The translations under genes and the position numbers were made by a program. The notes below the pieces were generated by a model that searched no databases, was not told where the DNA came from, and saw nothing but the letters and a program-made list of their open reading frames with translations. DNA of 64,000 nt from Oceanococcus sp. GTDB lineage: Bacteria; Pseudomonadota; Gammaproteobacteria; Nevskiales; Oceanococcaceae. The stretch spans positions 497-64,496 of the forward strand of contig JBPOFU010000002.1 of NCBI GenBank assembly GCA_051252075.1, given 5' to 3'. Every line of letters starts with the position of its first letter. Position 1 is the first letter of the stretch. This document shows, piece after piece, positions 1 to 64,000 of this stretch.

Positions 1-677
1 CCAGAAATAATCAGTGGCGTACGCGCCTCATCGATGAGTATGGAATCGACCTCATCAACAACCGCAAAATGCTGGCCACGCTGAACCCGCTCTTCGAGAC
101 GAAAAGCCATGTTGTCGCGCAGGTAATCAAAGCCAAATTCGTTATTGGTTCCATAGGTGATGTCTGCGGCGTAGGCCGCACGCTTTTGCTCAGAGTTTTG
201 GCCGTGCACCACCACGCCGGTGGTCAAGCCTAGAAATCCATACAAACGCCCCATCCAAGCCGAATCGCGAGTCGCTAGGTAATCGTTCACCGTAACAACA
301 TGTACACCCCTGCCTGACAAAGCATTCAGATACACCGCCAGTGTGGCGACTAAGGTTTTACCTTCCCCGGTGCGCATTTCTGCGATCTTGCCTTGATGCA
401 AGACAGTCGCGCCAATGAGCTGAACATCAAAATGGCGCATGCCGAGAACACGCTTACTCGCTTCGCGAATCACTGCGAAAGCTTCAGGTTTTAAAGCATC
501 AAGTTTTTCGCCGTCGGCTAGGCGTTTACGGAACTCATCCGTTTTCGCGGCGAGCGCTTCATCGCTAAGTTGGCTAATACTGTCTTCAAGCGCATTGGTT
601 TTATCTACAACAGGTTGAAGACGGCTTAACAGACGTTGATTTCGACTGCCAAAGACTTTGCTGAAAAAATTAGCCAT
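1..677 (-). CDS. secA: Preprotein translocase ATPase SecA, N-terminal part (runs off window start)
   Basis: Manual translation from ATG at 677: [17 protein letters not shown]...[29 protein letters not shown]...[12 protein letters not shown]...[16 protein letters not shown]...[21 protein letters not shown]. Not in the ORF track because it is truncated. Confidence 0.98.
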
Positions 678-842
678 GGATCTCTTTGCAAAATAGCGCT
701 ACGGGCCCAACCCTTGAGCGGTCAGGCAAAAAGCGTAAATGATACTTGGTTTACGGCAACAGCCGAAACGCACACGCCATCAATGGGGCCATATACGACG
801 CTATTCAACACCCAAAACAAGAAGGGGGATGACGCCTAAGCC

Positions 843-1754
843 CTACTTTTTACTGACGTATTGATGCGGATTGATCCGCTGGCCGTCGACCAAGACTTCA
901 AAATGCACGTGGCTACCCGTTGCGCGACCTGAACGACCGACCAAAGCAATGGGCTGACCCTTAATAACGCGATCGCCGATACGCACCAGATTACGGCTAT
1001 TGTGCGCATAACGCGTGACGTAACCGTTGCCGTGGTTGACTTCGACAACTCGCCCATAACCACTACGTTTGCCGGCAAACGAGACAACGCCAGCGGCAAC
1101 CGTGTAAATATCAGTACCAAGCACTGCAGCAAAATCCACACCACCGTGGCGAGTTCGCCGACCGTTGAAAGGATCAATGCGCGTGCCAAACAAGGACGAA
1201 ATAAAGCCTTTTTTGACCGGCCAACCTGAAGGATACTGCTCAGAATGCAGTTGGCTAACCATCAGCAAATGTTCAAGGATGTCCAATTGGCGCTCTTTTA
1301 GCTCCAATTGCATGCCCAAATCGTCCAAAGCTTGGTGGCTGGGCGCGAGCAACTCATCGCCAGGCTGCACCGGACCACCAATAGCCGGCTCAGCATCAAA
1401 ACTAAATTCATCTTCGCTGATATGAGCAATTTCAGTTAATTTGCGACCAGCCGCATTCAAGCGCACAATTTCAGCCTGCATTTTTCCCAAACGTCGCGCA
1501 ATAGCGGCCTGATTCGCAGCCATTTCGCGGCGACTCACCGCTAAACGTTCGCGCTGCTGATCTAACTCCGGACGCACATCACGAATATGGTCCATGGATA
1601 GACCGCTGGCTTGCAATACCGGCGCACTGGCACGACCAACAGCAAAAGCAATCGCCGACACCACACACAGCACAAGCACAAGCCCCATCAAAAGCGCTCG
1701 CGAGGACAGGCTCACACCTTCCACTGAAATGTTCTTAACCGATACACTGGTCAT
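843..1754 (-). CDS. M23 family metallopeptidase with N-terminal TM and coiled coil
   Basis: HGGVD (HxxxD) and HVH motifs, YGRVVEVNHGNGYVTRYAHN. Start reassigned to ATG 1754 (MTSVSVK) after AGGAG. Usual position between DUF721 and secA. Confidence 0.9.
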   Translation of the reverse strand: MTSVSVKNISVEGVSLSSRALLMGLVLVLCVVSAIAFAVGRASAPVLQASGLSMDHIRDVRPELDQQRERLAVSRREMAANQAAIARRLGKMQAEIVRLNAAGRKLTEIAHISEDEFSFDAEPAIGGPVQPGDELLAPSHQALDDLGMQLELKERQLDILEHLLMVSQLHSEQYPSGWPVKKGFISSLFGTRIDPFNGRRTRHGGVDFAAVLGTDIYTVAAGVVSFAGKRSGYGRVVEVNHGNGYVTRYAHNSRNLVRIGDRVIKGQPIALVGRSGRATGSHVHFEVLVDGQRINPHQYVSKK

Positions 1755-1807
1755 GTTGTGACAGGCTCCTCCCCATCCATGGCTATGCCACCCAAAGGTC
1801 TCAAGCT

Positions 1808-2119
1808 TTGAGTCGCTACCAATTCTCAAATTTATCGCGCACCGCACTCACGGACATTTGGGCTCAGGTGAATCTGCACAATCAGATTCAGGCGCTCATC
1901 GAGTCGCGGCTGCCCAAAGCCTTTATCGGCCATGTCCAAGTCGCTTGTATCGACGGCGACAGTCTAGTGCTGTGCACCGACTCCCCCTTATGGTCATCCG
2001 ATCTACGTTACCGCAGTGCCCTCATACTAAAAAGCGTAAATTCTTGCTACCAACTGAAATTGCAACACTGCAAAATCCTAGTTCGCCCCAAAGCCTTTGC
2101 TATCAAACCGCCAGCGTAG
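1808..2119 (+). CDS. DciA/DUF721 family protein (replicative helicase loader-like)
   Basis: ~100 aa with [27 protein letters not shown] pattern. Opposite-strand position between lpxC and the M23/secA genes is typical of DUF721. Start (TTG) uncertain. Confidence 0.7.
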
Positions 2120-3023
2120 CGGCCTGACCTGGGCTGTAATTCACTGGCGCTGAGTTCGGCTCTTCATAGGTCACCAACTCGAAAGCATTCGCATCGGCCA
2201 TTAGCGCCAAAGCCAATTGGTTATTCAATCCATGTCCCGATTTATAACCGGTGTAGGCACCCACGATGCCGTGCCCCATGAGATACAAATCGCCAATCGC
2301 ATCCAGTATTTTGTGACGTACGAATTCGTCTTCGTAACGCAGGCCGTCTTCGTTTAGAACGCGGTAATCATCCAGCACAATGGCATTGTCTAGACTGCCA
2401 CCCAGTGCCAAATTGTGTGATCGCAAGTATTCGATGTCGCGCATGAAACCAAAAGTGCGCGCACGGCTGACCTCACGCACATAACTGGTGCTGCCAAAAT
2501 CGATGCTCGCAGTCTGTACCCCATCTGAAAATACGGGGTGATCGAATTCAATGGCGAAGTCGACTTTGAAACCTTCATAGGGTTCAAAACGCGCCCATTT
2601 ATCTCCATCACTCACGGTGATGGGGTTCTTAATGCGAATCATGCGCTTAGGCGCTTCTTGCTCGGCAATACCGGCCGATTGAATCAAGAACACAAAAGGA
2701 CCTGCACTACCGTCCATAATCGGTACTTCAGGGGAGGACAATTCAACGATGACGTTATCCACACCCAAACCGGCCAGAGCCGACATCAAATGCTCGATGG
2801 TTGCGACGCGAACGCCGTCTTGATCCAGCGCAGTACACAAGGTGGTGTCTTTCACCAAAGCTGCTGCCGCAGACACATCGACAACAGGACTGAGGTCCAT
2901 GCGTCTAAACACGACACCGGTATTAATGGGTGCCGGCCTAAGATGCAAAGACACTTTGTCACCCGAGTGCAGACCCACGCCAGTAGCGCGAATGTCACTT
3001 TGTAATGTGCGTTGTCTTAACAT
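2103..3023 (-). CDS. lpxC: UDP-3-O-acyl-N-acetylglucosamine deacetylase
   Basis: RQRTL...[40 protein letters not shown] motifs. Confidence 0.99.
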
Positions 3024-3190
3024 TCCTGTCTCCTAATGCAGCCTCATCCTGAGTGCTGCTTGCGTTCTAAATGACGCGCAACGAAGGGATTTGGTTTCGA
3101 TTATATTACATATTTTTATGTTGCGTCGCAACAATATGCAACTTTTATCCTGAGCATCAACGACTTGCAAGAACAAGCTAAGGCAAATAC

Positions 3191-3225
3191 AAAAAAGCCC
3201 GACCCACTCGTCAGTGGGCCGGGCT
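3191..3225 (-). terminator. Rho-independent terminator after ftsZ
   Basis: Minus strand AGCCCGGCCCACT-gacg-AGTGGGTCGGGCT followed by a T run. Confidence 0.85.
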
Positions 3226-3247
3226 GAAACTAGCAGCTAAATTCGAT

Positions 3248-4444
3248 TTAGTCAGCTTGTGTACGCAAGAATGCAGGCACGTCCAACCAATCATCGTTGC
3301 GCAAGCTAGGGGCCGCATTGCCATGATCCATACTACGACCACCGGCAGCAGCACGCTTAGGCACAGACACTTTGCTCAAATCCTCCAAACCGGCATCCGT
3401 AGCCGTTGGCTTGGCCGCTTGCTTAATCGAAGTGACCCGTGTGGTTGTCGTTGCAGCAGGTTCAGGCAGCACTTTCTTCAGCTGCGAATCCAGACCAGTT
3501 GCCACCACGGTTACCCGTAAACCTTCACCACAATCGCCGTCTTCGACAGTACCAACAATCACTTCCGCAGACTGAGATGCTGCCTCCGTCATCAGCTCCA
3601 TAACTTGCGTGTATTCATCGATAGTCAAGTTGGCACCAGTGACATTCACCAGCAAACCTTCTGCACCTTGTATCGACAGTTCTTCCAGCAGCGGACAGGA
3701 CAGTGCGGCTTGAGCGGCTTCTTTAGCGCGATCTTCACCCTTGCCAGTGCCGATACCAATCATCGCCATGCCCTGAACACCCATCACTTTTTTCACGTCA
3801 GCGAAATCAACGTTCATTTCACCTTCGCAGTTAATGATTTCGGCAATACCCTGCACCGCGTTATGCAGCACATCATTGGACGCGGTAAATGCGTCTTTCA
3901 TTGATACGCCCTTACCCAAAACAGGCAACAAGCGCTCATTCGGGATGACGATCAAAGAATGCACGTGCTTATTCAGTTCATCGATACCGTGCTTAGCAAC
4001 GGTCATACGTTTCGCACGCTCGAACTGGAATGGCTTGGTCACGACAGCAACAGTCAGTATGCCCATTTCCCGCGCAATTTCAGCAACGACAGGCGCTGCA
4101 CCTGTGCCAGTACCACCACCCATACCTGCGGTGATAAACAGCATGTCTGTGCCTTCGATCAGCTCGATGATGCGATCGCGATCTTCTAAAGCTGCCTGAC
4201 GACCCACATTTGGATCTGCGCCAGCTCCTAAACCGCGGGTGATTTGCTGACCAATCGGCAACAACACATCCGCATTACAACGACGCAAATGCTGTGCATC
4301 GGTATTGGCGCAGATGAATTCAACACCTTTAATTCCTGCTGCCACCATTTGGTTAACTGTGTTGCTGCCGCCACCACCAACGCCAACCACTTTGATAACC
4401 GCTTCTTTGGTTTGAGTTTCCATTACTTCAAACACTTCACCCAT
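3248..4444 (-). CDS. ftsZ: Cell division protein FtsZ
   Basis: IKVVGVGGGGSN, GMGGGTGTGAAP, NVDFADV, C-terminal LDVPAFLRTQAD. Confidence 0.99.
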   Translation of the reverse strand: MGEVFEVMETQTKEAVIKVVGVGGGGSNTVNQMVAAGIKGVEFICANTDAQHLRRCNADVLLPIGQQITRGLGAGADPNVGRQAALEDRDRIIELIEGTDMLFITAGMGGGTGTGAAPVVAEIAREMGILTVAVVTKPFQFERAKRMTVAKHGIDELNKHVHSLIVIPNERLLPVLGKGVSMKDAFTASNDVLHNAVQGIAEIINCEGEMNVDFADVKKVMGVQGMAMIGIGTGKGEDRAKEAAQAALSCPLLEELSIQGAEGLLVNVTGANLTIDEYTQVMELMTEAASQSAEVIVGTVEDGDCGEGLRVTVVATGLDSQLKKVLPEPAATTTTRVTSIKQAAKPTATDAGLEDLSKVSVPKRAAAGGRSMDHGNAAPSLRNDDWLDVPAFLRTQAD

Positions 4445-4480
4445 GATTAATCTCCTCGATTAAAAATTAAATTCAAAAAA

Positions 4481-5716
4481 TTAAAAATTGCCTTGAAACC
4501 AGCTTTTCATTCGCGCCAACATCTGTGCAAAACCTGAATCCCCGCCCTTACCTGGTACTTGCGGTTGGCTTTGCGCCCCATACCGCAACAGACCCACTCC
4601 GGTGGCATGCCCAGGATTGCTTGCCACGTCTGATAACCCTTGCACCTCATACGGCAACCCCAGCCGCACCGGCACCTCAAAAATTTCTTCGGCCAATTCC
4701 ACCGCTCCGCGCAGTTGGGAACTGCCGCCAGTCAAAACCACACCACCCGCGGGCATGGTGTCGAAACCACCCCGACGCACCTCACGCAGAATCAAGCGAA
4801 ATAGCTCATCCATGCGTGCTCGTATCACTTCCGTGAGTACGTGTTTAGACATGCTGCGATTGGGACGATCGCCCACCTCGCTGACATCAATCATTTCCTC
4901 GCCTTCTATCAATTCAGGCAAAGCGCAGCCGTGCTTAATCTTGATTTCGTCGGCATGTTTGGGTGGAGCACGCAGTGCCACCGCAATGTCATTAGAGACA
5001 TGATCGCCACCAATGGGGATTACCGCGGTGTGACGAATCGCCCCATGCTCAAAAACCGCGATATCCGATGTGCCACCGCCGATATCAATGAGGCAGACAC
5101 CGAGTTCTTTTTCGTCTTCCAACAGCACCGCGTAGCTAGAAGCCAGCTGCTCCAAGATCAATTTGTCAGCTTGTAACCCACAGCGTTCTATGCATTTTTT
5201 GATGTTTTGTGCGGCACTGACGCTGCCGGTGATCATGTGCACACGCACTTCCAAACGCACACCGGACATACCGATAGGCTCGGTGATGCCACCTTGATCA
5301 TCCACGATGAATTCTTGAGGCAACACGTGCAGTAACTCTTGATCAGCAGGTATCGCTACAGCGCAAGCCGCGTCTATCACCCGATCGACATCGTGCTGTG
5401 TCACTTCACGGCTGCGCACCGCCACGATGCCATTGGAGTTCAAGCTGCGAACATGACTGCCTGAAATCCCAGCAAAGACGGATTGAATGCGGCAACCGGC
5501 CATCAATTCCGCTTCCTCTACAGCGCGTTTAATGGATTTCACCGTGGCCTCGATATTGACCACTACACCTTTCTTCAAACCACGTGAAGGGTGCATCCCG
5601 AAGCCAACGACATTAACCTCGCCATGACTGCTCACTTCACCAACTATGGCAGCGATTTTTGATGTCCCTACATCCAATCCAACGATCAGACCACTGCGGT
5701 CGCTACGTTTGGTCAT
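4481..5716 (-). CDS. ftsA: Cell division protein FtsA
   Basis: GLDVGTSKI, GMSGVRLE, DIGGGTSD, LTGGSSQL, C-terminal amphipathic MKSWFQGNF. Start set at ATG 5716 overlapping the ftsQ stop. Confidence 0.98.
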   Translation of the reverse strand: MTKRSDRSGLIVGLDVGTSKIAAIVGEVSSHGEVNVVGFGMHPSRGLKKGVVVNIEATVKSIKRAVEEAELMAGCRIQSVFAGISGSHVRSLNSNGIVAVRSREVTQHDVDRVIDAACAVAIPADQELLHVLPQEFIVDDQGGITEPIGMSGVRLEVRVHMITGSVSAAQNIKKCIERCGLQADKLILEQLASSYAVLLEDEKELGVCLIDIGGGTSDIAVFEHGAIRHTAVIPIGGDHVSNDIAVALRAPPKHADEIKIKHGCALPELIEGEEMIDVSEVGDRPNRSMSKHVLTEVIRARMDELFRLILREVRRGGFDTMPAGGVVLTGGSSQLRGAVELAEEIFEVPVRLGLPYEVQGLSDVASNPGHATGVGLLRYGAQSQPQVPGKGGDSGFAQMLARMKSWFQGNF

Positions 5717-6450
5717 TGCTTTTCTTCCTTGGCCAATGCGGCCGCTGTCCAACGCACCGCAAAGCCATTGCGATATCTCAAATCCACAGCTTCTACGTCA
5801 GCAAGCCGAGATTGAATCGCTGGCAAGACCACGTCTGCCAGCAAGGTAAATTTCTCAGCCACCGGAGCGCGGCCAAACTCCAGCACCAGGTGCTGCTGAC
5901 CCAAGCTGACTTCCGCACGCCGATCACCGGTTTCCGAGACTTGCCACTTGCTGAGTAACCAGCCCACTGGCAAACGTGGAACTACAACTTGCAGATCAGC
6001 GAACACAGCAGCGGCTTGAGATTCAGGCCCTTCGATGAGCAAAATTGACGGCGGGCGCTGCTGCGGCCAAATCAAACCTCCGCTCTGGGTCAAAACTGCA
6101 TCGTCACCCCAATTGGCAACCGCGACGTGGCCAGCAACGTGAACGGCAAGGCGATCCGGCCATAAGCGCTGCACCTGCACATCACGCACCCAAGGCAATT
6201 CCTGTAACCGCTGTTCAAGCAGCCCCGTTTCAGTCTGGAAAAAGCCGCCGACCAAGTAAGGCATCACGGCTTCGCGAATATCTTGCGGATCGGTTTGCCC
6301 TAAGTCGCCATATACATCCATCTGCATCGGCAACTTTGCGGAATTGGCCAAACCGGCTCCAATCAAGCCCGCAACCAGCAGGGCAACACCCGCACCAACG
6401 CCATAATCAAAAGTGGGCAAAGATTTAGTCATCAGGACTTGGGCGCTCAT
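5713..6450 (-). CDS. ftsQ: Cell division protein FtsQ/DivIB
   Basis: TM followed by POTRA-like LPWVRDVQVQRLWPDRL and C-terminal VDLRYRNGFAVRW. Lies between ddl and ftsA. Confidence 0.92.
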   Translation of the reverse strand: MSAQVLMTKSLPTFDYGVGAGVALLVAGLIGAGLANSAKLPMQMDVYGDLGQTDPQDIREAVMPYLVGGFFQTETGLLEQRLQELPWVRDVQVQRLWPDRLAVHVAGHVAVANWGDDAVLTQSGGLIWPQQRPPSILLIEGPESQAAAVFADLQVVVPRLPVGWLLSKWQVSETGDRRAEVSLGQQHLVLEFGRAPVAEKFTLLADVVLPAIQSRLADVEAVDLRYRNGFAVRWTAAALAKEEKQ

Positions 6451-7376
6451 GCCCCCTCCTTGCAACTGGTGAGCAGAATGTTCCAAATCAGCTGCTCGAA
6501 ACTCATGCCGGCAGCTCGTGCCGCCATAGGCACTAAGGAATGCGTGGTCAAACCCGGCACGGTATTAATTTCCAGCAGCCAAAGTTTGCCTTGCTCGTCG
6601 ATAAAGAAATCAACTCGTCCCCAACCATTCACTTCTACGGCGGAAAAGGCCTGCAATGCCAATTGCTGACAGGCTTCCTCTTGCTCGCTAGAGAGGCCGC
6701 ACGGACAGAAATAACCGGTGTCTTCGGATTGGTATTTAGCGTGATAGTCGTAAAAATCCGCCTGAGGCTCGACACGGACAATGGGCAAGGCCACACCATT
6801 CAACACGGCAGCGGTGTACTCACGCCCTTGTATGTATTGCTCGGCTAGAACTTGCGCATCAAATTTGGCCGCGGCCTGCCAAGCAACCAACAGTTGATCC
6901 GCCTGTGTCACCTTGCTCATACCGATGCTGGAACCTTCGCTGGCCGGTTTCACAAAAATCGGCAAACCCAAGTCAGCGATCACTGCGTCAGCATCAAAAC
7001 CCGCTGCTAGCACCAAACTGGCCGGTGTGGGCAAGCCACTGGATTGCCACACTTTTTTGGTTTGAACCTTATTCATAGCCAAGGCTGACGCCGCCATGCC
7101 GCAGCCGGTGTACGGCAGTTGCTGCAACTCCAAGGCCGCCTGTACTTGGCCGTCTTCGCCACCACGACCGTGCAATGCAATGAACACACGATCAAAGCCT
7201 GCGGCAGCCAGACTCAGAACATTGTTCGGAGTGGCATCAAGCAACTCAGCATTCACGCTCAAACTCTGCAACGCGGCATGTGCTTGTGCTCCGCTTTGCA
7301 GAGACACTTCACGCTCGGCAGACCAGCCGCCATACAACACCGCAACACGCCCCATATCTGGTGCCGTTATGCTCAT
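6447..7376 (-). CDS. ddl: D-alanine--D-alanine ligase
   Basis: GGWSAEREVSLQSG, LHGRGGEDG, FYDYHAKY, GRVDF, LEINTVPGLT. Confidence 0.98.
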   Translation of the reverse strand: MSITAPDMGRVAVLYGGWSAEREVSLQSGAQAHAALQSLSVNAELLDATPNNVLSLAAAGFDRVFIALHGRGGEDGQVQAALELQQLPYTGCGMAASALAMNKVQTKKVWQSSGLPTPASLVLAAGFDADAVIADLGLPIFVKPASEGSSIGMSKVTQADQLLVAWQAAAKFDAQVLAEQYIQGREYTAAVLNGVALPIVRVEPQADFYDYHAKYQSEDTGYFCPCGLSSEQEEACQQLALQAFSAVEVNGWGRVDFFIDEQGKLWLLEINTVPGLTTHSLVPMAARAAGMSFEQLIWNILLTSCKEGA

Positions 7377-8254
7377 TGCAAGGCCTCCCCTACAACACGC
7401 ACTTCAGGACATAAACGCACGCCGTGTTGGCGCTCAACCTCATCACCGACATGAGCGATTAAGGATTCGATATCCGCCGCACTGGCAGCGCCGGTGTTCA
7501 ATATGAAATTGGCATGCTTTTCTGCGACGCAAGCACCGCCAATGCTGAAGCCCTTTAAACCGCAGGCTTCAATCAAACGTGCAGCGTGATCGCCGGGCGG
7601 ATTGCGGAAAACCGAACCACAACTGGGCTGACCCACGGGCTGACTGGCGCGACGGCTGCGTAACAGCTGTTTAACTTTGTCCGCCTCTTGTTCGGCATCG
7701 CCCAATTCAAATGCCAATTCAGCAGATACAAAAAGCCCACCCGCGATCGGCATCTCTACCGAACGGTAGGCGTACTGGAATTCAGAGGCAGACAAGCTGA
7801 CAACTTCGCCCTGCCCATTCAGCATTTCGACGCGGCGTACATGCGGCCAGGTTTCGTCACCGAAAGCACCTGCATTCATGCTCAGCGCACCACCCAGCGT
7901 TCCGGGTATGCCCGCGAAGAAAGAGCCTCCGGCCAACCCATGCTGAGCACAAAATTTCGCCAGACGGGCGCAATGCGCTCCAGCCTCTACATAAACCGCG
8001 TGATCCTGCCGCAATTCGATTTGAGCCAGCGCATCATACAAAGTCACTGCAGCGCCGCGGATACCGCCATCGCGTACCAACAAGTTGCTACCCAAACCCA
8101 GCCACAGCACGTCGCCGTTATGAGTCGACAAAAACGCCTGTAGATCTTGCCGGTCTTGTGGCCGGTACCAAATATCGGCCGGCCCACCAACACGCCAGCT
8201 GGTGTGCTTGCTCATGGGCTCGTTGCGCCGCAGTTCGCCTTGCAAGGTGTTCAT
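7373..8254 (-). CDS. murB: UDP-N-acetylenolpyruvoylglucosamine reductase
   Basis: HTSWRVGGPA, GLGSNLLVRD, GIPGTLGGALSMNAGA, GSVFRNP, EKHANFILN. Confidence 0.98.
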   Translation of the reverse strand: MNTLQGELRRNEPMSKHTSWRVGGPADIWYRPQDRQDLQAFLSTHNGDVLWLGLGSNLLVRDGGIRGAAVTLYDALAQIELRQDHAVYVEAGAHCARLAKFCAQHGLAGGSFFAGIPGTLGGALSMNAGAFGDETWPHVRRVEMLNGQGEVVSLSASEFQYAYRSVEMPIAGGLFVSAELAFELGDAEQEADKVKQLLRSRRASQPVGQPSCGSVFRNPPGDHAARLIEACGLKGFSIGGACVAEKHANFILNTGAASAADIESLIAHVGDEVERQHGVRLCPEVRVVGEALQ

Positions 8255-9690
8255 GCATCCACCCCCGGCAATCCATCACGGATCAAGCCTTGCGCAAAGT
8301 GGCCGATATTTCCGGCCCCTAAAGTGAGCAACAAATCACCATCGTTCAATACGCTGGCCAAACGATTGGATAGCTCAGAAAGCTCGGCCACAAAAATGGG
8401 TTCGACGTCACCACGCAAGCGCACAGCACGCGCCAAACTACGCCCATCGGCCCCGGGCAGAGGTGCTTCGCCAGCGGCATACACTTCTGTGAGCAGCAAT
8501 ACATCCGCTTCACCCAGAACTTCGGCGAAATCGTCCAGCAAATCACGGGTACGGCTGTAGCGATGCGGCTGAAATGCCACTACCAAACGGCGCTCAGGCC
8601 AAGCATGACGCATGGCTTGCAAAGTGCAGGCAACTTCGCGTGGGTGATGACCATAATCATCGACGACATAGACGCTGCCTTGTTTTAGCGGCAAGTCACC
8701 CAACTGCTCTGCACGTCGGCCGATACCGGCAAATTGGTCTAAAGACGATTGAATGGCTTCAGGGCTGACATCCAATTCACGTGCAATGGCAATCGCGGCC
8801 AGTGCATTGAGCACATTGTGCGGCCCTGGCAAATTCAGCCGTATGGAGAAATCCTGATCACTGGCGCCAACCACTTTAAAGCGTGTGCCGCCGGAGTCCG
8901 TTTTCAAATCCACCGCGCGTATGTCTGCAGCGCTATCGATGCCGTAACTCACCACTGGACGCCCCACTTGCGGAATGAGGCGCTGCAAATTGAGGTCGTC
9001 CGCACACAACACGGCCAAGCCATAAAACGGCAAGAAGTGAAGAAACTCTACGAAGGCATCACACAAGCGTGAGAAGTCGCCGCCATAGGTTTCCATGTGG
9101 TCATGGTCAATATTGGTGACCGCAGCGATCATCGGCGTCAGATGCAAAAATGAGGCATCGGATTCGTCCGCTTCTGCCACCAAATAAGGCCCCGCGCCTA
9201 GACGCGCATTGCTACCGGAGCTTTTTACTAAGCCACCAACCACGTAGGTCGGATCAAGTCCGCCTGCGGCCAATACGGCTGCCGTCAAGCTAGTCGTGGT
9301 GGTTTTACCATGGGTTCCAGCAATGGCAATACCGATACGAAAACGCATCAGCTCAGCCAGCATCTCGGCCCGGCGAATCACAGGGATTCTTGCAGCCTGT
9401 GCCGCCACAATCTCGGGATTGTCATTGGCAATGGCAGTAGAACGCACCACCACATCCGCACCAACGATAGCTTGCGCGCTATGGCCTTGAATGACCCGTG
9501 CGCCCAAAGCAACCAATCGACGCGTCACATCGGTATCGCCCAGATCCGTACCGGACACTTGATAGCCCAAGTTGATCAGCACTTCCGCGATGCCAGCCAT
9601 GCCAGAACCACCAATGCCGACAAAGTGAATCGCACGCACTTTGCCCATACGGGTCACGAGCATTTGCTTGAGGCCGTCTGCATCGATCAT
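8251..9690 (-). CDS. murC: UDP-N-acetylmuramate--L-alanine ligase
   Basis: HFVGIGGSGMAGIA, GTHGKTTTTS, EADESD, DDYGHHP, FQPHRYSRT. Start set at ATG 9690 overlapping the murG stop. Confidence 0.97.
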   Translation of the reverse strand: MIDADGLKQMLVTRMGKVRAIHFVGIGGSGMAGIAEVLINLGYQVSGTDLGDTDVTRRLVALGARVIQGHSAQAIVGADVVVRSTAIANDNPEIVAAQAARIPVIRRAEMLAELMRFRIGIAIAGTHGKTTTTSLTAAVLAAGGLDPTYVVGGLVKSSGSNARLGAGPYLVAEADESDASFLHLTPMIAAVTNIDHDHMETYGGDFSRLCDAFVEFLHFLPFYGLAVLCADDLNLQRLIPQVGRPVVSYGIDSAADIRAVDLKTDSGGTRFKVVGASDQDFSIRLNLPGPHNVLNALAAIAIARELDVSPEAIQSSLDQFAGIGRRAEQLGDLPLKQGSVYVVDDYGHHPREVACTLQAMRHAWPERRLVVAFQPHRYSRTRDLLDDFAEVLGEADVLLLTEVYAAGEAPLPGADGRSLARAVRLRGDVEPIFVAELSELSNRLASVLNDGDLLLTLGAGNIGHFAQGLIRDGLPGVDA

Positions 9691-10787
9691 GCAGCACCTC
9701 CCGTTGTCGGGTTTAGCGCCAAGCCGAGATGAGGCCGGCATTGGTCAGCTATCACTTGAGTGGCATTTGGTTGGCCACACTTACGCGCTGCAGCAGCCAT
9801 ATCTCGTAGGCGCTGCGGCTGATCAATAAGGCCCTGAACAGCATCCTTCAGTGATTGCGCGGTCAACTGCGCTTCTGGCAACAAGATGGCTGCATGGGCT
9901 TGCACCAAATGCTCAGCATTGCGCGTTTGATGATCATCAATGGCATGCGGGAAGGGCACCAAAATACTCGCCACGCCGACACAGGCGACTTCAGCCAAGG
10001 TCAGCGCACCGGCGCGGCAAATCAGCAAATCGGCCCAAGCCAATGCTTGCGCCATATCATCGATGAATTCGACCAACTCCAGGCCAGCGGGCATTTCGGC
10101 ACCGCTATTCAGCCAGGCCTGTTGGGCCGTAGCCAGCGTGCGACCGGCCTGATGACGCACTTCGATCTGCGTCATCAAACCAGTCAACGCCGCTGGCACG
10201 GTTCGGTTCAGTGACAGCGCACCTAAGCTGCCACCGAGTATGAGAATGCGTGGTTTTTCATGCCTTGCTATACCGCGCTGCTGCGGCTGCGCGATTTGGG
10301 TCAAGGCTGCACGCACTGGGTTGCCTACGGTCATTGCACGCGCGCCAAAAGCCTCTGGGTAGGCTTGCAGAACTTGCGTGGCCACTCGAGACAACAAGCG
10401 ATTGGTCGTTCCAGCCGCTGCATTCTGCTCATGAATGATCAAAGGGATACGCAGCAACCAAGCCGCCAATCCACCTGGCCCTGCGGCATAGCCGCCCATA
10501 CCCAAAACCAAGCGTGGTTGGTAGCGGCGCAAAATCCGGATGGATTGCCAAACCGCGCGCAGTATCTGCAGCGGTGCCGCCAATAGGGTCGTCAGGCCCT
10601 TGCCCCGCACCCCAGCGACATCTATCCATGCCATTTCTATGCCTGCGGCGGGCATAGCCTTGGCTTCAAAGCCATTGCGTGTGCCCATCCACAACACATC
10701 GACGCCCTGCTCACGCAGCATCTGCGCTACTGCTAAAGCCGGAAACACGTGCCCGCCGGTGCCACCGGCCATCACTAAGAGTTTCAT
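9687..10787 (-). CDS. murG: Undecaprenyl-PP-MurNAc-pentapeptide GlcNAc transferase
   Basis: MAGGTGGHVFP, HEQN, GNPVR, GGSLGA, RAGALT, DDHQTRNA. Start at ATG 10787. Confidence 0.98.
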   Translation of the reverse strand: MKLLVMAGGTGGHVFPALAVAQMLREQGVDVLWMGTRNGFEAKAMPAAGIEMAWIDVAGVRGKGLTTLLAAPLQILRAVWQSIRILRRYQPRLVLGMGGYAAGPGGLAAWLLRIPLIIHEQNAAAGTTNRLLSRVATQVLQAYPEAFGARAMTVGNPVRAALTQIAQPQQRGIARHEKPRILILGGSLGALSLNRTVPAALTGLMTQIEVRHQAGRTLATAQQAWLNSGAEMPAGLELVEFIDDMAQALAWADLLICRAGALTLAEVACVGVASILVPFPHAIDDHQTRNAEHLVQAHAAILLPEAQLTAQSLKDAVQGLIDQPQRLRDMAAAARKCGQPNATQVIADQCRPHLGLALNPTTGGAA

Positions 10788-11935
10788 CGGCCCGACTCCG
10801 CGCGTCGTGCTTCCAGGGCGATGCGCAGCATCAGCCCCATCGCACTGCAACTCACAACCATAGAACTGCCGCCATAGCTCATGAACGGCAAAGTCAGGCC
10901 TTTAGTCGGTAGCGCGCCCATGTTGACGCCGATATTGAGCAAAGACTGCAACACCAGCCAGAAGCCAATGGCGTAGGCCAGATAGGCTCCGAAAAGCTGC
11001 CCCTGATCGTTGGCTGCACGGGCTATGCGAAAACTGGCGCGCATGATGGCCGCGAGCAAACCCAGCAACAACACAACACCGAAAAGCCCAAATTCTTCGG
11101 CAAAAATCGCAAAAATGAAATCAGTGTGGGTTTCAGGCAAATACAAGAGCTTTTGCACACTGTTGCCCAAGCCCACGCCAAACCACTCTCCGCGCCCAAT
11201 GGCGATCAAAGACTGGGTCAATTGAAAACCGCCGTCGAAGGCATGAGCCCAGGGATCGCGAAAAGTTAGCAGGCGCGCGACCCGATAAGGTGCCGCGACC
11301 ATCAAGGCCCCAAAAGCCGCGATCGCGAATGCACCGATCACAATCAAATCACGCAGACGAGCACCGGCCACAAATAGCAGCACTAGGCTCACCGTCACCA
11401 ACACCGCAGACGAACCAAAGTCCGGCTCTAGCAGCAATAGCAAAACCGCAGCGCCCAAAGGCAGCAAGGGCTTGGCCAAACCGGTCCAACTGCTACGCAG
11501 CTCTTCACCACGGCGTACAGCGTAAGCCGCCAGATACATAAACAGGGCAATGCGCGCTGGCTCTGAAGCTTGCAACTGCACAAACCCAAGATTGAGCCAA
11601 CGCCGCGCGCCGTTGACTTCATGACCTATGCCCGGAAACAACACAATGGCAAGCAGCAACAGAGCCATAGCCAGCAACAAAAAGCTGCTTCGCTCCCACA
11701 CGGCCAGCGGAATACTGGCCAAAACCGCCGCGCCCACGGTGCCGATGCAGATGAAGCTCAATTGCTTATACAAAAAGTGAAAACTGTCTCCGGTGTAACG
11801 ATCTGCAACCGCGACGGAAGATGACGCGACCATAACCAAACCCAGCGCCAACAGCAGCACCAACGGCAACAACAAGCCACGGTCCAAATCGATAGGATGA
11901 AAACCCAAAGGCCCAGGACTGAGTACTAGTTTCAC
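10784..11935 (-). CDS. ftsW: Peptidoglycan polymerase FtsW (SEDS)
   Basis: NGARRWL, QASE, EPDFG, LPETHTDFIFAI..EE.G, KGLTLPFMSYGGSS. Confidence 0.98.
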   Translation of the reverse strand: MKLVLSPGPLGFHPIDLDRGLLLPLVLLLALGLVMVASSSVAVADRYTGDSFHFLYKQLSFICIGTVGAAVLASIPLAVWERSSFLLLAMALLLLAIVLFPGIGHEVNGARRWLNLGFVQLQASEPARIALFMYLAAYAVRRGEELRSSWTGLAKPLLPLGAAVLLLLLEPDFGSSAVLVTVSLVLLFVAGARLRDLIVIGAFAIAAFGALMVAAPYRVARLLTFRDPWAHAFDGGFQLTQSLIAIGRGEWFGVGLGNSVQKLLYLPETHTDFIFAIFAEEFGLFGVVLLLGLLAAIMRASFRIARAANDQGQLFGAYLAYAIGFWLVLQSLLNIGVNMGALPTKGLTLPFMSYGGSSMVVSCSAMGLMLRIALEARRAESGR

Positions 11936-13251
11936 GCCAGCCCCCTAGCCAAAGCCGTGAAATGTTCACCGCGCTCTTGGTAACCGCTGAATTGATCAAA
12001 GCTGGCACAACCGGGCGACAACAAAACGCTGTCACCGGCACAGGCCAATTCATCGGCTTGCGCTACAGCGATTTCCAGCGCAGACACTTCACGCAGCTCA
12101 ACATCTTTGTTCAAAGCCGATAAATCAGCAGCAATCAGTGCCGCGTCTTCACCGAACAACAAAACCGCACGGCCCTTTTCATTCAATGGCTGGCACCAAG
12201 GCTTGAAATCGCCGCCCTTAGCTTGGCCACCGGCGAGCAATATCACTTTGGGCTCTAAACCTTCCAATGCAGCCAAGGTGGCGCCGACGTTGGTGCCTTT
12301 GGAGTCATTGATCCAACGTACATCACGATGCTCGGCAACCCACTCGCAACGATGCGGCAAGCCGGGGAATTCGATTGCAGCTGCCACCATCGCATCGCGC
12401 GGTAGACCTGCAGCCATGCCAAGCGCGAAGGCAGCCAAAACATTGGCGTAGTTGTGACGACCTACCAATTTCAACTGGTCGACATTCAGCCAGGCATCAC
12501 CGGCAACTCGCAAACACCCGTTGTTCAGTTCGAAATCACCGCTCTGGCACACGGAAAATCCGTTCTGCGGCAAACCGTCAGGTGCCAAAGCTGCAGCAAC
12601 CGAGTCATCCAAGCTCACAATGGCGTGTGCTGCGTGAGCAAATATGCGCGCCTTGGCCTCACCATATTGCTGCACGCTGGGATGCCGATCCATGTGGTCG
12701 ACGCTCAAATTCAAGACACTGGCGGCAACGCATTGCAGCGATTCGGTCAGCTCTAGCTGGAAGCTGGATAACTCCAGCACTATCAGTTGATGCCCTTGAT
12801 TGAGCAGATCCAGAGCCGGCGTCCCAATGTTGCCGCCCAAGCCAACGCGCAATCCAGCTTTCTGCGCCATCGCAGCCAATAGGCTGACGACCGTGCTTTT
12901 ACCATTGGAACCGGTCACCGCAATTACCGGCACCCGATTAGCCAGGGCAAAAACTTCAATATCACCCAACAAAGCAAGGTTACGACGGCGCGCTTCAACA
13001 AATAGCGGGAGATTTAAATCCAAGCCCGGCGAAACTGCGAGACAATCAATCGTGTCCAGACAATCCAGCGACAAACCCCCAAACTGCAATTGAATCTCTG
13101 GGTATTCTTGGCGCAGCTGATCGGCATACGGTGGCTGCGTCCGGCTATCGCAAACACTCAAGCGCGCACCTTGTTGCGCCAGGTAACGCACCAGCGACCA
13201 TCCGGTTAGCCCCAAGCCAACAATTAGCACATGTTGATTGGCCCAATTCAT
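11932..13251 (-). CDS. murD: UDP-MurNAc-L-Ala--D-glutamate ligase
   Basis: GLGLTG, AVSPG, TGSNGKSTV, ELSSFQL, DHMDRH, NDSKGTN, LSPGCASFDQF. Start at ATG 13251. Confidence 0.98.
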   Translation of the reverse strand: MNWANQHVLIVGLGLTGWSLVRYLAQQGARLSVCDSRTQPPYADQLRQEYPEIQLQFGGLSLDCLDTIDCLAVSPGLDLNLPLFVEARRRNLALLGDIEVFALANRVPVIAVTGSNGKSTVVSLLAAMAQKAGLRVGLGGNIGTPALDLLNQGHQLIVLELSSFQLELTESLQCVAASVLNLSVDHMDRHPSVQQYGEAKARIFAHAAHAIVSLDDSVAAALAPDGLPQNGFSVCQSGDFELNNGCLRVAGDAWLNVDQLKLVGRHNYANVLAAFALGMAAGLPRDAMVAAAIEFPGLPHRCEWVAEHRDVRWINDSKGTNVGATLAALEGLEPKVILLAGGQAKGGDFKPWCQPLNEKGRAVLLFGEDAALIAADLSALNKDVELREVSALEIAVAQADELACAGDSVLLSPGCASFDQFSGYQERGEHFTALARGLA

Positions 13252-14333
13252 CAACGCACCTTCAGGGTCGCAAGACCCACCAGCACAAGAATCAAGGTAA
13301 TGATCCAAAAGCGCACTATGATTTTGGGCTCAGGCCAGCCCTTCAACTCGTAATGATGATGCAAAGGCGCCATGCGAAAAATGCGTCGCCCTGTGAGCTT
13401 GAAAGAACCCACCTGCAAAATCACCGAAACGGTTTCTGCGACGAAAATGCCGCCCATAATGAAAAGGACTAGCTCTTGGCGCACGATCAAGGCGACCACA
13501 CCCAAGGCCGCACCCAACGCCAAGGCCCCAACATCGCCCATGAACATCTGTGCGGGATAGGTGTTAAACCACAGAAAGCCAAGTCCCGCACCGCATATGG
13601 CGGTACAGAAAATCACCACCTCGCCAACGCCGGCGATGTAGGCAATGCCAAGATAATCAGCAAACTTCACATGGCCGGTAACATAGGCAAAAACCGCTAA
13701 CGCCGCTGCCACCATGACGCACGGCATGATGGCCAAGCCATCCAAACCGTCCGTAAGATTGACCGCGTTGCTGGTGCCGACAACGACGAGATAACCCCAA
13801 ATCCAGAAAAAACCGCCCAAAGGAATAACCAGATCCTTGAACAGCGGGAAGTACAGATTGGTATTGGCAGGCGAATCAGCAAAGAACCACAGCAAGCCAG
13901 CGGTAGCAAAACCTGCCAAGGATTGCCAACCGTATTTTTGCCGCGCGGACAAACCATGGTGGTTTTGATATTTCAGCTTGAGGTAGTCATCGAAAAACCC
14001 GATGGCCGCAAAAGCCAAAGTACATGCTAGCGCCACCCACACAAAGCGATTACTCAAATCTGCCCATAGCAATGTGGCCACGCCCACGGCCGCAATAATC
14101 AAAGCACCGCCCATAGTCGGGGTACCGGCTTTGGATAGATGCCCTTGTGGCCCATCCTCACGAATCGGCTGACCAATTTGCTTACGCACCAAATATTGAA
14201 TCAGCACAGGGCCCAAAAACAGGCTAAAGGCCAGTGCGGTCAACACGCCCATGATGGCGCGTAGAGTCAAATACTGAAACGCATTCAGCGGTGAAAAGAC
14301 TGGCGTTAGCCATTCAGCCAAGTGATACAACAT
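13251..14333 (-). CDS. mraY: Phospho-MurNAc-pentapeptide transferase
   Basis: [46 protein letters not shown]. Confidence 0.99.
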
Positions 14334-15685
14334 CAGTGCATCTCCTCAAGGTGGTGCACTACACGTTCCATCGCAGCACTGCGTGAACCTTTCACCAATA
14401 CAGTGCCGTGCTTGGGCAATTCTTCACGCAAGCTGCGCGCCAAAGCTTCAGCGTCATCAAACCGCCGGGCACTTACGCCAAACGCGAGCGCTGCATGCGC
14501 ACTGAGTTCGCCGCAGACCCACAATTCTTCTATGCCCTTTTCGGCTGCCAACTCGCCAATGCGTTGATGGGCTTGCGCTGCATCTGCACCCAATTCCGCC
14601 ATATCGCCGATCACCAAATAACGAGGCGCGGGATGCGCCGCTAGCACCTCGATGGCAACAGCCATGGACGCGGGATTGGCGTTGTAAGCATCGTTGATGA
14701 GTGCGACGCCGCTCGACAATGTCAGCGCTTGCAAGCGGCCACCCACAGGACGTACCTGCGCAAGGGCTTGGGCAATCGCAGGCAGATCAACACCCATCTG
14801 CAAACTCGCGGCCGCGGCGGCCAAAGCGTTCATCACGTTATGCCGCCCCGGTAACTGCAGATTGATCGCCAAGCGCTGATCGCCATACAGAAGGTCAAAT
14901 GACTGCTTAGTAGGGCCATTGCTTTCAGCAATAGCGCGAACACGCGCCCGCTCGCCACGACCAAACAACACGCTGCGAATCGCTGCATTCATCCCCAACC
15001 ACTGCTGTGCATAGTCATCATCTGCATTGATGATGGCCACGCCATTGGCTGGCAGGCCGGCAAACAACTCACCTTTGGCGCGCGCTACACCATCGCGTGA
15101 ACCAAAACCTTCCAAATGCGCATCGCCGGCGTTGTTGACCACACCGATGTCCGGCTGCGCGATAGCCACTAATTGGGCAATTTCCCCCATATGGTTTGCA
15201 CCCATTTCAATCACGGCGCGCTGATGCCGCGACCGCAGATTGAGCAAACACAGGGGCACACCAATGTGGTTATTGAGGTTACCCAGGGTGGCAAAAACAT
15301 CGAAACGCTGATTCAGAATTTCAGCCAGCATGGTTTTCACACTGGTCTTGCCATTGGAGCCGGTAATTCCAACCAGTAAGCCACCACTGAGCTGAGCCCA
15401 GAGACGGCGCCAATGGGTGGCGAGTTGTTGCATTGCCGCCAACACATCGGGCACGAGCAATTGCGGCAAAGCACAGTCGATGCGCCGACTGACCAGAGCC
15501 CCAGCAGCACCCAAAACCGCAGCCTTTCGAACAAACTCATGGCCGTCGACGTGCTCACCAGGCAAGGCCACGAACAGCTGCCCGGCCAACAACTGGCGGG
15601 TATCGATGCAGGCACCGCTCAACTCGGCGTCGGCACCGATCAGTTCAGCGTCTATCCATTCCACAGCCTGACTTAAGCGCTGCAT
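14333..15685 (-). CDS. murF: UDP-MurNAc-tripeptide--D-Ala-D-Ala ligase
   Basis: [42 protein letters not shown]. Confidence 0.98.
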
Positions 15686-17172
15686 GCCAAGCCTCCATCG
15701 CCATGCAAGCGGCTGGCAACGTACTCGCGGTCGGAAAACGGACGACGCTCTAAACCAATTTGCTGGTAGTCCTCATGCCCTTTACCAGCGACAAGAACTA
15801 AATCCAGTGGGCCGGCCTGCTGCATGGCCTGGTCAATTGCCATACCGCGATCATGAATGACGGTGTATTCATACGCAGCAGGAATGCCCACCACCATATC
15901 GGCAACGATATCTTGCGGCGATTCTGTGCGTGGATTGTCATCGGTCAGAATCAAAACATCGGCCAGTTCAGCCGCTGCAGCTGCCATTTGCGGACGTTTA
16001 CCGCGGTCGCGGTCGCCGCCGCAACCAAACACGCAATAGATATCACCGTCAGCCTGACAATGCTCTTTCAAAGCAGACAACACTTGAGTCAAAGCCGCTG
16101 GGGTGTGAGCGTAGTCCACCACAACCAAAGGCTTGCCTGGCGCACGAAACGCTTCGATACGACCCGGTACTGTGGTCACGCCACACAGCGCATCGACCAC
16201 TTCAGCCAAATCCAAACCTGCAGCGCGCCAAGCTGCGGCAACAGCCAGCAGATTGTAAATATTAAAATGACCAATCAGCCCACAACGCAAAGGCCAGCGG
16301 CCTTGTGGACTTACCAAATCAAAAGACAAGCCTTGCGGACTCTTTTGTATGTTTTCAGCGAACAGCCAGTCCTTGCATTCAGGTCGCGCTGCAACTCCAT
16401 AGGCAATGACCGCGCGTGAGGCCGCCAATTCATCCACCCAAAGGCGGCCAAAGTCATCATCCGCATTAATGATCAACGCGCCCAAATCTGGCGTTTCCAA
16501 CAGACGGCGCTTTGCACGTGCGTAATTGCGCAAATCACCGTGATAATCTAGGTGATCGCGACTGAGGTTGGTGAACACAGCCACATCCAGCTCAACGCCG
16601 TTGATACGTCCCTGATCCAAAGCGTGCGACGACACTTCCATAGCCAAACTATCGGCACCGTCTTGTACTAACGCAGCTAGGCCGGCTTGCAGCGCGACCG
16701 GGTCTGGCGTGGTGTGAGTCGCAGTACGCAATTCATCCAGAAAGCCAACACCAACGGTACCGATCATGCCGCAGCGGCGACCTAATCGCTCTGCTGCCTG
16801 AGCAAACAAGTGCGCACAGGAGGTTTTTCCATCGGTGCCGGTAACGCCCATCACAAACAGATTGCGTGTGGGGTGAGCAAAAAAGCGCGCTGCGATCAAA
16901 CCAACACGACGAGACAAATTCGCCACCGCAAGAACGGGAAGTCCACAATCCGGCGCGGCGTAACCGTTACTTGGCTCCCACGCGATAGCGACAGCACCAC
17001 GCTGCAAAGCTTGCTGCAGATGCAGCAGACCATGAGATTCCGTGCCTCGACAGGCCAAGAACAAGTAACCCTCGGCAACCTCACGGCTGTCCATGGCGAT
17101 GCCGCGAACGACTGGATTCTCGCCACAAAGCGCAGCGTCGACTTCCAGCAGTTGGCTTAGACGAAAGCTCAT
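15673..17172 (-). CDS. murE: UDP-MurNAc-dipeptide--meso-DAP ligase
   Basis: GVTGTDGKTS, HTTPD, MEVSSH, DYAHTP, FGCGGDRD..KR, DNPR (meso-DAP specificity motif), AGKGHE. Confidence 0.98.
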   Translation of the reverse strand: MSFRLSQLLEVDAALCGENPVVRGIAMDSREVAEGYLFLACRGTESHGLLHLQQALQRGAVAIAWEPSNGYAAPDCGLPVLAVANLSRRVGLIAARFFAHPTRNLFVMGVTGTDGKTSCAHLFAQAAERLGRRCGMIGTVGVGFLDELRTATHTTPDPVALQAGLAALVQDGADSLAMEVSSHALDQGRINGVELDVAVFTNLSRDHLDYHGDLRNYARAKRRLLETPDLGALIINADDDFGRLWVDELAASRAVIAYGVAARPECKDWLFAENIQKSPQGLSFDLVSPQGRWPLRCGLIGHFNIYNLLAVAAAWRAAGLDLAEVVDALCGVTTVPGRIEAFRAPGKPLVVVDYAHTPAALTQVLSALKEHCQADGDIYCVFGCGGDRDRGKRPQMAAAAAELADVLILTDDNPRTESPQDIVADMVVGIPAAYEYTVIHDRGMAIDQAMQQAGPLDLVLVAGKGHEDYQQIGLERRPFSDREYVASRLHGDGGLACSA

Positions 17173-18917
17173 GTGTTGGTCTCGTCTGTGGCAGCCCGCG
17201 CGATGGAACGTTCGCTGTCCGCCGGAGCAATCTGTAACAAACGCGCCGCGGAACTGGCCACGCGGGAAAATACCGGCGCTGCCACGACACCACCGTAATA
17301 GGCACCTGCAGCTGGCTCATCAATCACCACCAACGACAACAAGCGCGGCTGCTCCGCTGGCAGCATGCCGACAAACAGGGCTTGATGCCGATTCTCAGCA
17401 TAACCGCCGTCTTCAGCTTTACGCACGGTGCCGGTTTTACCCGCCACACGATAACCAGGTACCGCGGCACGCGTGCCGGTGCCGCCAGCCTCCACAACGG
17501 CGGCCAGCATGGAACGCACTTGGCGCGCCACCGCTACACTCAAAATACGTTCTTCAGCATAGTCAGAACCACCCTTGAGCAAGGACAGTGGGCGACGCAA
17601 GCCATCTGCCGCCAGCACCATATAGGCCTGCGCCAATTGCAATGCCGTTACGCTCATGCCATAGCCATAGCTGGCGGTCGCCGTAGCAACATCACCCCAT
17701 TCATAAGGACTGGTGAGCTGCCCCGCCACTTCGCCTGGAAAGCCCGACGCGGTTGAGAACCCAAAACCAAAGGCGCGATACGCATCAAATAGGCGCTCAG
17801 GCCCAAGACGCATACCGATTTTCACCGCACCGACGTTGCTGGACTTGGCCAGCAAGGTGGTTAGGTCAATCGCGCCATAGCCGCGATGATCACGCACTTG
17901 CAAGCGCTTTACTTTCATCCAACCATTGCCGGTATCAATAATGTCGTCTAACTGAACAACACCGTTTTGCAAAGCCGCGGCCACCATCAAAGGCTTCACC
18001 GTGGAGCCCGGCTCAAACTGATCCAGCGCCGCCCGGTTACGCCAAGCTTTACGGCTCTTGTTCAGGCTGACCCGATCATTGGGATTAAATCCGGGCTGCG
18101 TTGCCAAGGCGAGGATTTCGCCGCTGCGCACATCGGCCACCAAAATCACGCCGCCTTTAGCCTTGTGAGCAGTTACTGCGGACTTCAACTCACCATAGGC
18201 AAAATGCTGCAGACGCAAGTCTATGGACAGATCGACATCTTCGCCCGGACGCGAGGCACGAAACTCATCCAGATCATCGACTACACGACCAATACGGTCT
18301 TGAATCACTAAACGCTGCCCAGGACTGCCTGACAAAACGCTATCGAAACCACGCTCAAGGCCTTCTTGGCCAACACCATCGATATTGCACAAACCCACCA
18401 GCTGGGCAGTGACTTCGCCGGCGGGGTAATAGCGGCGGTATTCGCGCTGACTAAAAACGCCCGGGGCCTGCAGCTCCAAAATCCGGCGCGCATCCATAGG
18501 CGGCAACTGACGCTGCAAGTAGTAGAACTGGCGACCACGGCGTTTTTCGAGCTCGCTTTGCAAGTGCCCAGAGGACATTTCCAACAAAGCCGCCAAAGGC
18601 TCTATGTATTCAGGCTCCGCCAGAAGTGCTGATGGCACAACCCAAATCGATTCGACCGGCGCACTCAGCGCCAAAGGCGTGCCATGACGATCACGCAGCG
18701 CACCCCGCCCACCGGGCTCAAGCAACGTCCGCACGTGGCGCCGTTCACCTTCAGCCATTAGAAAATCACGCTCACGCACCTGCAACTCAAAAGCACGCAG
18801 CAAGAGCGCTGCAAAGCCCAAGCCCATCAATACGAGCAGGACCTGCGCGCGCCAAGGCTGGACCCCCACTGGGGCCGCTTTGCGCTTATTCCTGGATTGA
18901 GGTTTGGACGATGACAT
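17169..18917 (-). CDS. ftsI: Penicillin-binding protein 3
   Basis: FEPGSTVK (SxxK), KSSNVG (SxN), VAGKTGT (KTG), PBP dimerisation region. Confidence 0.98.
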   Translation of the reverse strand: MSSSKPQSRNKRKAAPVGVQPWRAQVLLVLMGLGFAALLLRAFELQVRERDFLMAEGERRHVRTLLEPGGRGALRDRHGTPLALSAPVESIWVVPSALLAEPEYIEPLAALLEMSSGHLQSELEKRRGRQFYYLQRQLPPMDARRILELQAPGVFSQREYRRYYPAGEVTAQLVGLCNIDGVGQEGLERGFDSVLSGSPGQRLVIQDRIGRVVDDLDEFRASRPGEDVDLSIDLRLQHFAYGELKSAVTAHKAKGGVILVADVRSGEILALATQPGFNPNDRVSLNKSRKAWRNRAALDQFEPGSTVKPLMVAAALQNGVVQLDDIIDTGNGWMKVKRLQVRDHRGYGAIDLTTLLAKSSNVGAVKIGMRLGPERLFDAYRAFGFGFSTASGFPGEVAGQLTSPYEWGDVATATASYGYGMSVTALQLAQAYMVLAADGLRRPLSLLKGGSDYAEERILSVAVARQVRSMLAAVVEAGGTGTRAAVPGYRVAGKTGTVRKAEDGGYAENRHQALFVGMLPAEQPRLLSLVVIDEPAAGAYYGGVVAAPVFSRVASSAARLLQIAPADSERSIARAATDETNT

Positions 18918-19188
18918 AGTCTTCCGGAACCTTCATATTGAGTTGCTTTTCAGCCAACTCGCCCACGCGCGAATGCGCCCCCACGTAACCGCGCTCCAAG
19001 CGCAGCTGGTTGTACTCAACCTCCAAGCGCTCACGCTCAGCAGACATCTCTTGATATTCGGTTTGCAGCGCCCGGCTGTGCTGTTTCATACCCACCACCG
19101 CAATGGCGCTGAGCACCAAAACGGGCAACGCCAGATATTGCAGCGCTGGCCGCCAGAGCTGAGCAAGCATTTGCAAAGATTTGTTCAT
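18886..19188 (-). CDS. ftsL: Cell division protein FtsL
   Basis: Short TM plus leucine-zipper coiled coil (RLEVEYNQLRLE...RVGELA...LNM) between rsmH and ftsI. Start at ATG 19188. Confidence 0.88.
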   Translation of the reverse strand: MNKSLQMLAQLWRPALQYLALPVLVLSAIAVVGMKQHSRALQTEYQEMSAERERLEVEYNQLRLERGYVGAHSRVGELAEKQLNMKVPEDYVIVQTSIQE

Positions 19189-20099
19189 GCGCACTTCTCC
19201 GCCCAACGCAAAACTGCACTACGCGCCCTGGGGTTGCGCTGCGCCTCTAGGCCATCACACAACTGGCGTTTGACTTGACGCACGCGCGGCGCAGGCGCCG
19301 GGGAAATTGGATCTGGTGCAGAAGGCCGCGCCTCCGCACGCAAAAACTGCTTAACGATGCGGTCTTCCAAAGAATGAAAGCTAATCACTGACAAGCGACC
19401 ACCTGGGCGCAAGACTTCGAGCGCCTGCGGCAACGCCTGAGCCAAAACCTCCAACTCACGGTTCACCGCAATGCGTATCGCCTGAAAACTGCGGGTTGCT
19501 GGATGTATGCGCTTACCGCGACGACCACCCACAGCAGTCTCGATCAAGTCAGCCAACTGCAAGGTATTGAGTATCGGCGCTTCAGCGCGGGCTCGCTCGA
19601 TCGCACTCGCGATACGCCCAGGCATTGCCTCATCGCCATACTCACGCAGCACGCGGCGTATTTCCTCACGCGGGGTATGCGCTACCCAATCCGCCGCACT
19701 CATGCCCTGCAAAGGGTTCATCCGCATATCCAGCGGACCTTCTTTACTAAAACTAAAGCCGCGCTCTGCATCGTCCAACTGCGGGCTCGACACACCCAAA
19801 TCAAACAGCACGCCGTCAATTTGGCCGTTCAACCCACGCGCGCTGATGCACTCGGCCAAATCAGAAAAATTCGCCTCTTCAAGCAGCAGACGTGGCTCGT
19901 GCTGCATCCAGCCACGCGCGACAGCTTGAGCCTCAGGATCTTGATCAAACACGATGAGCCGGCCAGCCTCACCCAGACGATCCAAAATAGCCCGACTATG
20001 CCCACCGCGACCAAATGTGGCATCAATATAGACACCACCCTCTTTGACATTTAGCGCAGCGAGGGAAGCATCCAGTAGAACCGACTCATGGGAAGTCAT
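19185..20099 (-). CDS. rsmH: 16S rRNA C1402 N4-methyltransferase
   Basis: H.SVLL, DATFGRGGHS, DLGVSSPQLD, GPLDMRM, HPATRSFQAIRI, FHSLEDR, NPRARSA. Start at ATG 20099. Confidence 0.98.
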   Translation of the reverse strand: MTSHESVLLDASLAALNVKEGGVYIDATFGRGGHSRAILDRLGEAGRLIVFDQDPEAQAVARGWMQHEPRLLLEEANFSDLAECISARGLNGQIDGVLFDLGVSSPQLDDAERGFSFSKEGPLDMRMNPLQGMSAADWVAHTPREEIRRVLREYGDEAMPGRIASAIERARAEAPILNTLQLADLIETAVGGRRGKRIHPATRSFQAIRIAVNRELEVLAQALPQALEVLRPGGRLSVISFHSLEDRIVKQFLRAEARPSAPDPISPAPAPRVRQVKRQLCDGLEAQRNPRARSAVLRWAEKCA

Positions 20100-20115
20100 C
20101 AGGCGCGGACCGCGC

Positions 20116-20547
20116 TCAGATTCCGATACTGGCAAGGAATTCAGCATCAAGCTCAACCTCGTCCTGATATCGGCCCCAAGCCTGCGCATCCCAGAGCTCA
20201 AACTTCTCGCCCTGACCAACAAATACAGCAGACTTATCCAGACCCGCGCGTGCACGCAAATACGGCGTTAACTGAACCCGGCCCTGCTTGTCCATAAGGA
20301 CATCTTCGGCAGCACCCAGGAAATGCCGCTGCAGCTTTTTCGCTTGCGGCGTAAGAGAAGGCAAAGACATGAGCTTGGCGGCAAAGACTTCCCACTCAAA
20401 ATGGGGATAAACCAATAAACAGCTGTCCAAGCTCAAGGTCACGGTGAGACGACCACTACAGCTCTCCGTCAGCGACGCGCGATAGCGCGCAGGAACGGCA
20501 ACCCGTCCTTTGGCATCTATCGATAATTCTGTCGTTCCGCTGTACAT
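20116..20547 (-). CDS. mraZ: Transcriptional regulator MraZ
   Basis: IDAKGRVAVPARYR and MDKQGRVQL (two DxKGR AbrB-like repeats), FELWD. Start at ATG 20547. Confidence 0.97.
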   Translation of the reverse strand: MYSGTTELSIDAKGRVAVPARYRASLTESCSGRLTVTLSLDSCLLVYPHFEWEVFAAKLMSLPSLTPQAKKLQRHFLGAAEDVLMDKQGRVQLTPYLRARAGLDKSAVFVGQGEKFELWDAQAWGRYQDEVELDAEFLASIGI

Positions 20548-20570
20548 CGAAAAGCCCCTCGGGGGATCAC

Positions 20571-20594
20571 CCCACAACACTCCACTTCTCACCC
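20571..20594 (-). promoter_or_regulatory. MraZ-binding direct repeats
   Basis: Minus strand GGGTGAGAA-GTGGAGTGTT-GTGGGGTGAT: GTGG(G/A) pentamers at 10-bp spacing just downstream of the promoter, as known for MraZ operators. Confidence 0.7.
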
Positions 20595-20603
20595 TTGAAG
20601 TGA

Positions 20604-20632
20604 ACTATAGGCCTCGAACTTTAAGCTGTCAA
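20604..20632 (-). promoter_or_regulatory. Sigma70 promoter of the dcw operon
   Basis: Minus strand TTGACA-17 nt-TATAGT, near-consensus, 56 bp upstream of the mraZ start. Confidence 0.85.
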
Positions 20633-20820
20633 GGTAATTTTATAAGCAAAAACAGTGACTTACCTTGCTTTTTAGATAAATTTTCACAAGCCCAAACCAG
20701 CCTGTAAACAAGGACTTACAAACAACTCTTTGAGCCATTTCTGAAGGAAAAATGGCGATTTGTGTGAAAAAGTGGGGCATCGGGGATGAAATTCTCCCGA
20801 CAAACGGTAAAACGACTGCC

Positions 20821-21162
20821 TTAGCCGTAAACCGAGAGCAAAAGCCGTCGCAAGCCCAACAGGTCTGCGTGGCCTGGCCGTCGATAGCGAATGCAGCCCT
20901 TACCCAAACTGCAACGACCTAAGTCATTAGTATTGTTCTCAATCTGCGCTGCACTACAGACATAAACGCTGATGTGGTGCTTCTGCACCGCAAAAGCGAA
21001 CAAGCGCCCACCCACGTCATAGCTGGGCATTTTGTATTGCATTGTTTCAAGGGCTGTTGGCGCCACCTCAAAAATCAGCTCACGCAGCGCACACAAAAAA
21101 GCCTGCTGGTCGCCATCAAACGCAGCAATGTATTCATCGACGCTTTTTGACGCTGAATTCAT
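20821..21162 (-). CDS. DUF1801 / YdhG-like protein
   Basis: SVDEYIAAF...LRELIFEVAP...ETMQYKMPSY...FAFAVQKHHISVY...GKGCIRY pattern. Confidence 0.85.
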   Translation of the reverse strand: MNSASKSVDEYIAAFDGDQQAFLCALRELIFEVAPTALETMQYKMPSYDVGGRLFAFAVQKHHISVYVCSAAQIENNTNDLGRCSLGKGCIRYRRPGHADLLGLRRLLLSVYG

Positions 21163-21376
21163 ACCCTTTCCACAAACAACTATGCCCGCAATCTCAGAGC
21201 AAACGCGCACCACCCCAAGGACCGACGTGCTCTGCAATGATAGCCGCGTAAACTTGAAACGATGCCATTGGAAATTACCGTCTGATCCTGCATCAGTAAT
21301 TTAGACTTAAGCTAGGCTCCAACTAAACCCACTGGCGAAACGCCAAGTTTCCTCCGCACTGGACGAGAGCACCTGA

Positions 21377-22180
21377 ATGATCAACACCTTGTTTTGGATT
21401 TTTTCGCACACACCACTGCGCTTAGCCGCCGGATTTAGCTGGGCCTTTGCCTGGCTATGGTGGACAGTGCTACCCATCCGCAAAAAGCTGGCGGTCCAGG
21501 GCTACCACCGCGCCTTTCCAGAGCAAGCCGCGGGACCGCATCTTCGCCAAATGTTCGCCGGCGTCATCCTGGGCTATTTCGAGCTTTTCCGCGAAATGCG
21601 CGTGCCCGGCAGCGTGCAGGTGGAATACATCAACAGCGACGCTATACAAAAGGACGTAGAACGAGGCCAGGGTACGTTTTTGCTAGGCGGGCATTTCGGC
21701 TCATGGGACCTGATTTCGTCGATGACCTGCCGAGACATGAAATTCCCCGTTAGCGTGACCGTCAAGACACCAAAGAACGCCAAGGCGGCCGCCCTCATTG
21801 AGCGGATTCGCACTGCATTTGGCATGGGCTTGCTACCCACGCACAACTGCATGCCGCGAATCTACGAGGAAATAGAGCAAGGCCATATGGTGGCTTTCTT
21901 GCTCGACATGCGCTTCAATCGCGGCGTAAGCAGCGACTTCTTCGGGCATCCGGCGCGCACCAGCCCCGGCCTGCCTACTGCCGCGTTCAAATCCGGCGCC
22001 CCTGTTCACACCGTTTGGTTTGTCCGCACCGGCATAGGCCGTCATCAGGCCGTATTTGGCCCTCCACTAGAAATGACCGGAGATCTAGACGCGGATATAG
22101 GCGTGATCCAGGCCTACTACGAAGAACGCATCCGCGCCGCACCACACAACTGGTTTTGGTTACACGACCGCTGGCGCTAG
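21377..22180 (+). CDS. Lipid A/lysophospholipid acyltransferase (LpxL/HtrB family)
   Basis: HFGSWD (HxxxxD), LLDM.F..G...FFG.PA.T, terminal P.NWFWLHDRWR. Confidence 0.88.
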   Translation: MINTLFWIFSHTPLRLAAGFSWAFAWLWWTVLPIRKKLAVQGYHRAFPEQAAGPHLRQMFAGVILGYFELFREMRVPGSVQVEYINSDAIQKDVERGQGTFLLGGHFGSWDLISSMTCRDMKFPVSVTVKTPKNAKAAALIERIRTAFGMGLLPTHNCMPRIYEEIEQGHMVAFLLDMRFNRGVSSDFFGHPARTSPGLPTAAFKSGAPVHTVWFVRTGIGRHQAVFGPPLEMTGDLDADIGVIQAYYEERIRAAPHNWFWLHDRWR

Positions 22181-22280
22181 CTAGATCAACACCAGACGAT
22201 GAGCCGCACCCAGCGATAATTAAGGGCTAAGAACAGGGGCGCTTGGATTCGCCAGCAAAGCTTTCCACCCTTCGTCACGC

Positions 22281-22331
22281 ATAAAAAAGCCCGCTTGCGC
22301 GGGCTTTGGTATTGGCGGAGAAGGAGGGATT
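22281..22331 (-). repeat. 51-bp exact direct repeat: tRNA-Ser 3' end plus terminator (copy 2; copy 1 at 22450..22500)
   Basis: ataaaaaagcccgcttgcgcgggctttggtattggcggagaaggagggatt is identical at 22281 and 22450 (period 169 bp). Confidence 0.97.
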
Positions 22332-22449
22332 GACTCGGGCCCTCCTTGGCCCTCTCCCTTCGGGCTTCGCCGCTAGGCGGCAAAGTCTCGATCGGCGTCC
22401 TGCCGATCGATCGAACCTAGAGGCTTCGTCCACACTTCCTGGACCACCA
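22281..22449 (-). ncRNA. RtT-like tRNA-associated repeat RNA (169 nt unit)
   Basis: Unit ends in the tRNA 3' end (CCGCCA) plus terminator. It contains hairpins TCGATCGGC/GCCGATCGA, GCCGC-TAG-GCGGC and CCCGAAGGG, recalling the RtT family. Size is similar to E. coli tyrT repeats. Confidence 0.6.
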
Positions 22450-22477
22450 ATAAAAAAGCCCGCTTGCGCGGGCTTTG
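22450..22477 (-). terminator. Rho-independent terminator after tRNA-Ser
   Basis: Minus strand AAAGCCCGC-gcaa-GCGGGCTTTTTTAT. Duplicated at 22281..22308. Confidence 0.85.
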
Positions 22478-22481
22478 GTAT

Positions 22482-22574
22482 TGGCGGAGAAGGAGGGATT
22501 CGAACCCTCGATGAAGCTATAAACCCCATACTCCCTTAGCAGGGGAGCGCCTTCAGCCACTCGGCCACTTCTCC
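22482..22574 (-). tRNA. serV: tRNA-Ser (GCT)
   Basis: GGAGAAG acceptor stem pairs with CTTCTCC-G-CCA; anticodon arm CTCCC-CT-GCT-AA-GGGAG; long variable arm; GGTTCGAATCC T-arm. Lies downstream of csrA as in other gammaproteobacteria. Confidence 0.98.
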
Positions 22575-22780
22575 GTAAACTTGTTTTTAACGTCTTGCAT
22601 CTAAGATGCTGATCGACGAGGCGCTTACGCCTTACTTCGAGCCTATAGAAATAAATCTCTAAGCTACCTCGAATTCCTGACCTTGAAACACACGATTCTC
22701 GCCGCGAATTCAAGGGTCAGACACTCGAAGGCCGCGTAGGATACCGGTTTTACGTGCCGGTTCAAAGTGCCCGCGAAGGA

Positions 22781-22966
22781 CTACTGATCGTCTTGCGCCT
22801 CTTTTCGCTCTTGATTGCGCTGTATCACCTCTTCCCGATGCACAGCAACTTCACGCGGAGCGTTGACACCAATCCGAATTTGATTGCCCTTCACGCCCAA
22901 TACGGTGACGGTCACATCATCACCGATCATCAATGACTCTCCAACTTTTCTGGTCAGAATTAACAC
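22781..22966 (-). CDS. csrA: Carbon storage regulator CsrA/RsmA
   Basis: [46 protein letters not shown]; GTG start after AGGAG. Confidence 0.98.
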
Positions 22967-23073
22967 GTGAGTTCTCCTTTGCTCACTAACTTTTATAGCC
23001 TCACCGATCTTGCGCCGGCGCTTGCATGGCTAGACCAGTTTAACGCGCGGCCACGCAATTTGTTTCTTGCTGT

Positions 23074-24309
23074 TTAAAGCGTCTCTTTTTGAGGCTCTTT
23101 CTCCAGTTCAAAACCCTTGTGCAGCGATCGTACCGCTAACTCCATGTACTTACTGTCGATCACTACGGAAATCTTTATTTCAGATGTAGAGATCATGCGA
23201 ATGTTGACGTTTTCGCGCGCCAATATGGCGAATGTTTTGCTCGCGACACCGGCATGCGAGCGCATACCTACCCCCACCAGCGACACTTTGACTATATCGT
23301 CATTACCGCGCACATCTTTAGCCCCTAAGCTGGCAGCCACTTCCCGCATCACTTCCATGGCTTTTTCATAGTCACGCTTGTGCACGGTGAAGGTGAAATC
23401 GGTGGTGCCATCGGAACCCACGTTCTGCACGATCATGTCCACTTCAATGTTGGCAGCTCCAATCGGCCCCAGTATCGCCGAAGCAATTCCGGGATGATCG
23501 GGAGCACCGACAACGGTGAGCTGAGCTTCATCACGATTAAACGCGATGCCTGAAATGATGGGATCTTCCATGTCACCTTCCTCGAGGCTAATCAATGTGC
23601 CCGGGCCATCGGAAAAGCTCGACAGCACGCGCAAAGGCACGTCATATTTTCCAGCAAATTCCACGGCGCGAATCTGCAGCACCTTGGAACCTAAGCTGGC
23701 CATTTCCAGCATTTCCTCGAAGGTAATGCGCTCTAAACGACGCGCATTGGGTTCCACCCGAGGGTCGGTGGTGTACACCCCGTCAACATCGGTATAGATC
23801 TGACATTCATCGGCTTTCAGTGCTGCCGCCAATGCTACCGCTGTGGTATCGGAGCCACCGCGCCCCAAGGTCGTGATATTGCCGTTCTTGTCCGAGCCCT
23901 GAAACCCTGCGACGATAACTACACGCCCTTGATCCAAATCCTGCTGTATGTGCTGATGGTCAATTTTTTGTATGCGCGCTTTGGTATGCGAATCATCCGT
24001 CCAAATCCGCACTTGCGACCCCGTGTAGGACCGTGCCGGCTGTCCTATACGATCCAAGGCCATACTCAGCAAAGCAATCGTGACCTGCTCTCCGGTGGAT
24101 AGCAACACATCCATTTCACGCGCAACGGGCCTGTCAGAAATCGCGTCCGCCAAGGCGGTTAGGCGGTCAGTTTCTCCACTCATAGCGGATACCACGACGA
24201 CGATATTGTCGCCCGCTCGGCATGCCGCAGCCACTTTCTCGGCCACAGCCTGGATACGCTCCACGCTGCCCACCGAGGTGCCACCGTATTTTTGAACAAT
24301 CAAAGCCAT
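23074..24309 (-). CDS. lysC: Aspartate kinase
   Basis: VQKYGGTSV, VVVVSAM, TLGRGGSDTTA, TDVDGVYT.DPR, two ACT domains. Confidence 0.98.
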   Translation of the reverse strand: MALIVQKYGGTSVGSVERIQAVAEKVAAACRAGDNIVVVVSAMSGETDRLTALADAISDRPVAREMDVLLSTGEQVTIALLSMALDRIGQPARSYTGSQVRIWTDDSHTKARIQKIDHQHIQQDLDQGRVVIVAGFQGSDKNGNITTLGRGGSDTTAVALAAALKADECQIYTDVDGVYTTDPRVEPNARRLERITFEEMLEMASLGSKVLQIRAVEFAGKYDVPLRVLSSFSDGPGTLISLEEGDMEDPIISGIAFNRDEAQLTVVGAPDHPGIASAILGPIGAANIEVDMIVQNVGSDGTTDFTFTVHKRDYEKAMEVMREVAASLGAKDVRGNDDIVKVSLVGVGMRSHAGVASKTFAILARENVNIRMISTSEIKISVVIDSKYMELAVRSLHKGFELEKEPQKETL

Positions 24310-24312
24310 CGC

Positions 24313-26916
24313 CTAGATTCCCAATTTGTCTTGCACAAAGTCGGTCACGCTGGCCAAAGCTGCTGCTAGGTTTTCCGGCTGATTGCCACCGGCCTGCGCC
24401 ATATCAGGTCGACCACCACCTTTACCGCCGATTTGCCCGGCAACGTGATTGACCAACTCTCCCGCCTTAACTGCTTTCGTCTGGTCGTCGCTCACACCGA
24501 CGGTTAACGCCACCTTTTGCCCGTTCACCGCGGCCAGCACGATCACCGCGCTACCCAAGCGGTTTTTCAAATCATCGACCATTTCACGCAATGCTTTTCC
24601 ATCCACGCCATCCAGCGCTGCTGCAACCAGCTTCAACGGACCAATTTGCAGCGCCGAGTCGGCTAAGTCGCCCCCTTGCTGAGCGCCCATGTCTTGCTTG
24701 AGCTTTTTCAGCTCTTTTTCCAATTCGCGCTGGCGCTCTAAGGTTTGATCCAACCGCGCAGTTACTCCATCGCGCGAGGATTTCAGCCGCCCAGCAAACT
24801 CATCCACCAAGCGATCAGTTTCGCGCGCCCAAGCCAATGCGCCCAAGCCGGTTACCGCCTCAATCCGACGCACGCCTGCAGCGACCCCGGCTTCACTAAT
24901 AATTTTGAACAGACCAATATCGCCGCTGCGCTGCACATGGGTGCCGCCACACAGCTCGCAGGATGTTTGCCCCAAACGCATCACCCGCACGGTTTCACCG
25001 TATTTCTCGCCAAACAGCGCCATGGCACCACCATCGACGGCATCTTGGTAACTGCTGACTTTGGTTTCGGCCGCATGGTTGGCCAGAATTTCCGCGTTCA
25101 CCCGACTCTCTACCTCGATGACTTCGTCGGCGCTCATGGCCTGCAAGTGAGCAAAATCGAAACGCAAACGATCGGGCGCTACCAAGGATCCTTTCTGCTG
25201 TACATGCCCACCCAGCACATTACGCAAGGCAGCGTGCAATAAATGCGTCGCACTGTGATTACGAATAATGTCAGCACGGCGCGCCTCATCGACCTTCGCC
25301 TCCACGGCATCGCCAGCTTTCAGTTCGCCCTCTAGCAGACGCCCGATATGCAAGATGGCACCTGCATTGTCTTTGCGCGTATCGCCGACTTCAAAGCGAG
25401 CCGACCCGGCAAGCAAAACCCCGGTGTCGCCAACCTGGCCGCCCGATTCTGCGTAAAACGGCGTGCTGGCCAAAATAACCATGCCGTCTTGCCCTGCGCT
25501 TAAGCTGTCTACAGGCTTTCCGTCACGCAGCAATGCTTGCACTTTTTCTTGTGCAGCCAACTGTTCATAACCGACAAATTCGCTGGCTTGCTCAACGCCG
25601 GCATTGAGGCCATCAGCCACGCCAAAACGGCTGGCGGCACGCGCGCTTTCACGCTGCTGTTTCATAGCAGCCTCAAAACCCTCGACATCGACGGTCAAAT
25701 TGCGCTCACGCGCCACATCTTGGGTTAAGTCCAGCGGAAAACCATAGGTGTCGTAAAGCTTGAATACCGTCTCGCCATCCAGGCAGCCATCGGCCTGCTC
25801 GCAGGCCGTGTCTAGCAATTTCATACCCTGATCCAGGGTTTCAGCAAAGCGTTCTTCTTCTTGCCGTATGACTTGCTCTACAAAAGCCTGCTGCTTGCTT
25901 AGCTCTGGATAGGCTTGGCCCATCTCTGCCACCAAGGCCGGCACCAAACGGTGGAAGAAGCTACCTTCTATACCCAGCTGGAAACCGTGACGGATTGCAC
26001 GGCGCAAGATACGGCGCAAAACCGAGCCCCGCCCTTCATTGCTTGGCAAAACGCCATCCACAATCAAAAAAGAGCAGGCGCGAATGTGATCCGCCAAGAC
26101 GCGTAGTGAGCGGTTTTCTGCATCGGCTTGTGGCGCCAGTTCGCGCACGGCTGTGAGCAAATTGACGAATTGGTCGGTGTCGTAATTGTCGTGTACATGC
26201 TGCATAACCGCAGCCACGCGCTCCAAACCCATGCCAGTATCGACAGAAGGTTTAGGCAGCGGCGTTAACGTGCCATCAGCAGCGCGATCGTACTGCATAA
26301 ACACCAAGTTCCAGATTTCGATGAAACGATCACCGTCTTCTTCCGGTGTTCCCGGCGGACCACCGGCAATGTCTGGCCCATGGTCGTAGAAAATCTCGCT
26401 GCAAGGTCCGCAGGGCCCGGTATCACCCATTTGCCAGAAATTGTCTTTGGCCCCTATGCGCGCCAATTTGGCGGGGTCCACGCCCATCTCTTGCAACCAA
26501 ATCGCTTCGGCTTCGTCATCTTTTTCAAACACGGTAATGAACAACTTGTCGGCGGGCAGGCCCAGTTCGACAGTCAAGAATTCCCAAGCAAACTGAATAG
26601 CTTCACGCTTGAAATAATCACCAAAGCTGAAATTACCCAGCATTTCGAAAAAGGTGTGATGCCGCGCGGTATAACCGACATTTTCTAAATCGTTGTGCTT
26701 GCCACCAGCGCGCACGCAGCGCTGGCTACTCACAGCACGCGTGTAAGAACGCTTTTCTTTGCCGAGAAACGCATCCTTGAACTGCACCATGCCCGCATTG
26801 GTAAACAGCAAGGTGGCGTCATTGCCAGGCACCAGCGGGCTAGAAGCCACGGCCTGATGGCCTTTGCTTTCGAAGTAGCCGATAAATCGACGACGAATCT
26901 CGTTACTGCTAATCAT
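24313..26916 (-). CDS. alaS: Alanine--tRNA ligase
   Basis: [62 protein letters not shown]. Start set at ATG 26916. Confidence 0.99.
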
Positions 26917-27052
26917 GGCGAGGAACCGCGGAAAGGCACAACGGTTAAACCACCAACAAAGCGGCAACCGATTCTGTGTGCAAAATCGCGCGATATTACG
27001 CGATTCCAAGGGTGCTTGGCGACCACTTGGCGTGGATTATCTATGGAAAACC

Positions 27053-27544
27053 CTAGCCAGAACCAACCCGTTCATTGGCCCGCTGCTCAAAGCAGCGTAT
27101 TGCCGTATCGATGTGCTCGCTGTGAAATCCGCGCTGATAAAGCTTCTGCCGACACTTCAGCAGCAGGTTTTTATCATCGCCGCGCAGCATGCGTGACAGC
27201 GCGAAATCACAAGACTGCTGCCAATCCACTTCGTCTTGTGCAATCGCCTCTTCAATGTCCGTGGGCTGCACGCCTTTGCTTTGTAGCTCTGCCTGCAGCC
27301 AACGCGGCCCCCGCCCTTGACTCGCCCGATGGCGCACCATGGCTGCAGCGTAGCGGGAAGGGTTTAACCAATCCCGCGCCAGCAATTCAGCCATGGCCTC
27401 ATCCAGCGTCTCTGATGAAAAGCCTTTGCGCTGAAGCTTTTGCCTCAGCTCACGCTCGGCATGCTCACGTCTAGCGAGCAAACCTGCCGCAGCCTCACAT
27501 GCTGCGGCACGCGTGTCTTCAAACGGCTTCTTCGACCGCTTCAT
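27053..27544 (-). CDS. recX: Regulatory protein RecX
   Basis: LLARREH...EL..KL..KG, GRGP..L..EL..KG, LYQRGF; directly downstream of recA. Confidence 0.92.
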
Positions 27545-28553
27545 CTACATCAGATTTAGCCACCCGAGGCGGAAGGACAATCGCACGAATCTGCCGCTCA
27601 AGCTCATCGCGCATCTCTGGGTTCTCTTTTAGGAATTGACGGGCATTGTCCTTACCTTGGCCGATGCGGTCACCCTTGCAGCTATACCAAGAGCCGGATT
27701 TTTCAACCAAATTGTGTTCTACGCCCAAGTCGATCAGCTCGCCCTCTAGCGAGGTGCCCTCGCCGTACAGAATTTCAAACTCGGACTGTTTGAATGGCGG
27801 CGCCATCTTGTTCTTGACGATTTTCACACGCGTCTCGTTACCGATGATTTCAGCGCCCTTTTTAACGGCACCGATTCTGCGTATGTCCATTCGCATCGAA
27901 GCGTAAAACTTCAGTGCGTTGCCACCGGTGGTGGTTTCAGGTGAGCCAAACATGACCCCGATCTTCATCCGAATCTGATTGATGAAGATCACCGCGGTAT
28001 TGGTACGCTTGATATTGCCGGTCAGCTTACGCAGCGCCTGACTCATTAAACGAGCCTGTAGGCCCATGTGGCTATCGCCCATCTCGCCTTCGATCTCGGC
28101 CTTGGGGACCAGCGCGGCAACCGAATCAACAACGACGAGCTGCACTGCCCCGGAGCGCACCAGCATGTCGGCGATCTCCAGCGCTTGCTCACCGTTATCA
28201 GGCTGACTCACCAACAGCTCGTCGAGATTGACGCCCAATTTTCCAGCGTACTCTGGGTCCAATGCATGCTCAGCATCGATGAAGGCACAGGTGCCGCCAG
28301 CCTTTTGGCACGCCGCGATGGCCTGCAGGGTGATGGTGGTCTTACCGGAAGATTCAGGACCGTATATTTCGGAAACCCTACCGGCGGGGAATCCACCAAT
28401 ACCGGTTGCGGCATCCAGCATGATGCTTCCGGTGGAAATAGCGGGCACATCGAGCACTGCGTTCTCACCCAAGCGCATCACTGAGCCTTTACCAAACTGC
28501 TTTTCTATTTGGCCCAATGCGGCGGCAAGCGCCTTTTTGCGAGTCTCATCCAT
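27519..28553 (-). CDS. recA: Recombinase A
   Basis: [59 protein letters not shown]. Confidence 0.99.
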
Positions 28554-28581
28554 TTTTGTCTGCCTGTTGCTTAATGAGGGA

Positions 28582-29112
28582 TTATCTCAGATTCATGCTG
28601 TCGACGGCCAAATCATTGGCCTGTAGTGCCGTCAATAATTGCTGCAAAACCTGCGTTGTGACCTGCTCGCGTAGAGATAGCCGCGAGCCTGTCAATGTCA
28701 GTTGCTGGCAAGCCACACTGCGCACTTGCCCTACCCCAATCATTACGAGACCCACCGGTTTTTCCGGACTGCCGCCCCCTGGCCCATAGACGCCAGACTC
28801 CACAAGCACCCAATCGGATCCACTGATCTGTAGGCCACGCTGCGCCATCGCGCTGACCGATGGCGCGCTCACCGCGCCATATTGCTGCAGCAGTTTGGGC
28901 CTCAAACCTAAAACATCGGTTTTAATGCGATCGTGATAGCAATTCAAGCCACCCAACAGCCACGCTGATGCGCCTGCTGCAGCCGACAGCCGTGCTTGCA
29001 CAGCGCCACCGGCGCTGGCCTCTATAACGAACAGTGTTTGCTGCCGCGCGAGCAGGGTTTCCGCTAGCTGCGCCACCAATGGATCACTAATCGACTGATG
29101 AATTTCAGACAT
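28582..29112 (-). CDS. CinA C-terminal/PncC family protein with degenerate active-site motif
   Basis: [26 protein letters not shown] motifs and position upstream of recA. The canonical ESCTGG reads EASAGG. Confidence 0.85.
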
Positions 29113-29275
29113 GAGCGCGCACAAAAAAGATAAGCCGATGAAAAATGGAATCGAGCAAAGCCGCTATCACCTTGTTTCCGAATAAAAACATGCTACGACA
29201 TAAAAGCAGCAGCGGTCCGAGTGATTCGATTGCGGCATCACTTGGTAGCATACGCCGTTTTGCAGCAGCCCCGAC

Positions 29276-31831
29276 GTGAGTTCAGACCTTAGCGCGCACA
29301 CCCCCATGATGCAGCAGTTCCATGCTCTGAAAGCCGAGCATCCGGATGAATTGCTGTTTTATCGCATGGGCGATTTTTACGAGTTGTTTTACGACGACGC
29401 GAAAAAAGTGGCCAAGCTGCTGGACCTCACTCTGACCACACGTGGTCAGTCCGCTGGGCAACCGATTCCCATGGCGGGGCTACCTCACCACGCCTACGAA
29501 CAGTACTTAGCGCGCTTGCTGCGCTTGGGCGAATCCGTCGCCATTGCCGAACAGTTTGGCGATCCCAGCGGCAAGGGGCCGATGGAACGCAAAATAGTGC
29601 GGGTGGTGACACCCGGCACGGTGACCGACGACGCTCTGATGGATGCGCGCCACGAAGCCACCCTTGCCGCCGCTACACAAATTGGCGATTGCCACGGCAT
29701 TGCGCGCTTGGATTTGGCCAGCGGACGCTTTGTCATCGCTGAATTCTCTAGCGCCGCTGCGCTATTGCAAGACATGGCAACCGCTCCGCCGGCGGAGCTG
29801 CTCATCAGCGACACCACAGCCGATCCACAACTCAAACATAACACCGCCTTACGCCACCGCCCCGACTGGCACTTCGAACTCAGCAGTGCGCGCAAGCTGG
29901 TGCTACAGCAATTTCGTGCCCACGACCTAAAAGGCTTTGGTTGTGACGATTGCAGCGCGGGCATCGCGGCCGCAGGCGCCCTACTGCAATACCTACGCGA
30001 CACCCAGAAACAAGAACTTCCACACATCAATGGTCTGCGCTTACAACAGCCAGAGCAATTGCTGCGCATAGACCCCAATAGCCGGCGCAATTTGGAACTG
30101 GAAGCCAGCGCCAGCGGCGAGCGCCAACACAGCTTGTTGGGATTACTCGACACCACGGCCTGCGGGATGGGCAGCCGCCTGATGCAACGCTGGCTGCGCG
30201 CACCAATACGCGACCACAGCACCTTGAAAGCACGCTACCAAGCCATAGATGCGCTGCAAGCCGGGCACTCCCACGAAGACTTGCACGGCCTGATTCGGCA
30301 GCTCTCGGATATCGAACGCATCACCACTCGGGTCGCGCTGCGCAGCGCCCGCCCGCGCGATCTGTCCGGTTTGGCTCGCTCTTTGGCCCTGCTGCCTGAC
30401 ATTGCAAAGCTACTACCTGCCGCGAAACGCTTGGATGAATTGGCGGACTGCTTGGGCAACTACCCTGATTTGGCGCACTACCTGAGCGGCGCGATTGAAG
30501 CTGAGCCACCGCTATTGATGCGTGATGGCGGCGTGATCCGCCGAGGCTTTGATGCTGAATTGGATGAATTGCGTGATTTGGCCAGCCATTCCGCCGATTA
30601 TTTGCGCGCCCTGGAGCTGCGTGAACGCGAAAGCACCGGCGTAGACGGTTTGAAAGTTGGTTACAACCGCGTTCACGGCTACTACATTGAATTGCCGCGC
30701 AGCCGCTCCGCCGATGCGCCAGCGCACTACACCCGGCGACAAACGCTAAAGAATGCTGAGCGCTACATCACCGAAGAACTGAAAGGCTTCGAAGACAAGA
30801 TTTTGTCAGCCAAAGAGCGCTCTTTGATTCGTGAGAAGCATTTGTGGGAACAAGTGCTGGATAGCCTGCAACCGCAATTGCCAGCACTACAAGCCAGTGC
30901 CGAAGCAGTGGCAGAAATCGACGTGCTAGCCAGTTTGGCTGAACGTGCCAACACGCTGAATTGGGTGGCACCTCAGCTATCCGACGACACCCGCATACAC
31001 ATCGTTGGCGGCCGTCACCCCGTCGTCGAAGCCCTCAATCCAAACAGCTTTGTGCCGAATGATTTGGAGCTGGATGAAACTCATCGCATGCTCATCATTA
31101 CCGGACCCAACATGGGCGGTAAATCAACCTTTATGCGTCAATGCGCGCTGATTGTGCTGCTCGCCCATATTGGCAGCCATGTTCCAGCGCAAAGCGCTGA
31201 GATCGGTGCAGTCGATCGTATCTTTACCCGTATCGGTGCCGGCGATGATCTCAGCAGCGGACGCTCAACCTTTATGGTTGAAATGCAGGAAACTGCCGAG
31301 ATTTTGCACAACGCCAGCCCACAATCCTTGGTTTTGATGGATGAAATTGGGCGCGGCACCGGCACCTATGACGGCTTGTCTTTGGCCCAAGCCAGTGCCG
31401 AAGAATTGGCCAGCAAGGTGGGCTGCTTCACTTTATTTGCCACCCATTATTTCGAACTCACCGGGCTGGCACAAAACAACCCAGGGCTACAGAACATTCA
31501 TCTGGATGCGACTGAGCATGGCGATGAACTGATCTTTTTGCATCGCGTGAAACCCGGCCCTGCTAGTCGCAGCTATGGCTTGCAAGTGGCCCGCTTGGCC
31601 GGCATACCGGCTCCAGTAATCAAACGCGCACAAGCGCGCTTGCAGCAACTGGAAGCGATGAGTCAGAACGAAGTCGGGCCAGCGCCGCAAATGTCGCTAT
31701 TCCAAGCCGGCACCGCTGAGCCCGAACTCAGCAAGCTCCAAAAAGCACTAGAAGAGATAGAGCCCGACAGTCTCAGCCCGCGGCAAGCGCTGGAAAGCTT
31801 GTACGCGCTCAAAAAACTGCTAGCTGATTAA
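29276..31831 (+). CDS. mutS: DNA mismatch repair protein MutS
   Basis: [63 protein letters not shown]. Confidence 0.99.
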
Positions 31832-31848
31832 GTCAGATCGGCTATGAG

Positions 31849-31900
31849 CTCGCGCAAAGATCGCCAAGGTCAAAATCATTCTTTGCGATCTAGGCGCGAG
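31849..31900. repeat. REP-like imperfect palindrome, copy A
   Basis: CTCGCGCAAAGATCGCCAAG-12 nt-CTTTGCGATCTAGGCGCGAG. Near-identical arms recur at 59010..59064. Confidence 0.8.
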
Positions 31901-31920
31901 AAAAACGCAGGTCAATAAAA

Positions 31921-32514
31921 CTAGGCTTTGGTCTTTTCCACTACGAATTGCGTCAACTGCTCTAAGCATGCGCTGAAGGTTTCTGCGGTATCGACCACTA
32001 AGGCTGCGTTTTCAGGCTCTTCATAAGGCGCAGAAATACCAGTGAATTCCGGAATCTCTCCGGCACGCGCTTTCTTGTACAAGCCTTTAGGATCACGCTG
32101 CTCGCACATCGCCACATCGGCTTTGACATAGATCTCATAGAAGTTATCGCCTGCCGCTTTACGCGCGCGCTCACGATCTTCACGGTAGGGCGAAATGAAC
32201 GCAGTTATGCAAATCTGGCCCGCTTGTGCCATCAAATTGCTGACTTCACCGATGCGACGAATATTTTCCGTGCGATCTTCTGGGGAAAAACCCAAATCGC
32301 TGTTCAGGCCAAAACGCACATTGTCACCATCTAACACATAGGCCTGTTTGCCCATTTCGTGCAGCTCCCGCTCCAAGGCCATACCCAGTGTGGATTTACC
32401 CGAGCCGGACAAACCTGTCAGCCAAATAACAGCACCCTTGTGCCCATTTTTAGCAGCCCGTTCACCGGCACTGACTGTGTGGCTGACCTTGGTCAGATTC
32501 TTGTCGTTGGACAT
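31921..32514 (-). CDS. cysC: Adenylyl-sulfate kinase
   Basis: [65 protein letters not shown]. Start at ATG 32514. Confidence 0.98.
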
Positions 32515-32730
32515 GAGACTTCCTGTTTCAAATGCGAATTGTGGCCACGACCGCGTGGCGCAAAAGACGCGCATGATAGCGAACCCTGCAGTATTTTCGC
32601 ATTAGAAGCCTTATAACAGGTGTCTGTTTGCCATCCTTTACACGCAGTCATTGCGCCCGCTAACAAGTCATTGCATAGTTGTGAAGTGTCTGTCACAACA
32701 ACTTGGCACAGCGGATCTCTGGGGAAATTC

Positions 32731-33201
32731 ATGTACGTAACTAGCTTATTAAGCAGCCTAGCGCTGTTTTGGATGCTGCTCTCAGGGCATACGGACAGCT
32801 TGCTACTGAGCCTAGGCGCCATCTCTTGCCTGTTCACCGCCTGGCTTTGTCGGCGCATGGACATCGTCGACCATGAAAGCCACCCCCACCAGATCGGCCC
32901 TTTTATGCCTCGGTATTGGGCATTGCTCACCTTAGAGACACTGAAATCCAACTGGCAAACCGCGCTGGCGGTGCTGATGCCAGGACGTGTTGCGCCGGTT
33001 ACCGCCTATATTGCAACACCATTACAACAGGATGTGGTGAACGCGACCTTGGCCAATTCGATTACATTGACGCCAGGCACTTTGACCTTGGATGTGCAAA
33101 AAGACCGCATGCGCATTCACGCTTTGTCTGCAGAATTCATGGACGATTTACGCCAAGGCGGCATGATTGAACGCGCCAAAAAACTGGACGACGCATGTTA
33201 A
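32731..33201 (+). CDS. mrpE: Mrp Na+/H+ antiporter subunit E
   Basis: FWMLLSG, ANSITLTPGTLT, IHAL, M motifs. Start set at ATG 32731. Confidence 0.93.
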   Translation: MYVTSLLSSLALFWMLLSGHTDSLLLSLGAISCLFTAWLCRRMDIVDHESHPHQIGPFMPRYWALLTLETLKSNWQTALAVLMPGRVAPVTAYIATPLQQDVVNATLANSITLTPGTLTLDVQKDRMRIHALSAEFMDDLRQGGMIERAKKLDDAC

Positions 33202-33479
33202 CGGCAGCCCTCATCGGCGTGCTAATAGCCATGCTTTTGGCACTGCTGCGCGCCCTGCTTGGGCCCAGCGTGTATGACCGTATACTCGCGGCCAACAGTT
33301 TTGGAACCAAAACCGTGCTGTTCATTGCCGTTATTGGTTTTGTCGATGGCCGCCCAGAATTTCTCGACATTGCCTTGGTTTACGCGCTGATCAACTTCAT
33401 CGGCACCGTGGCCATCCTAAAATTCATGCATTTTCGCGACATGGGCTATGGCCTGATCAATCGAGACGAACGCGCATGA
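33195..33479 (+). CDS. mrpF: Mrp antiporter subunit F
   Basis: RALLGPSVYDRILAAN, LDIALVYALINFIGTVA. Confidence 0.93.
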   Translation: MLTAALIGVLIAMLLALLRALLGPSVYDRILAANSFGTKTVLFIAVIGFVDGRPEFLDIALVYALINFIGTVAILKFMHFRDMGYGLINRDERA

Positions 33480-33799
33480 TCAGCCACTACATTTCTGAAG
33501 CGTGCCTGCTGCTGGGCACCATAGTCATGATACTGGGCGCCTTGGGCTTGCTGCGCTTTCCTGATTTCTTTACCCGTACCCATGCGGTGAGCATGACCGA
33601 TACTGCAGGCGCGGGCTTTATCTTGCTCGGATTGATGGTGTTATCCGGTCTCAACTTAGTCACCCTAAAGTTAGCGGTGATTTTAATTTTCCTGTTGACC
33701 ACCTCACCGACCGCGGGGCACGCACTGGCCCAAGCCGCGACCACCGATGGCTATCGCCCCTTGGGCGATATTGAATCCGACGAGACCGATACGGAATGA
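33476..33799 (+). CDS. mrpG: Mrp antiporter subunit G
   Basis: GLLRFPDFFTRTHA, TSPTAGHALAQA. Confidence 0.95.
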   Translation: MISHYISEACLLLGTIVMILGALGLLRFPDFFTRTHAVSMTDTAGAGFILLGLMVLSGLNLVTLKLAVILIFLLTTSPTAGHALAQAATTDGYRPLGDIESDETDTE

Positions 33800-34353
33800 G
33801 CCACACCACATTGCTCGCCGTGAATGCGGTTTTCTTAGTCATCATGCTGATCACTGCAGTGGCCATTGCTCGCCAACGCAACCTTTTTGTTGCCGCAATG
33901 ATGATGAGCCTCTATAGCCTGTCATTGGCCTGTTTATTTGTGCTTCTCGACGCGGTGGATGTGGCATTTACTGAAGCATCTGTTGGCGCTGGAATCAGTA
34001 CGGTTTTACTGCTCAGCGCCTTGGCGTTAACGGAATACCGCGATCGCCCACCACAAAAAACACAGCATTATTTGGCCTTATGTATATGTGCGGGCGTGGC
34101 GGTATTGTTACTAATAGCGGCGAGTGAGTGGCCACATCTGGGCGCAGAAAACACCCCCATACATCAACATCCACTGACCCAGCATTTTCTTCAACAATCA
34201 GCTGAGGACACCGGCTTACCCAATGTGGTGACATCGGTATTGGCCAGTTATCGAGGCTACGACACCTTGGGCGAAGTGACCGTGGTGTTCACTGCGGGCT
34301 TGGCTGTATTGATGCTGTTACTGGGCGTACGCAAAGAAAAGGCGGGCTCATGA
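33796..34353 (+). CDS. Mrp subunit B-like (DUF4040 plus MnhB N-terminal segment; detached MrpA C-terminus)
   Basis: A.DVAFTEASVGAGISTVL, PNVVTSVLASYRGYDTLGEVTV. Confidence 0.88.
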   Translation: MSHTTLLAVNAVFLVIMLITAVAIARQRNLFVAAMMMSLYSLSLACLFVLLDAVDVAFTEASVGAGISTVLLLSALALTEYRDRPPQKTQHYLALCICAGVAVLLLIAASEWPHLGAENTPIHQHPLTQHFLQQSAEDTGLPNVVTSVLASYRGYDTLGEVTVVFTAGLAVLMLLLGVRKEKAGS

Positions 34354-34808
34354 AACCGACTGGCAGTACCGCCGTCTTACGTGTCGTAACTAAGCAGTTG
34401 ATGCCGGCCATCCTACTGTTTGCGCTGTATGTGCAATTCCATGGCGATTACGGCCCAGGCGGTGGCTTTCAAGCGGGGGTTATTTTCGCTGCAGGCGTCA
34501 TTCTTTACGCTTTGGTGTTTGGTTTAGATCGCAGCTGTCAGGTGATCCCACCCAAAGTCTTACTCAAAATTGCACCGCTGGGCGTCCTGCTCTACGCCGG
34601 CGTGGGTGTGTTTAGCCTGCTCAAGGGCTACGCCTTTTTGGACTACACCGCCCTAGACCCTGAGCACCCCAGCCACGGTCAGCATTTGGGCATATTGCTG
34701 GTGGAACTGGGCGTAGGCTTAACCGTCTTTGCAGTAATGTTGTTGATTTTTTATGCCTTCGCCGGCCGTCGGCGCGCTTCCAGCTTGACCCATAAGGATA
34801 TGAGCTAA
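34350..34808 (+). CDS. mrpB: Mrp antiporter subunit B
   Basis: HGDYGPGGGFQAGVI, ELGVGLTV. Confidence 0.92.
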   Translation: MKPTGSTAVLRVVTKQLMPAILLFALYVQFHGDYGPGGGFQAGVIFAAGVILYALVFGLDRSCQVIPPKVLLKIAPLGVLLYAGVGVFSLLKGYAFLDYTALDPEHPSHGQHLGILLVELGVGLTVFAVMLLIFYAFAGRRRASSLTHKDMS

Positions 34809-35158
34809 TGAGCTTGGGGCTAATGAACGCTTATGCGGCGATACTCTTGCTGGTCACCGGTCTGTACGTGGTTCTGGCGTATGACAACCTGATTAAAAAA
34901 TTGATTGGCCTGAGCCTGTTTCAGACGGCAATCTTTGTGCTGTACATCAGCATGGGCAAGCTCAGCGGCGGCACCGCACCGATCTTAGCCGAAGGCTTCA
35001 CTCGCTATTCCCACCCCCTGCCGCATGTCCTTATCCTGACCGCCATTGTGGTCGGCATTGCAACGCTGGCCTTAGGCTTGGCCCTGGTTGTTCGCATCCA
35101 CGAGGAATACGGCAGCAGCGACGAAGATGAAATCTTGGAACAGGAGCATCCAGGATGA
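34808..35158 (+). CDS. mrpC: Mrp antiporter subunit C
   Basis: NLIKKLIGL, PLPHVLILTAIVVGIATLA. Confidence 0.95.
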   Translation: MSLGLMNAYAAILLLVTGLYVVLAYDNLIKKLIGLSLFQTAIFVLYISMGKLSGGTAPILAEGFTRYSHPLPHVLILTAIVVGIATLALGLALVVRIHEEYGSSDEDEILEQEHPG

Positions 35159-36591
35159 ACAATCTGGTTTTACCGGTATTGATCCCCCTGCTGGCGGCGC
35201 CATTGCTGGTGCTCATAGGCGGACGTCAGCGGGCCTGGCTGCTGGCCTTGGCCAGCATTGCAGCGGCCGTACTCGCCACCCTGTACAGCTACGTTCTGGG
35301 CGATGGCCAAACCGCATTGGGTGGTTGGCAGCCGCCTGTCGGCATCAATTACTCTTTGGATGCTGCCAATCGCCCGATAATGCTACTGGTAATGAGTGCC
35401 GGTTTGGTCAGCTTGTTTATGGCATCACCGAAGCAACTGAGTTGGCTAGAACCGCCACGCTTAGCCATTTTCTATGCCCTGTTCTGCCTTTGCTTGTGTG
35501 GCCTGGCAGGAATCACTGCCACGGCGGATGCCTTTAACGTCTTCGTGTTTCTGGAGATTTCCTCGCTATCAACCTATGCCTTGGTCGCGACTGGGCAAAA
35601 CCGCGCCGCCTTACGTGCGGCCTTCCAATACTTGGTGCTGGGCACATTGGGCGGCAGCTTTGTATTGCTCGGTGTCGGCCTGCTGTATATGGCCACGGGC
35701 AGCCTGAACATGGCGGATATCGCCGCTAGACTGGCTGACTCTCCTCTGCCCAGCGCGATCTTAGTCGGTGGCGTTTTTCTGCTGCTGGGTTTCGCTTTAA
35801 AAAGCGCTCTATTTCCTTTGCACCAATGGCTGCCCGGCGTGTACCAGCACAGTCCTGCCCCGGTCGCCACACTGCTTGCGGCCAGCGGCACCAAAGTGTC
35901 CATTTACGCCTTGACCCGTTTTGGATTCAGCGTCTTGGGAGTGAGCTGGTTGGCCGCTCACCATGTGGACAAGCTTTTGCTGATACTGGCCAGCGGCGCC
36001 ATGCTATTTGGTTCGCTTGCGGCTATACAGCAAACCCGCCTAAAAGCCTTACTGGCTTGGTCTAGCGTCGCCCAAATCGGTTATATCGTGCTGGCCATCA
36101 GCATGCTCAATCAAGCCGGTTTAGCCGCTGCATGGTTGTTTATTTTGATCCACGCTGTGATCAAAGGCAGCTTGTTTATTGCCGCCGCGAATTTAGTGGA
36201 TGACCGCCTCAGCCAATTGGTCGGATTGGGCAAACGCGACCCGGTACTGGCCAGTTGCCTCAGCATTGCGGCTTTATCACTGCTGGGCGTGCCGCTCACC
36301 GCTGGCTTCGTCGGCAAATGGGTACTGATCCAAGCGGTCTGGCAAAGCGGCGTGGTTTTTGGCGTGGTCGTGATCGCAGCCAGTTCCTTGCTCGCCGTGA
36401 TCTATGTCGCCCGCATCGTGCTGCCCTTATGGCAAACACCCGAAGAAAACCAAGACATTGTTGCGCCCACACGTGCGTGGAATGTGCGCAGCATGACGTT
36501 ACTGGGTTCTAGTGCCTGCATTTTCATAGGCTTGTGGCCGGCTCCATTGCTGCATGCCTGTCAGCAAGCCGCCAAGGCGCTGCTGCCATGA
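35155..36591 (+). CDS. mrpD: Mrp antiporter subunit D (copy 1)
   Basis: DAFNVFVFLEI, K.ALFPLH.WLP..Y, KV..YA, AWSSVAQIGYI, HAVIK..LF, GVPLTAGFVGK. Confidence 0.9.
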   Translation: MNNLVLPVLIPLLAAPLLVLIGGRQRAWLLALASIAAAVLATLYSYVLGDGQTALGGWQPPVGINYSLDAANRPIMLLVMSAGLVSLFMASPKQLSWLEPPRLAIFYALFCLCLCGLAGITATADAFNVFVFLEISSLSTYALVATGQNRAALRAAFQYLVLGTLGGSFVLLGVGLLYMATGSLNMADIAARLADSPLPSAILVGGVFLLLGFALKSALFPLHQWLPGVYQHSPAPVATLLAASGTKVSIYALTRFGFSVLGVSWLAAHHVDKLLLILASGAMLFGSLAAIQQTRLKALLAWSSVAQIGYIVLAISMLNQAGLAAAWLFILIHAVIKGSLFIAAANLVDDRLSQLVGLGKRDPVLASCLSIAALSLLGVPLTAGFVGKWVLIQAVWQSGVVFGVVVIAASSLLAVIYVARIVLPLWQTPEENQDIVAPTRAWNVRSMTLLGSSACIFIGLWPAPLLHACQQAAKALLP

Positions 36592-38018
36592 TTGCCGTGC
36601 CCATGCTCATCCCCTTGATCGCCGCTTTGCTGATCGGGCTAAGTGGACGCTGGCCTAATCTACGAGAAGCCCTATCTGTCGTCGCAGGGATCGCGACAGG
36701 AGTCAGCGTTTGGTTGTTGCATCTAAGCGGCGGCGGGCAATTTTTGCTAACCGACTTTGGTGGCGGCATGAGCCTGTACTGGGCCAGCGAACCATTAGGA
36801 CTCTTGTTCGCTCTGGTCGCCGGTTGCCTGTGGCCTGTTACCGCGGTGTATGCCGCCGGTTATTTACGTGGCGCGAAAGAAAAGAATCAAACCCGCTTCT
36901 TTATCTTTATGGCCATCTCAATTGCCGCAGCGCAATGCATCGCTTTGGCCGGTAATTTGTTCACCTTGTTTGTGGGCTACGAAATCATGACCTTGGCGAC
37001 TTGGCCTCTAGTCAGCCACAAGGGCAATGCCGATGCACAAGCCGGTGGCCGTACCTATTTGGCTTACTTACTACCCAGCTCTGTCGCCTTACTACTCCCC
37101 GCCATACTAATCGTACAAATCAGCACGGGCACGTCGGTCTTTACCGATGGCGGCGTGCTCGAAAGTGCCGGCTTCGGCCCCATGGCCTTAGGCTTGCTTT
37201 ACGCTTTGTTCGTATTTGGCATAGGCAAAGCCGCCTTGATGCCGATGCACGGCTGGCTACCCGCCGCTATGGTGGCACCCACCCCGGTGAGCGCCTTATT
37301 ACATGCCGTTGCGGTGGTGAAAGCCGGTGTTTTCTGTGTGTTGAAAGTCACCCTGTACATTTTTGGCTTGGACACTTTAAGCGCCAGTGGCGCCAGTGAG
37401 CCCATCGTATGGGTCGCGGCATTTAGCATGATCGCCGCCTCCTTGGTTGCACTGCACGCGGACAACCTCAAACGTCGTCTCGCCTATTCCACCGTGAGCC
37501 AACTGGCCTATGTCACTCTCGCAGCGGCTTTAGCCAGCGCTGCAGCGGCCTATGCCGGCAGCCTGCAAATCCTTATGCATGCCTTCGGCAAGATCACCTT
37601 ATTTTTCTGTGCCGGTGCGATTTACGTCGCCCATAAGAAAACCTTGGTCAGCCAACTGGATGGTCTCGGCCGACAGATGCCGCTGACCTTTATAGCCTTT
37701 ACGTTGGGTGCGCTGTCCATCATCGGCTTACCGCCGCTGGGTGGCTCTTGGACCAAATGGTGGTTAATGATCGGCGCACTGGATGCGCAACATGCTTGGC
37801 TACTGGGCGTGATGGCTTTGAGCACCTTATTGAACATTGCTTATCTCCTACCCATACCGGCGCGCGCCTTCCTTGCGGGGGATACGCGCTGGCAGTGGGC
37901 TGAAGCCCCATTGGCTTGCCTGCTGCCGCTGTGTTTCACCGCATTAGTCAGCCTATGGTTGTTCTTCCAAATCCCTATGGCCAATAGCTTGATGCAAATG
38001 ACCGGGGCGCAACCATGA
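36588..38018 (+). CDS. Mrp antiporter D/A-like subunit (copy 2)
   Basis: GNLFTLFVGYE, GKAALMPMHGWLP.AMVAPTPVSALLHAVAVVKAG, AYSTVSQL, HAFGKITLF. Start set at ATG 36588. Confidence 0.9.
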   Translation: MIAVPMLIPLIAALLIGLSGRWPNLREALSVVAGIATGVSVWLLHLSGGGQFLLTDFGGGMSLYWASEPLGLLFALVAGCLWPVTAVYAAGYLRGAKEKNQTRFFIFMAISIAAAQCIALAGNLFTLFVGYEIMTLATWPLVSHKGNADAQAGGRTYLAYLLPSSVALLLPAILIVQISTGTSVFTDGGVLESAGFGPMALGLLYALFVFGIGKAALMPMHGWLPAAMVAPTPVSALLHAVAVVKAGVFCVLKVTLYIFGLDTLSASGASEPIVWVAAFSMIAASLVALHADNLKRRLAYSTVSQLAYVTLAAALASAAAAYAGSLQILMHAFGKITLFFCAGAIYVAHKKTLVSQLDGLGRQMPLTFIAFTLGALSIIGLPPLGGSWTKWWLMIGALDAQHAWLLGVMALSTLLNIAYLLPIPARAFLAGDTRWQWAEAPLACLLPLCFTALVSLWLFFQIPMANSLMQMTGAQP

Positions 38019-38284
38019 GCGCGGAAAAACCAAACAACGCAGCCGTTTGGGCGCAGCGCTTACTCGTTGTCGCTTGTATCGTCAGCATCATTGCAGGCTT
38101 TTTCATTGAGCATCACCCGCATTTCGCCTTTGAAGCATGGCCGGGATTTTTTGCCCTGTTCGGCTTTGCCGCCTATTGCTTCATTGTGCTCAGCGCCAAA
38201 TCGCTACGCCCTTTTCTGCGACGCGAAGAAACCTATTACGGGGATGATGCCGGTAGCAATGGTGATGAGGTGAAGCATGATTGA
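38015..38284 (+). CDS. Small two-TM protein embedded in the Mrp operon
   Basis: Overlaps both neighbours (ATGA coupling). Two hydrophobic segments, HPHF..E.WPGF.ALFGF and LR..LRR.E.YY. Confidence 0.8.
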   Translation: MSAEKPNNAAVWAQRLLVVACIVSIIAGFFIEHHPHFAFEAWPGFFALFGFAAYCFIVLSAKSLRPFLRREETYYGDDAGSNGDEVKHD

Positions 38285-39971
38285 TTGCCTGCTGCATCCC
38301 GGTTATCAACTCATCATTGCCGGTCTACTGGCTAGCTTCCTGGGCGCCCGCGCTGGAACGGTTGTCGCTCTGGCCGCTCCGCTGCTAGCCATCGCCACGC
38401 TGTTTCAACTGCCGGATGGCCACGTCATTGCCGCCCAGTTTGGCGGCTACGAATTATTGACCCTGCGCCTGGATCGCTTGAGCTTCATTTTTGCTCTGAT
38501 CTTTTTGATAGCCAGCTTTCTCGGCCAGTTGTTCGCCATGCCGGAAAACCGCCGCACCCTGCGCGCCGCCGGTTTGGTTTACGCCGGTGCGGCCGTCAGC
38601 GCGACCTTGGCCGGTGACCTCATCAGCCTGTTTATACATTGGGAGCTCACCGCACTGGCGTCGGTACTGATCGTATGGGATGGCCAGAAAAAACCCAGCG
38701 ATGCGCATATACGCGCCGGTATTCGCTACTTCTTACTGCAAATATTGTCGGGCCTGTTGTTGCTGGTCGGCGCAGTGATGTGGATACGCGCCAACGGTTC
38801 CGGTGAATTCAATCACATCGGCTTGGATGCGCCTGGCGGTTTGTGGATTTTCCTCGCCTTTGGCATCAAGTGCGCCTTCCCATTGATGCACAACTGGCTG
38901 CAAGACGCGTATCCGCGGGCATCAGCCGCCGGAACAGTGATGCTGTCCGCTTTTACCACCAAGCTAGCGGTGTATGCCTTAGCGCGCGGCTATGCGGGCA
39001 CCGAAAGCTTGATGTGGATAGGCGCGATCATGACCGCCTTCCCGATTTTCTTCGCCGTCCTCGAAAACGATTTACGCAAAGTCTTGGCCTATTCGCTGAA
39101 TAATCAACTGGGCTTTATGGTTGCTGGCATCGGTATAGGCACCTCGCTGGCCATCGATGGTGCGGCAGCCCATGCCTTTGCTCACATTTTGTATAAAGCA
39201 CTGCTGTTCATGTCCATGGGTGCGGTGTTGCATCGCGTGGGCACGACCAAGGCCTCGGAACTCGGCGGGCTGTATCGCTCCATGCCCTGGACTGCCCGTT
39301 TTTGCATCATCGGATCCTTATCGATTTCCGCCTTCCCATTTTTCTCTGGTTTCGTAACCAAGTCGATGATTTTGAGTGCCGCGGCGATGGAACACCACAT
39401 GTGGTTGTGGTTGGTATTGCTGTTTGCCTCCGCCGGGGTGCTGGATCATTCCGGCATTAAGATTCCCTATTTCAGCTTTTTTGCCCACGACTCGGGCAAA
39501 CGCTGCAAGGAAGCGCCATTTCCCATGCTGCTGGCCATGGGCATTACCGCCGCCTTCTGCATCGGCATCGGCATATGGCCTGAACCTTTGTACGCACTGC
39601 TTCCTTTTGGCTCGCAGTACCAACCGTACACACCGGAGCATGTGGTGGGGCAATACCAACTGCTGTTTTTTGCCGCCTTAGCTTTTGTGACGCTGACCCG
39701 TTTGGGTTGGTATCCGGCAGAAGTACGTGGCATCAACCTAGACAGTGATTGGTTTTATCGGCGTTTCGCAGCGCGCCTTTGGCACAAACTTAGTGCAGTC
39801 TTTTTTGCGCTGCGCAGCGCGATGCACGTTCTAACTGGCGGGCTCAGCAAACAGCTGAAGAAAATACTGGCCGATGGCTTCGCAGAAAATCAGGTGACCG
39901 CAGTCTGGCCCATTCATGTCGGCGCGAGTTTATTGCTGATGCTGCTGGGCGCTTGGTTGCTGCTGGTTTAG
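38277..39971 (+). CDS. Mrp antiporter D/A-like subunit (copy 3)
   Basis: AGDLISLFIHWE, KCAFPLMHNWL.DAYP, SAFTTK, LAYSLNNQLGFM, HILYKALLFM, GFVTKS. Confidence 0.9.
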   Translation: MIDCLLHPGYQLIIAGLLASFLGARAGTVVALAAPLLAIATLFQLPDGHVIAAQFGGYELLTLRLDRLSFIFALIFLIASFLGQLFAMPENRRTLRAAGLVYAGAAVSATLAGDLISLFIHWELTALASVLIVWDGQKKPSDAHIRAGIRYFLLQILSGLLLLVGAVMWIRANGSGEFNHIGLDAPGGLWIFLAFGIKCAFPLMHNWLQDAYPRASAAGTVMLSAFTTKLAVYALARGYAGTESLMWIGAIMTAFPIFFAVLENDLRKVLAYSLNNQLGFMVAGIGIGTSLAIDGAAAHAFAHILYKALLFMSMGAVLHRVGTTKASELGGLYRSMPWTARFCIIGSLSISAFPFFSGFVTKSMILSAAAMEHHMWLWLVLLFASAGVLDHSGIKIPYFSFFAHDSGKRCKEAPFPMLLAMGITAAFCIGIGIWPEPLYALLPFGSQYQPYTPEHVVGQYQLLFFAALAFVTLTRLGWYPAEVRGINLDSDWFYRRFAARLWHKLSAVFFALRSAMHVLTGGLSKQLKKILADGFAENQVTAVWPIHVGASLLLMLLGAWLLLV

Positions 39972-39981
39972 CTCGGCCTGA

Positions 39982-40656
39982 TCAATGGGAAGCTGAGTAA
40001 CGTGCCTCTTCCCGCTGAATTTTACGTACCAAATCCAAGCCCATAGCGGACTGCAAGCGCGACCAAACCACCGGCTGGGTGGCGCGCATTTTGTCCAAAG
40101 TTTCTCGCGTCCAACAAAACCACTGACTGACATCCTCGCCCGGGGACACCGTGGCATTGGCACTGCGATTGGTTAGTACACTCATTTCCCCAACAAAGCC
40201 AGGGGTTTGCAGCGGCCTTTCCTGCTGCCCTTGTTTGCTCAACTGTATCGAACCGTCCGCCAACCAATACAGCGCTTTGGGCACTTCTCCCTCTTGAGTC
40301 AAAGCTTTGGGTAACGGTCCTGGCGGCTCAGCTGTGGCCCAGAAACGCAAAAAATCGCCCGCCGACAAGGCGGCAAAATGCTGTTGGTAGATATCCTGCA
40401 ATTCAGCGGGGATAGTCACCGCTCTACGCTCGCGCAATATGCGCACGACCCAATAACTGTTGATCCCAATCAATACCAGATTCCAACCGGCAATGGCGTG
40501 CACGCCACGGCTAAAGGCGTAGCTGGCCACGACTGCCTGTGCGATCGCCAACATGATGCGCAGCATGAGTACATCACTGGCCATCAAAGCCGAGAGCTGC
40601 AACAGATAGCCCAAGTGAACGATATTTTCTATCAAGAAATTCAAACTGGCTTGCAT
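39982..40656 (-). CDS. Popeye-like membrane protein with cyclic-nucleotide-binding fold
   Basis: Three N-terminal TMs (H..Y.L..S...SD.L.LR; WN.V...IN) followed by LS..DF, LT.EG...L..L..G, GFVGEMS.L...ANATV and W..E.L pattern. Confidence 0.72.
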   Translation of the reverse strand: MQASLNFLIENIVHLGYLLQLSALMASDVLMLRIMLAIAQAVVASYAFSRGVHAIAGWNLVLIGINSYWVVRILRERRAVTIPAELQDIYQQHFAALSAGDFLRFWATAEPPGPLPKALTQEGEVPKALYWLADGSIQLSKQGQQERPLQTPGFVGEMSVLTNRSANATVSPGEDVSQWFCWTRETLDKMRATQPVVWSRLQSAMGLDLVRKIQREEARYSASH

Positions 40657-40677
40657 CGCTATATCTCGACTTCCGTT

Positions 40678-41418
40678 TTAGCTGGCTAGCGGCTCATCTT
40701 CTCGCAGCCAAACACAATCACCAGAAGCTTCATGCAAGGCTTGCAGATACGCCGCATGAATATCCTGCTCTTGCGCATTGGCGAGTTGCAGCCGCGGTTG
40801 TAGCCTTGCCGCCGCCATGACTTCGGCCGCAGTACGTTGCGGCCCACCGGTATCTTCTTGGGTGGTGAGCAGCAAAGCGTTTTGCCCACCGGTTAAGCGC
40901 AAGTAAACATCCGCAAGCAACTCCGCATCAAGCAAAGCGCCGTGCAGCTCTCGATTGGAGTTATCAACCTCGTAACGCTTACACAAAGCATCCAAGGAAT
41001 TACGTTGATTGGGATGCTTTTTACGCGCCAGCAGCAAAGAGTCGATAACCTCACCCGCGGGCGGCCAATCACTGCTACGACCGCAGCGCTGATACTCCAC
41101 TTGCAGAAAGCCCATGTCGAACTCGGCGTTGTGAATCACCAAATTTGCATCGCCGATGAACTCTAGGAGTTCATCGGCTATACCTTCAAACCTAGGCTTG
41201 TCGTGCAACTTCTCCATGGTGATGCCGTGTACCGCGGCGGCGCCTTCATCAATGGCACGCCCAGGATTCACATAACGGTGAAATGTACGACCAGTAATGC
41301 GACGATTGATAATCTCTAGGCAGCCCACTTCGATAATGGAATGGTCTTGCGCAGCCAGACCGGTGGTCTCCGTATCCAGCACGATTTCACGCTCGACTTC
41401 GGCTTCAGCTTCACTCAC
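40678..41418 (-). CDS. dnaQ: DNA polymerase III epsilon subunit
   Basis: [48 protein letters not shown]. Confidence 0.98.
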
Positions 41419-41849
41419 TTAAATGGCTCCATGCCTTTACCTGCCAATTCATCGGCCAACTCATTTCCTTCATCGCCACTGTGGCCCTTGACCCAATGCC
41501 AGGACACGTCATGACGCGCAGCTGCGACATCCAGAGCCTGCCATAAATCCTGATTCTTCACGGCCTTACCTGCCGAGGTCTTCCAATTCTTCCGCTTCCA
41601 GTTCGCCATCCATTCAGTAATGCCTTGGCGTAAATAACTGGAGTCGGTATACAGCTCAACTTGGCAAGAACGTTTCAGCGCGTTCAGCGCCTCAATGGCG
41701 GCCTGCATTTCCATCCGATTGTTCGTGGTTTGCGGCGCGCCTCCGCACAACTCGCGGCGTTTGCCCCCGCTGGTGAGATGCGCTCCCCAACCGCCTGGAC
41801 CTGGATTGCCGCTACAGGCTCCATCGGTGTAAATCGTTACGATACTCAT
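41415..41849 (-). CDS. rnhA: Ribonuclease HI
   Basis: [48 protein letters not shown]. Confidence 0.99.
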
Positions 41850-42589
41850 GTACTGGTTTCACTCTCACGAATCGGAACCACGACACGCGCAGCGCCACTG
41901 CGTGTCGGCATACCGACGGTATCCATCCCTGCAGCCGCTTTTCCCCAAATCGGGCGTTGCACGGGACTCATGGGCATACGACGCTTGCGCGCTCGAATCA
42001 AATACACCGGTGCAAACCAATTCAATATCAGCTTCATCCATGGCCAAGATAAGGGGGGCCAGTTACGTTCAGAATGTAGCGGCGAAATGCGCCCATGCTC
42101 CAAAACTTCATAATCCAGCAAACGTAGCCAATCTTGCACTCGCCCATGTCCCAAAGGGCGTACCCCGTCCGGCAAGGCTGGATAGCGCTTCAAAAACCGT
42201 TGGCGCATGCCCCAAACACTCCACGGATTGAAACCCAGAATCAACAACTGCCCACGCGGGCTCAAAATGCGGTCGGTCTCTCGCAGCAGTTGATGCGCAG
42301 ACGGCGCCGATTCCAAGCTATGCGCCAATAGCACGGCGTCGACACTGCGGCTGGCCAAAGGAAGTTGCGATAAATCACAACGAACGTCTACCTTGCCATG
42401 CGGCCCCAGCACGCCGCTGCGCCATTGCGCCTCAACTTGCAGTAGATCTTTCGACCAACAGCCAATTTGCAGCAAACTGCGCCCAAATAAAGCGTCACAA
42501 CTGCTTTTCACCTGCTCGCGCTCTGCGCTGCACAGCGCTTGCCCTCGTGCTGACTGTAGCCAGCTTTCAGTTGCTAAGTGAGTTTTCAT
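41846..42589 (-). CDS. Class I SAM-dependent methyltransferase (YafS-like)
   Basis: LP...[19 protein letters not shown]...G.L...GFNPWS.WG; conserved position between rnhA and gloB. Confidence 0.88.
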
Positions 42590-42633
42590 GCAAAATACGT
42601 CGCCTTGGGTTTATCGGACAGTAAGGACTGTGG

Positions 42634-43404
42634 ATGTTGGACATCACGCCTATCCCCGCGTTTCAGGATAATTATATTTGGGCCATGCACAATGCCGCAG
42701 GCCACTGCGTAGTTGTCGACCCTGGCGATGCAAGTGTCGTGGAAGAGTTTTTACTTGCACACTCATTGCAACTGACCGCCATCCTCATCACCCATCACCA
42801 TTGGGATCATACCGGAGGCTTGGAACAGCTGTGTGCTGCTCGCAATGTACCGGTGTATGGCCCGAAGAACCCGTCAATTAATGGCTTAACCCAAACACTG
42901 GGAGAAGCGGACAGCGTGCTGTTAAGTGACTTCAATCTGCATTTTCAAATATTGGAAGTCCCTGGCCACACTTTGGATCACATTGCCTACTATTCTGAGG
43001 AAACGAATATCCTGTTTTGCGGCGACACCCTATTTCACGGAGGCTGCGGACGTTTGTTTGAAGGAACACCTCAACAAATGCTGGTTTCGCTAAACAAATT
43101 GGCGGCGTTGCCAGCGCAGACCCGAGTGTACTGCACCCACGAATACACCCTGGCCAATCTAACTTTCGCACATGCGGTAGAGCCGAATAATTCCGTGCTG
43201 GCCGAAACCTTGCGAGAAGTTGCTGCGCAGCGTGAGCAGCAGCAAATCACACTACCCAGCCGGATTGATGTGCAAAAACAAATCAATCCCTTTTTACGCA
43301 GCTCAGAAAGTGAAGTAATTCGCACAGCCGAGGCGCGTGGCGCCAATGGCCAAGACCCGAGCTCGGTCTTTCAAACCATTCGAAGCTGGAAAGACAACTT
43401 TTGA
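42634..43404 (+). CDS. gloB: Hydroxyacylglutathione hydrolase (glyoxalase II)
   Basis: PAFQDNYIW, THHHWDHTGG, PGHTLDHI, GDTLF.GGCGRLFEG, C.HEYT..N. Confidence 0.98.
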   Translation: MLDITPIPAFQDNYIWAMHNAAGHCVVVDPGDASVVEEFLLAHSLQLTAILITHHHWDHTGGLEQLCAARNVPVYGPKNPSINGLTQTLGEADSVLLSDFNLHFQILEVPGHTLDHIAYYSEETNILFCGDTLFHGGCGRLFEGTPQQMLVSLNKLAALPAQTRVYCTHEYTLANLTFAHAVEPNNSVLAETLREVAAQREQQQITLPSRIDVQKQINPFLRSSESEVIRTAEARGANGQDPSSVFQTIRSWKDNF

Positions 43405-44849
43405 AACGCATGCCGTGGCAAGCAAGGCACCCAACATCTGTCTTTGCTCTCTTGTTAACACTGGGTTTGGCCTTGATTGGCACACCTGCGGCCGCGGCGG
43501 AAGATTTTTGGCAATGGCTCACCCCGCAAATGACCTTGAGCCAAATCCAACACCCTGAGATTGATCGCTGGGAGGCGCGCTATCGCCGCCGCCACTTAGA
43601 ACTTGAAGTCATATTGGAAGACGGCAAGGATTTTTTGTACCCCCTTGCCCTCGCTGTTGCCGATCGCGACATGCCATTGGAATTGGCGCTACTACCCATT
43701 ATTGAAAGCCATCTTGATCCCGCCGCAGTCTCCGGCAGTGGCGCGCGTGGTTTGTGGCAGTTCTTACCGAAAACGGCCAAGCATCTGGGCCTAAAGCAAG
43801 ATTGGTGGCACAACGAAAGCGCTGATTTCCACCGTTCAACCCAAACCGCTTTGGATTATTTGGACTACCTTCATGACCGCTTTGGCGGCTGGCTGCTGAG
43901 TTTGGCGGCCTACAATGCTGGTGAAGGTCGCATCTGGTCGCTAATGAAAAGCAACCGCAAACGCGGTAAGACCATGGACTATTGGGATTTACCTCTGCCA
44001 CCGCAGACGCAGGTGTACGTCCCCAAACTGCTTGGCTTAGCACGGGTATTACGCGACCCGCAGCACGTACAACTGCCCAAGGTGGCGATGCGGCGCACCC
44101 TCACACGCCTGCAAACACCTATGGCTTTAGATGTTGCACAAATTGCAAAAATGGCGAATATCAGTATCGAGCAGGTATACCGCTTTAATCCGCAATGGCT
44201 GCGCTGGGGCATGCCCCCTACACCACCTCATGCACTCTACTTACCTGTCGAAAGCAGCAAGGTTTTCCGCAGCGCTCTAGTCAAACTGGATAAATCTGCC
44301 GGGCGGAGTTGGCATCAACACAAAGTGAAATCAGGGGAAAGCTTAAGCGCCATCGCCCAAGAGCACGCGACCACAGCGCAGCTCATCCGCCAGCTCAATG
44401 CGCTTTCTGGCGATGCCATTCATCCACAGCAACAGCTCTATCTTGCTCAAGGATCTGCAGAAATTGATGCCGCGACTCGGCAAGCAGTGAGAAGAAGAAC
44501 GCGCCTAGACTTTGCTCCTCGCCCCCTCTCTGCGGGCCTGCACAGGGTCGAGCCTGGCGAATCTCTGTGGAGCATCGCGCGCCGCTATGGCTCCAGCGTG
44601 AAGGCGCTTCAGCGCGCAAATCAGCTAAACCGCCGTTCCGCTCTGGTTCCTGGGCAATTGCTGCAAACCGCATCCATCGATCAACGACAACGCATCACTT
44701 ACACGGTTAAGGCTGGCGATGCCCTGTCTCTAATCGCACAAAAGTACAGCGTCACTGTTTCAGAAATTCAGAAGTGGAATCAATTGGATAGCGCGACTAT
44801 TAGGCCGGGTCAAAAATTGAAATTGCGATTGAGCGCACAGTCTGGATAA
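43401..44849 (+). CDS. mltD: Lytic murein transglycosylase D (SLT domain plus 3 LysM)
   Basis: LPIIES, GA.GLWQF, AAYNAGEGR, ETxxYVPK-like QTQVYVPKL, three LysM repeats (VKSGESLSAIA, VEPGESLWSIA, VKAGDALSLIA). Exact start uncertain. Confidence 0.93.
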   Translation: MKRMPWQARHPTSVFALLLTLGLALIGTPAAAAEDFWQWLTPQMTLSQIQHPEIDRWEARYRRRHLELEVILEDGKDFLYPLALAVADRDMPLELALLPIIESHLDPAAVSGSGARGLWQFLPKTAKHLGLKQDWWHNESADFHRSTQTALDYLDYLHDRFGGWLLSLAAYNAGEGRIWSLMKSNRKRGKTMDYWDLPLPPQTQVYVPKLLGLARVLRDPQHVQLPKVAMRRTLTRLQTPMALDVAQIAKMANISIEQVYRFNPQWLRWGMPPTPPHALYLPVESSKVFRSALVKLDKSAGRSWHQHKVKSGESLSAIAQEHATTAQLIRQLNALSGDAIHPQQQLYLAQGSAEIDAATRQAVRRRTRLDFAPRPLSAGLHRVEPGESLWSIARRYGSSVKALQRANQLNRRSALVPGQLLQTASIDQRQRITYTVKAGDALSLIAQKYSVTVSEIQKWNQLDSATIRPGQKLKLRLSAQSG

Positions 44850-45056
44850 GAATATTCGAGTCAGTAGCGCGGGAGATCGCACTAGGGCATATTTCTTGCA
44901 CAGCTCCGTCTACCAGATAGTCTTGAGCCGCTAATCGCCAATTCGTTAGAGTTGTTTGTCGCTGAACGTTAAACTTCAGCGTTCAGAAGTGGTCACAAGC
45001 CGCTACAGATAGTGTCAGCTCACCCAACCCGTTGAACAACGAGAAGCTTTCCCAAC

Positions 45057-45599
45057 ATGGCCCCAGCGCGTGCTGTCATCTTTATACTTTGTTTGCTGAA
45101 TGGATTCGGCGCCGCCTGGAGCAGCGACGAACATCTGCAACAATTACGTCAGTTGGATGAAAACATTCAACAAGTGAAGAAATCCGTTCTCGATTTGGAA
45201 CGCGATCTCAACACCTTTAAACAGGAAACTCTGTTTCCTGAATCGCAGCAATTCAGGCTTTTCCTGACTATGGAGGTGTTTGATTTTGACCTCTCTGCCG
45301 TTCAAGTCAGTGCCAACGGCCAACAATTGGCGAAACACGAATACACCGCACGCGAGATCTATGCGCTGCGTAAGGGTGGCGTCCAAGAGCTATTCCTAGG
45401 CAACATTTCCCCCGGCGTACACACCTTGCAGGCACGCTTTTTAGGCCGCTTTGCTGAATCTGGCGAAACGCCTTATGAAAAACCGATAGAAGTGTCATTT
45501 CGCAAGGGGGCTAAAGCGCAATGGCTGGAGCTACGTATAGACGGCAGCCCAGGGCAACAATTGAGTGTGCGCGTATTCGAGCGGGAAGCTAGCCAATGA
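45057..45599 (+). CDS. Secreted protein (coiled coil plus beta-sandwich), first gene of the TPR-ExbBD-TonB cluster
   Basis: Signal-peptide-like N-terminus, heptad segment, then YT.REIYALRKGGVQ.LFLGN...G.H.L.A.F.G; translationally coupled to the next gene. Confidence 0.85.
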   Translation: MAPARAVIFILCLLNGFGAAWSSDEHLQQLRQLDENIQQVKKSVLDLERDLNTFKQETLFPESQQFRLFLTMEVFDFDLSAVQVSANGQQLAKHEYTAREIYALRKGGVQELFLGNISPGVHTLQARFLGRFAESGETPYEKPIEVSFRKGAKAQWLELRIDGSPGQQLSVRVFEREASQ

Positions 45600-47368
45600 A
45601 GCTATTTCCTTGCATCGGTTTGGCCGCGGCCCTAAGCATGAGCTTCGCAACGCAAGCATACGAACCCGCGATCGGCAGCTTTGATTTCAACCGCGCGCTG
45701 TTCAAACATTACAGTCACGACCATCTCAGTGCCGCTGCAGATGCAGCGTCTTTGCCTGAACAAGACACCAGCACACGCGCCTTCGTAGGCGACAACTTGC
45801 TCAGCTACGGCATGTATATGGAGGCGCAACGTATCCTGCGCCCGCTGTTGGCAGAAGGCACCCTATCCGCTGCCAATCGCGCAGATATCTGGCTAAGTTT
45901 GGCCCGCTACGAATTCGAGCGCGGCTATTTGGATGCCGCAGAAATCACTCTGACGGAAATGCGCGTGGATGTCGGCGCGCGTCGCAACCGCACCGAACGC
46001 AATCAACTATTGGCTGAAATTCAGCTTATTAAGGGGCGCGCTTCAGAAGCTATTGCAACACTGACTGAAGGCCGTACCTACGCCAAATCAGAATTCGCGC
46101 GCTATAACTTGGCCATCGCTTTCTTTGCCGCCGGCAATGTTCGCCGCGGGCGCATAGAAATGGACAAACTGGGCCGCCAAGTGGTCAACGACCCCGTGGA
46201 ACATGCTTTGCGTGATCGTGCCAATTTGGCATTGGCCTACAACTACCTGGCTGAAGCCAAAGGCGCTTCCGCGAAACCGGTGCTACAACGCATACGCCTA
46301 GAAGGCCCCTACTCTGACGAAGCTTTGCTGGGCATGGGTTGGGCAGAAATCGCTGGCGACAAGGCCGATGACATCCGCCTGATAGATAGCGACACAGATG
46401 ACACCATTGGTGGCGTTGTCGGTGCCATTTTACGGCCGGGGCGAATCAATGATGATCTGCGGGCACGCCTGGGCATGCTTAATACCGGCTTAAGTACTGA
46501 CACGATGGACCAACGCTTCCGTAAAGCGCTGGTGCCGTGGCTGGAACTGGATGGCCGCGACCCTAAAAAGCCGGCTGTACTGGAAGTGCAACTGGCCATC
46601 CCTTATGCCCTTGATGCCATAGGTGAAAAAGATCGTGCAAGGCAATTCTACGAACGTGCCGTAAAACGCTTAGAAACGGGTCGCACAGGACTAGACAAGG
46701 CGATGGAAGGGATACTCAGCGGGCGCATGATCGAAACCATGATTCGTCGTGATCGTGACCGTCAAGCGGGCTGGAACTGGCGCCTTCGCGATCTTCCCGA
46801 TGCGCCTGAAACCTATTATCTAGCGGAAGTTCTGGCCGACAGCACATTTCAGGAAGCGCTCAAGAACTACCGTGATTTAAAACAATTGCAGCGTAAGCTT
46901 GCAAGCGACCGCCAACTGTTAGAACAAAGTGGCAGTGGCGCCAATATGGCCAGCGTGCCAGCAGAAGAATTGTTCCGCGCCAAACTGCAGGGGCGGGCGC
47001 CTCTGTGGCAAGGCGTACGCAGCAAATTGAAGCTAGAAACCAACCTCGGTCGCTACCCGCGCAATGAAACATTGGAAGGTTTGCTGGCTTGGACCTACCG
47101 CTACGCTCCGAAAGTTGCGTTGCGAGTCGATGGGTCTCATAGCGCATTTCTACGCGGCCCTGGTCAGGATGCCGTCGCGCTGATGCAGCGCAGCGATGCA
47201 CTATTGCAACAAATAAACCCACTGATTCAGGCACAACGTAAATTGCTAGAAGACATCGCTGTAGCTGGTTTACAAGGGCACAAAGCGATGCTCACGCGCT
47301 ACTTGATTGATGCACGTTTTGCCTTGGCCCGCCTGTACGACGAAGTTGAGGTCGGAGGCGACCGCTGA
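45596..47368 (+). CDS. Secreted TPR protein (GltC-like by position)
   Basis: Signal peptide ending ATQA, TPR-like helical repeats (WLSLARYEFERG, ARYNLAIA, ALLGMGWA). Confidence 0.8.
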   Translation: MKLFPCIGLAAALSMSFATQAYEPAIGSFDFNRALFKHYSHDHLSAAADAASLPEQDTSTRAFVGDNLLSYGMYMEAQRILRPLLAEGTLSAANRADIWLSLARYEFERGYLDAAEITLTEMRVDVGARRNRTERNQLLAEIQLIKGRASEAIATLTEGRTYAKSEFARYNLAIAFFAAGNVRRGRIEMDKLGRQVVNDPVEHALRDRANLALAYNYLAEAKGASAKPVLQRIRLEGPYSDEALLGMGWAEIAGDKADDIRLIDSDTDDTIGGVVGAILRPGRINDDLRARLGMLNTGLSTDTMDQRFRKALVPWLELDGRDPKKPAVLEVQLAIPYALDAIGEKDRARQFYERAVKRLETGRTGLDKAMEGILSGRMIETMIRRDRDRQAGWNWRLRDLPDAPETYYLAEVLADSTFQEALKNYRDLKQLQRKLASDRQLLEQSGSGANMASVPAEELFRAKLQGRAPLWQGVRSKLKLETNLGRYPRNETLEGLLAWTYRYAPKVALRVDGSHSAFLRGPGQDAVALMQRSDALLQQINPLIQAQRKLLEDIAVAGLQGHKAMLTRYLIDARFALARLYDEVEVGGDR

Positions 47369-50265
47369 TGAAATTGAAGCTCAGCATCGCTGCGACTACA
47401 GCCGCTTTTGTAGTGGCTTGTGCCACACCTTACGACCCGAAACAGCATCGCAATATAGAGACCCTGGAACAGGCGCCACCGGATCTGGATGCTTTGCTTC
47501 CACCGCGACGCACGCCAGCGCCAACGGCGGCGCCAGTAGCCAGCAGTCAAACGCAGGCGAAACCGACGCTAGATGATGACTTCGCTGACGTAGGCAAGGC
47601 GCGTAAAGCGGTTGAAAATTACCGCCAAATATTGGAGCTCTCTCCCAACGATCGCGTTGTGAAGTGGGAGGCCCAGCGCCGCCTAGCTGATCTACAAGTC
47701 GAAATCAGTGAACTCGACCCGGAATCGGAAGCCAAAGGCATAGCCAGCACCGAAAATTCCATAGACCTGTACAACAGCTTGCTGGACTCGCGCCCCGACG
47801 ATCCTAACAATGACCGTATTTTGTATCAGCTCGCACGGGCTTATCAGAATACTGGGCAAGTCGGTAAAGCAATCGAGTCACTTGCTGAACTCACACGCAC
47901 TTTCCCTCAGACCACCTTATGGACTGACGCTGAGTTTCGTCGCGCCGAATTGCTTTTTAACCAACGCGACTACGAGCCCGCTGAAATTGCCTACAAGGCG
48001 GTTTTAGACCGCGGCGCAGATGGCAATTACTTTGAACAAGCCCAGTACAAGTATGGCTGGGCTGTATTCAAGCAAGAGCGATACAAGGATTCGCTGGACA
48101 CTTTCATAAGCATTCTTGATCGCGAGCTCCCAGTTGGCGCAGTCGAGAACCTCGACGCCACTTTAGAAGTAGTCCCGCGCGCTCAACGAGAGTTGGTAAC
48201 CGACGTTCTTCGCGTCGTCTCATTAAGCTTTTCCTATCTTGGTGGTGGCACAGCCATAACGGAGTATTTGCAAGGTCGCCCCGTTCGCAGTTTTGAGCCC
48301 GTACTGTATGAAAACCTAGCCAAACTTTTCTTAGAGAAAGGCCGTTTCAATGATGCCGCTCGCAGTTACTCAGGCCTCGCAGAGCGCAGCCCCACACACA
48401 AACTGGCGCCGAAATTTCAGGCCCGTGTCATCGATGTATATGACAAAGCCGGGTTTGCAGATCAAGTACTACAGGCCAAGGTTGACTATGTTGAAAAATA
48501 CGACTTAGACCAAGTCTATTGGAGCGCGCATAGTCCAGAGGACTCACCTGAAGCCTATGAAATGCTGCGTGCCAACATGGACGAGTTAGCGCGGCATTGG
48601 CATACCGGCGCGCAGCAAGCAAAAACACCGGCCGACAAAGCGCGCCTGTTTGGGAAAGCCACGCAAACATATGCACGTTATCTCAATCGCTTTGAAGATG
48701 CCGACAACCGGCCAGAAATGAACTTCCTGCTCGCGGAAGCCTTCTTCCAGAGTGGTAACAACGAGAAAGCGGCGGAAGAATTCAGCCGTACGGCATGGAA
48801 TTACCCCGCACATAAACGCTCTTCGGAAGCCGGCTACGCGGCGGTCTTAGCGCGGCAAAATCTTATTGAAGGTACCCAAGGCGAAGCGCGCGGTCAGCGG
48901 GTTCGCGAATCCGTTGCGACGTCTTTAAAATTCGCAGACAGCTTTGCGGGCCACCCGGAGCAACCCAAAGTGCTGATGCGTGCGGCAGAAGATTTGTACG
49001 CCATCAAGCAAGCTGACCAAGCTATTACCTTGGCAACCCGTGTAACCACCTTGCAATCCACTGCCGCTCAAGCCTTGCAGGCACCAGCATGGACTTTGAT
49101 TGGGTTCGCCCACATGGATCAAAAGCGCTATCCCGAGGCTGAGAAAGGACTCAGTGAAGCGCTGAAGCGGGCACCTGCCCAGAGTGAGCAAGCAACAGAA
49201 TTACGTGACAACCTAGCCAGCGCAATTTATCGCCAAGGTGAGCAGGCCCGCGATGCACAACAATTGGATGTTGCGATTGGCCATTTCCTGCGCGTTAAAC
49301 AAGTTCAACCTGGTGGGAAGTTGGCTGCCGCGGGGGACTTCGATGCGGCCGCTGCATTAATAGAACAAGAAAACTGGTCTCAAGCCGCACAGGTCTTGCT
49401 GAGCTTCCGACAGTCCTATCCTCGCCACGAACTGCAAGCTGAAGTTACGCGCAAATTGGCGGGAATCTACCTGAAAGACGATAAACCGCTGCTCGCCGCT
49501 GCTGAGTTTGAACGTATTGCTCGCAGCCAACCGGAAACAGCGCCAGCGCGCCGAGAAGCGGCCTGGCAAGCAGCCAGTCTGTACGACAAGGCCAAGTCCT
49601 TGGCGCAAGCGGAAACGGCGTATGCGTTCTTCGCGACCACATACACACAGCCGTATGGACAGGTTCTCAAGGCCCATGAACGCTTGATTGAATTGAGCGA
49701 CGCGCGTGGTGACCGAGCGGCCAATCGTGGTTGGTTAAATGCGCTGATCGCACGCGAAAATGCAGCTGGAGCACAGTCCAGCCCGCGTGGCCAAACTTTG
49801 GCCGCTCAGGCCAGCCTGACTCTAGCCAATGATATACGCGGCGGATTTGATCGCCTACGCCTCAGTGCGCCGCTCAATCGCAGCCTTCCAACCAAGAAAG
49901 CGGCTATGGATAAAGCGCTGGCGGCCTACCAAGCAGTCACTCGCTATGCGATTGCCGAATTCACCACAGAAGCGACCTTCCAAATCGGCGAGCTTTACGC
50001 AAATTTCTCAAAAGCTTTGATGAAATCGGAACGACCACGCGGTTTATCGGAGTTGGAGCTGGAGGAGTATCAATTCCTACTGGAAGACCAAGCCTTCCCG
50101 CTAGAGGAAAAAGCCATTGAAGTTCATGCCAGCAACATTGCTCGCACTAAAGACAAGATTTACGACAAATGGGTGCGAGCCAGCTACACATCATTGGCCA
50201 GCTTGCTGCCCGCGCGTTATGGCAAAACCGAGCGTCTAGAGGTGATTCTTGAAACCCTGGATTAA
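47368..50265 (+). CDS. Large TPR lipoprotein (GltD/AgmU-like)
   Basis: Lipobox FVVA-C, numerous TPRs (LYQLARAY, AEFRRAELLF, AQYKYGWAVFKQ), C-terminal ELEEY..LLEDQA.PLEEKAI..H..N. Confidence 0.85.
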   Translation: MKLKLSIAATTAAFVVACATPYDPKQHRNIETLEQAPPDLDALLPPRRTPAPTAAPVASSQTQAKPTLDDDFADVGKARKAVENYRQILELSPNDRVVKWEAQRRLADLQVEISELDPESEAKGIASTENSIDLYNSLLDSRPDDPNNDRILYQLARAYQNTGQVGKAIESLAELTRTFPQTTLWTDAEFRRAELLFNQRDYEPAEIAYKAVLDRGADGNYFEQAQYKYGWAVFKQERYKDSLDTFISILDRELPVGAVENLDATLEVVPRAQRELVTDVLRVVSLSFSYLGGGTAITEYLQGRPVRSFEPVLYENLAKLFLEKGRFNDAARSYSGLAERSPTHKLAPKFQARVIDVYDKAGFADQVLQAKVDYVEKYDLDQVYWSAHSPEDSPEAYEMLRANMDELARHWHTGAQQAKTPADKARLFGKATQTYARYLNRFEDADNRPEMNFLLAEAFFQSGNNEKAAEEFSRTAWNYPAHKRSSEAGYAAVLARQNLIEGTQGEARGQRVRESVATSLKFADSFAGHPEQPKVLMRAAEDLYAIKQADQAITLATRVTTLQSTAAQALQAPAWTLIGFAHMDQKRYPEAEKGLSEALKRAPAQSEQATELRDNLASAIYRQGEQARDAQQLDVAIGHFLRVKQVQPGGKLAAAGDFDAAAALIEQENWSQAAQVLLSFRQSYPRHELQAEVTRKLAGIYLKDDKPLLAAAEFERIARSQPETAPARREAAWQAASLYDKAKSLAQAETAYAFFATTYTQPYGQVLKAHERLIELSDARGDRAANRGWLNALIARENAAGAQSSPRGQTLAAQASLTLANDIRGGFDRLRLSAPLNRSLPTKKAAMDKALAAYQAVTRYAIAEFTTEATFQIGELYANFSKALMKSERPRGLSELELEEYQFLLEDQAFPLEEKAIEVHASNIARTKDKIYDKWVRASYTSLASLLPARYGKTERLEVILETLD

Positions 50266-50839
50266 ACACAGTTGCAGCGTATTGCTCATCGCCAGCTTAT
50301 CGGCGTGCTCGCTTATGCCTAAAGGCGAACCTGCGGTCGAAGCAGGATTGAGCACCAAACCCAAAGTGCAATTGCCTGAGGACTACACAGCGGCACTGAA
50401 TCTTATGCAGGCGGAACGCTGGGGGCCAGCTGAATCCGCGTTGAAGGCCTATGCAGCACGTAAACCTTCGCAAAGCAGTCCGCATGTGAATCTCGCGTTG
50501 CTCTACCGCAAAACACAACGCGATGACTTGGCTATGGCCTCCATAGACAAGGCACTAGAGATCAATCCCAAACAAGCTGCCGCTTTCAACCTACGCGGCG
50601 TTTATGCTAGAGAAGCCGGTGACTTTGGCGCGGCCCAGCAAGCCTACTTGGCGGCCATCGCTGCCGACCCACAGTATCCGAATGCTTATCTGAACATGGC
50701 CATTTTGCAGGACCTCTACTTGCACAACCCCAGCTCAGCCCTGCGCATGTACGAAGGCTATGCCGCCCTCGTCGGTGACGACAATGTCGATCAAACTGTA
50801 AAAAGTTGGATTGCTGACGCAAAAAGACAAGCCCGGTAA
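50249..50839 (+). CDS. TPR lipoprotein (GltE/AglT-like)
   Basis: Lipobox LSA-C; TPRs HVNLALLYR, AFNLRGVYARE.G.F..A...Y, AYLNMAILQDLY. Confidence 0.85.
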   Translation: MKPWIKHSCSVLLIASLSACSLMPKGEPAVEAGLSTKPKVQLPEDYTAALNLMQAERWGPAESALKAYAARKPSQSSPHVNLALLYRKTQRDDLAMASIDKALEINPKQAAAFNLRGVYAREAGDFGAAQQAYLAAIAADPQYPNAYLNMAILQDLYLHNPSSALRMYEGYAALVGDDNVDQTVKSWIADAKRQAR

Positions 50840-50844
50840 TCGCT

Positions 50845-51162
50845 ATGACTACTCATTTTTATTGCGGCGCAACAAAACGCGTTCTACACTATGCGACAGT
50901 TGCACTGGCAGCACTTAGTTTTAGCAGCGCATTTGCTCAGTCGGCGAATGAACCTGTTGAGGTCGGTGGCACCACCATTATTGGTGACCGTGAGCTACCG
51001 ATAGGCCTATACATTTCACCGTGGCGCAGTGCGACCCCGGGCGAAGAAATGGATAAGCCTTCACGTTATTTGGATGTAGGCACACAGCCTTTAGATCCTG
51101 AAGTTTTTCGGCGTCAAGTGGAATACCTTGACGCATTGGATGCCGCGGCGCGGCGTAAATAG
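50845..51162 (+). CDS. Small secreted protein (GltF/CglF-like by position)
   Basis: Signal peptide ending SAFA; G.TIIGDRELP.GLYI.PW and P.D.EVFRRQ.EY motifs. Confidence 0.75.
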   Translation: MTTHFYCGATKRVLHYATVALAALSFSSAFAQSANEPVEVGGTTIIGDRELPIGLYISPWRSATPGEEMDKPSRYLDVGTQPLDPEVFRRQVEYLDALDAAARRK

Positions 51163-51181
51163 TCATTTTTAAGGAAAGATC

Positions 51182-51877
51182 ATGGAATTCATGACAGTCG
51201 TTGCGCGCTTCTTCCAAGACGGGGGCGCATTTATGTATCCCATCGTGGTGATGTTGGTTTTAGGCTTAGCTATTGCGATCGAAAGAACGCTGTATTTGCG
51301 CACCACCCGAGTGAGCAATCGAAAAATCTGGGAAGCCGTTGCCCCACTGGTTTCACAAGGTCGCTACGATGCCGCATTGGCGCAAACCGAAGAGTCAAAC
51401 GGTGCCTTGGCCCGGGTCCTTAGCTATGGCTTGGCGCGCATTAAAACAGCGAGTCGCCGGGAAGACCTGGAAATGGCGATGGAAGAAAGCATGATGGAAG
51501 TGCTGCCGCAGCTGGAACGCCGCACCCCTTTCCTGCAAGTGTTTGCCAATGTCGCAACCCTGCTGGGCCTGCTCGGCACCATCATCGGTTTGATTCATGG
51601 CTTTAGTGCGGTTGCCAACGCCAACCCGGCTGAAAAAGCCAATATGCTGTCCGCTTCTATTTCAGTTGCTATGAACACCACGGCATTCGGTTTGATGTGC
51701 GCCATTCCGCTGCTGCTTATTCATGCGTGGCTGCAGGCTAAAACCACTGAAATGGTCGACACTTTGGAAATGACCACGGTGAAGTTCCTCAATCAGTTCA
51801 CAGAAATCCGCAACGCCGCAGGCAACCCGACCAAACCGACTCCTCAAGCTGCTGCTCAACAGCCGCAACAAGTCTGA
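51182..51877 (+). CDS. MotA/TolQ/ExbB proton-channel protein (AglR-like)
   Basis: GG.FM.PI, A.AIER, ANVATLLGLLGTIIGLI..F, ISVAMNTTAFGL..AIP. Confidence 0.95.
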   Translation: MEFMTVVARFFQDGGAFMYPIVVMLVLGLAIAIERTLYLRTTRVSNRKIWEAVAPLVSQGRYDAALAQTEESNGALARVLSYGLARIKTASRREDLEMAMEESMMEVLPQLERRTPFLQVFANVATLLGLLGTIIGLIHGFSAVANANPAEKANMLSASISVAMNTTAFGLMCAIPLLLIHAWLQAKTTEMVDTLEMTTVKFLNQFTEIRNAAGNPTKPTPQAAAQQPQQV

Positions 51878-51885
51878 GTTAGGCC

Positions 51886-52401
51886 ATGAAAGCCCGCTGG
51901 CGCCGTCACCGCCTCCGCCATCAGGAACCGGCGGAGATGAACATTACCGCCTTCATGAATTTGATGGTGATTCTGGTTCCGTTTTTGCTGATCACGGCTG
52001 TTTTCTCACGCCTGGCTGTTTTGGAACTGGACCTTCCCAGCCCAAACAGCGAACCCAGTGAAGAAGACCCAAAACAGAAACTCACTATTGTTGTGCGTGA
52101 AGATGGCATCACGGTGAACGACCGTGGTGGGCTCATCAAAACCATTTCGAAGGTGGCTGGCAGTTACAACCTGCAAGCGCTTACGGATCTGATGGTCGTG
52201 GTGAAAAACAAAGTCCCGCAAGAGACCAGCGCAACTTTGCTGCTGGAGCCCGATATCGAATACGACACAGTCATCCAAGTCATGGATGCCGTACGCATTG
52301 CCAAGGCAGCGCACACCGGCGATACCAAGGATCGAGAATTGTTCCCTGCAATCGCTTTAGGTGACGCTCCGGCCGCCACGAATCAGGAGCCGAATTCGTG
52401 A
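51886..52401 (+). CDS. ExbD/TolR family protein 1 (TM Asn instead of Asp)
   Basis: TM MNITAFMNLMVILVPFLL; periplasmic LEPDIEYDTVIQVMDAVR. Confidence 0.9.
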   Translation: MKARWRRHRLRHQEPAEMNITAFMNLMVILVPFLLITAVFSRLAVLELDLPSPNSEPSEEDPKQKLTIVVREDGITVNDRGGLIKTISKVAGSYNLQALTDLMVVVKNKVPQETSATLLLEPDIEYDTVIQVMDAVRIAKAAHTGDTKDRELFPAIALGDAPAATNQEPNS

Positions 52402-52916
52402 AGCAAACTCGTCGCGCTCATCGCATGGAAGTGAGAGCTCATCGCAAAAATGCTGGCGGCTCCATGAATCTGGTGTCCTTAATGGACATCTTTACCATCC
52501 TGGTATTTTTCCTGTTGGCACAATCTGCGGCAGTAGAAGTGCTGCCGAATACAGACAAGCTGGAGCTGCCGACGTCTTTAGCCGAAGAACATGCGCGTGA
52601 AACCGTGCTCATCATGGTGACGTCCGAGGACATTTTGGTAAATGGCCAGTCCGCCATGAAGACGTCAGAAGCCTTGCGCAGCAGCGATTTATCCGCGCTA
52701 CAAACGGCGCTGGAAGCACAAGCCCAACGCATCGTAAAAGTGGGTGATGGCGACGAGAACGATCGCGGTGAAGTCACCATCATGGCGGATAAAGGTTTAC
52801 CTTACTCGCTGTTGAAAAAGGTCATGTTGGCCTGCACCAAAGCACAATATGGCTTGCTCTCCTTTGCCGTTTTGCAAAAAGATCAAAACACCGTACAACT
52901 GGGAGAAAATGAGTGA
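52398..52916 (+). CDS. ExbD/TolR family protein 2 (TM Asp retained)
   Basis: TM MNLVSLMDIFTILVFFLL; IMADKGLPYSLLKKVMLAC. Confidence 0.92.
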   Translation: MKQTRRAHRMEVRAHRKNAGGSMNLVSLMDIFTILVFFLLAQSAAVEVLPNTDKLELPTSLAEEHARETVLIMVTSEDILVNGQSAMKTSEALRSSDLSALQTALEAQAQRIVKVGDGDENDRGEVTIMADKGLPYSLLKKVMLACTKAQYGLLSFAVLQKDQNTVQLGENE

Positions 52917-53905
52917 CCAGTGTCGCTTTTTCCCGCAACAGTTGGGCTGAGCTCGAACGCGATGAAGCACGTTTTCAACGCACTTTGCTGCTCGTCGCAG
53001 TCCCATTTCTTCTATTAAGCATCCTAATCCCCTTGTGGGAACTGGCTGGTTTAAAAGAGGGCGGCGGCGAAGAACTGTCTGAGCGTTACGCCGAACTACT
53101 CATGCAATCGGCGGCCAAACAAGAATCTCCCGCACCGGAACCTGCCACGGTAGAAGAACCTGCGGATGAACCTGAGCCAGAACCGGAAGCTGAGCCAGAA
53201 TCCGCGCCAGAGCAAGCTGAACCCGAAGTCAAACCCGATCCCAAACCGGAACCAGTTCAACAGGTTGATGCACGTGAACAGGCACGCGAAAAAGTACAAA
53301 AGAAATTCGCCAGCGCTTTCAACGCCTTAGATTCCCTGCGCGAACAAGCACCGGTCATTACCGCAAGCAATCGGCCGCTAACGCAAGCCAGCAGTTCCAG
53401 CGAAGACGTCAGTGATGCCAGCAGCGGTGTACTGACCTCCAACCTAAGCAAAGGCAGCGGCGGTGTCGGCGCAGCGCCAACACGCAGCACACGCCCCAAT
53501 ACAACAGGGTTGAAAGGTCGTCAGACCACCAAGGTTGACTCCGGCATTACCGCCAGTGGCGGCGGTTACGGCGCGGATAACAAGGAAGCAGGCTTTGGCG
53601 GTGACAGCCGCTTGCAAGGACGCTCGCTGGAAGAAATCCAAATCGTTATGGATCGCAACAAGAGTGGTTTGTACTCCCTGTACAACCGCGCCCTACGCAG
53701 CGATGCCACTTTGCAAGGCAAAGTCGTACTGGAAATCACCATCTCACCTTCCGGTGCGGTGACCAGTTGCCGTGTTGCATCCAGTCAACTGGCGAACAAA
53801 GCTTTGGAAGATCGCATAGTCAGGCGCGTGAAGTTGATCAACTTCGGGGCTAAAGCGGTGTCAGAAATGACTATCAAGTACCCGATTCACTTCATTCCCA
53901 GCTAG
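52913..53905 (+). CDS. TonB-like energy transducer (AgmX/PglI/GltG C-terminal domain)
   Basis: Single N-terminal TM, Glu-Pro-rich spacer, Gly-rich segment, C-terminal LYNRALR..ATLQGKVVLEITISPSGAV...V..S.L....E....FG..A. Confidence 0.88.
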   Translation: MTSVAFSRNSWAELERDEARFQRTLLLVAVPFLLLSILIPLWELAGLKEGGGEELSERYAELLMQSAAKQESPAPEPATVEEPADEPEPEPEAEPESAPEQAEPEVKPDPKPEPVQQVDAREQAREKVQKKFASAFNALDSLREQAPVITASNRPLTQASSSSEDVSDASSGVLTSNLSKGSGGVGAAPTRSTRPNTTGLKGRQTTKVDSGITASGGGYGADNKEAGFGGDSRLQGRSLEEIQIVMDRNKSGLYSLYNRALRSDATLQGKVVLEITISPSGAVTSCRVASSQLANKALEDRIVRRVKLINFGAKAVSEMTIKYPIHFIPS

Positions 53906-53925
53906 GCCATCAAACGGCGGGGCCT

Positions 53926-54441
53926 TTACTTCTGGTACTGGGCCTGCACGTAGCTTGCATAGGCGCGAATAAAGCCTTCGAGATTTTCCGCACCTTTGCT
54001 GCTGCTGATTTCAACCACGGCATTACTTACCGCGAAGGCACCAATTTTGTCGGCCTTTAGAAAACTGCGTTCGCCGACTTCCAGTGACTGCGTTCCCTGC
54101 AAACTGTCCGCTGGATAACGCAAAGTCCAACTTGCATCACGCGCTTTCGCATCGCTATAGACATTGATGCGCACTTTGAACGCCTGCTTATCATTCAGCC
54201 AATATTTGAAATAAGCGGAGCTTTGTATGTTCTGTGCGGTTAGCACCGCCATGGCTTCAGCAGACTGAGCGCCCACGCCGCGTTTATCTGGTACCAATAC
54301 CGACTTGTGCTGTATTCGTTGAACGCCAAAATCTTCTGCCTTAGGCAGCATCAAATCCAAGACGTCCGGTGCGGGGCTCTGCGAACAGCCCATCAAAAGG
54401 AACCCTATGAGCAGTGAGAGCGTGTAAAGTTTTTGCATCAT
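53926..54441 (-). CDS. Hypothetical lipoprotein
   Basis: 171-aa ORF with lipobox LLMG-C; no family recognised. Confidence 0.7.
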   Translation of the reverse strand: MMQKLYTLSLLIGFLLMGCSQSPAPDVLDLMLPKAEDFGVQRIQHKSVLVPDKRGVGAQSAEAMAVLTAQNIQSSAYFKYWLNDKQAFKVRINVYSDAKARDASWTLRYPADSLQGTQSLEVGERSFLKADKIGAFAVSNAVVEISSSKGAENLEGFIRAYASYVQAQYQK

Positions 54442-54539
54442 TAAATTAATCAGAGTCCAGTATCTGGATGGTTAGCGTGTCCACGGTCACGCTAACACAA
54501 ACAGATTCGGACTCGAAGATCCTAAATCCGGAGATCACC

Positions 54540-57500
54540 GTGCGTCATACTTTGCAATTGCTCACCCCTATCGTAGGCTTTTCTCTAGCACTGTTTAGTG
54601 CGCACGGCTACACGGCAGAGCCAGCTAGTGGCAATGTGAGCGCGGAATCGCCCAGCACCGAGTTCGACTCGGGACCACACACGATTTCCAATCCATCCTA
54701 CCCGGACGCAGGCACCTGCCAAGAGCCTACCTTCCCGTGCGATGACTATGCATTGACCGTACAGGTACCCGGCTCCGGCGAGCAAGCAATCCTCACCGTG
54801 AGCACAGTGGTTCCTGATGCAGATGACTACGACATTTATTTGCTGGATAGCGATGGCAATGAAATCACCAGTTCCGCTAGCGGTGATGCGGTAGAGGTCA
54901 TGACGCTACCGATCAACACATCCGGCGATCACAATTACACCGTGCGCATCATTCCTTTCTTGGCCACAGCCACGACAGCGACCACCAAAATTGAGCTGAC
55001 TTTCGTTGCAGGCAGCGGTGGCTCGGCCGGTGGCGGCGATGGCAGTGGCACTGGCGGCATAGATCGTGGAGAGCTGCCCTTCGACCCCACCGCACCGCGT
55101 TACAGTATCTATGTATCACCTGCGAATGAAGGCAACGACGCCGGTGAACCAACGGTGGGCTACAACCCGCTCACCGAACGCGCCATGTTTATTTCCTACG
55201 TCAACGCACTGCGTGTGACCTTTCCAGAAAACCTGGATGAGCCCCTGCCACAAGCCTGCGATGCGCTGTGGGAAAACAAATCAGGCTTGATCACGACGCT
55301 AAATTCACTTGATCCGATTATGTACACCGATAAAACCACCGGCCGTACTTTTAATTCTCAGTTGGCCGGCGCGAATAGTTTGTTCGAGTTCTCAGATGAC
55401 GATGGTGAGTCTTGGACCCCTGGCCAAATCGGCTTGCCCAATGGTGGCGCAGATCACCAAGGCGTTGTTTCTGGCCCTTATCCAGATGCTTTGCCCATAG
55501 GCGGCATCCTATTCCCGAATGCCGTGTACTACTGCTCTCAGTCGGTTGCTTCTGCATTCTGTGCCCGCAGTGATGATGGCGGCCAAACCTTTGGCCCCGG
55601 CATGCCGTTCAAAAACACCGACTGCTCGGCTGGTGGCTTGCATGGTCATCCAAAGGTCGCACCTGACGGCACTTTGTATATTCCTGATAGCTCCCAATGT
55701 GTGCTTACCACTGGCGTCGACGGCAGTGCAGACAAGATCGTGGCCTTTGTCAGCGAAGATGCTGGGGCAACTTATGACGTTCGCCCTCTGCCCGACAGCC
55801 AAGGTGGCGCAGGCTCTGATCCCTCCATCGGTATTGCCACCGATGGAACAGCCTATATGTGCTATGAAAACGCGGATGGCACGTCCCGCGTGGCGGTTTC
55901 ACATGACAAAGGTTTAACTTGGGAAAATGACCAAGATATCGGCCTCGCTGCCGGTTTAGTCGCGACCCGCTTCCAAGCCGCCGTGGCTGGCGATCCTGAT
56001 CGCGCAGCCTGCGCATTTTTGGGCACATCATCCGTCGGTCCAGATTTAGAACTCAGCTTTGAAGGCGTCTGGTACCCCTATATCGCCACTACCTATGATG
56101 GCGGCGAAACCTGGCAGTTGGTGAATCTCAGCCCGGGCAATCCGGTTCAAGGTTTTGGTGGCGTCGGCACCAGCGGTACAAACCGCAACTTGCTCGACTT
56201 CAATGATTTGGAATTGGACAACTTGGGTCGCCCGCTGTTCGCCTACGCCGATGGTTGCGTTGGTGGTTGTGAGCGTGACCCGGCCGCCAATGGTTTTGCT
56301 GCCAAGGCCACTTTGGCACGTCAATCTGGCGGGCTGACCTTACTGGCTGAATTCGACAATCTTGCCAATAGCCAACTTACGACAGCGCAACTGGCTCCAG
56401 CCGCTGCTTGCGCATTGCAAGATAAAAGTTCACGCACGGTGAACCAAACTGTCGTTGCTTGGCGCGCCCCCGACAACGGCGGCACTCCCATCAGCAATTA
56501 TCAGGTCTACCGCGCCACTCAAGCGCAAGGGCCGTTTGAATTCATCGGTGATGCTGGCAGCAAGACCACCTTTGTCGATACGTCTTCAGACGTCAGCGTT
56601 GCCGAATACTCCTACCGCGTTGTTGCTCAGAACGCCGTTGGAGACGCTGGCCAATCCAATGTCGTGACATTGCCAATTCAAACGCAAACCGAAGTTGATA
56701 CCTGCCACCTGCCTGGGGAAATCATATTGCTCGACTCAGCCGGAGATAGTGCTGGGGTCGATGATTACGACATTATTTCCGCAGCGGTCGCAGAGCCAGC
56801 CGAATTCCCGGGCAGCTTGGCGATTACTTTGAAATTGGCCAATTTTACCACCGGAGCGCCTCCGGCAACCTCGTTTTACCCGATTTTGTTCCCACTGCTG
56901 AACAATCGTTACATTGCATTCGATGCAAGCAGTGCACCGCGCTTTGTCTACGGCACTACGACAGAAGGCCCGCAGGGTCTACTCATCTTTACAGAAGAGG
57001 GTGAGCTTGATCCCGCCAGCAGCTATGGTGCAGATGGGACAGTGGTATTGATTGCCGACAAAGCTCTCTTTGGCAAGAGCACTGGTGATTTGTTGGCCGG
57101 TTTTGACATTCGTGCACGCGCTGGCTCAGCAACAGCTACCAGCCGTGATACCGCAGGGCCAGGGGAATATGAGCTTCGTGGTCATGAAAATTGTGGCGCT
57201 GTTGACGCGGCCCCCTTGCTGGCCACGCTCGCCGGTAGCACGCAATCAGGAAATGCCCCACTGACTGTAGACTTTGTCATCTCTGGTGCGTCCAGCGAAA
57301 GCACGCTCACGAGCTGGTCTTTGGACTTCGGCGACGGCCAATTTGTCGAAGAACAAAGTTTTGGCAGTGCTAGCAACGCTGAAATAACCCACGTCTACCA
57401 AGAAGCTGGGGTTTTCCGTGCACGCGCCACGGTGAAGAACAGTGAAGGTCAGGTCAGCGAGAATTTGGCCGAGCACACCGTGACTGTCGATCCTGAAGAC

Positions 57501-57623
57501 ACCACGGGCGGCGATGGTGGTGATGCAGGCAACCCTGGCCCCAGTGCGCAGCGTGGCGGCTCCTTAGGCGGCGGTTTCCTCATGCTGCTGATGCTGCCTC
57601 TGCTGCGGCGCCGTCGCAGCTAA
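54540..57623 (+). CDS. Surface protein: PPC-like domain, Asp-box (BNR) beta-propeller, FN3, PKD, GlyGly-CTERM anchor
   Basis: GTG start after GGAG and signal peptide; five Asp boxes (SDDDGESW, SDDGGQTF, SEDAGATY, SHDKGLTW, TYDGGETW); FN3 W.AP.NGG.PI.NY.VYR; PKD WSLDFGDG..H.Y...G; C-terminal GGSLGGGFLMLLMLPLLRRRRS. Confidence 0.88.
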   Translation: MRHTLQLLTPIVGFSLALFSAHGYTAEPASGNVSAESPSTEFDSGPHTISNPSYPDAGTCQEPTFPCDDYALTVQVPGSGEQAILTVSTVVPDADDYDIYLLDSDGNEITSSASGDAVEVMTLPINTSGDHNYTVRIIPFLATATTATTKIELTFVAGSGGSAGGGDGSGTGGIDRGELPFDPTAPRYSIYVSPANEGNDAGEPTVGYNPLTERAMFISYVNALRVTFPENLDEPLPQACDALWENKSGLITTLNSLDPIMYTDKTTGRTFNSQLAGANSLFEFSDDDGESWTPGQIGLPNGGADHQGVVSGPYPDALPIGGILFPNAVYYCSQSVASAFCARSDDGGQTFGPGMPFKNTDCSAGGLHGHPKVAPDGTLYIPDSSQCVLTTGVDGSADKIVAFVSEDAGATYDVRPLPDSQGGAGSDPSIGIATDGTAYMCYENADGTSRVAVSHDKGLTWENDQDIGLAAGLVATRFQAAVAGDPDRAACAFLGTSSVGPDLELSFEGVWYPYIATTYDGGETWQLVNLSPGNPVQGFGGVGTSGTNRNLLDFNDLELDNLGRPLFAYADGCVGGCERDPAANGFAAKATLARQSGGLTLLAEFDNLANSQLTTAQLAPAAACALQDKSSRTVNQTVVAWRAPDNGGTPISNYQVYRATQAQGPFEFIGDAGSKTTFVDTSSDVSVAEYSYRVVAQNAVGDAGQSNVVTLPIQTQTEVDTCHLPGEIILLDSAGDSAGVDDYDIISAAVAEPAEFPGSLAITLKLANFTTGAPPATSFYPILFPLLNNRYIAFDASSAPRFVYGTTTEGPQGLLIFTEEGELDPASSYGADGTVVLIADKALFGKSTGDLLAGFDIRARAGSATATSRDTAGPGEYELRGHENCGAVDAAPLLATLAGSTQSGNAPLTVDFVISGASSESTLTSWSLDFGDGQFVEEQSFGSASNAEITHVYQEAGVFRARATVKNSEGQVSENLAEHTVTVDPEDTTGGDGGDAGNPGPSAQRGGSLGGGFLMLLMLPLLRRRRS

Positions 57624-57639
57624 ACTGCTGAAAATCTGA

Positions 57640-57677
57640 AAAAGCCGGCCTTGGGTTCAACCAGGCCGGCTTTTTTA
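57640..57677 (+). terminator. Rho-independent terminator after surface protein gene
   Basis: AAAGCCGGCC-TTGGGTTCAACCA-GGCCGGCTTTTTT. Confidence 0.85.
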
Positions 57678-57716
57678 TGTTGAAAGCAAATGCTCAATAG
57701 CAAGGTCTTGATCAGT

Positions 57717-58223
57717 ATGAATAAGCAAAAACGCTTTGAGGCGCTGGTCGAGGGCCATTCCAGCGCCCTCTACCGCTACGCCTACTGGTTATGCGATGGC
57801 CACAAAACCAATGCAGAAGACGTGGTGCAAGAAACCTTTCTTCGTGCTTGGAAATCGCTAGAGCAACTGCAAGAGCACCAAGCGGCTAAAGCGTGGTTGA
57901 TGACCATCTTGAGACGGGAAAATGCACGCCGCTTTGAACGTAAACAATTTGACTACGTAGATGTAGAGCTCGATAGCGTGAGCTTAGACGAACAGCAATT
58001 GGAACGGCACATGGATAGCCATGAACTGCGCCGCGCCATTGCACAACTGGAACCGAAATACCGCGAACCCCTATTGATGCAAGCCATAGGTGGGTTCTCC
58101 TGCGAGGAGATCGCCGAGACCATGGACATCAACAAAGGTGCGGTTATGACTCGCCTGTTTCGAGCGAAGAAATTGCTGAGCTCGCAAATGACACAAGATA
58201 CTAAGGACCAGCGCCATGGATGA
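57717..58223 (+). CDS. ECF sigma-70 factor
   Basis: LYRYAYWL, AEDVVQETFLRAW, AWLMTILRRE, L..L..KYREPL.MQ..GGFSCEEIA, V.TRLFRA. Start set at ATG 57717. Confidence 0.95.
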   Translation: MNKQKRFEALVEGHSSALYRYAYWLCDGHKTNAEDVVQETFLRAWKSLEQLQEHQAAKAWLMTILRRENARRFERKQFDYVDVELDSVSLDEQQLERHMDSHELRRAIAQLEPKYREPLLMQAIGGFSCEEIAETMDINKGAVMTRLFRAKKLLSSQMTQDTKDQRHG

Positions 58224-58971
58224 ACTCGAAATGCGCCGGCGCTGCATTGCGGCCCCCAACGATCCCGATCCGGCCTACCAAGAGTGGCTGAATCAACACC
58301 CCGGCGCCAAAGGCGTCGCTCTACAAGCCCGCCACTTTGATGAACGCTTACGATTCGCCCTGCAAGATGTGGACATCCCTGACGGTTTGAATGGACGTAT
58401 TTTGCTTGGCAGCAGCTTGCGCACTCCGCGCCGCAGTCGGCAGCGCTGGCTAGCGGGCTTCGCGGTAGCGGCCTCGGTGTTAATCAGTGTTGGCCTGTGG
58501 TTCAACCCCAGCCCTAGCGTTGCAGGAGGGTTCCAACAGCTGGCCTTGAATCATGTGTACGACGAAATCCACCATTTTGAGCACCCGTCTGGTGGCATCT
58601 CTGACAGCATGGTCAGCAATCTGTTTCAACAAGTCGGTGGCCAGCTCAAGGGCAGTTTAGGCGACATCAAATTCGCCTTCATGTGTCCCACCCCAAGCGG
58701 GGAAGGCTTGCACTTGGTTGCCGACAATTCAGCGGGGCGTGTCACCGTACTGTATGTACCCAATGCCAGCAAAGGCACTCAGGCCGTAGCATTCGCCGAT
58801 GAGCGCTTCCGTGGCAGCACGCTGCTACCGGCTGCCGGCGGAGCCTTGGCCATTATCGGAGAGAACCCCCAAGCCGTTGAGCTGATGGAACAAGCTCTGG
58901 ATGAAGCAGTTCAGTGGCAAACCTCTAATCTGGCCACTGATACCTGGGAGCACTCATATTTCGCCGTTTAA
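58216..58971 (+). CDS. DUF3379 family putative anti-sigma factor
   Basis: MDELE.RRR..A.PND, FD..L..AL..V.IPDGL..RILL, single TM (FAVAASV), periplasmic H..E and CP...GLHLV; overlaps the sigma gene. Confidence 0.85.
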   Translation: MDELEMRRRCIAAPNDPDPAYQEWLNQHPGAKGVALQARHFDERLRFALQDVDIPDGLNGRILLGSSLRTPRRSRQRWLAGFAVAASVLISVGLWFNPSPSVAGGFQQLALNHVYDEIHHFEHPSGGISDSMVSNLFQQVGGQLKGSLGDIKFAFMCPTPSGEGLHLVADNSAGRVTVLYVPNASKGTQAVAFADERFRGSTLLPAAGGALAIIGENPQAVELMEQALDEAVQWQTSNLATDTWEHSYFAV

Positions 58972-59007
58972 GTTGTGCTATGCCTGATCGGCTACTTACC
59001 CACACTA

Positions 59008-59066
59008 TCCTCGCGCCAAGATCGCCAAGTTTCATACCCATTTTCTTAGCGATCTTCGCGCGAGGA
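59008..59066. repeat. REP-like imperfect palindrome, copy B
   Basis: TCCTCGCGCCAAGATCGCCAAG-15 nt-CTTAGCGATCTTCGCGCGAGGA. Left arm is 19/20 and right arm 17/20 identical to copy A at 31849. Confidence 0.8.
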
Positions 59067-59107
59067 ATTACTTCGGCCTATCCTATAGAGCGGCCAAGCA
59101 AAGCCTT

Positions 59108-59548
59108 TTAGGCGTTTATGCCTGGGGTTTCTCGCTCACCTTTGAGCCAACGCAAGGTATCGACCACATCAAATGCCAGGGAAATACCATTGATCACTAA
59201 GACTGCAATCGCGTAGTTGCGCACACTCTCAGCCATAGCCGCCGCAGGCTCAGCACACAGCTGCATGAGCAAAAAGACCGATAAGGGAATCCAGGCAAAC
59301 AGATGTGGAATAGCCATGGCCCGGTTCATGCCGCCGTAGTACAACATGATGGGCATATTCGTGAGGATGACAAAGATTCCGGCTGCAGCGGTAGCCCCAC
59401 CGACAGCGGTGTCGAGGAAAGCTACGCAGGCCACATTGACGGCCATCAATATCAAAACCCAGACTTGAACCCAAGCCGGCATGCTGGTGTAAGAACGAAA
59501 TACCGATGCTAATTTGCTCATGGAGTGCCTATTTTCAATTATCGCCAT
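59108..59548 (-). CDS. Hypothetical 4-TM membrane protein
   Basis: Four hydrophobic segments; HLFAWIPL and N.ISLAFD..D..RWL.G.R. Start may be at the downstream Met (MSKL). Confidence 0.75.
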   Translation of the reverse strand: MAIIENRHSMSKLASVFRSYTSMPAWVQVWVLILMAVNVACVAFLDTAVGGATAAAGIFVILTNMPIMLYYGGMNRAMAIPHLFAWIPLSVFLLMQLCAEPAAAMAESVRNYAIAVLVINGISLAFDVVDTLRWLKGERETPGINA

Positions 59549-59562
59549 AACTGGCAGATGAT

Positions 59563-59591
59563 AAAAAGCCGGGAAAAATCCCGGCTTTTTT
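59563..59591. terminator. Bidirectional-type Rho-independent terminator after fadA
   Basis: AAAAAGCCGGG-AAAAAT-CCCGGCTTTTTT. Confidence 0.88.
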
Positions 59592-59606
59592 GTACCTCAG
59601 CGCTTG

Positions 59607-62938
<3,332 letters not shown>

Positions 62939-63151
62939 GCTTTGCTCCAAAGTCTTATCGAATCACGGCAACGCAGGCATCACCGCGAAAATGGGTCGCA
63001 CATATTAACAGTGCTAGCCGACATAGCCAGAAAGCGGGCAGCACGATGCAATTTGAGTCCTAGCATTCTTTTGACAGTTCTGCATAGGCAGGCCTAAACT
63101 GCTCCTGCATTTTTCTTTTAGTCTGAATAGCTTGCGCACAGGGGACAATCC

Positions 63152-64000
63152 ATGGCTGCAAAAAAGAAGTTAAAGGACATTAAGTCCAAAATTGACGAGC
63201 TTCGTCACGTCGTCACCAGTGGTTTCGAAAAGCTCGTTGAACACGAACTGAACGGACTCAAAAATCACTACACGGAATTGCAAAAAAGCCTGAAGGCCGC
63301 AAGCAAAGCTGGCAGTGTAAAGGGTGCAGCGAAAGCGCAGCTGGAAGCGATGCAGTCAGCAATGGATCGTATTCTGGATAATCTGAAAGAGACTGCCGAC
63401 ATCATTGGCGACACCCGCGATGAAATTTCCAAGCTCACCGGAAAAGCGGTGAAAGCCGCAAAAGCGGCTCCAGCGAAGAAAGCCGCCCCGGCCAAAAAGC
63501 CTGCTCCCGCAAAAGCAGCCGCTAAAAAAGCCAGCACAACAACGAAGAAAGTCGCAGCGAAAGCAAAACCCGCCGCCGCTGCCGCGAAGAAAAAGGCCTC
63601 AGCTGCAGCCAGCACTGCGAAGAAACGCGCAAGCACAACGGCAAAAAAAGCCACCACCAGCGCACGTAAAACCAGCACAGCCGTGAAGAAGAAGGCCAGC
63701 ACCACAGCGAAGAAAACGGCAACTGCAGCAAAACCTGCAGCCAAAGCCGCGTCCACGCGCACCAGTGCAGCAGCCAAGAAAGCAACAACAACGGCTCGTA
63801 AGACAGCCACTCGCGCTACAACGGCGGCTAAAAAATCCACGACAGCGGCCACCACCGCAGCGAAGAAAACCACCGCGGCGGCTAAAACCACTGCGGCTAG
63901 TGCGCGTAAGTCAGTGGCGTCTCGGGCACAAGCTGCCACCTCCAGAGCGAAGGCTGCGACCAGTCAAGCGAAGACAACGACGCCTAGCAAAAAAACCAGC
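63152..64000 (+). CDS. Histone H1-like protein: ~100-aa helical N-domain plus Lys/Ala/Thr/Pro-rich tail (runs off window end)
   Basis: Manual translation after GGGGA RBS: MAAKKKLKDIKSKIDELRHVVTSGFEKL...KLTGKAVKAAKAAPAKKAAPAKKPAPAKAAAKKASTTTKK..., open for 283 codons to 64000. Missing from the ORF track, which shows only its antisense shadow. Confidence 0.88.
   Translation, partial: MAAKKKLKDIKSKIDELRHVVTSGFEKLVEHELNGLKNHYTELQKSLKAASKAGSVKGAAKAQLEAMQSAMDRILDNLKETADIIGDTRDEISKLTGKAVKAAKAAPAKKAAPAKKPAPAKAAAKKASTTTKKVAAKAKPAAAAAKKKASAAASTAKKRASTTAKKATTSARKTSTAVKKKASTTAKKTATAAKPAAKAASTRTSAAAKKATTTARKTATRATTAAKKSTTAATTAAKKTTAAAKTTAASARKSVASRAQAATSRAKAATSQAKTTTPSKKTS

Follow-up and report, generated by a model that had tools for sequence, protein, structure and literature searches.

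The Agl-Glt core complex was catalogued in 2011 as a family ancestral to the Myxococcus gliding motor (Luciano 2011, PMC3169522) and was also treated by Wartel et al. 2013 (PMC3858216). The core consists of gltD, gltE, gltG and gltC together with aglR, aglQ and aglS and one extra gene that has no myxobacterial homologue (Group B; PMC3169522). Published examples come from Cellvibrio japonicus (CJA_3312-3319), Marinobacter aquaeolei (Maqu_1595-1598 and Maqu_1813-1814), Hahella, Saccharophagus and Teredinibacter, and extra partial copies within one genome are known for Marinobacter, Hahella and Saccharophagus (PMC3169522). Here we analyse a 64,000-nucleotide stretch of DNA from an Oceanococcus sp. 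(the window), in which nine consecutive genes, named p1 to p9 in transcriptional order, would encode a further member of this gammaproteobacterial Agl-Glt core family. We put at about 85% the probability of this assignment and of the reading that goes with it, a standalone, proton-motive-force (PMF)-driven, envelope-spanning machine of the Tol/Ton/Mot kind working by the mechanism proposed below.

An ORF check confirmed all nine reading frames on the plus strand between 45057 and 53905, where the preliminary description had placed them, and the ORF and domain calls bear out the co-directional, mostly overlapping operon and the component parts it had listed. From p1 to p9 the successive junctions are -4, -1, -17, +5, +19, +8, -4 and -4 nt. 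Upstream lies an MltD-like gene that ends 207 nt before p1, and the gene downstream of p9 is on the opposite strand. The set comprises one TolQ/ExbB protein, two distinct TolR/ExbD proteins, one TonB-like protein, a large and a small TPR protein, a TPR/helical protein and a small extra protein, and its order and sizes follow those of the published gammaproteobacterial clusters. Read in the order of CJA_3312-3319 the window proteins are 330, 172, 171, 231, 105, 196, 965 and 590(+180) aa long, compared with 323, 173, 181, 231, [extra gene], 244, 964 and 660 aa in Cellvibrio (PMC3169522 Table S3). Gene set, order, protein sizes, single-cluster organisation and gammaproteobacterial host are thus all shared with the known core. 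There are two differences. The N-terminal sandwich domain of the GltC-like protein has its own gene here, p1, which brings the count to nine genes where the published core has eight, and the Nevskiales, to which the Oceanococcus-like host belongs, were absent from the 2011 survey.

The arrangement is conserved far beyond chance, as p2 to p9 are present and colinear in 54-56 of the 56 related loci that have enough flanking sequence on either side; all nine genes are found in 43 of these 56. Colinear operons occur across dozens of species, including Nevskiales, Woeseiaceae, Chromatiales and Steroidobacteraceae.

The three putative motor subunits belong to the MotA/TolQ/ExbB and TolR/ExbD families. 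The channel subunit p6 (51182..51877, 231 aa, AglR-like) matches MotA_ExbB (PF01618, 99.7 bits) and stays below every TolQ and ExbB equivalog cut-off. Its identity is 36% with the protein in the AglR position of a Halobacteriovorax gliding-type cluster and 27-32% with paralogues in its own genome. At E<1e-30 the p6 family comprises 140 members, Bacteriovoracaceae among them, and one of these proteins sits in a Halobacteriovorax locus together with CglD-like, OMP_myx_plus, GltC (125 bits) and FHA-GltG (109 bits) genes. Phylogenetically, p6 falls in a clade of 37 sequences with 99% support, and a larger, weakly supported grouping joins this clade to the Agl channel clade of Bdellovibrionota, with all own-genome paralogues outside. 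Both ExbD-like proteins match PF02472, p7 (51886..52401, 171 aa, AglQ position) with 60.6 bits and p8 (52398..52916, 172 aa, AglS position) with 54.6 bits, and their best matches are respectively the first and the second ExbD of the Halobacteriovorax cluster. In p7 the transmembrane Asp is replaced by Asn (FMNLMVIL), as in 49 of 68 family members, the other 19 having Asp; p8 keeps the Asp (LMDIFTIL), which is found in 67/67 members of its family. These comparisons, in which the Agl anchor is Halobacteriovorax and Bdellovibrionota sequences rather than those of M. xanthus, place the motor subunits in the Agl clade and show that p6, p7 and p8 have Agl-type affinity and are not TolQ, ExbB or MotA proper.

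The TonB-like arm p9 (52913..53905, 330 aa) has a short cytoplasmic N-terminus of ~22 residues, one transmembrane helix, a Pro/Glu-rich spacer and a C-terminal domain of the GltG/AgmX type. This domain scores 67.6 bits with the AgmX/PglI C-terminal domain model NF033768 (cut-off 40; 70.8 bits in the whole-genome search), a cut-off reached neither by E. coli TonB nor by the three further TonB-like matches in the genome. The p9 family also aligns with the C-terminal domain of the Halobacteriovorax FHA-GltG (hhalign E 3.5e-5). Against the GltG model NF033760, p9 gives an E-value of 1.7e-9 but 36.8 bits vs a cut-off of 650, only the last ~160 positions of the model being matched.

As p9 is also above cut-off for both TonB_C and TIGR01352, and p6, p7 and p8 are ExbB/ExbD family members, the operon could in principle be an ordinary divergent TonB-ExbB-ExbD energiser, with TPR accessory proteins, that serves receptors encoded elsewhere. 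The resemblance extends to the Pro-rich character of p9 and its TonB_C fold, but the uptake equivalogs are all far out of reach (exbB 34 vs 206 bits, exbB2 46 vs 135, ExbD 23 vs 216, TonB 27 vs 265), and the C-terminal domain of p9 is of AgmX/PglI type. Two distinct ExbD paralogues, one of them without the membrane Asp, are present in conserved order, accompanied by five further conserved periplasmic or lipoprotein partners that have no counterpart in uptake systems. None of 80 related loci has a TonB-dependent receptor gene beside the operon, and ExbB-type genes, of the large-plus-small ExbB kind, are already present in three other clusters of the genome. We therefore regard the uptake explanation as very improbable. 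The preliminary description had set the operon apart from both TonB uptake and Tol-Pal, reasoning that it includes no TonB-dependent receptor, tolB or pal; none of the three is found within the operon or among the scanned ORFs of the window, and the distinction holds. It had named a match to ordinary TonB/Tol profiles as the result that would tell against an Agl-Glt identity; no TonB, ExbB, ExbD, TolQ or TolR equivalog is reached, and p9 passes NF033768.

The large TPR protein p3 (47368..50265, 965 aa) is a lipoprotein with a VVAC lipobox, whose Cys18 is invariant in 14 homologues, and contains many TPR and YbgF/BamD-like repeats. In size and position it agrees with CJA_3318, Maqu_1813 and similar genes. 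Its family aligns with the GltD-position family of the Bdellovibrionota Agl-Glt clusters over 719 colinear columns (hhalign, Prob 90%, E 1.6e-6), a homology to be read with the caveat that TPR proteins are prone to inflated profile scores. We consider that p3 is probably the central scaffold of the machine. The smaller p4 (50249..50839, 196 aa) has an LSAC lipobox and TPR matches. Its score with the GltE model NF033758 (35 bits) is below the cut-off of 225 and below that of the generic TPR model PilW, so the GltE label is given by position and by the published table.

Several features recall Tol-Pal. Four stretches of p3 resemble YbgF/CpoB, beside its BamD-like repeats, and p3 and p4 are lipoproteins, as Pal is; among solved structures p6 is closest to TolQ (8odt, E 3e-11), and the best NCBIfam matches of p6, p7 and p8 are tolQ and tolR. 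Both systems would combine a PMF-driven motor of 5:2 type, predicted in the case of the operon, with an inner-membrane arm bearing a TonB/TolA-like C-terminal domain and with outer-membrane lipoprotein partners carrying CpoB-like TPR repeats. The operon might accordingly be a second Tol-Pal-like system, an energised tether between inner and outer membrane that acts in constriction, lipid homeostasis or envelope integrity and moves no cargo, and the conserved neighbours in related loci indeed include no outer-membrane barrel and no cargo gene. Such a system would share its mechanism with the core-family reading and differ in its proposed output alone. However, homologues of TolB and Pal are missing from the cluster, the TPR proteins far exceed those of Tol-Pal in size, and the TolR-like pair is predicted to be heterodimeric where TolR is homodimeric. 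The TolQ and TolR scores are far below equivalog level (tolQ 58.5 vs 221 bits, tolR 38.8 vs 127), and a complete ybgC-tolQRAB-pal-cpoB cluster already exists on another contig (C209). Furthermore, 77 of the 400 Gammaproteobacteria sampled (~19%) carry p3-like genes, and absence of the machine from the other ~80% argues that it answers no general housekeeping need; the motor-less paralogue modules described below in turn suggest exchangeable outputs. A second Tol-Pal therefore seems unlikely, though it is an alternative that we take seriously.

The first two genes together would take the GltC position of the core. The protein p2 (45596..47368, 590 aa) is a secreted, TPR/helical protein with weak TPR matches, and its position and size class agree with the published 'GltC (MXAN_2541) homologues' of 584-660 aa. 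It does not match the curated GltC model NF033756, and its alignment with the Halobacteriovorax GltC-like protein is not significant (hhalign E 0.13); the GltC label would accordingly follow from position and layout and from the published table. The adjacent p1 (45057..45599, 180 aa) is a secreted protein that has a signal peptide and matches no family. In its AF2 model (mean pLDDT 90.9) a single long helix spans residues 24-59 and is accompanied by a beta-sandwich, for which a Foldseek search of the PDB returns only generic transthyretin-like sandwiches (best E 1.6e-3). By tblastn, p1 lies upstream of p2 in 45/56 loci, and the two form one fused gene in five loci (L023, L024, L028, L031 and L095) and in two paralogues of the same genome, one of which, the 660-aa paralogue on C57, is matched at its N-terminus by the p1 profile (hhalign E 2.7e-6). 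Judged from these sequence relationships, p1 is the N-terminal domain of the GltC-like protein, split off as its own gene.

The small secreted protein p5 (50845..51162, 105 aa), which likewise has a signal peptide and no family match, corresponds to what is listed for the published core as the 'additional gene'. All three p2-like genes of the genome are each accompanied by a p5-like gene. Its family conserves a strand-like motif, G-T-x-I-x-G-[ND]-x-E-L-P-x-x-L-Y-I-x-P-W followed by P-x-D-x-x-V-F-x-R-Q. In the AF2 model the helix 85-104 is the only confident part and the remainder is mostly disordered. In the published account of the Myxococcus machine, GltF is a bridge, its C-terminal helix binding GltC and its beta-strand binding the GltG C-terminal domain. 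Disorder, a conserved strand motif and a confident C-terminal helix make p5 GltF-like by layout, as modelled; its alignment with the 79-aa neighbour of the Halobacteriovorax GltC-like gene is not significant (E 0.02). The GltC/D/E/F/G composition proposed in the preliminary description thus stands in part: GltD is supported by profile comparison and GltG by its C-terminal domain, whereas GltC, GltE and GltF are labels of position or layout, the myxobacterial GltC and GltE models giving p2 and p4 no specific match. The links to GltD, GltC, GltE and GltF run through the published table and the Bdellovibrionota cluster rather than through Myxococcus sequences. With this qualification the wider claim, an Agl-Glt-core-like PMF machine of a kind known in gammaproteobacteria from phylogenomics, agrees with the 2011 clusters (PMC3169522) in order and size, with the NF033768 match and with the grouping of p6 among Agl-type channels. 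The label 'undescribed system' does not survive, as clusters of this type have had a description and a name since 2011 (PMC3169522).

The operon resembles the Myxococcus machine, both Agl-Glt and its spore-coat paralogue Agl-Nfs. The TolQR-type motor includes two unlike TolR-like subunits in each case, and the TonB-like protein carries a C-terminal domain of AgmX type. A large lipoprotein with TPRs serves as a pillar, accompanied by a smaller TPR lipoprotein, and there are also a protein in the GltC position and a small, disordered one that acts as a bridge (a putative role for p5). In both systems one motor appears common to several periplasmic modules. Homology to the core of a gliding machine raises the question of whether the operon likewise drives surface motility, an output that had been offered as one possibility. 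The accompanying suggestion, to search the genome for GltA/B/H-like barrels, was carried out: across the 94%-complete genome none reaches the cut-off of OMP_myx_plus (TIGR04565), the best score being 20.4 bits vs 60, on another contig. The operon and its conserved flanks also encode no GltI, GltJ, GltK, CglB/CglD or MglA/AglZ, and the operon proteins do not reach the GltG, GltE and GltC equivalog models. A search of p9 finds no FHA domain, and hence neither a cytoplasmic platform nor control by MglA is evident. Moreover, the core genes by themselves are insufficient for motility, and most core hosts are not known gliders (PMC3169522). Gliding is on this evidence scarcely credible as the output, and the suggestion of motility is not upheld.

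The core-family reading leads to a mechanism whose protein contacts are all predicted, from homology with two complexes of solved structure, ExbB5-ExbD2 and TolQ5-TolR2, and with the Myxococcus machine, for which an AlphaFold model has been published. Five copies of p6 would surround a p7/p8 heterodimer to form the inner-membrane channel, in which, in this lineage, p8 alone would carry the protonatable Asp. Proton flow would be converted into motion of the p9 transmembrane helix, and the Pro-rich arm of p9 would span the periplasm so that the C-terminal domain reaches the outer membrane and docks there on the lipoprotein scaffold p3, with p4. The bridge would be p5: its conserved strand would pair with the C-terminal domain of p9, and the helix at its C-terminus would bind the GltC-like p2, to which the sandwich domain of p1 would belong. 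The output would be mechanical work on the outer-membrane-anchored scaffold that moves, positions or releases an envelope cargo. Taken together, our analysis favours a Tol/Ton-like force transducer engaged neither in nutrient import through TonB-dependent receptors nor in gliding.

The genome holds two further modules that contain p2- and p5-like genes and lack a motor, and the operon motor probably serves both of them as well. In this genome's family a conserved DUF3034-globin-FMN_bind-PepSY_TM block is fused with the motor-less paralogue cluster; in sister families ApbE follows this block instead. In 50/80 related loci the core operon is immediately preceded, in the same orientation, by genes for the flavin transferase ApbE and/or a TlpA-like redoxin. 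Because of these associations one can envisage the core as a modular motor, in which one AglRQS-GltG unit drives several interchangeable periplasmic modules and the work is linked with an extracytoplasmic flavin/thiol redox set and not with the transport of polymers or adhesins, a proposal that we hold to be doubtful. The modules so conceived consist of the GltC-like protein and p5, with or without GltD/E-like proteins.

The type of cluster found in Oceanococcus is thus already known, and the operon adds a further member to it. What it contributes to the view of the family are new details: the separation of p1 from the GltC-like protein, the apparent GltF layout of p5, the presence of two motor-less modules in the same genome, and the loss of the membrane Asp from the first ExbD.

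The operon at 45057-53905 consists of nine ORFs on the forward strand, p1 to p9, which ORF calling places with junctions of -4, -1, -17, +5, +19, +8, -4 and -4 nt, bearing out the preliminary description. Searches of Pfam and NCBIfam give no family match for p1 or p5, each carrying a signal peptide, and weak TPR matches for p2, while TPRs and a lipobox occur together in both p3 (965 aa) and p4 (196 aa); p6 matches MotA_ExbB (99.7 bits), p7 and p8 (51886-52916) both match ExbD, and p9 matches TonB_C. A 207-nt gap separates p1 from an MltD-like gene upstream, and the downstream neighbour of p9 lies on the opposite strand. The flanks are housekeeping genes, with dnaQ-like, gloB and mltD upstream and genes for a lipoprotein, a BNR/PKD protein and an ECF sigma factor with its putative anti-sigma factor downstream. 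A scan of other large ORFs in the window found alaS, recA, mutS, lysC and genes for Mrp-type antiporters, and no receptors; promoter and terminator scans performed no better than shuffles, and an Rfam search gave no match. Downstream, at 57690-58971 (+), the ECF sigma factor gene adjoins a DUF3379 gene, which we take to encode its putative anti-sigma factor. The secreted BNR/fn3/PKD protein (54468-57623, +, 1051 aa) has the C-terminal end GGSLGGGFLMLLMLPLLRRRRS, and a 550-aa secreted protein elsewhere in the genome (L098:325-1977, +), beside the paralogue cluster on contig C153, has a similar tail, GGGAVTWLLLIAGLGFGRRMSQR; both tails look like GlyGly-CTERM-type (rhombosortase) sorting signals.

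The operon has the same gene order and sizes as the Agl-Glt core locus CJA_3312-3319 of Cellvibrio japonicus, listed in Table S3 of Luciano et al. 2011 (PMC3169522) as GltG (323 aa), AglS (173), AglQ (181), AglR (231), an unlisted gene, GltE (244), GltD (964) and GltC (660), against p9 (330), p8 (172), p7 (171), p6 (231), p5 (105), p4 (196), p3 (965) and p2 (590) here; p5 is the published 'extra gene' of the core. The C-terminal part of p9 exceeds the cut-off of the AgmX/PglI C-terminal domain model NF033768 (67.6 bits vs 40) and aligns to the GltG model over its final ~160 positions (E 1.7e-9), and p9 falls far below the cut-offs of all TonB equivalogs. A genome search with NF033768 left three further TonB-like matches, and E. 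coli TonB, below cut-off, and in 14 control genomes there was no match above cut-off to the myxobacterial AgmX/PglI or GltC models. The GltC model does not match p2, and the GltE model gives just 35 bits on p4, below the PilW score; the GltC, GltE and GltF labels of p2, p4 and p5 are positional. The AgmX/PglI cut-off is also exceeded (42.6 bits vs 40) by the C-terminal domain of a 440-aa protein for which several membrane segments are predicted; its gene (C190:54402-55724; L097:9400-10722, minus strand) stands alone, with no Glt- or Agl-like genes as neighbours.

Further evidence comes from Bdellovibrionota. The p6 family comprises 140 cluster representatives at E<1e-30 among 13,246 ExbB-type matches, one of them from Bacteriovoracaceae, and a close relative of that protein is encoded in a Halobacteriovorax locus which is a gliding-type Agl-Glt cluster. 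Its genes encode, in order, a CglD-like MIDAS protein, an OMP_myx_plus barrel (112 bits, over cut-off), a GltC-like protein (125 bits), a 79-aa protein, the channel, two ExbD proteins, a 954-aa protein in the GltD position, a TPR protein and an FHA-GltG-like protein (109 bits; NF033768, 57 bits). A search seeded with the Bacteriovoracaceae AglR-like protein returned matches exclusively from Bdellovibrionota. The Halobacteriovorax channel is 36% identical to p6, which shares 27-32% with the ExbB paralogues of its own genome, and the first and second ExbD of that locus are the best matches of p7 and p8, respectively. Between the profiles of the p3 family and of the 954-aa family, 719 columns align colinearly (Prob 90%, E 1.6e-6); family profiles against single Halobacteriovorax sequences are weak (p3 E 3e-3, p2 E 0.13, p5 E 0.02), and of the comparisons for these three proteins only the p3 profile-profile match is convincing. 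The 79-aa secreted protein (L099:9751-9990), directly upstream of the AglR-like gene, carries by eye both motifs typical of p5, LGNLEVKGQLLAP and DRKVFERAL, at an hhalign score of just E 0.02, and may be the Bdellovibrionota counterpart of p5/GltF. The proposal of an Agl-Glt-core-like machine is thus backed by the published order and sizes, by NF033768 on p9, by the affinity of p6-p8 and by the p3 profile match. That it would be an undescribed system does not hold, as its kind has been known since 2011 and the anatomical details added here are modest. The function of the core was unknown to Luciano et al. (PMC3169522), later Agl-Glt papers treat it as a standalone machine whose function is still unknown, and our literature search, including the locus tags of published clusters, found no functional study of it.

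In a maximum-likelihood tree p6 lies within a 37-sequence clade (SH-aLRT 99) which joins, with weak support, a 55-sequence clade (96) containing Bdellovibrionota proteins; all eight p6 paralogues of the genome fall outside this larger grouping, and the tree mirrors the two-clade picture of the 2011 paper (PMC3169522). The genome has a canonical ruvAB-ybgC-tolQ-tolR-tolA-tolB-pal-cpoB cluster on contig C209 and three other ExbB-type gene clusters (contigs C1, C159 and C188), so the operon is neither the organism's Tol-Pal nor its sole Ton system. In each of those three clusters a 451-462-aa MotA_ExbB protein adjoins a small ExbB-like protein of 173-187 aa, resembling the TtpC-ExbB-ExbD-TonB2-type systems of marine bacteria. 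The defining features of the Myxococcus gliding machine, of TonB uptake systems and of Tol-Pal were each looked for and are not found in the operon, which sustains the earlier statement that it is neither a standard TonB uptake system nor Tol-Pal. A tethering role like that of Tol-Pal is nevertheless the main rival to our preferred reading, in which the machine would do mechanical work on a cargo or scaffold associated with the outer membrane: such tethering would suit a TolQ-homologous motor with lipoprotein partners, and beside the canonical cluster on C209 we consider it rather improbable.

The first gene, p1, accounts for a difference in gene number. Its predicted structure is confident (pLDDT 90.9), with a signal peptide, a 36-residue helix and a beta-sandwich for which Foldseek found no informative structural relative. 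In five related loci (L023, L024, L028, L031 and L095) p1 and the p2 homologue form a single protein, with p1 at its N-terminal end, and the p1 profile also matches the N-terminal region of a p2-like paralogue of 660 aa on contig C57 (E 2.7e-6). The ninth conserved component, p1, is thus a detachable domain of the GltC-like protein, which reconciles the nine genes here with the eight of the literature.

The p5 family is marked by the motif G-T-x-I-x-G-[ND]-x-E-L-P-x-x-L-Y-I-x-P-W and, further on, P-x-D-x-x-V-F-x-R-Q. The p5 model is disordered outside the helix of the signal peptide, a short hairpin of low confidence and a C-terminal helix (85-104) predicted with confidence, the layout reported for GltF, whose C-terminal helix in a published AlphaFold model inserts into a crevice of GltC while a beta-strand pairs with the TonB-like domain of GltG. 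Two further modules without motor genes are present in the genome. On C153 (L098:8541-15711, minus strand) lie genes for a 655-aa p2-like protein, a 944-aa p3' (37% identical to p3), a p4' TPR lipoprotein and a 95-aa p5'; the p2-like protein is probably a p1+p2 fusion, its p1 match being weak (E 0.06). On C57 (14490-16771, +) the gene for a 660-aa p1+p2-like fusion overlaps by 4 nt the next gene, which encodes a p5-like secreted protein of 100 aa; no p3, p4 or motor genes lie alongside. All three p2-like genes of the genome thus have a p5-like companion, which fits a p2-p5 pair and, with the GltF layout, points to an ancestral origin of the force path through GltG, GltF and GltC that has been proposed for Myxococcus. 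Several modules in this genome may share one motor, as Glt and Nfs share Agl in Myxococcus.

The operon is genuine and well conserved. The closest p3 relatives are in Oceanococcus MAGs (72-77% identity), followed by Oceanococcaceae (47%) and, at 36-44%, other Nevskiales, Woeseiaceae, Chromatiales, Thiogranum, Steroidobacteraceae and others, and relatives are encoded in at least 586 species genomes. Gene order could be compared in 56 loci with sufficient DNA on their flanks: 54-56 of them have p2-p9 colinear, 45 contain p1, and the complete set of nine is colinear in 43. An even sample of gammaproteobacterial genomes contains a p3-like gene (E<=1e-30) in 77 of 400 genomes and 62 of 321 genera, with two matches in 21 of the 77 positive genomes. 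Directly upstream of the p1 homologue, on the same strand, 50 of 80 related loci encode ApbE (a flavin transferase) and/or a TlpA/AhpC-type periplasmic redoxin; these are loci (among L032-L096) of Woeseiaceae, Chromatiales, Thiogranum, Steroidobacteraceae and others, and the arrangement is absent from Nevskiales loci, including the window. The C153 cluster directly follows a DUF3034-globin-FMN_bind-PepSY_TM block, tightly joined to the PepSY_TM and FMN_bind genes by 4- and 12-nt gaps. The block is conserved across the order, followed by ApbE in 2 of 6 sister-family loci; its link to the paralogue operon is confined to the window's own genus and family, and PepSY_TM and FMN_bind were rejected as general members of that operon.

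The two ExbD subunits differ. In p7, the first TolR-like subunit, the transmembrane Asp that binds protons in TolR/ExbD has given way to Asn, as in 49 of 68 members of its family; p8 and all of its family (67/67) keep it. Its loss from the first subunit in most of the family implies that only one Asp of the stator works. If the motor resembles the homologous TolQ and ExbB complexes of solved structure, a p6 pentamer would enclose a p7/p8 heterodimer and use the flow of protons to move the transmembrane helix of p9. After the published Agl-Glt model, from which, with homology, we infer the whole mechanism, p9 would then engage, through its Pro-rich arm and C-terminal domain, the p3/p4 scaffold anchored at the outer membrane and, via p5, the p1/p2 unit. 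Gliding, suggested by the kinship with Agl-Glt, is an unlikely role: the search for GltA/B/H-like barrels that the preliminary description had proposed found none above cut-off in the genome, and p9 has no FHA domain and ~22 cytoplasmic residues. Uptake, to which the TonB_C match might point, is likewise unlikely, no outer-membrane barrel, adhesin or receptor gene being conserved beside the operon in related loci. Mechanical work on outer-membrane-associated cargo or scaffold is the output we favour.

The core complex, from which the gliding and spore-coat machines of Myxococcus are presumed to descend, is among the most widespread envelope motors without a known job, a GltD-like gene being found in about one-fifth of the sampled gammaproteobacterial genomes. 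The operon sharpens the parts list through the details of p1, p5 and p7/p8, and the points on p1, p5 and p7 yield concrete, testable predictions for tractable hosts such as Cellvibrio japonicus and Marinobacter.

Follow-up and report, generated by a model that had tools for sequence, protein, structure and literature searches.

A conserved natural Asn/Asp asymmetry between the two ExbD/TolR paralogues of the gammaproteobacterial Agl-Glt core complex

Models of the MotAB, ExbBD, TolQR and AglRQS motors currently assume two equivalent Asp residues that alternate, and changing Asp to Asn is the standard way of killing such a motor. An engineered Asp-to-Asn change has served as a protonation mimic in structural work on the MotA5-MotB2 and PomA5-PomB2 stators. 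Current rotary models assign a step of 36 degrees to each proton, with the two Asp alternating (10.1101/2024.10.08.617233). That the D-to-N change is inactivating, as a sequence-only reading of the locus studied here had assumed, is borne out by published experiments: E. coli ExbD D25N is inactive and dominant-negative (10.1101/2022.09.26.509584), and AglQ D28N of M. xanthus "abolishes proton conductance and paralyses" the machinery, with sporulation blocked as well (PMC3858216, PMC9120999), an experiment credited by the later literature to Sun et al. 2011 (PNAS).

The gliding machinery of Myxococcus has an ancestor in a core complex (Luciano et al. 2011, PMC3169522). [quoted passage not shown] The Group A gliding genes are restricted to Myxococcales and Bdellovibrionales (Luciano 2011, PMC3169522).

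We analyzed a stretch of 64,000 nucleotides, here called the window, from a marine gammaproteobacterium close to Oceanococcus. An ExbD pair with one Asn and one Asp sits there in an operon at 45057-53905 on the plus strand, on which all genes described below lie. The locus has nine genes and is the gammaproteobacterial form of the core complex known from the Agl-Glt gliding machinery of Myxococcus. The first gene, orf180 (45057..45599), encodes a secreted protein of 180 aa for which searches of Pfam and NCBIfam gave no family match; its stop codon overlaps the following start, and in 50 related loci, of 80 fetched, a homologue immediately precedes the first TPR gene. It is followed by a 590-aa TPR protein (45596..47368) with weak TPR matches that keeps its position in related loci and, judged by position alone, may be a counterpart of GltC. 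The next two genes are kept across loci and encode a GltD/AgmU-like protein of 965 aa (47368..50265), matched by many TPR families, and a GltE-like lipoprotein of 196 aa (50249..50839) that also matches TPR families. The GltE identity of the latter rests on a score below the cut-off of the NCBIfam model gliding_GltE (7.9e-9). A small secreted protein of 105 aa, orf105 (50845..51162), keeps its position in essentially all loci and has no family match in Pfam and NCBIfam; it probably corresponds to the "additional gene" of non-myxobacterial core complexes.

The second part of the operon encodes the motor. The AglR-like channel subunit of the MotA/TolQ/ExbB family (51182..51877; PF01618, 1.3e-28), presumed to form the pentamer, precedes two ExbD/TolR paralogues: an AglQ-like protein of 171 aa (51886..52401) and an AglS-like protein of 172 aa with a GTG start (52398..52916). 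The last gene encodes a GltG-like protein of 330 aa (52913..53905), again with a GTG start overlapping the upstream stop, in which an N-terminal TM segment is joined through a Pro/Glu-rich linker to a C-terminal domain of the TonB_C / AgmX-PglI type; it matched NF033768 above the cut-off (7.7e-19), TIGR01352 (2.2e-9) and, below the cut-off, gliding_GltG (1.7e-9). The start/stop overlaps of the type GTGA are found at 52398-52401 between the AglQ-like and AglS-like genes and at 52913-52916 between the AglS-like and GltG-like genes, and with the reading frames overlapping in this way, coupled translation of the paralogue genes fits. From the 590-aa TPR protein to the GltG-like protein, the order of the eight genes was identical in 80 genome loci wherever the contig reached.

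The assignment to the core complex draws on the presence of AglR and AglQ/AglS orthologues with linked GltD-, GltE- and GltG-like genes in one operon. In the genome of Cystobacter fuscus, found by means of an MglA query, the GltD-like protein best matched an ORF of 1238 aa and the GltG-like protein one of 660 aa, the two ORFs lying 5 kb apart on the same strand; the second-best pair of matches was also linked, as expected for Glt and Nfs clusters. None of the Group A gliding genes (gltA, B, F, H, I, J, K) was seen within the operon. The genes had been framed in the sequence-only reading as ExbB and ExbD, and this framing did not hold: they are AglR, AglQ and AglS with a Glt-type core complex and not an uptake set. 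We rejected an identity as a TonB-ExbB-ExbD uptake system or as Tol-Pal given the Agl/Glt-type gene set and scores for the NCBIfam equivalogs that were far below the cut-offs (tolQ, 58.5 vs. 221; tolR, 38.8 vs. 127; exbB, 34.2 vs. 206; ExbD equivalogs, 23 vs. 123-216), the TonB equivalog being far below its cut-off as well.

Both paralogues are clear members of the ExbD family (PF02472), with E values of 2e-16 (60.6 bits) for the AglQ-like and 1.5e-14 (54.6 bits) for the AglS-like protein at a gathering cut-off of 25.4. The AglQ-like ORF starts with MKARWRRHRLRHQEPAEMNITAFMNLMVILVPFLL, and its codon 25 is AAT (51958..51960); the AglS-like ORF contains SMNLVSLMDIFTILVFFLL, and its codon 30 is GAC (52485..52487). 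In a BLASTP alignment with 32% identity over 108 residues, the TM helices of the two paralogues align and place N25 opposite D30. A profile of the Asn family puts the Asn column on Asp25 of the solved ExbD chains 7ajq_F and 6tyi_Y ("nitafmnLm" vs. "NVTPFIDVM"). The alignment of Asn25 with Asp30, which had been proposed from the letters of this one sequence, is thus confirmed by the codons and by two kinds of alignment in agreement. The Asp found family-wide at the proton-binding position of this TM helix (D25 of ExbD, D23 of TolR) is accordingly absent from the AglQ-like protein and present in the AglS-like protein. The genome contains seven ExbD-family genes, and the five canonical ones all have Asp, in the context TPMLD or VPYID.

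The Asn is not peculiar to this genome. In a collection of 5.8 billion proteins, it was found in all 120 closest homologues, the lowest identity being ~50%. The 80 genome loci, from Oceanococcus, Woeseiaceae, Steroidobacteraceae, Chromatiales, Thiohalobacter, Lentisalinibacter and others, gave Asn25 in 81 of 81 orthologues and Asp30 of the partner in 78 of 78. The sequence-only reading had called the asymmetry native and had pointed to the orthologous operons as the place to check it; none of these 81 orthologues carries Asp. Across the loci, the TM helix of the AglQ-like protein, NITAFMNLMVILVPFLLITAVF, is nearly invariant, and there is essentially no variation at its residues 26-40 or at residues 29-39 of the Asp helix. 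When 1.84 billion representatives at 50% identity were searched with a profile, 274 clusters matched at E<=1e-30; among the best 150 of these and the protein of the window (151 rows), 140 had Asn, 3 Ser and 8 Asp. The most divergent gammaproteobacterial members, at 35-40% identity, still have Asn. Both synonymous codons occur for the Asn among orthologues (AAC 80, AAT 44), which argues that it is kept by selection rather than by recent common descent; for the Asp of the AglS-like protein, the numbers are GAT 69 and GAC 57. In an even sample of species, the AglQ-like gene was present in 77 of 400 gammaproteobacterial genomes and 62 of 321 genera. Judged from these alignments, the Asn/Asp asymmetry is native and of great age, and strong purifying selection acts on it.

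To place the two paralogues, we took 85 products of the first and second genes, from both Gammaproteobacteria and Myxococcota, and computed a maximum likelihood tree with its root at the five canonical ExbD/TolR proteins of the genome. Every second gene, all with Asp, falls in an AglS clade (SH-aLRT 96) and every first gene in an AglQ clade (SH-aLRT 89), so that AglQ and the Asn protein of the window are orthologues; the best phmmer matches agree with the tree on the AglQ/AglS assignment. The shape of the AglS subtree parallels that of the AglQ subtree, and from this shared topology the paralogues have co-diverged. Within the AglQ clade, the gliding-type AglQ of Myxococcota (Asp, NLVPFIDLL; support 98) is sister to a group that holds the gammaproteobacterial Asn proteins (99), two Asn sets from Myxococcota and one small Asp set from Myxococcota. 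In a sample of 151 Myxococcota genomes, the gliding-type pairs are Asp/Asp. Of 30 Myxococcota loci fetched, 8 have an Asn protein (LNMVPIMNLF) followed by an Asp protein (LNLTSMMDMF), and where longer flanks were read, these pairs adjoin AglR-, GltD-, GltE- and GltG-like genes. The tree suggests that Asp is ancestral and that Asn arose early in the non-gliding branch; as the relevant nodes are weakly supported, a single origin of Asn with reversions and several origins are both possible.

The exceptions show which combinations can occur. Ser replaces Asn in 3 cluster representatives, one of which we located in the same type of operon, paired with an Asp subunit. In a few lineages, both subunits have Asp. 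In one of them, the two species of a genus labeled g179 with a related metagenomic contig, the first 18 residues of the TM region of the first gene are identical to those of its partner at 16 of 18 positions, and the first gene retains its own periplasmic domain and the helix end ITAVFSR. This pattern indicates an old gene conversion or a convergent reversion, and at a nucleotide identity of ~72%, the two are indistinguishable. Another metagenomic Asp/Asp lineage has NIVPMLDVM. One further locus, L285, was set aside as it resembles a rearranged or mis-assembled fusion of both paralogues. On the sequences at hand, the states tolerated in the first and second subunits are Asp/Asp, Asn/Asp and Ser/Asp, and an AglS-like subunit without Asp was never seen.

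The inactivity of ExbD D25N and AglQ D28N implies that a mixed Asp/Asn pair fails in a canonical pentamer, and the gammaproteobacterial system must therefore carry compensating changes. The solved structure nearest to the AglR-like protein is TolQ (8odt_A, 3.2e-11), and a residue-by-residue alignment with it shows that Thr133 (the column of TolQ T145), Thr167 (the column of T178), Pro176 and Gly residues are kept. At the TM3 column of TolQ Glu173, the protein of the window has Val162, followed by Thr166 further along the helix. Each of the 35 Asn/Asp systems has V, I, L or T at position 162, and each of the 15 Asp/Asp systems of Myxococcota has E. At position 166, the Ser/Asp system and 33 of the 35 Asn/Asp systems have Thr. 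This covariation between AglR and AglQ rests on 3-4 independent lineages (2-3 contrasts) and cannot reach significance. In the Asp/Asp lineages examined, residue 166 is Cys in the gliding type, Asn in the second Myxococcota type, Cys in g179 and its relative, and Asn in the metagenomic lineage. The pattern is as expected if residue 166 contacts residue 25 of the AglQ-like protein. With the TM3 Glu lost from the pentamer, Asp30 is the only carboxylate left in the membrane core of the Asn/Asp systems. Candidate adaptations to the mixed pair are the altered AglR residues 162 and 166, a Pro lost from before the site in both helices and a new Pro32. TM3 of the AglR-like protein is also unusually polar, with S157, S159, S161, N165, T166 and T167 all conserved.

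Taken together, the pair is probably the heterologous AglQ/AglS-type "plug" of an Agl-Glt motor with the composition AglR5:AglQ1:AglS1 and a single carboxylate. By analogy with TolQ5R2 and ExbB5D2, we infer a 5:1:1 stoichiometry with both TM helices within the AglR pentamer, so that five AglR-like subunits would surround one AglQ-like and one AglS-like helix. A heterodimer had been put forward from the sequence of the window, and it is the most plausible arrangement: the paralogues always co-occur, they co-diverge, their frames overlap, and an AglR5:AglQ:AglS model has been published. The motor would drive the GltG-like TonB/TolA-type protein and, via this, the TPR proteins of the envelope. 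Asn25 would be a permanently neutral hydrogen-bond partner of the Thr ring (Thr133, Thr166, Thr167), resembling a protonated Asp, and ion binding and release would take place at Asp30 alone. From ion exchange confined to Asp30, it would follow either that one ion is used per two 36-degree steps (72 degrees), every second step being undriven, or that the motor is not a symmetric alternating-site rotor and pulls the GltG-like protein in a reciprocating cycle of stroke and reset.

Among the alternatives, the one that survives best places the asymmetry between complexes and not within one. It assumes two complexes, an active AglR5:(AglS-like)2 with two Asp and an AglR5:(AglQ-like)2 that is non-conducting and acts as a regulatory, anchoring or channel-shutting plug. 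ExbD, TolR and MotB normally homodimerize, ExbD D25N still homodimerizes and binds ExbB (10.1101/2022.09.26.509584), and nothing in the sequence forces heterodimerization. We nevertheless consider such a division into two complexes unlikely. The pair has co-existed and co-diverged since before the gammaproteobacterial and Myxococcota versions split, and the genes are always adjacent, with overlapping reading frames in the window. In M. xanthus, each of the single aglR, aglQ and aglS mutants has a severe sporulation defect (PMC3858216), and a robust AlphaFold prediction for the Myxococcus homologues was obtained only for AglR5QS-GltG, that is, with the heterodimer (PMC11761067). Moreover, AglR residue 166 changes with the state of the first subunit, which one would expect of a subunit within the working channel.

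A second alternative takes the Asn subunit to be fully ion-competent. Both subunits could then go on alternating with a changed coupling ion or path, for example with Na+ bound at Asn25 and a ring of Asn165, Thr166, Thr167 and Ser, or with a proton passing via water and Glu17, which is retained at the cytoplasmic end of the helix. The unusually polar and conserved TM3 of the AglR-like protein and the hosts, mostly gammaproteobacteria of marine or saline origin, are in line with this, and the Asn subunit has an acidic residue eight positions before the site (E or D in 80 of 81) that the Asp subunit does not have. An acid at about -8 is, however, also present in the canonical ExbD genes of the genome and in the solved ExbD chains; as canonical ExbD/TolR share it, Glu17 is no new compensating site, and we rejected it as the compensating acid. 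The replacement of Asn by Ser is hard to square with a specific ion ligand, and we know of no stator that uses Asn as its ion site. An ion-competent Asn subunit appears quite improbable, more so than the division into two complexes. Finally, the idea that the Asn is a mutation of this one strain, an error of sequencing or a sign of pseudogene decay has virtually nothing left to it and is ruled out by conservation: AAT and GAT do differ by a single A/G transition, but the Asn recurs in 81 of 81 orthologues and in 140 of 151 rows with both of its codons and within an invariant TM helix, and the ORF is intact and the operon conserved.

The operon type has been known since 2011, and a heterodimeric AglQ/AglS plug was proposed in 2025. 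In the searchable literature, we found no mention of a native Asn or of Asp loss in ExbD/TolR/AglQ paralogues, none of a parallel loss of the TM3 Glu in the pentamer and none of Asp/Asp revertants or Ser variants. We tentatively raise the possibility that a large and ancient branch of the 5:2 superfamily, present in about one-fifth of the sampled gammaproteobacterial genomes and also in Myxococcota, runs on a single carboxylate with a pentamer that has no TM3 Glu. If a single-carboxylate motor is active, rotation would not require two Asp that are protonated in turn. One machine would then exist in two mechanistic grades, with Asp/Asp in the gliding motor of Myxococcus and Asn/Asp in the core complex, and AglR residue 166 (Thr vs. 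Cys or Asn) would be a tuning contact. The natural Asn/Asp pair, with the Asp/Asp revertants, the Ser variants and the changes in the pentamer, provides direct test material for the need for two sites and for the contribution of each, and the comparison singles out four residues, AglQ 25, AglS 30, AglR 162 and AglR 166. For the gammaproteobacterial core complex, which is widespread in bacteria of marine sediment and water, the pair is also a first point of entry at the molecular level.

Of the described systems, AglR-AglQ-AglS of M. xanthus with the Agl-Glt core complex (PMC3169522) is the closest, sharing with the operon of the window the GltD/E-like TPR proteins, AglR, the two ExbD/TolR paralogues and the GltG-like protein. 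The gliding-type system of Myxococcus has Asp in both AglQ and AglS, and Glu and Cys166 in TM3 of AglR, whereas here Asn is found in the AglQ orthologue, and Val162 and Thr166 in AglR; the gliding machinery includes the Group A genes, none of which was seen in the operon of the window. The D28N change in AglQ that kills the Myxococcus motor (PMC3858216) introduces the very residue that is native in the gammaproteobacterial core complex. The ExbB5-ExbD2 and TolQ5-TolR2 complexes (6tyi, 7ajq, 8odt), whose ExbD and TolQ chains are the solved structures nearest to the proteins of the window, have in common with the system described here the Pfam families, the Thr residues of TM2 and TM3, the Pro of TM3 and a TonB/TolA-like partner. 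Their plugs, however, are homodimers with two Asp, whereas the plug proposed here is made of diverged paralogues, one of which has no carboxylate; likewise, TolQ has Glu173 and the AglR-like protein of the window has no Glu in that column. MotAB and PomAB belong to the same superfamily and have been altered at the same position of the helix, but their Asn is artificial, inactivating and present in both copies, whereas in the gammaproteobacterial core complex it is natural, conserved and confined to one.

The asymmetry between the two ExbD/TolR paralogues of the motor operon extends beyond the ion site itself and is of a complementary kind. The Asn subunit (window 51886-52401) retains the acidic residue that the family carries eight positions before the site, here Glu17, and 80 of the 81 Asn subunits have Glu or Asp at position 17; its Pro32 is also conserved. 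The Asp subunit (52398-52916) has lost the acidic residue at that distance, and the Pro found ahead of the Asp in canonical ExbD/TolR proteins (TPxxD or VPxxD) has been lost from both subunits.

Among the related loci, an Asp/Asp version of the pair was found in three gammaproteobacterial operons, two of them from the genus g179 (L222, 2172-3185, and L238, 2386-3408) and the third at L284 (3001-4085). In all three, AglR position 166 is Cys, and the transmembrane helix encoded by the first gene is, over its N-terminal half, nearly identical to the partner's (LNLVPLIDIFTVLVFFLL versus LNLIPLIDVFTVLVFFLL), a resemblance that suggests an old gene conversion between the paralogues. A metagenomic locus (L281, 4001-5025) carries a Ser/Asp variant, with VTAFLSLMVILVPFLL in the first gene and LNLVAMMDVFTILVFFLL in the second; the operon is otherwise typical, and a Sel1-repeat gene comes after the pair. 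At a further metagenomic locus (L285, 1976-3974) the pair is in three fragments: a 125-aa ORF corresponding to the Asn paralogue without its transmembrane helix, a fusion ORF joining an Asp-type transmembrane helix to an Asn-type periplasmic domain, and a piece of the Asp paralogue. Either the operon here is rearranged and decaying, or the arrangement is an artefact of assembly. Three other contigs with this typically gammaproteobacterial operon (L022, L031, and L053) have record titles that name a "Halobacteria archaeon," an "Acidobacteria bacterium," and a "Rhodospirillaceae bacterium"; such labels probably reflect errors of MAG binning or labelling rather than real transfers.

Coupling of the Myxococcus machinery to peptidoglycan takes place via AgmT, a transglycosylase. 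Upstream of the operon in the window (40678-44849) lie genes for an RNase T/DnaQ-like exonuclease, a methyltransferase, a GloB-like hydrolase, and an MltD-like lytic transglycosylase with an SLT and three LysM domains. This neighbourhood resembles the dnaQ-gloB-mltD region of Escherichia coli, and the MltD-like gene therefore probably lies outside the motor operon. Downstream, a secreted protein of 1,051 aa (54468-57623, +) combines BNR/sialidase-like, fn3, and PKD domains with a terminal segment made up of a Gly-rich stretch, a hydrophobic helix, and a final RRRRS (GGSLGGGFLMLLMLPLLRRRRS). This C-terminal tail has the appearance of a GlyGly-CTERM- or PEP-CTERM-type sorting signal; searches with NCBIfam models gave no match to it. 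Directly after this gene, an ECF sigma factor gene and, after it, a DUF3379 gene (57690-58971, +) overlap in their reading frames and probably encode a sigma/anti-sigma pair.

Elsewhere in the same genome, three loci on separate contigs (C1, C159, and C188) encode MotA/ExbB-family proteins of 451-462 aa, paired with ExbB-like proteins of 173-187 aa and canonical ExbD genes. These loci are similar to TonB2/TtpC-type systems, and the genome therefore has several conventional Ton-type motors alongside the Agl-type one.
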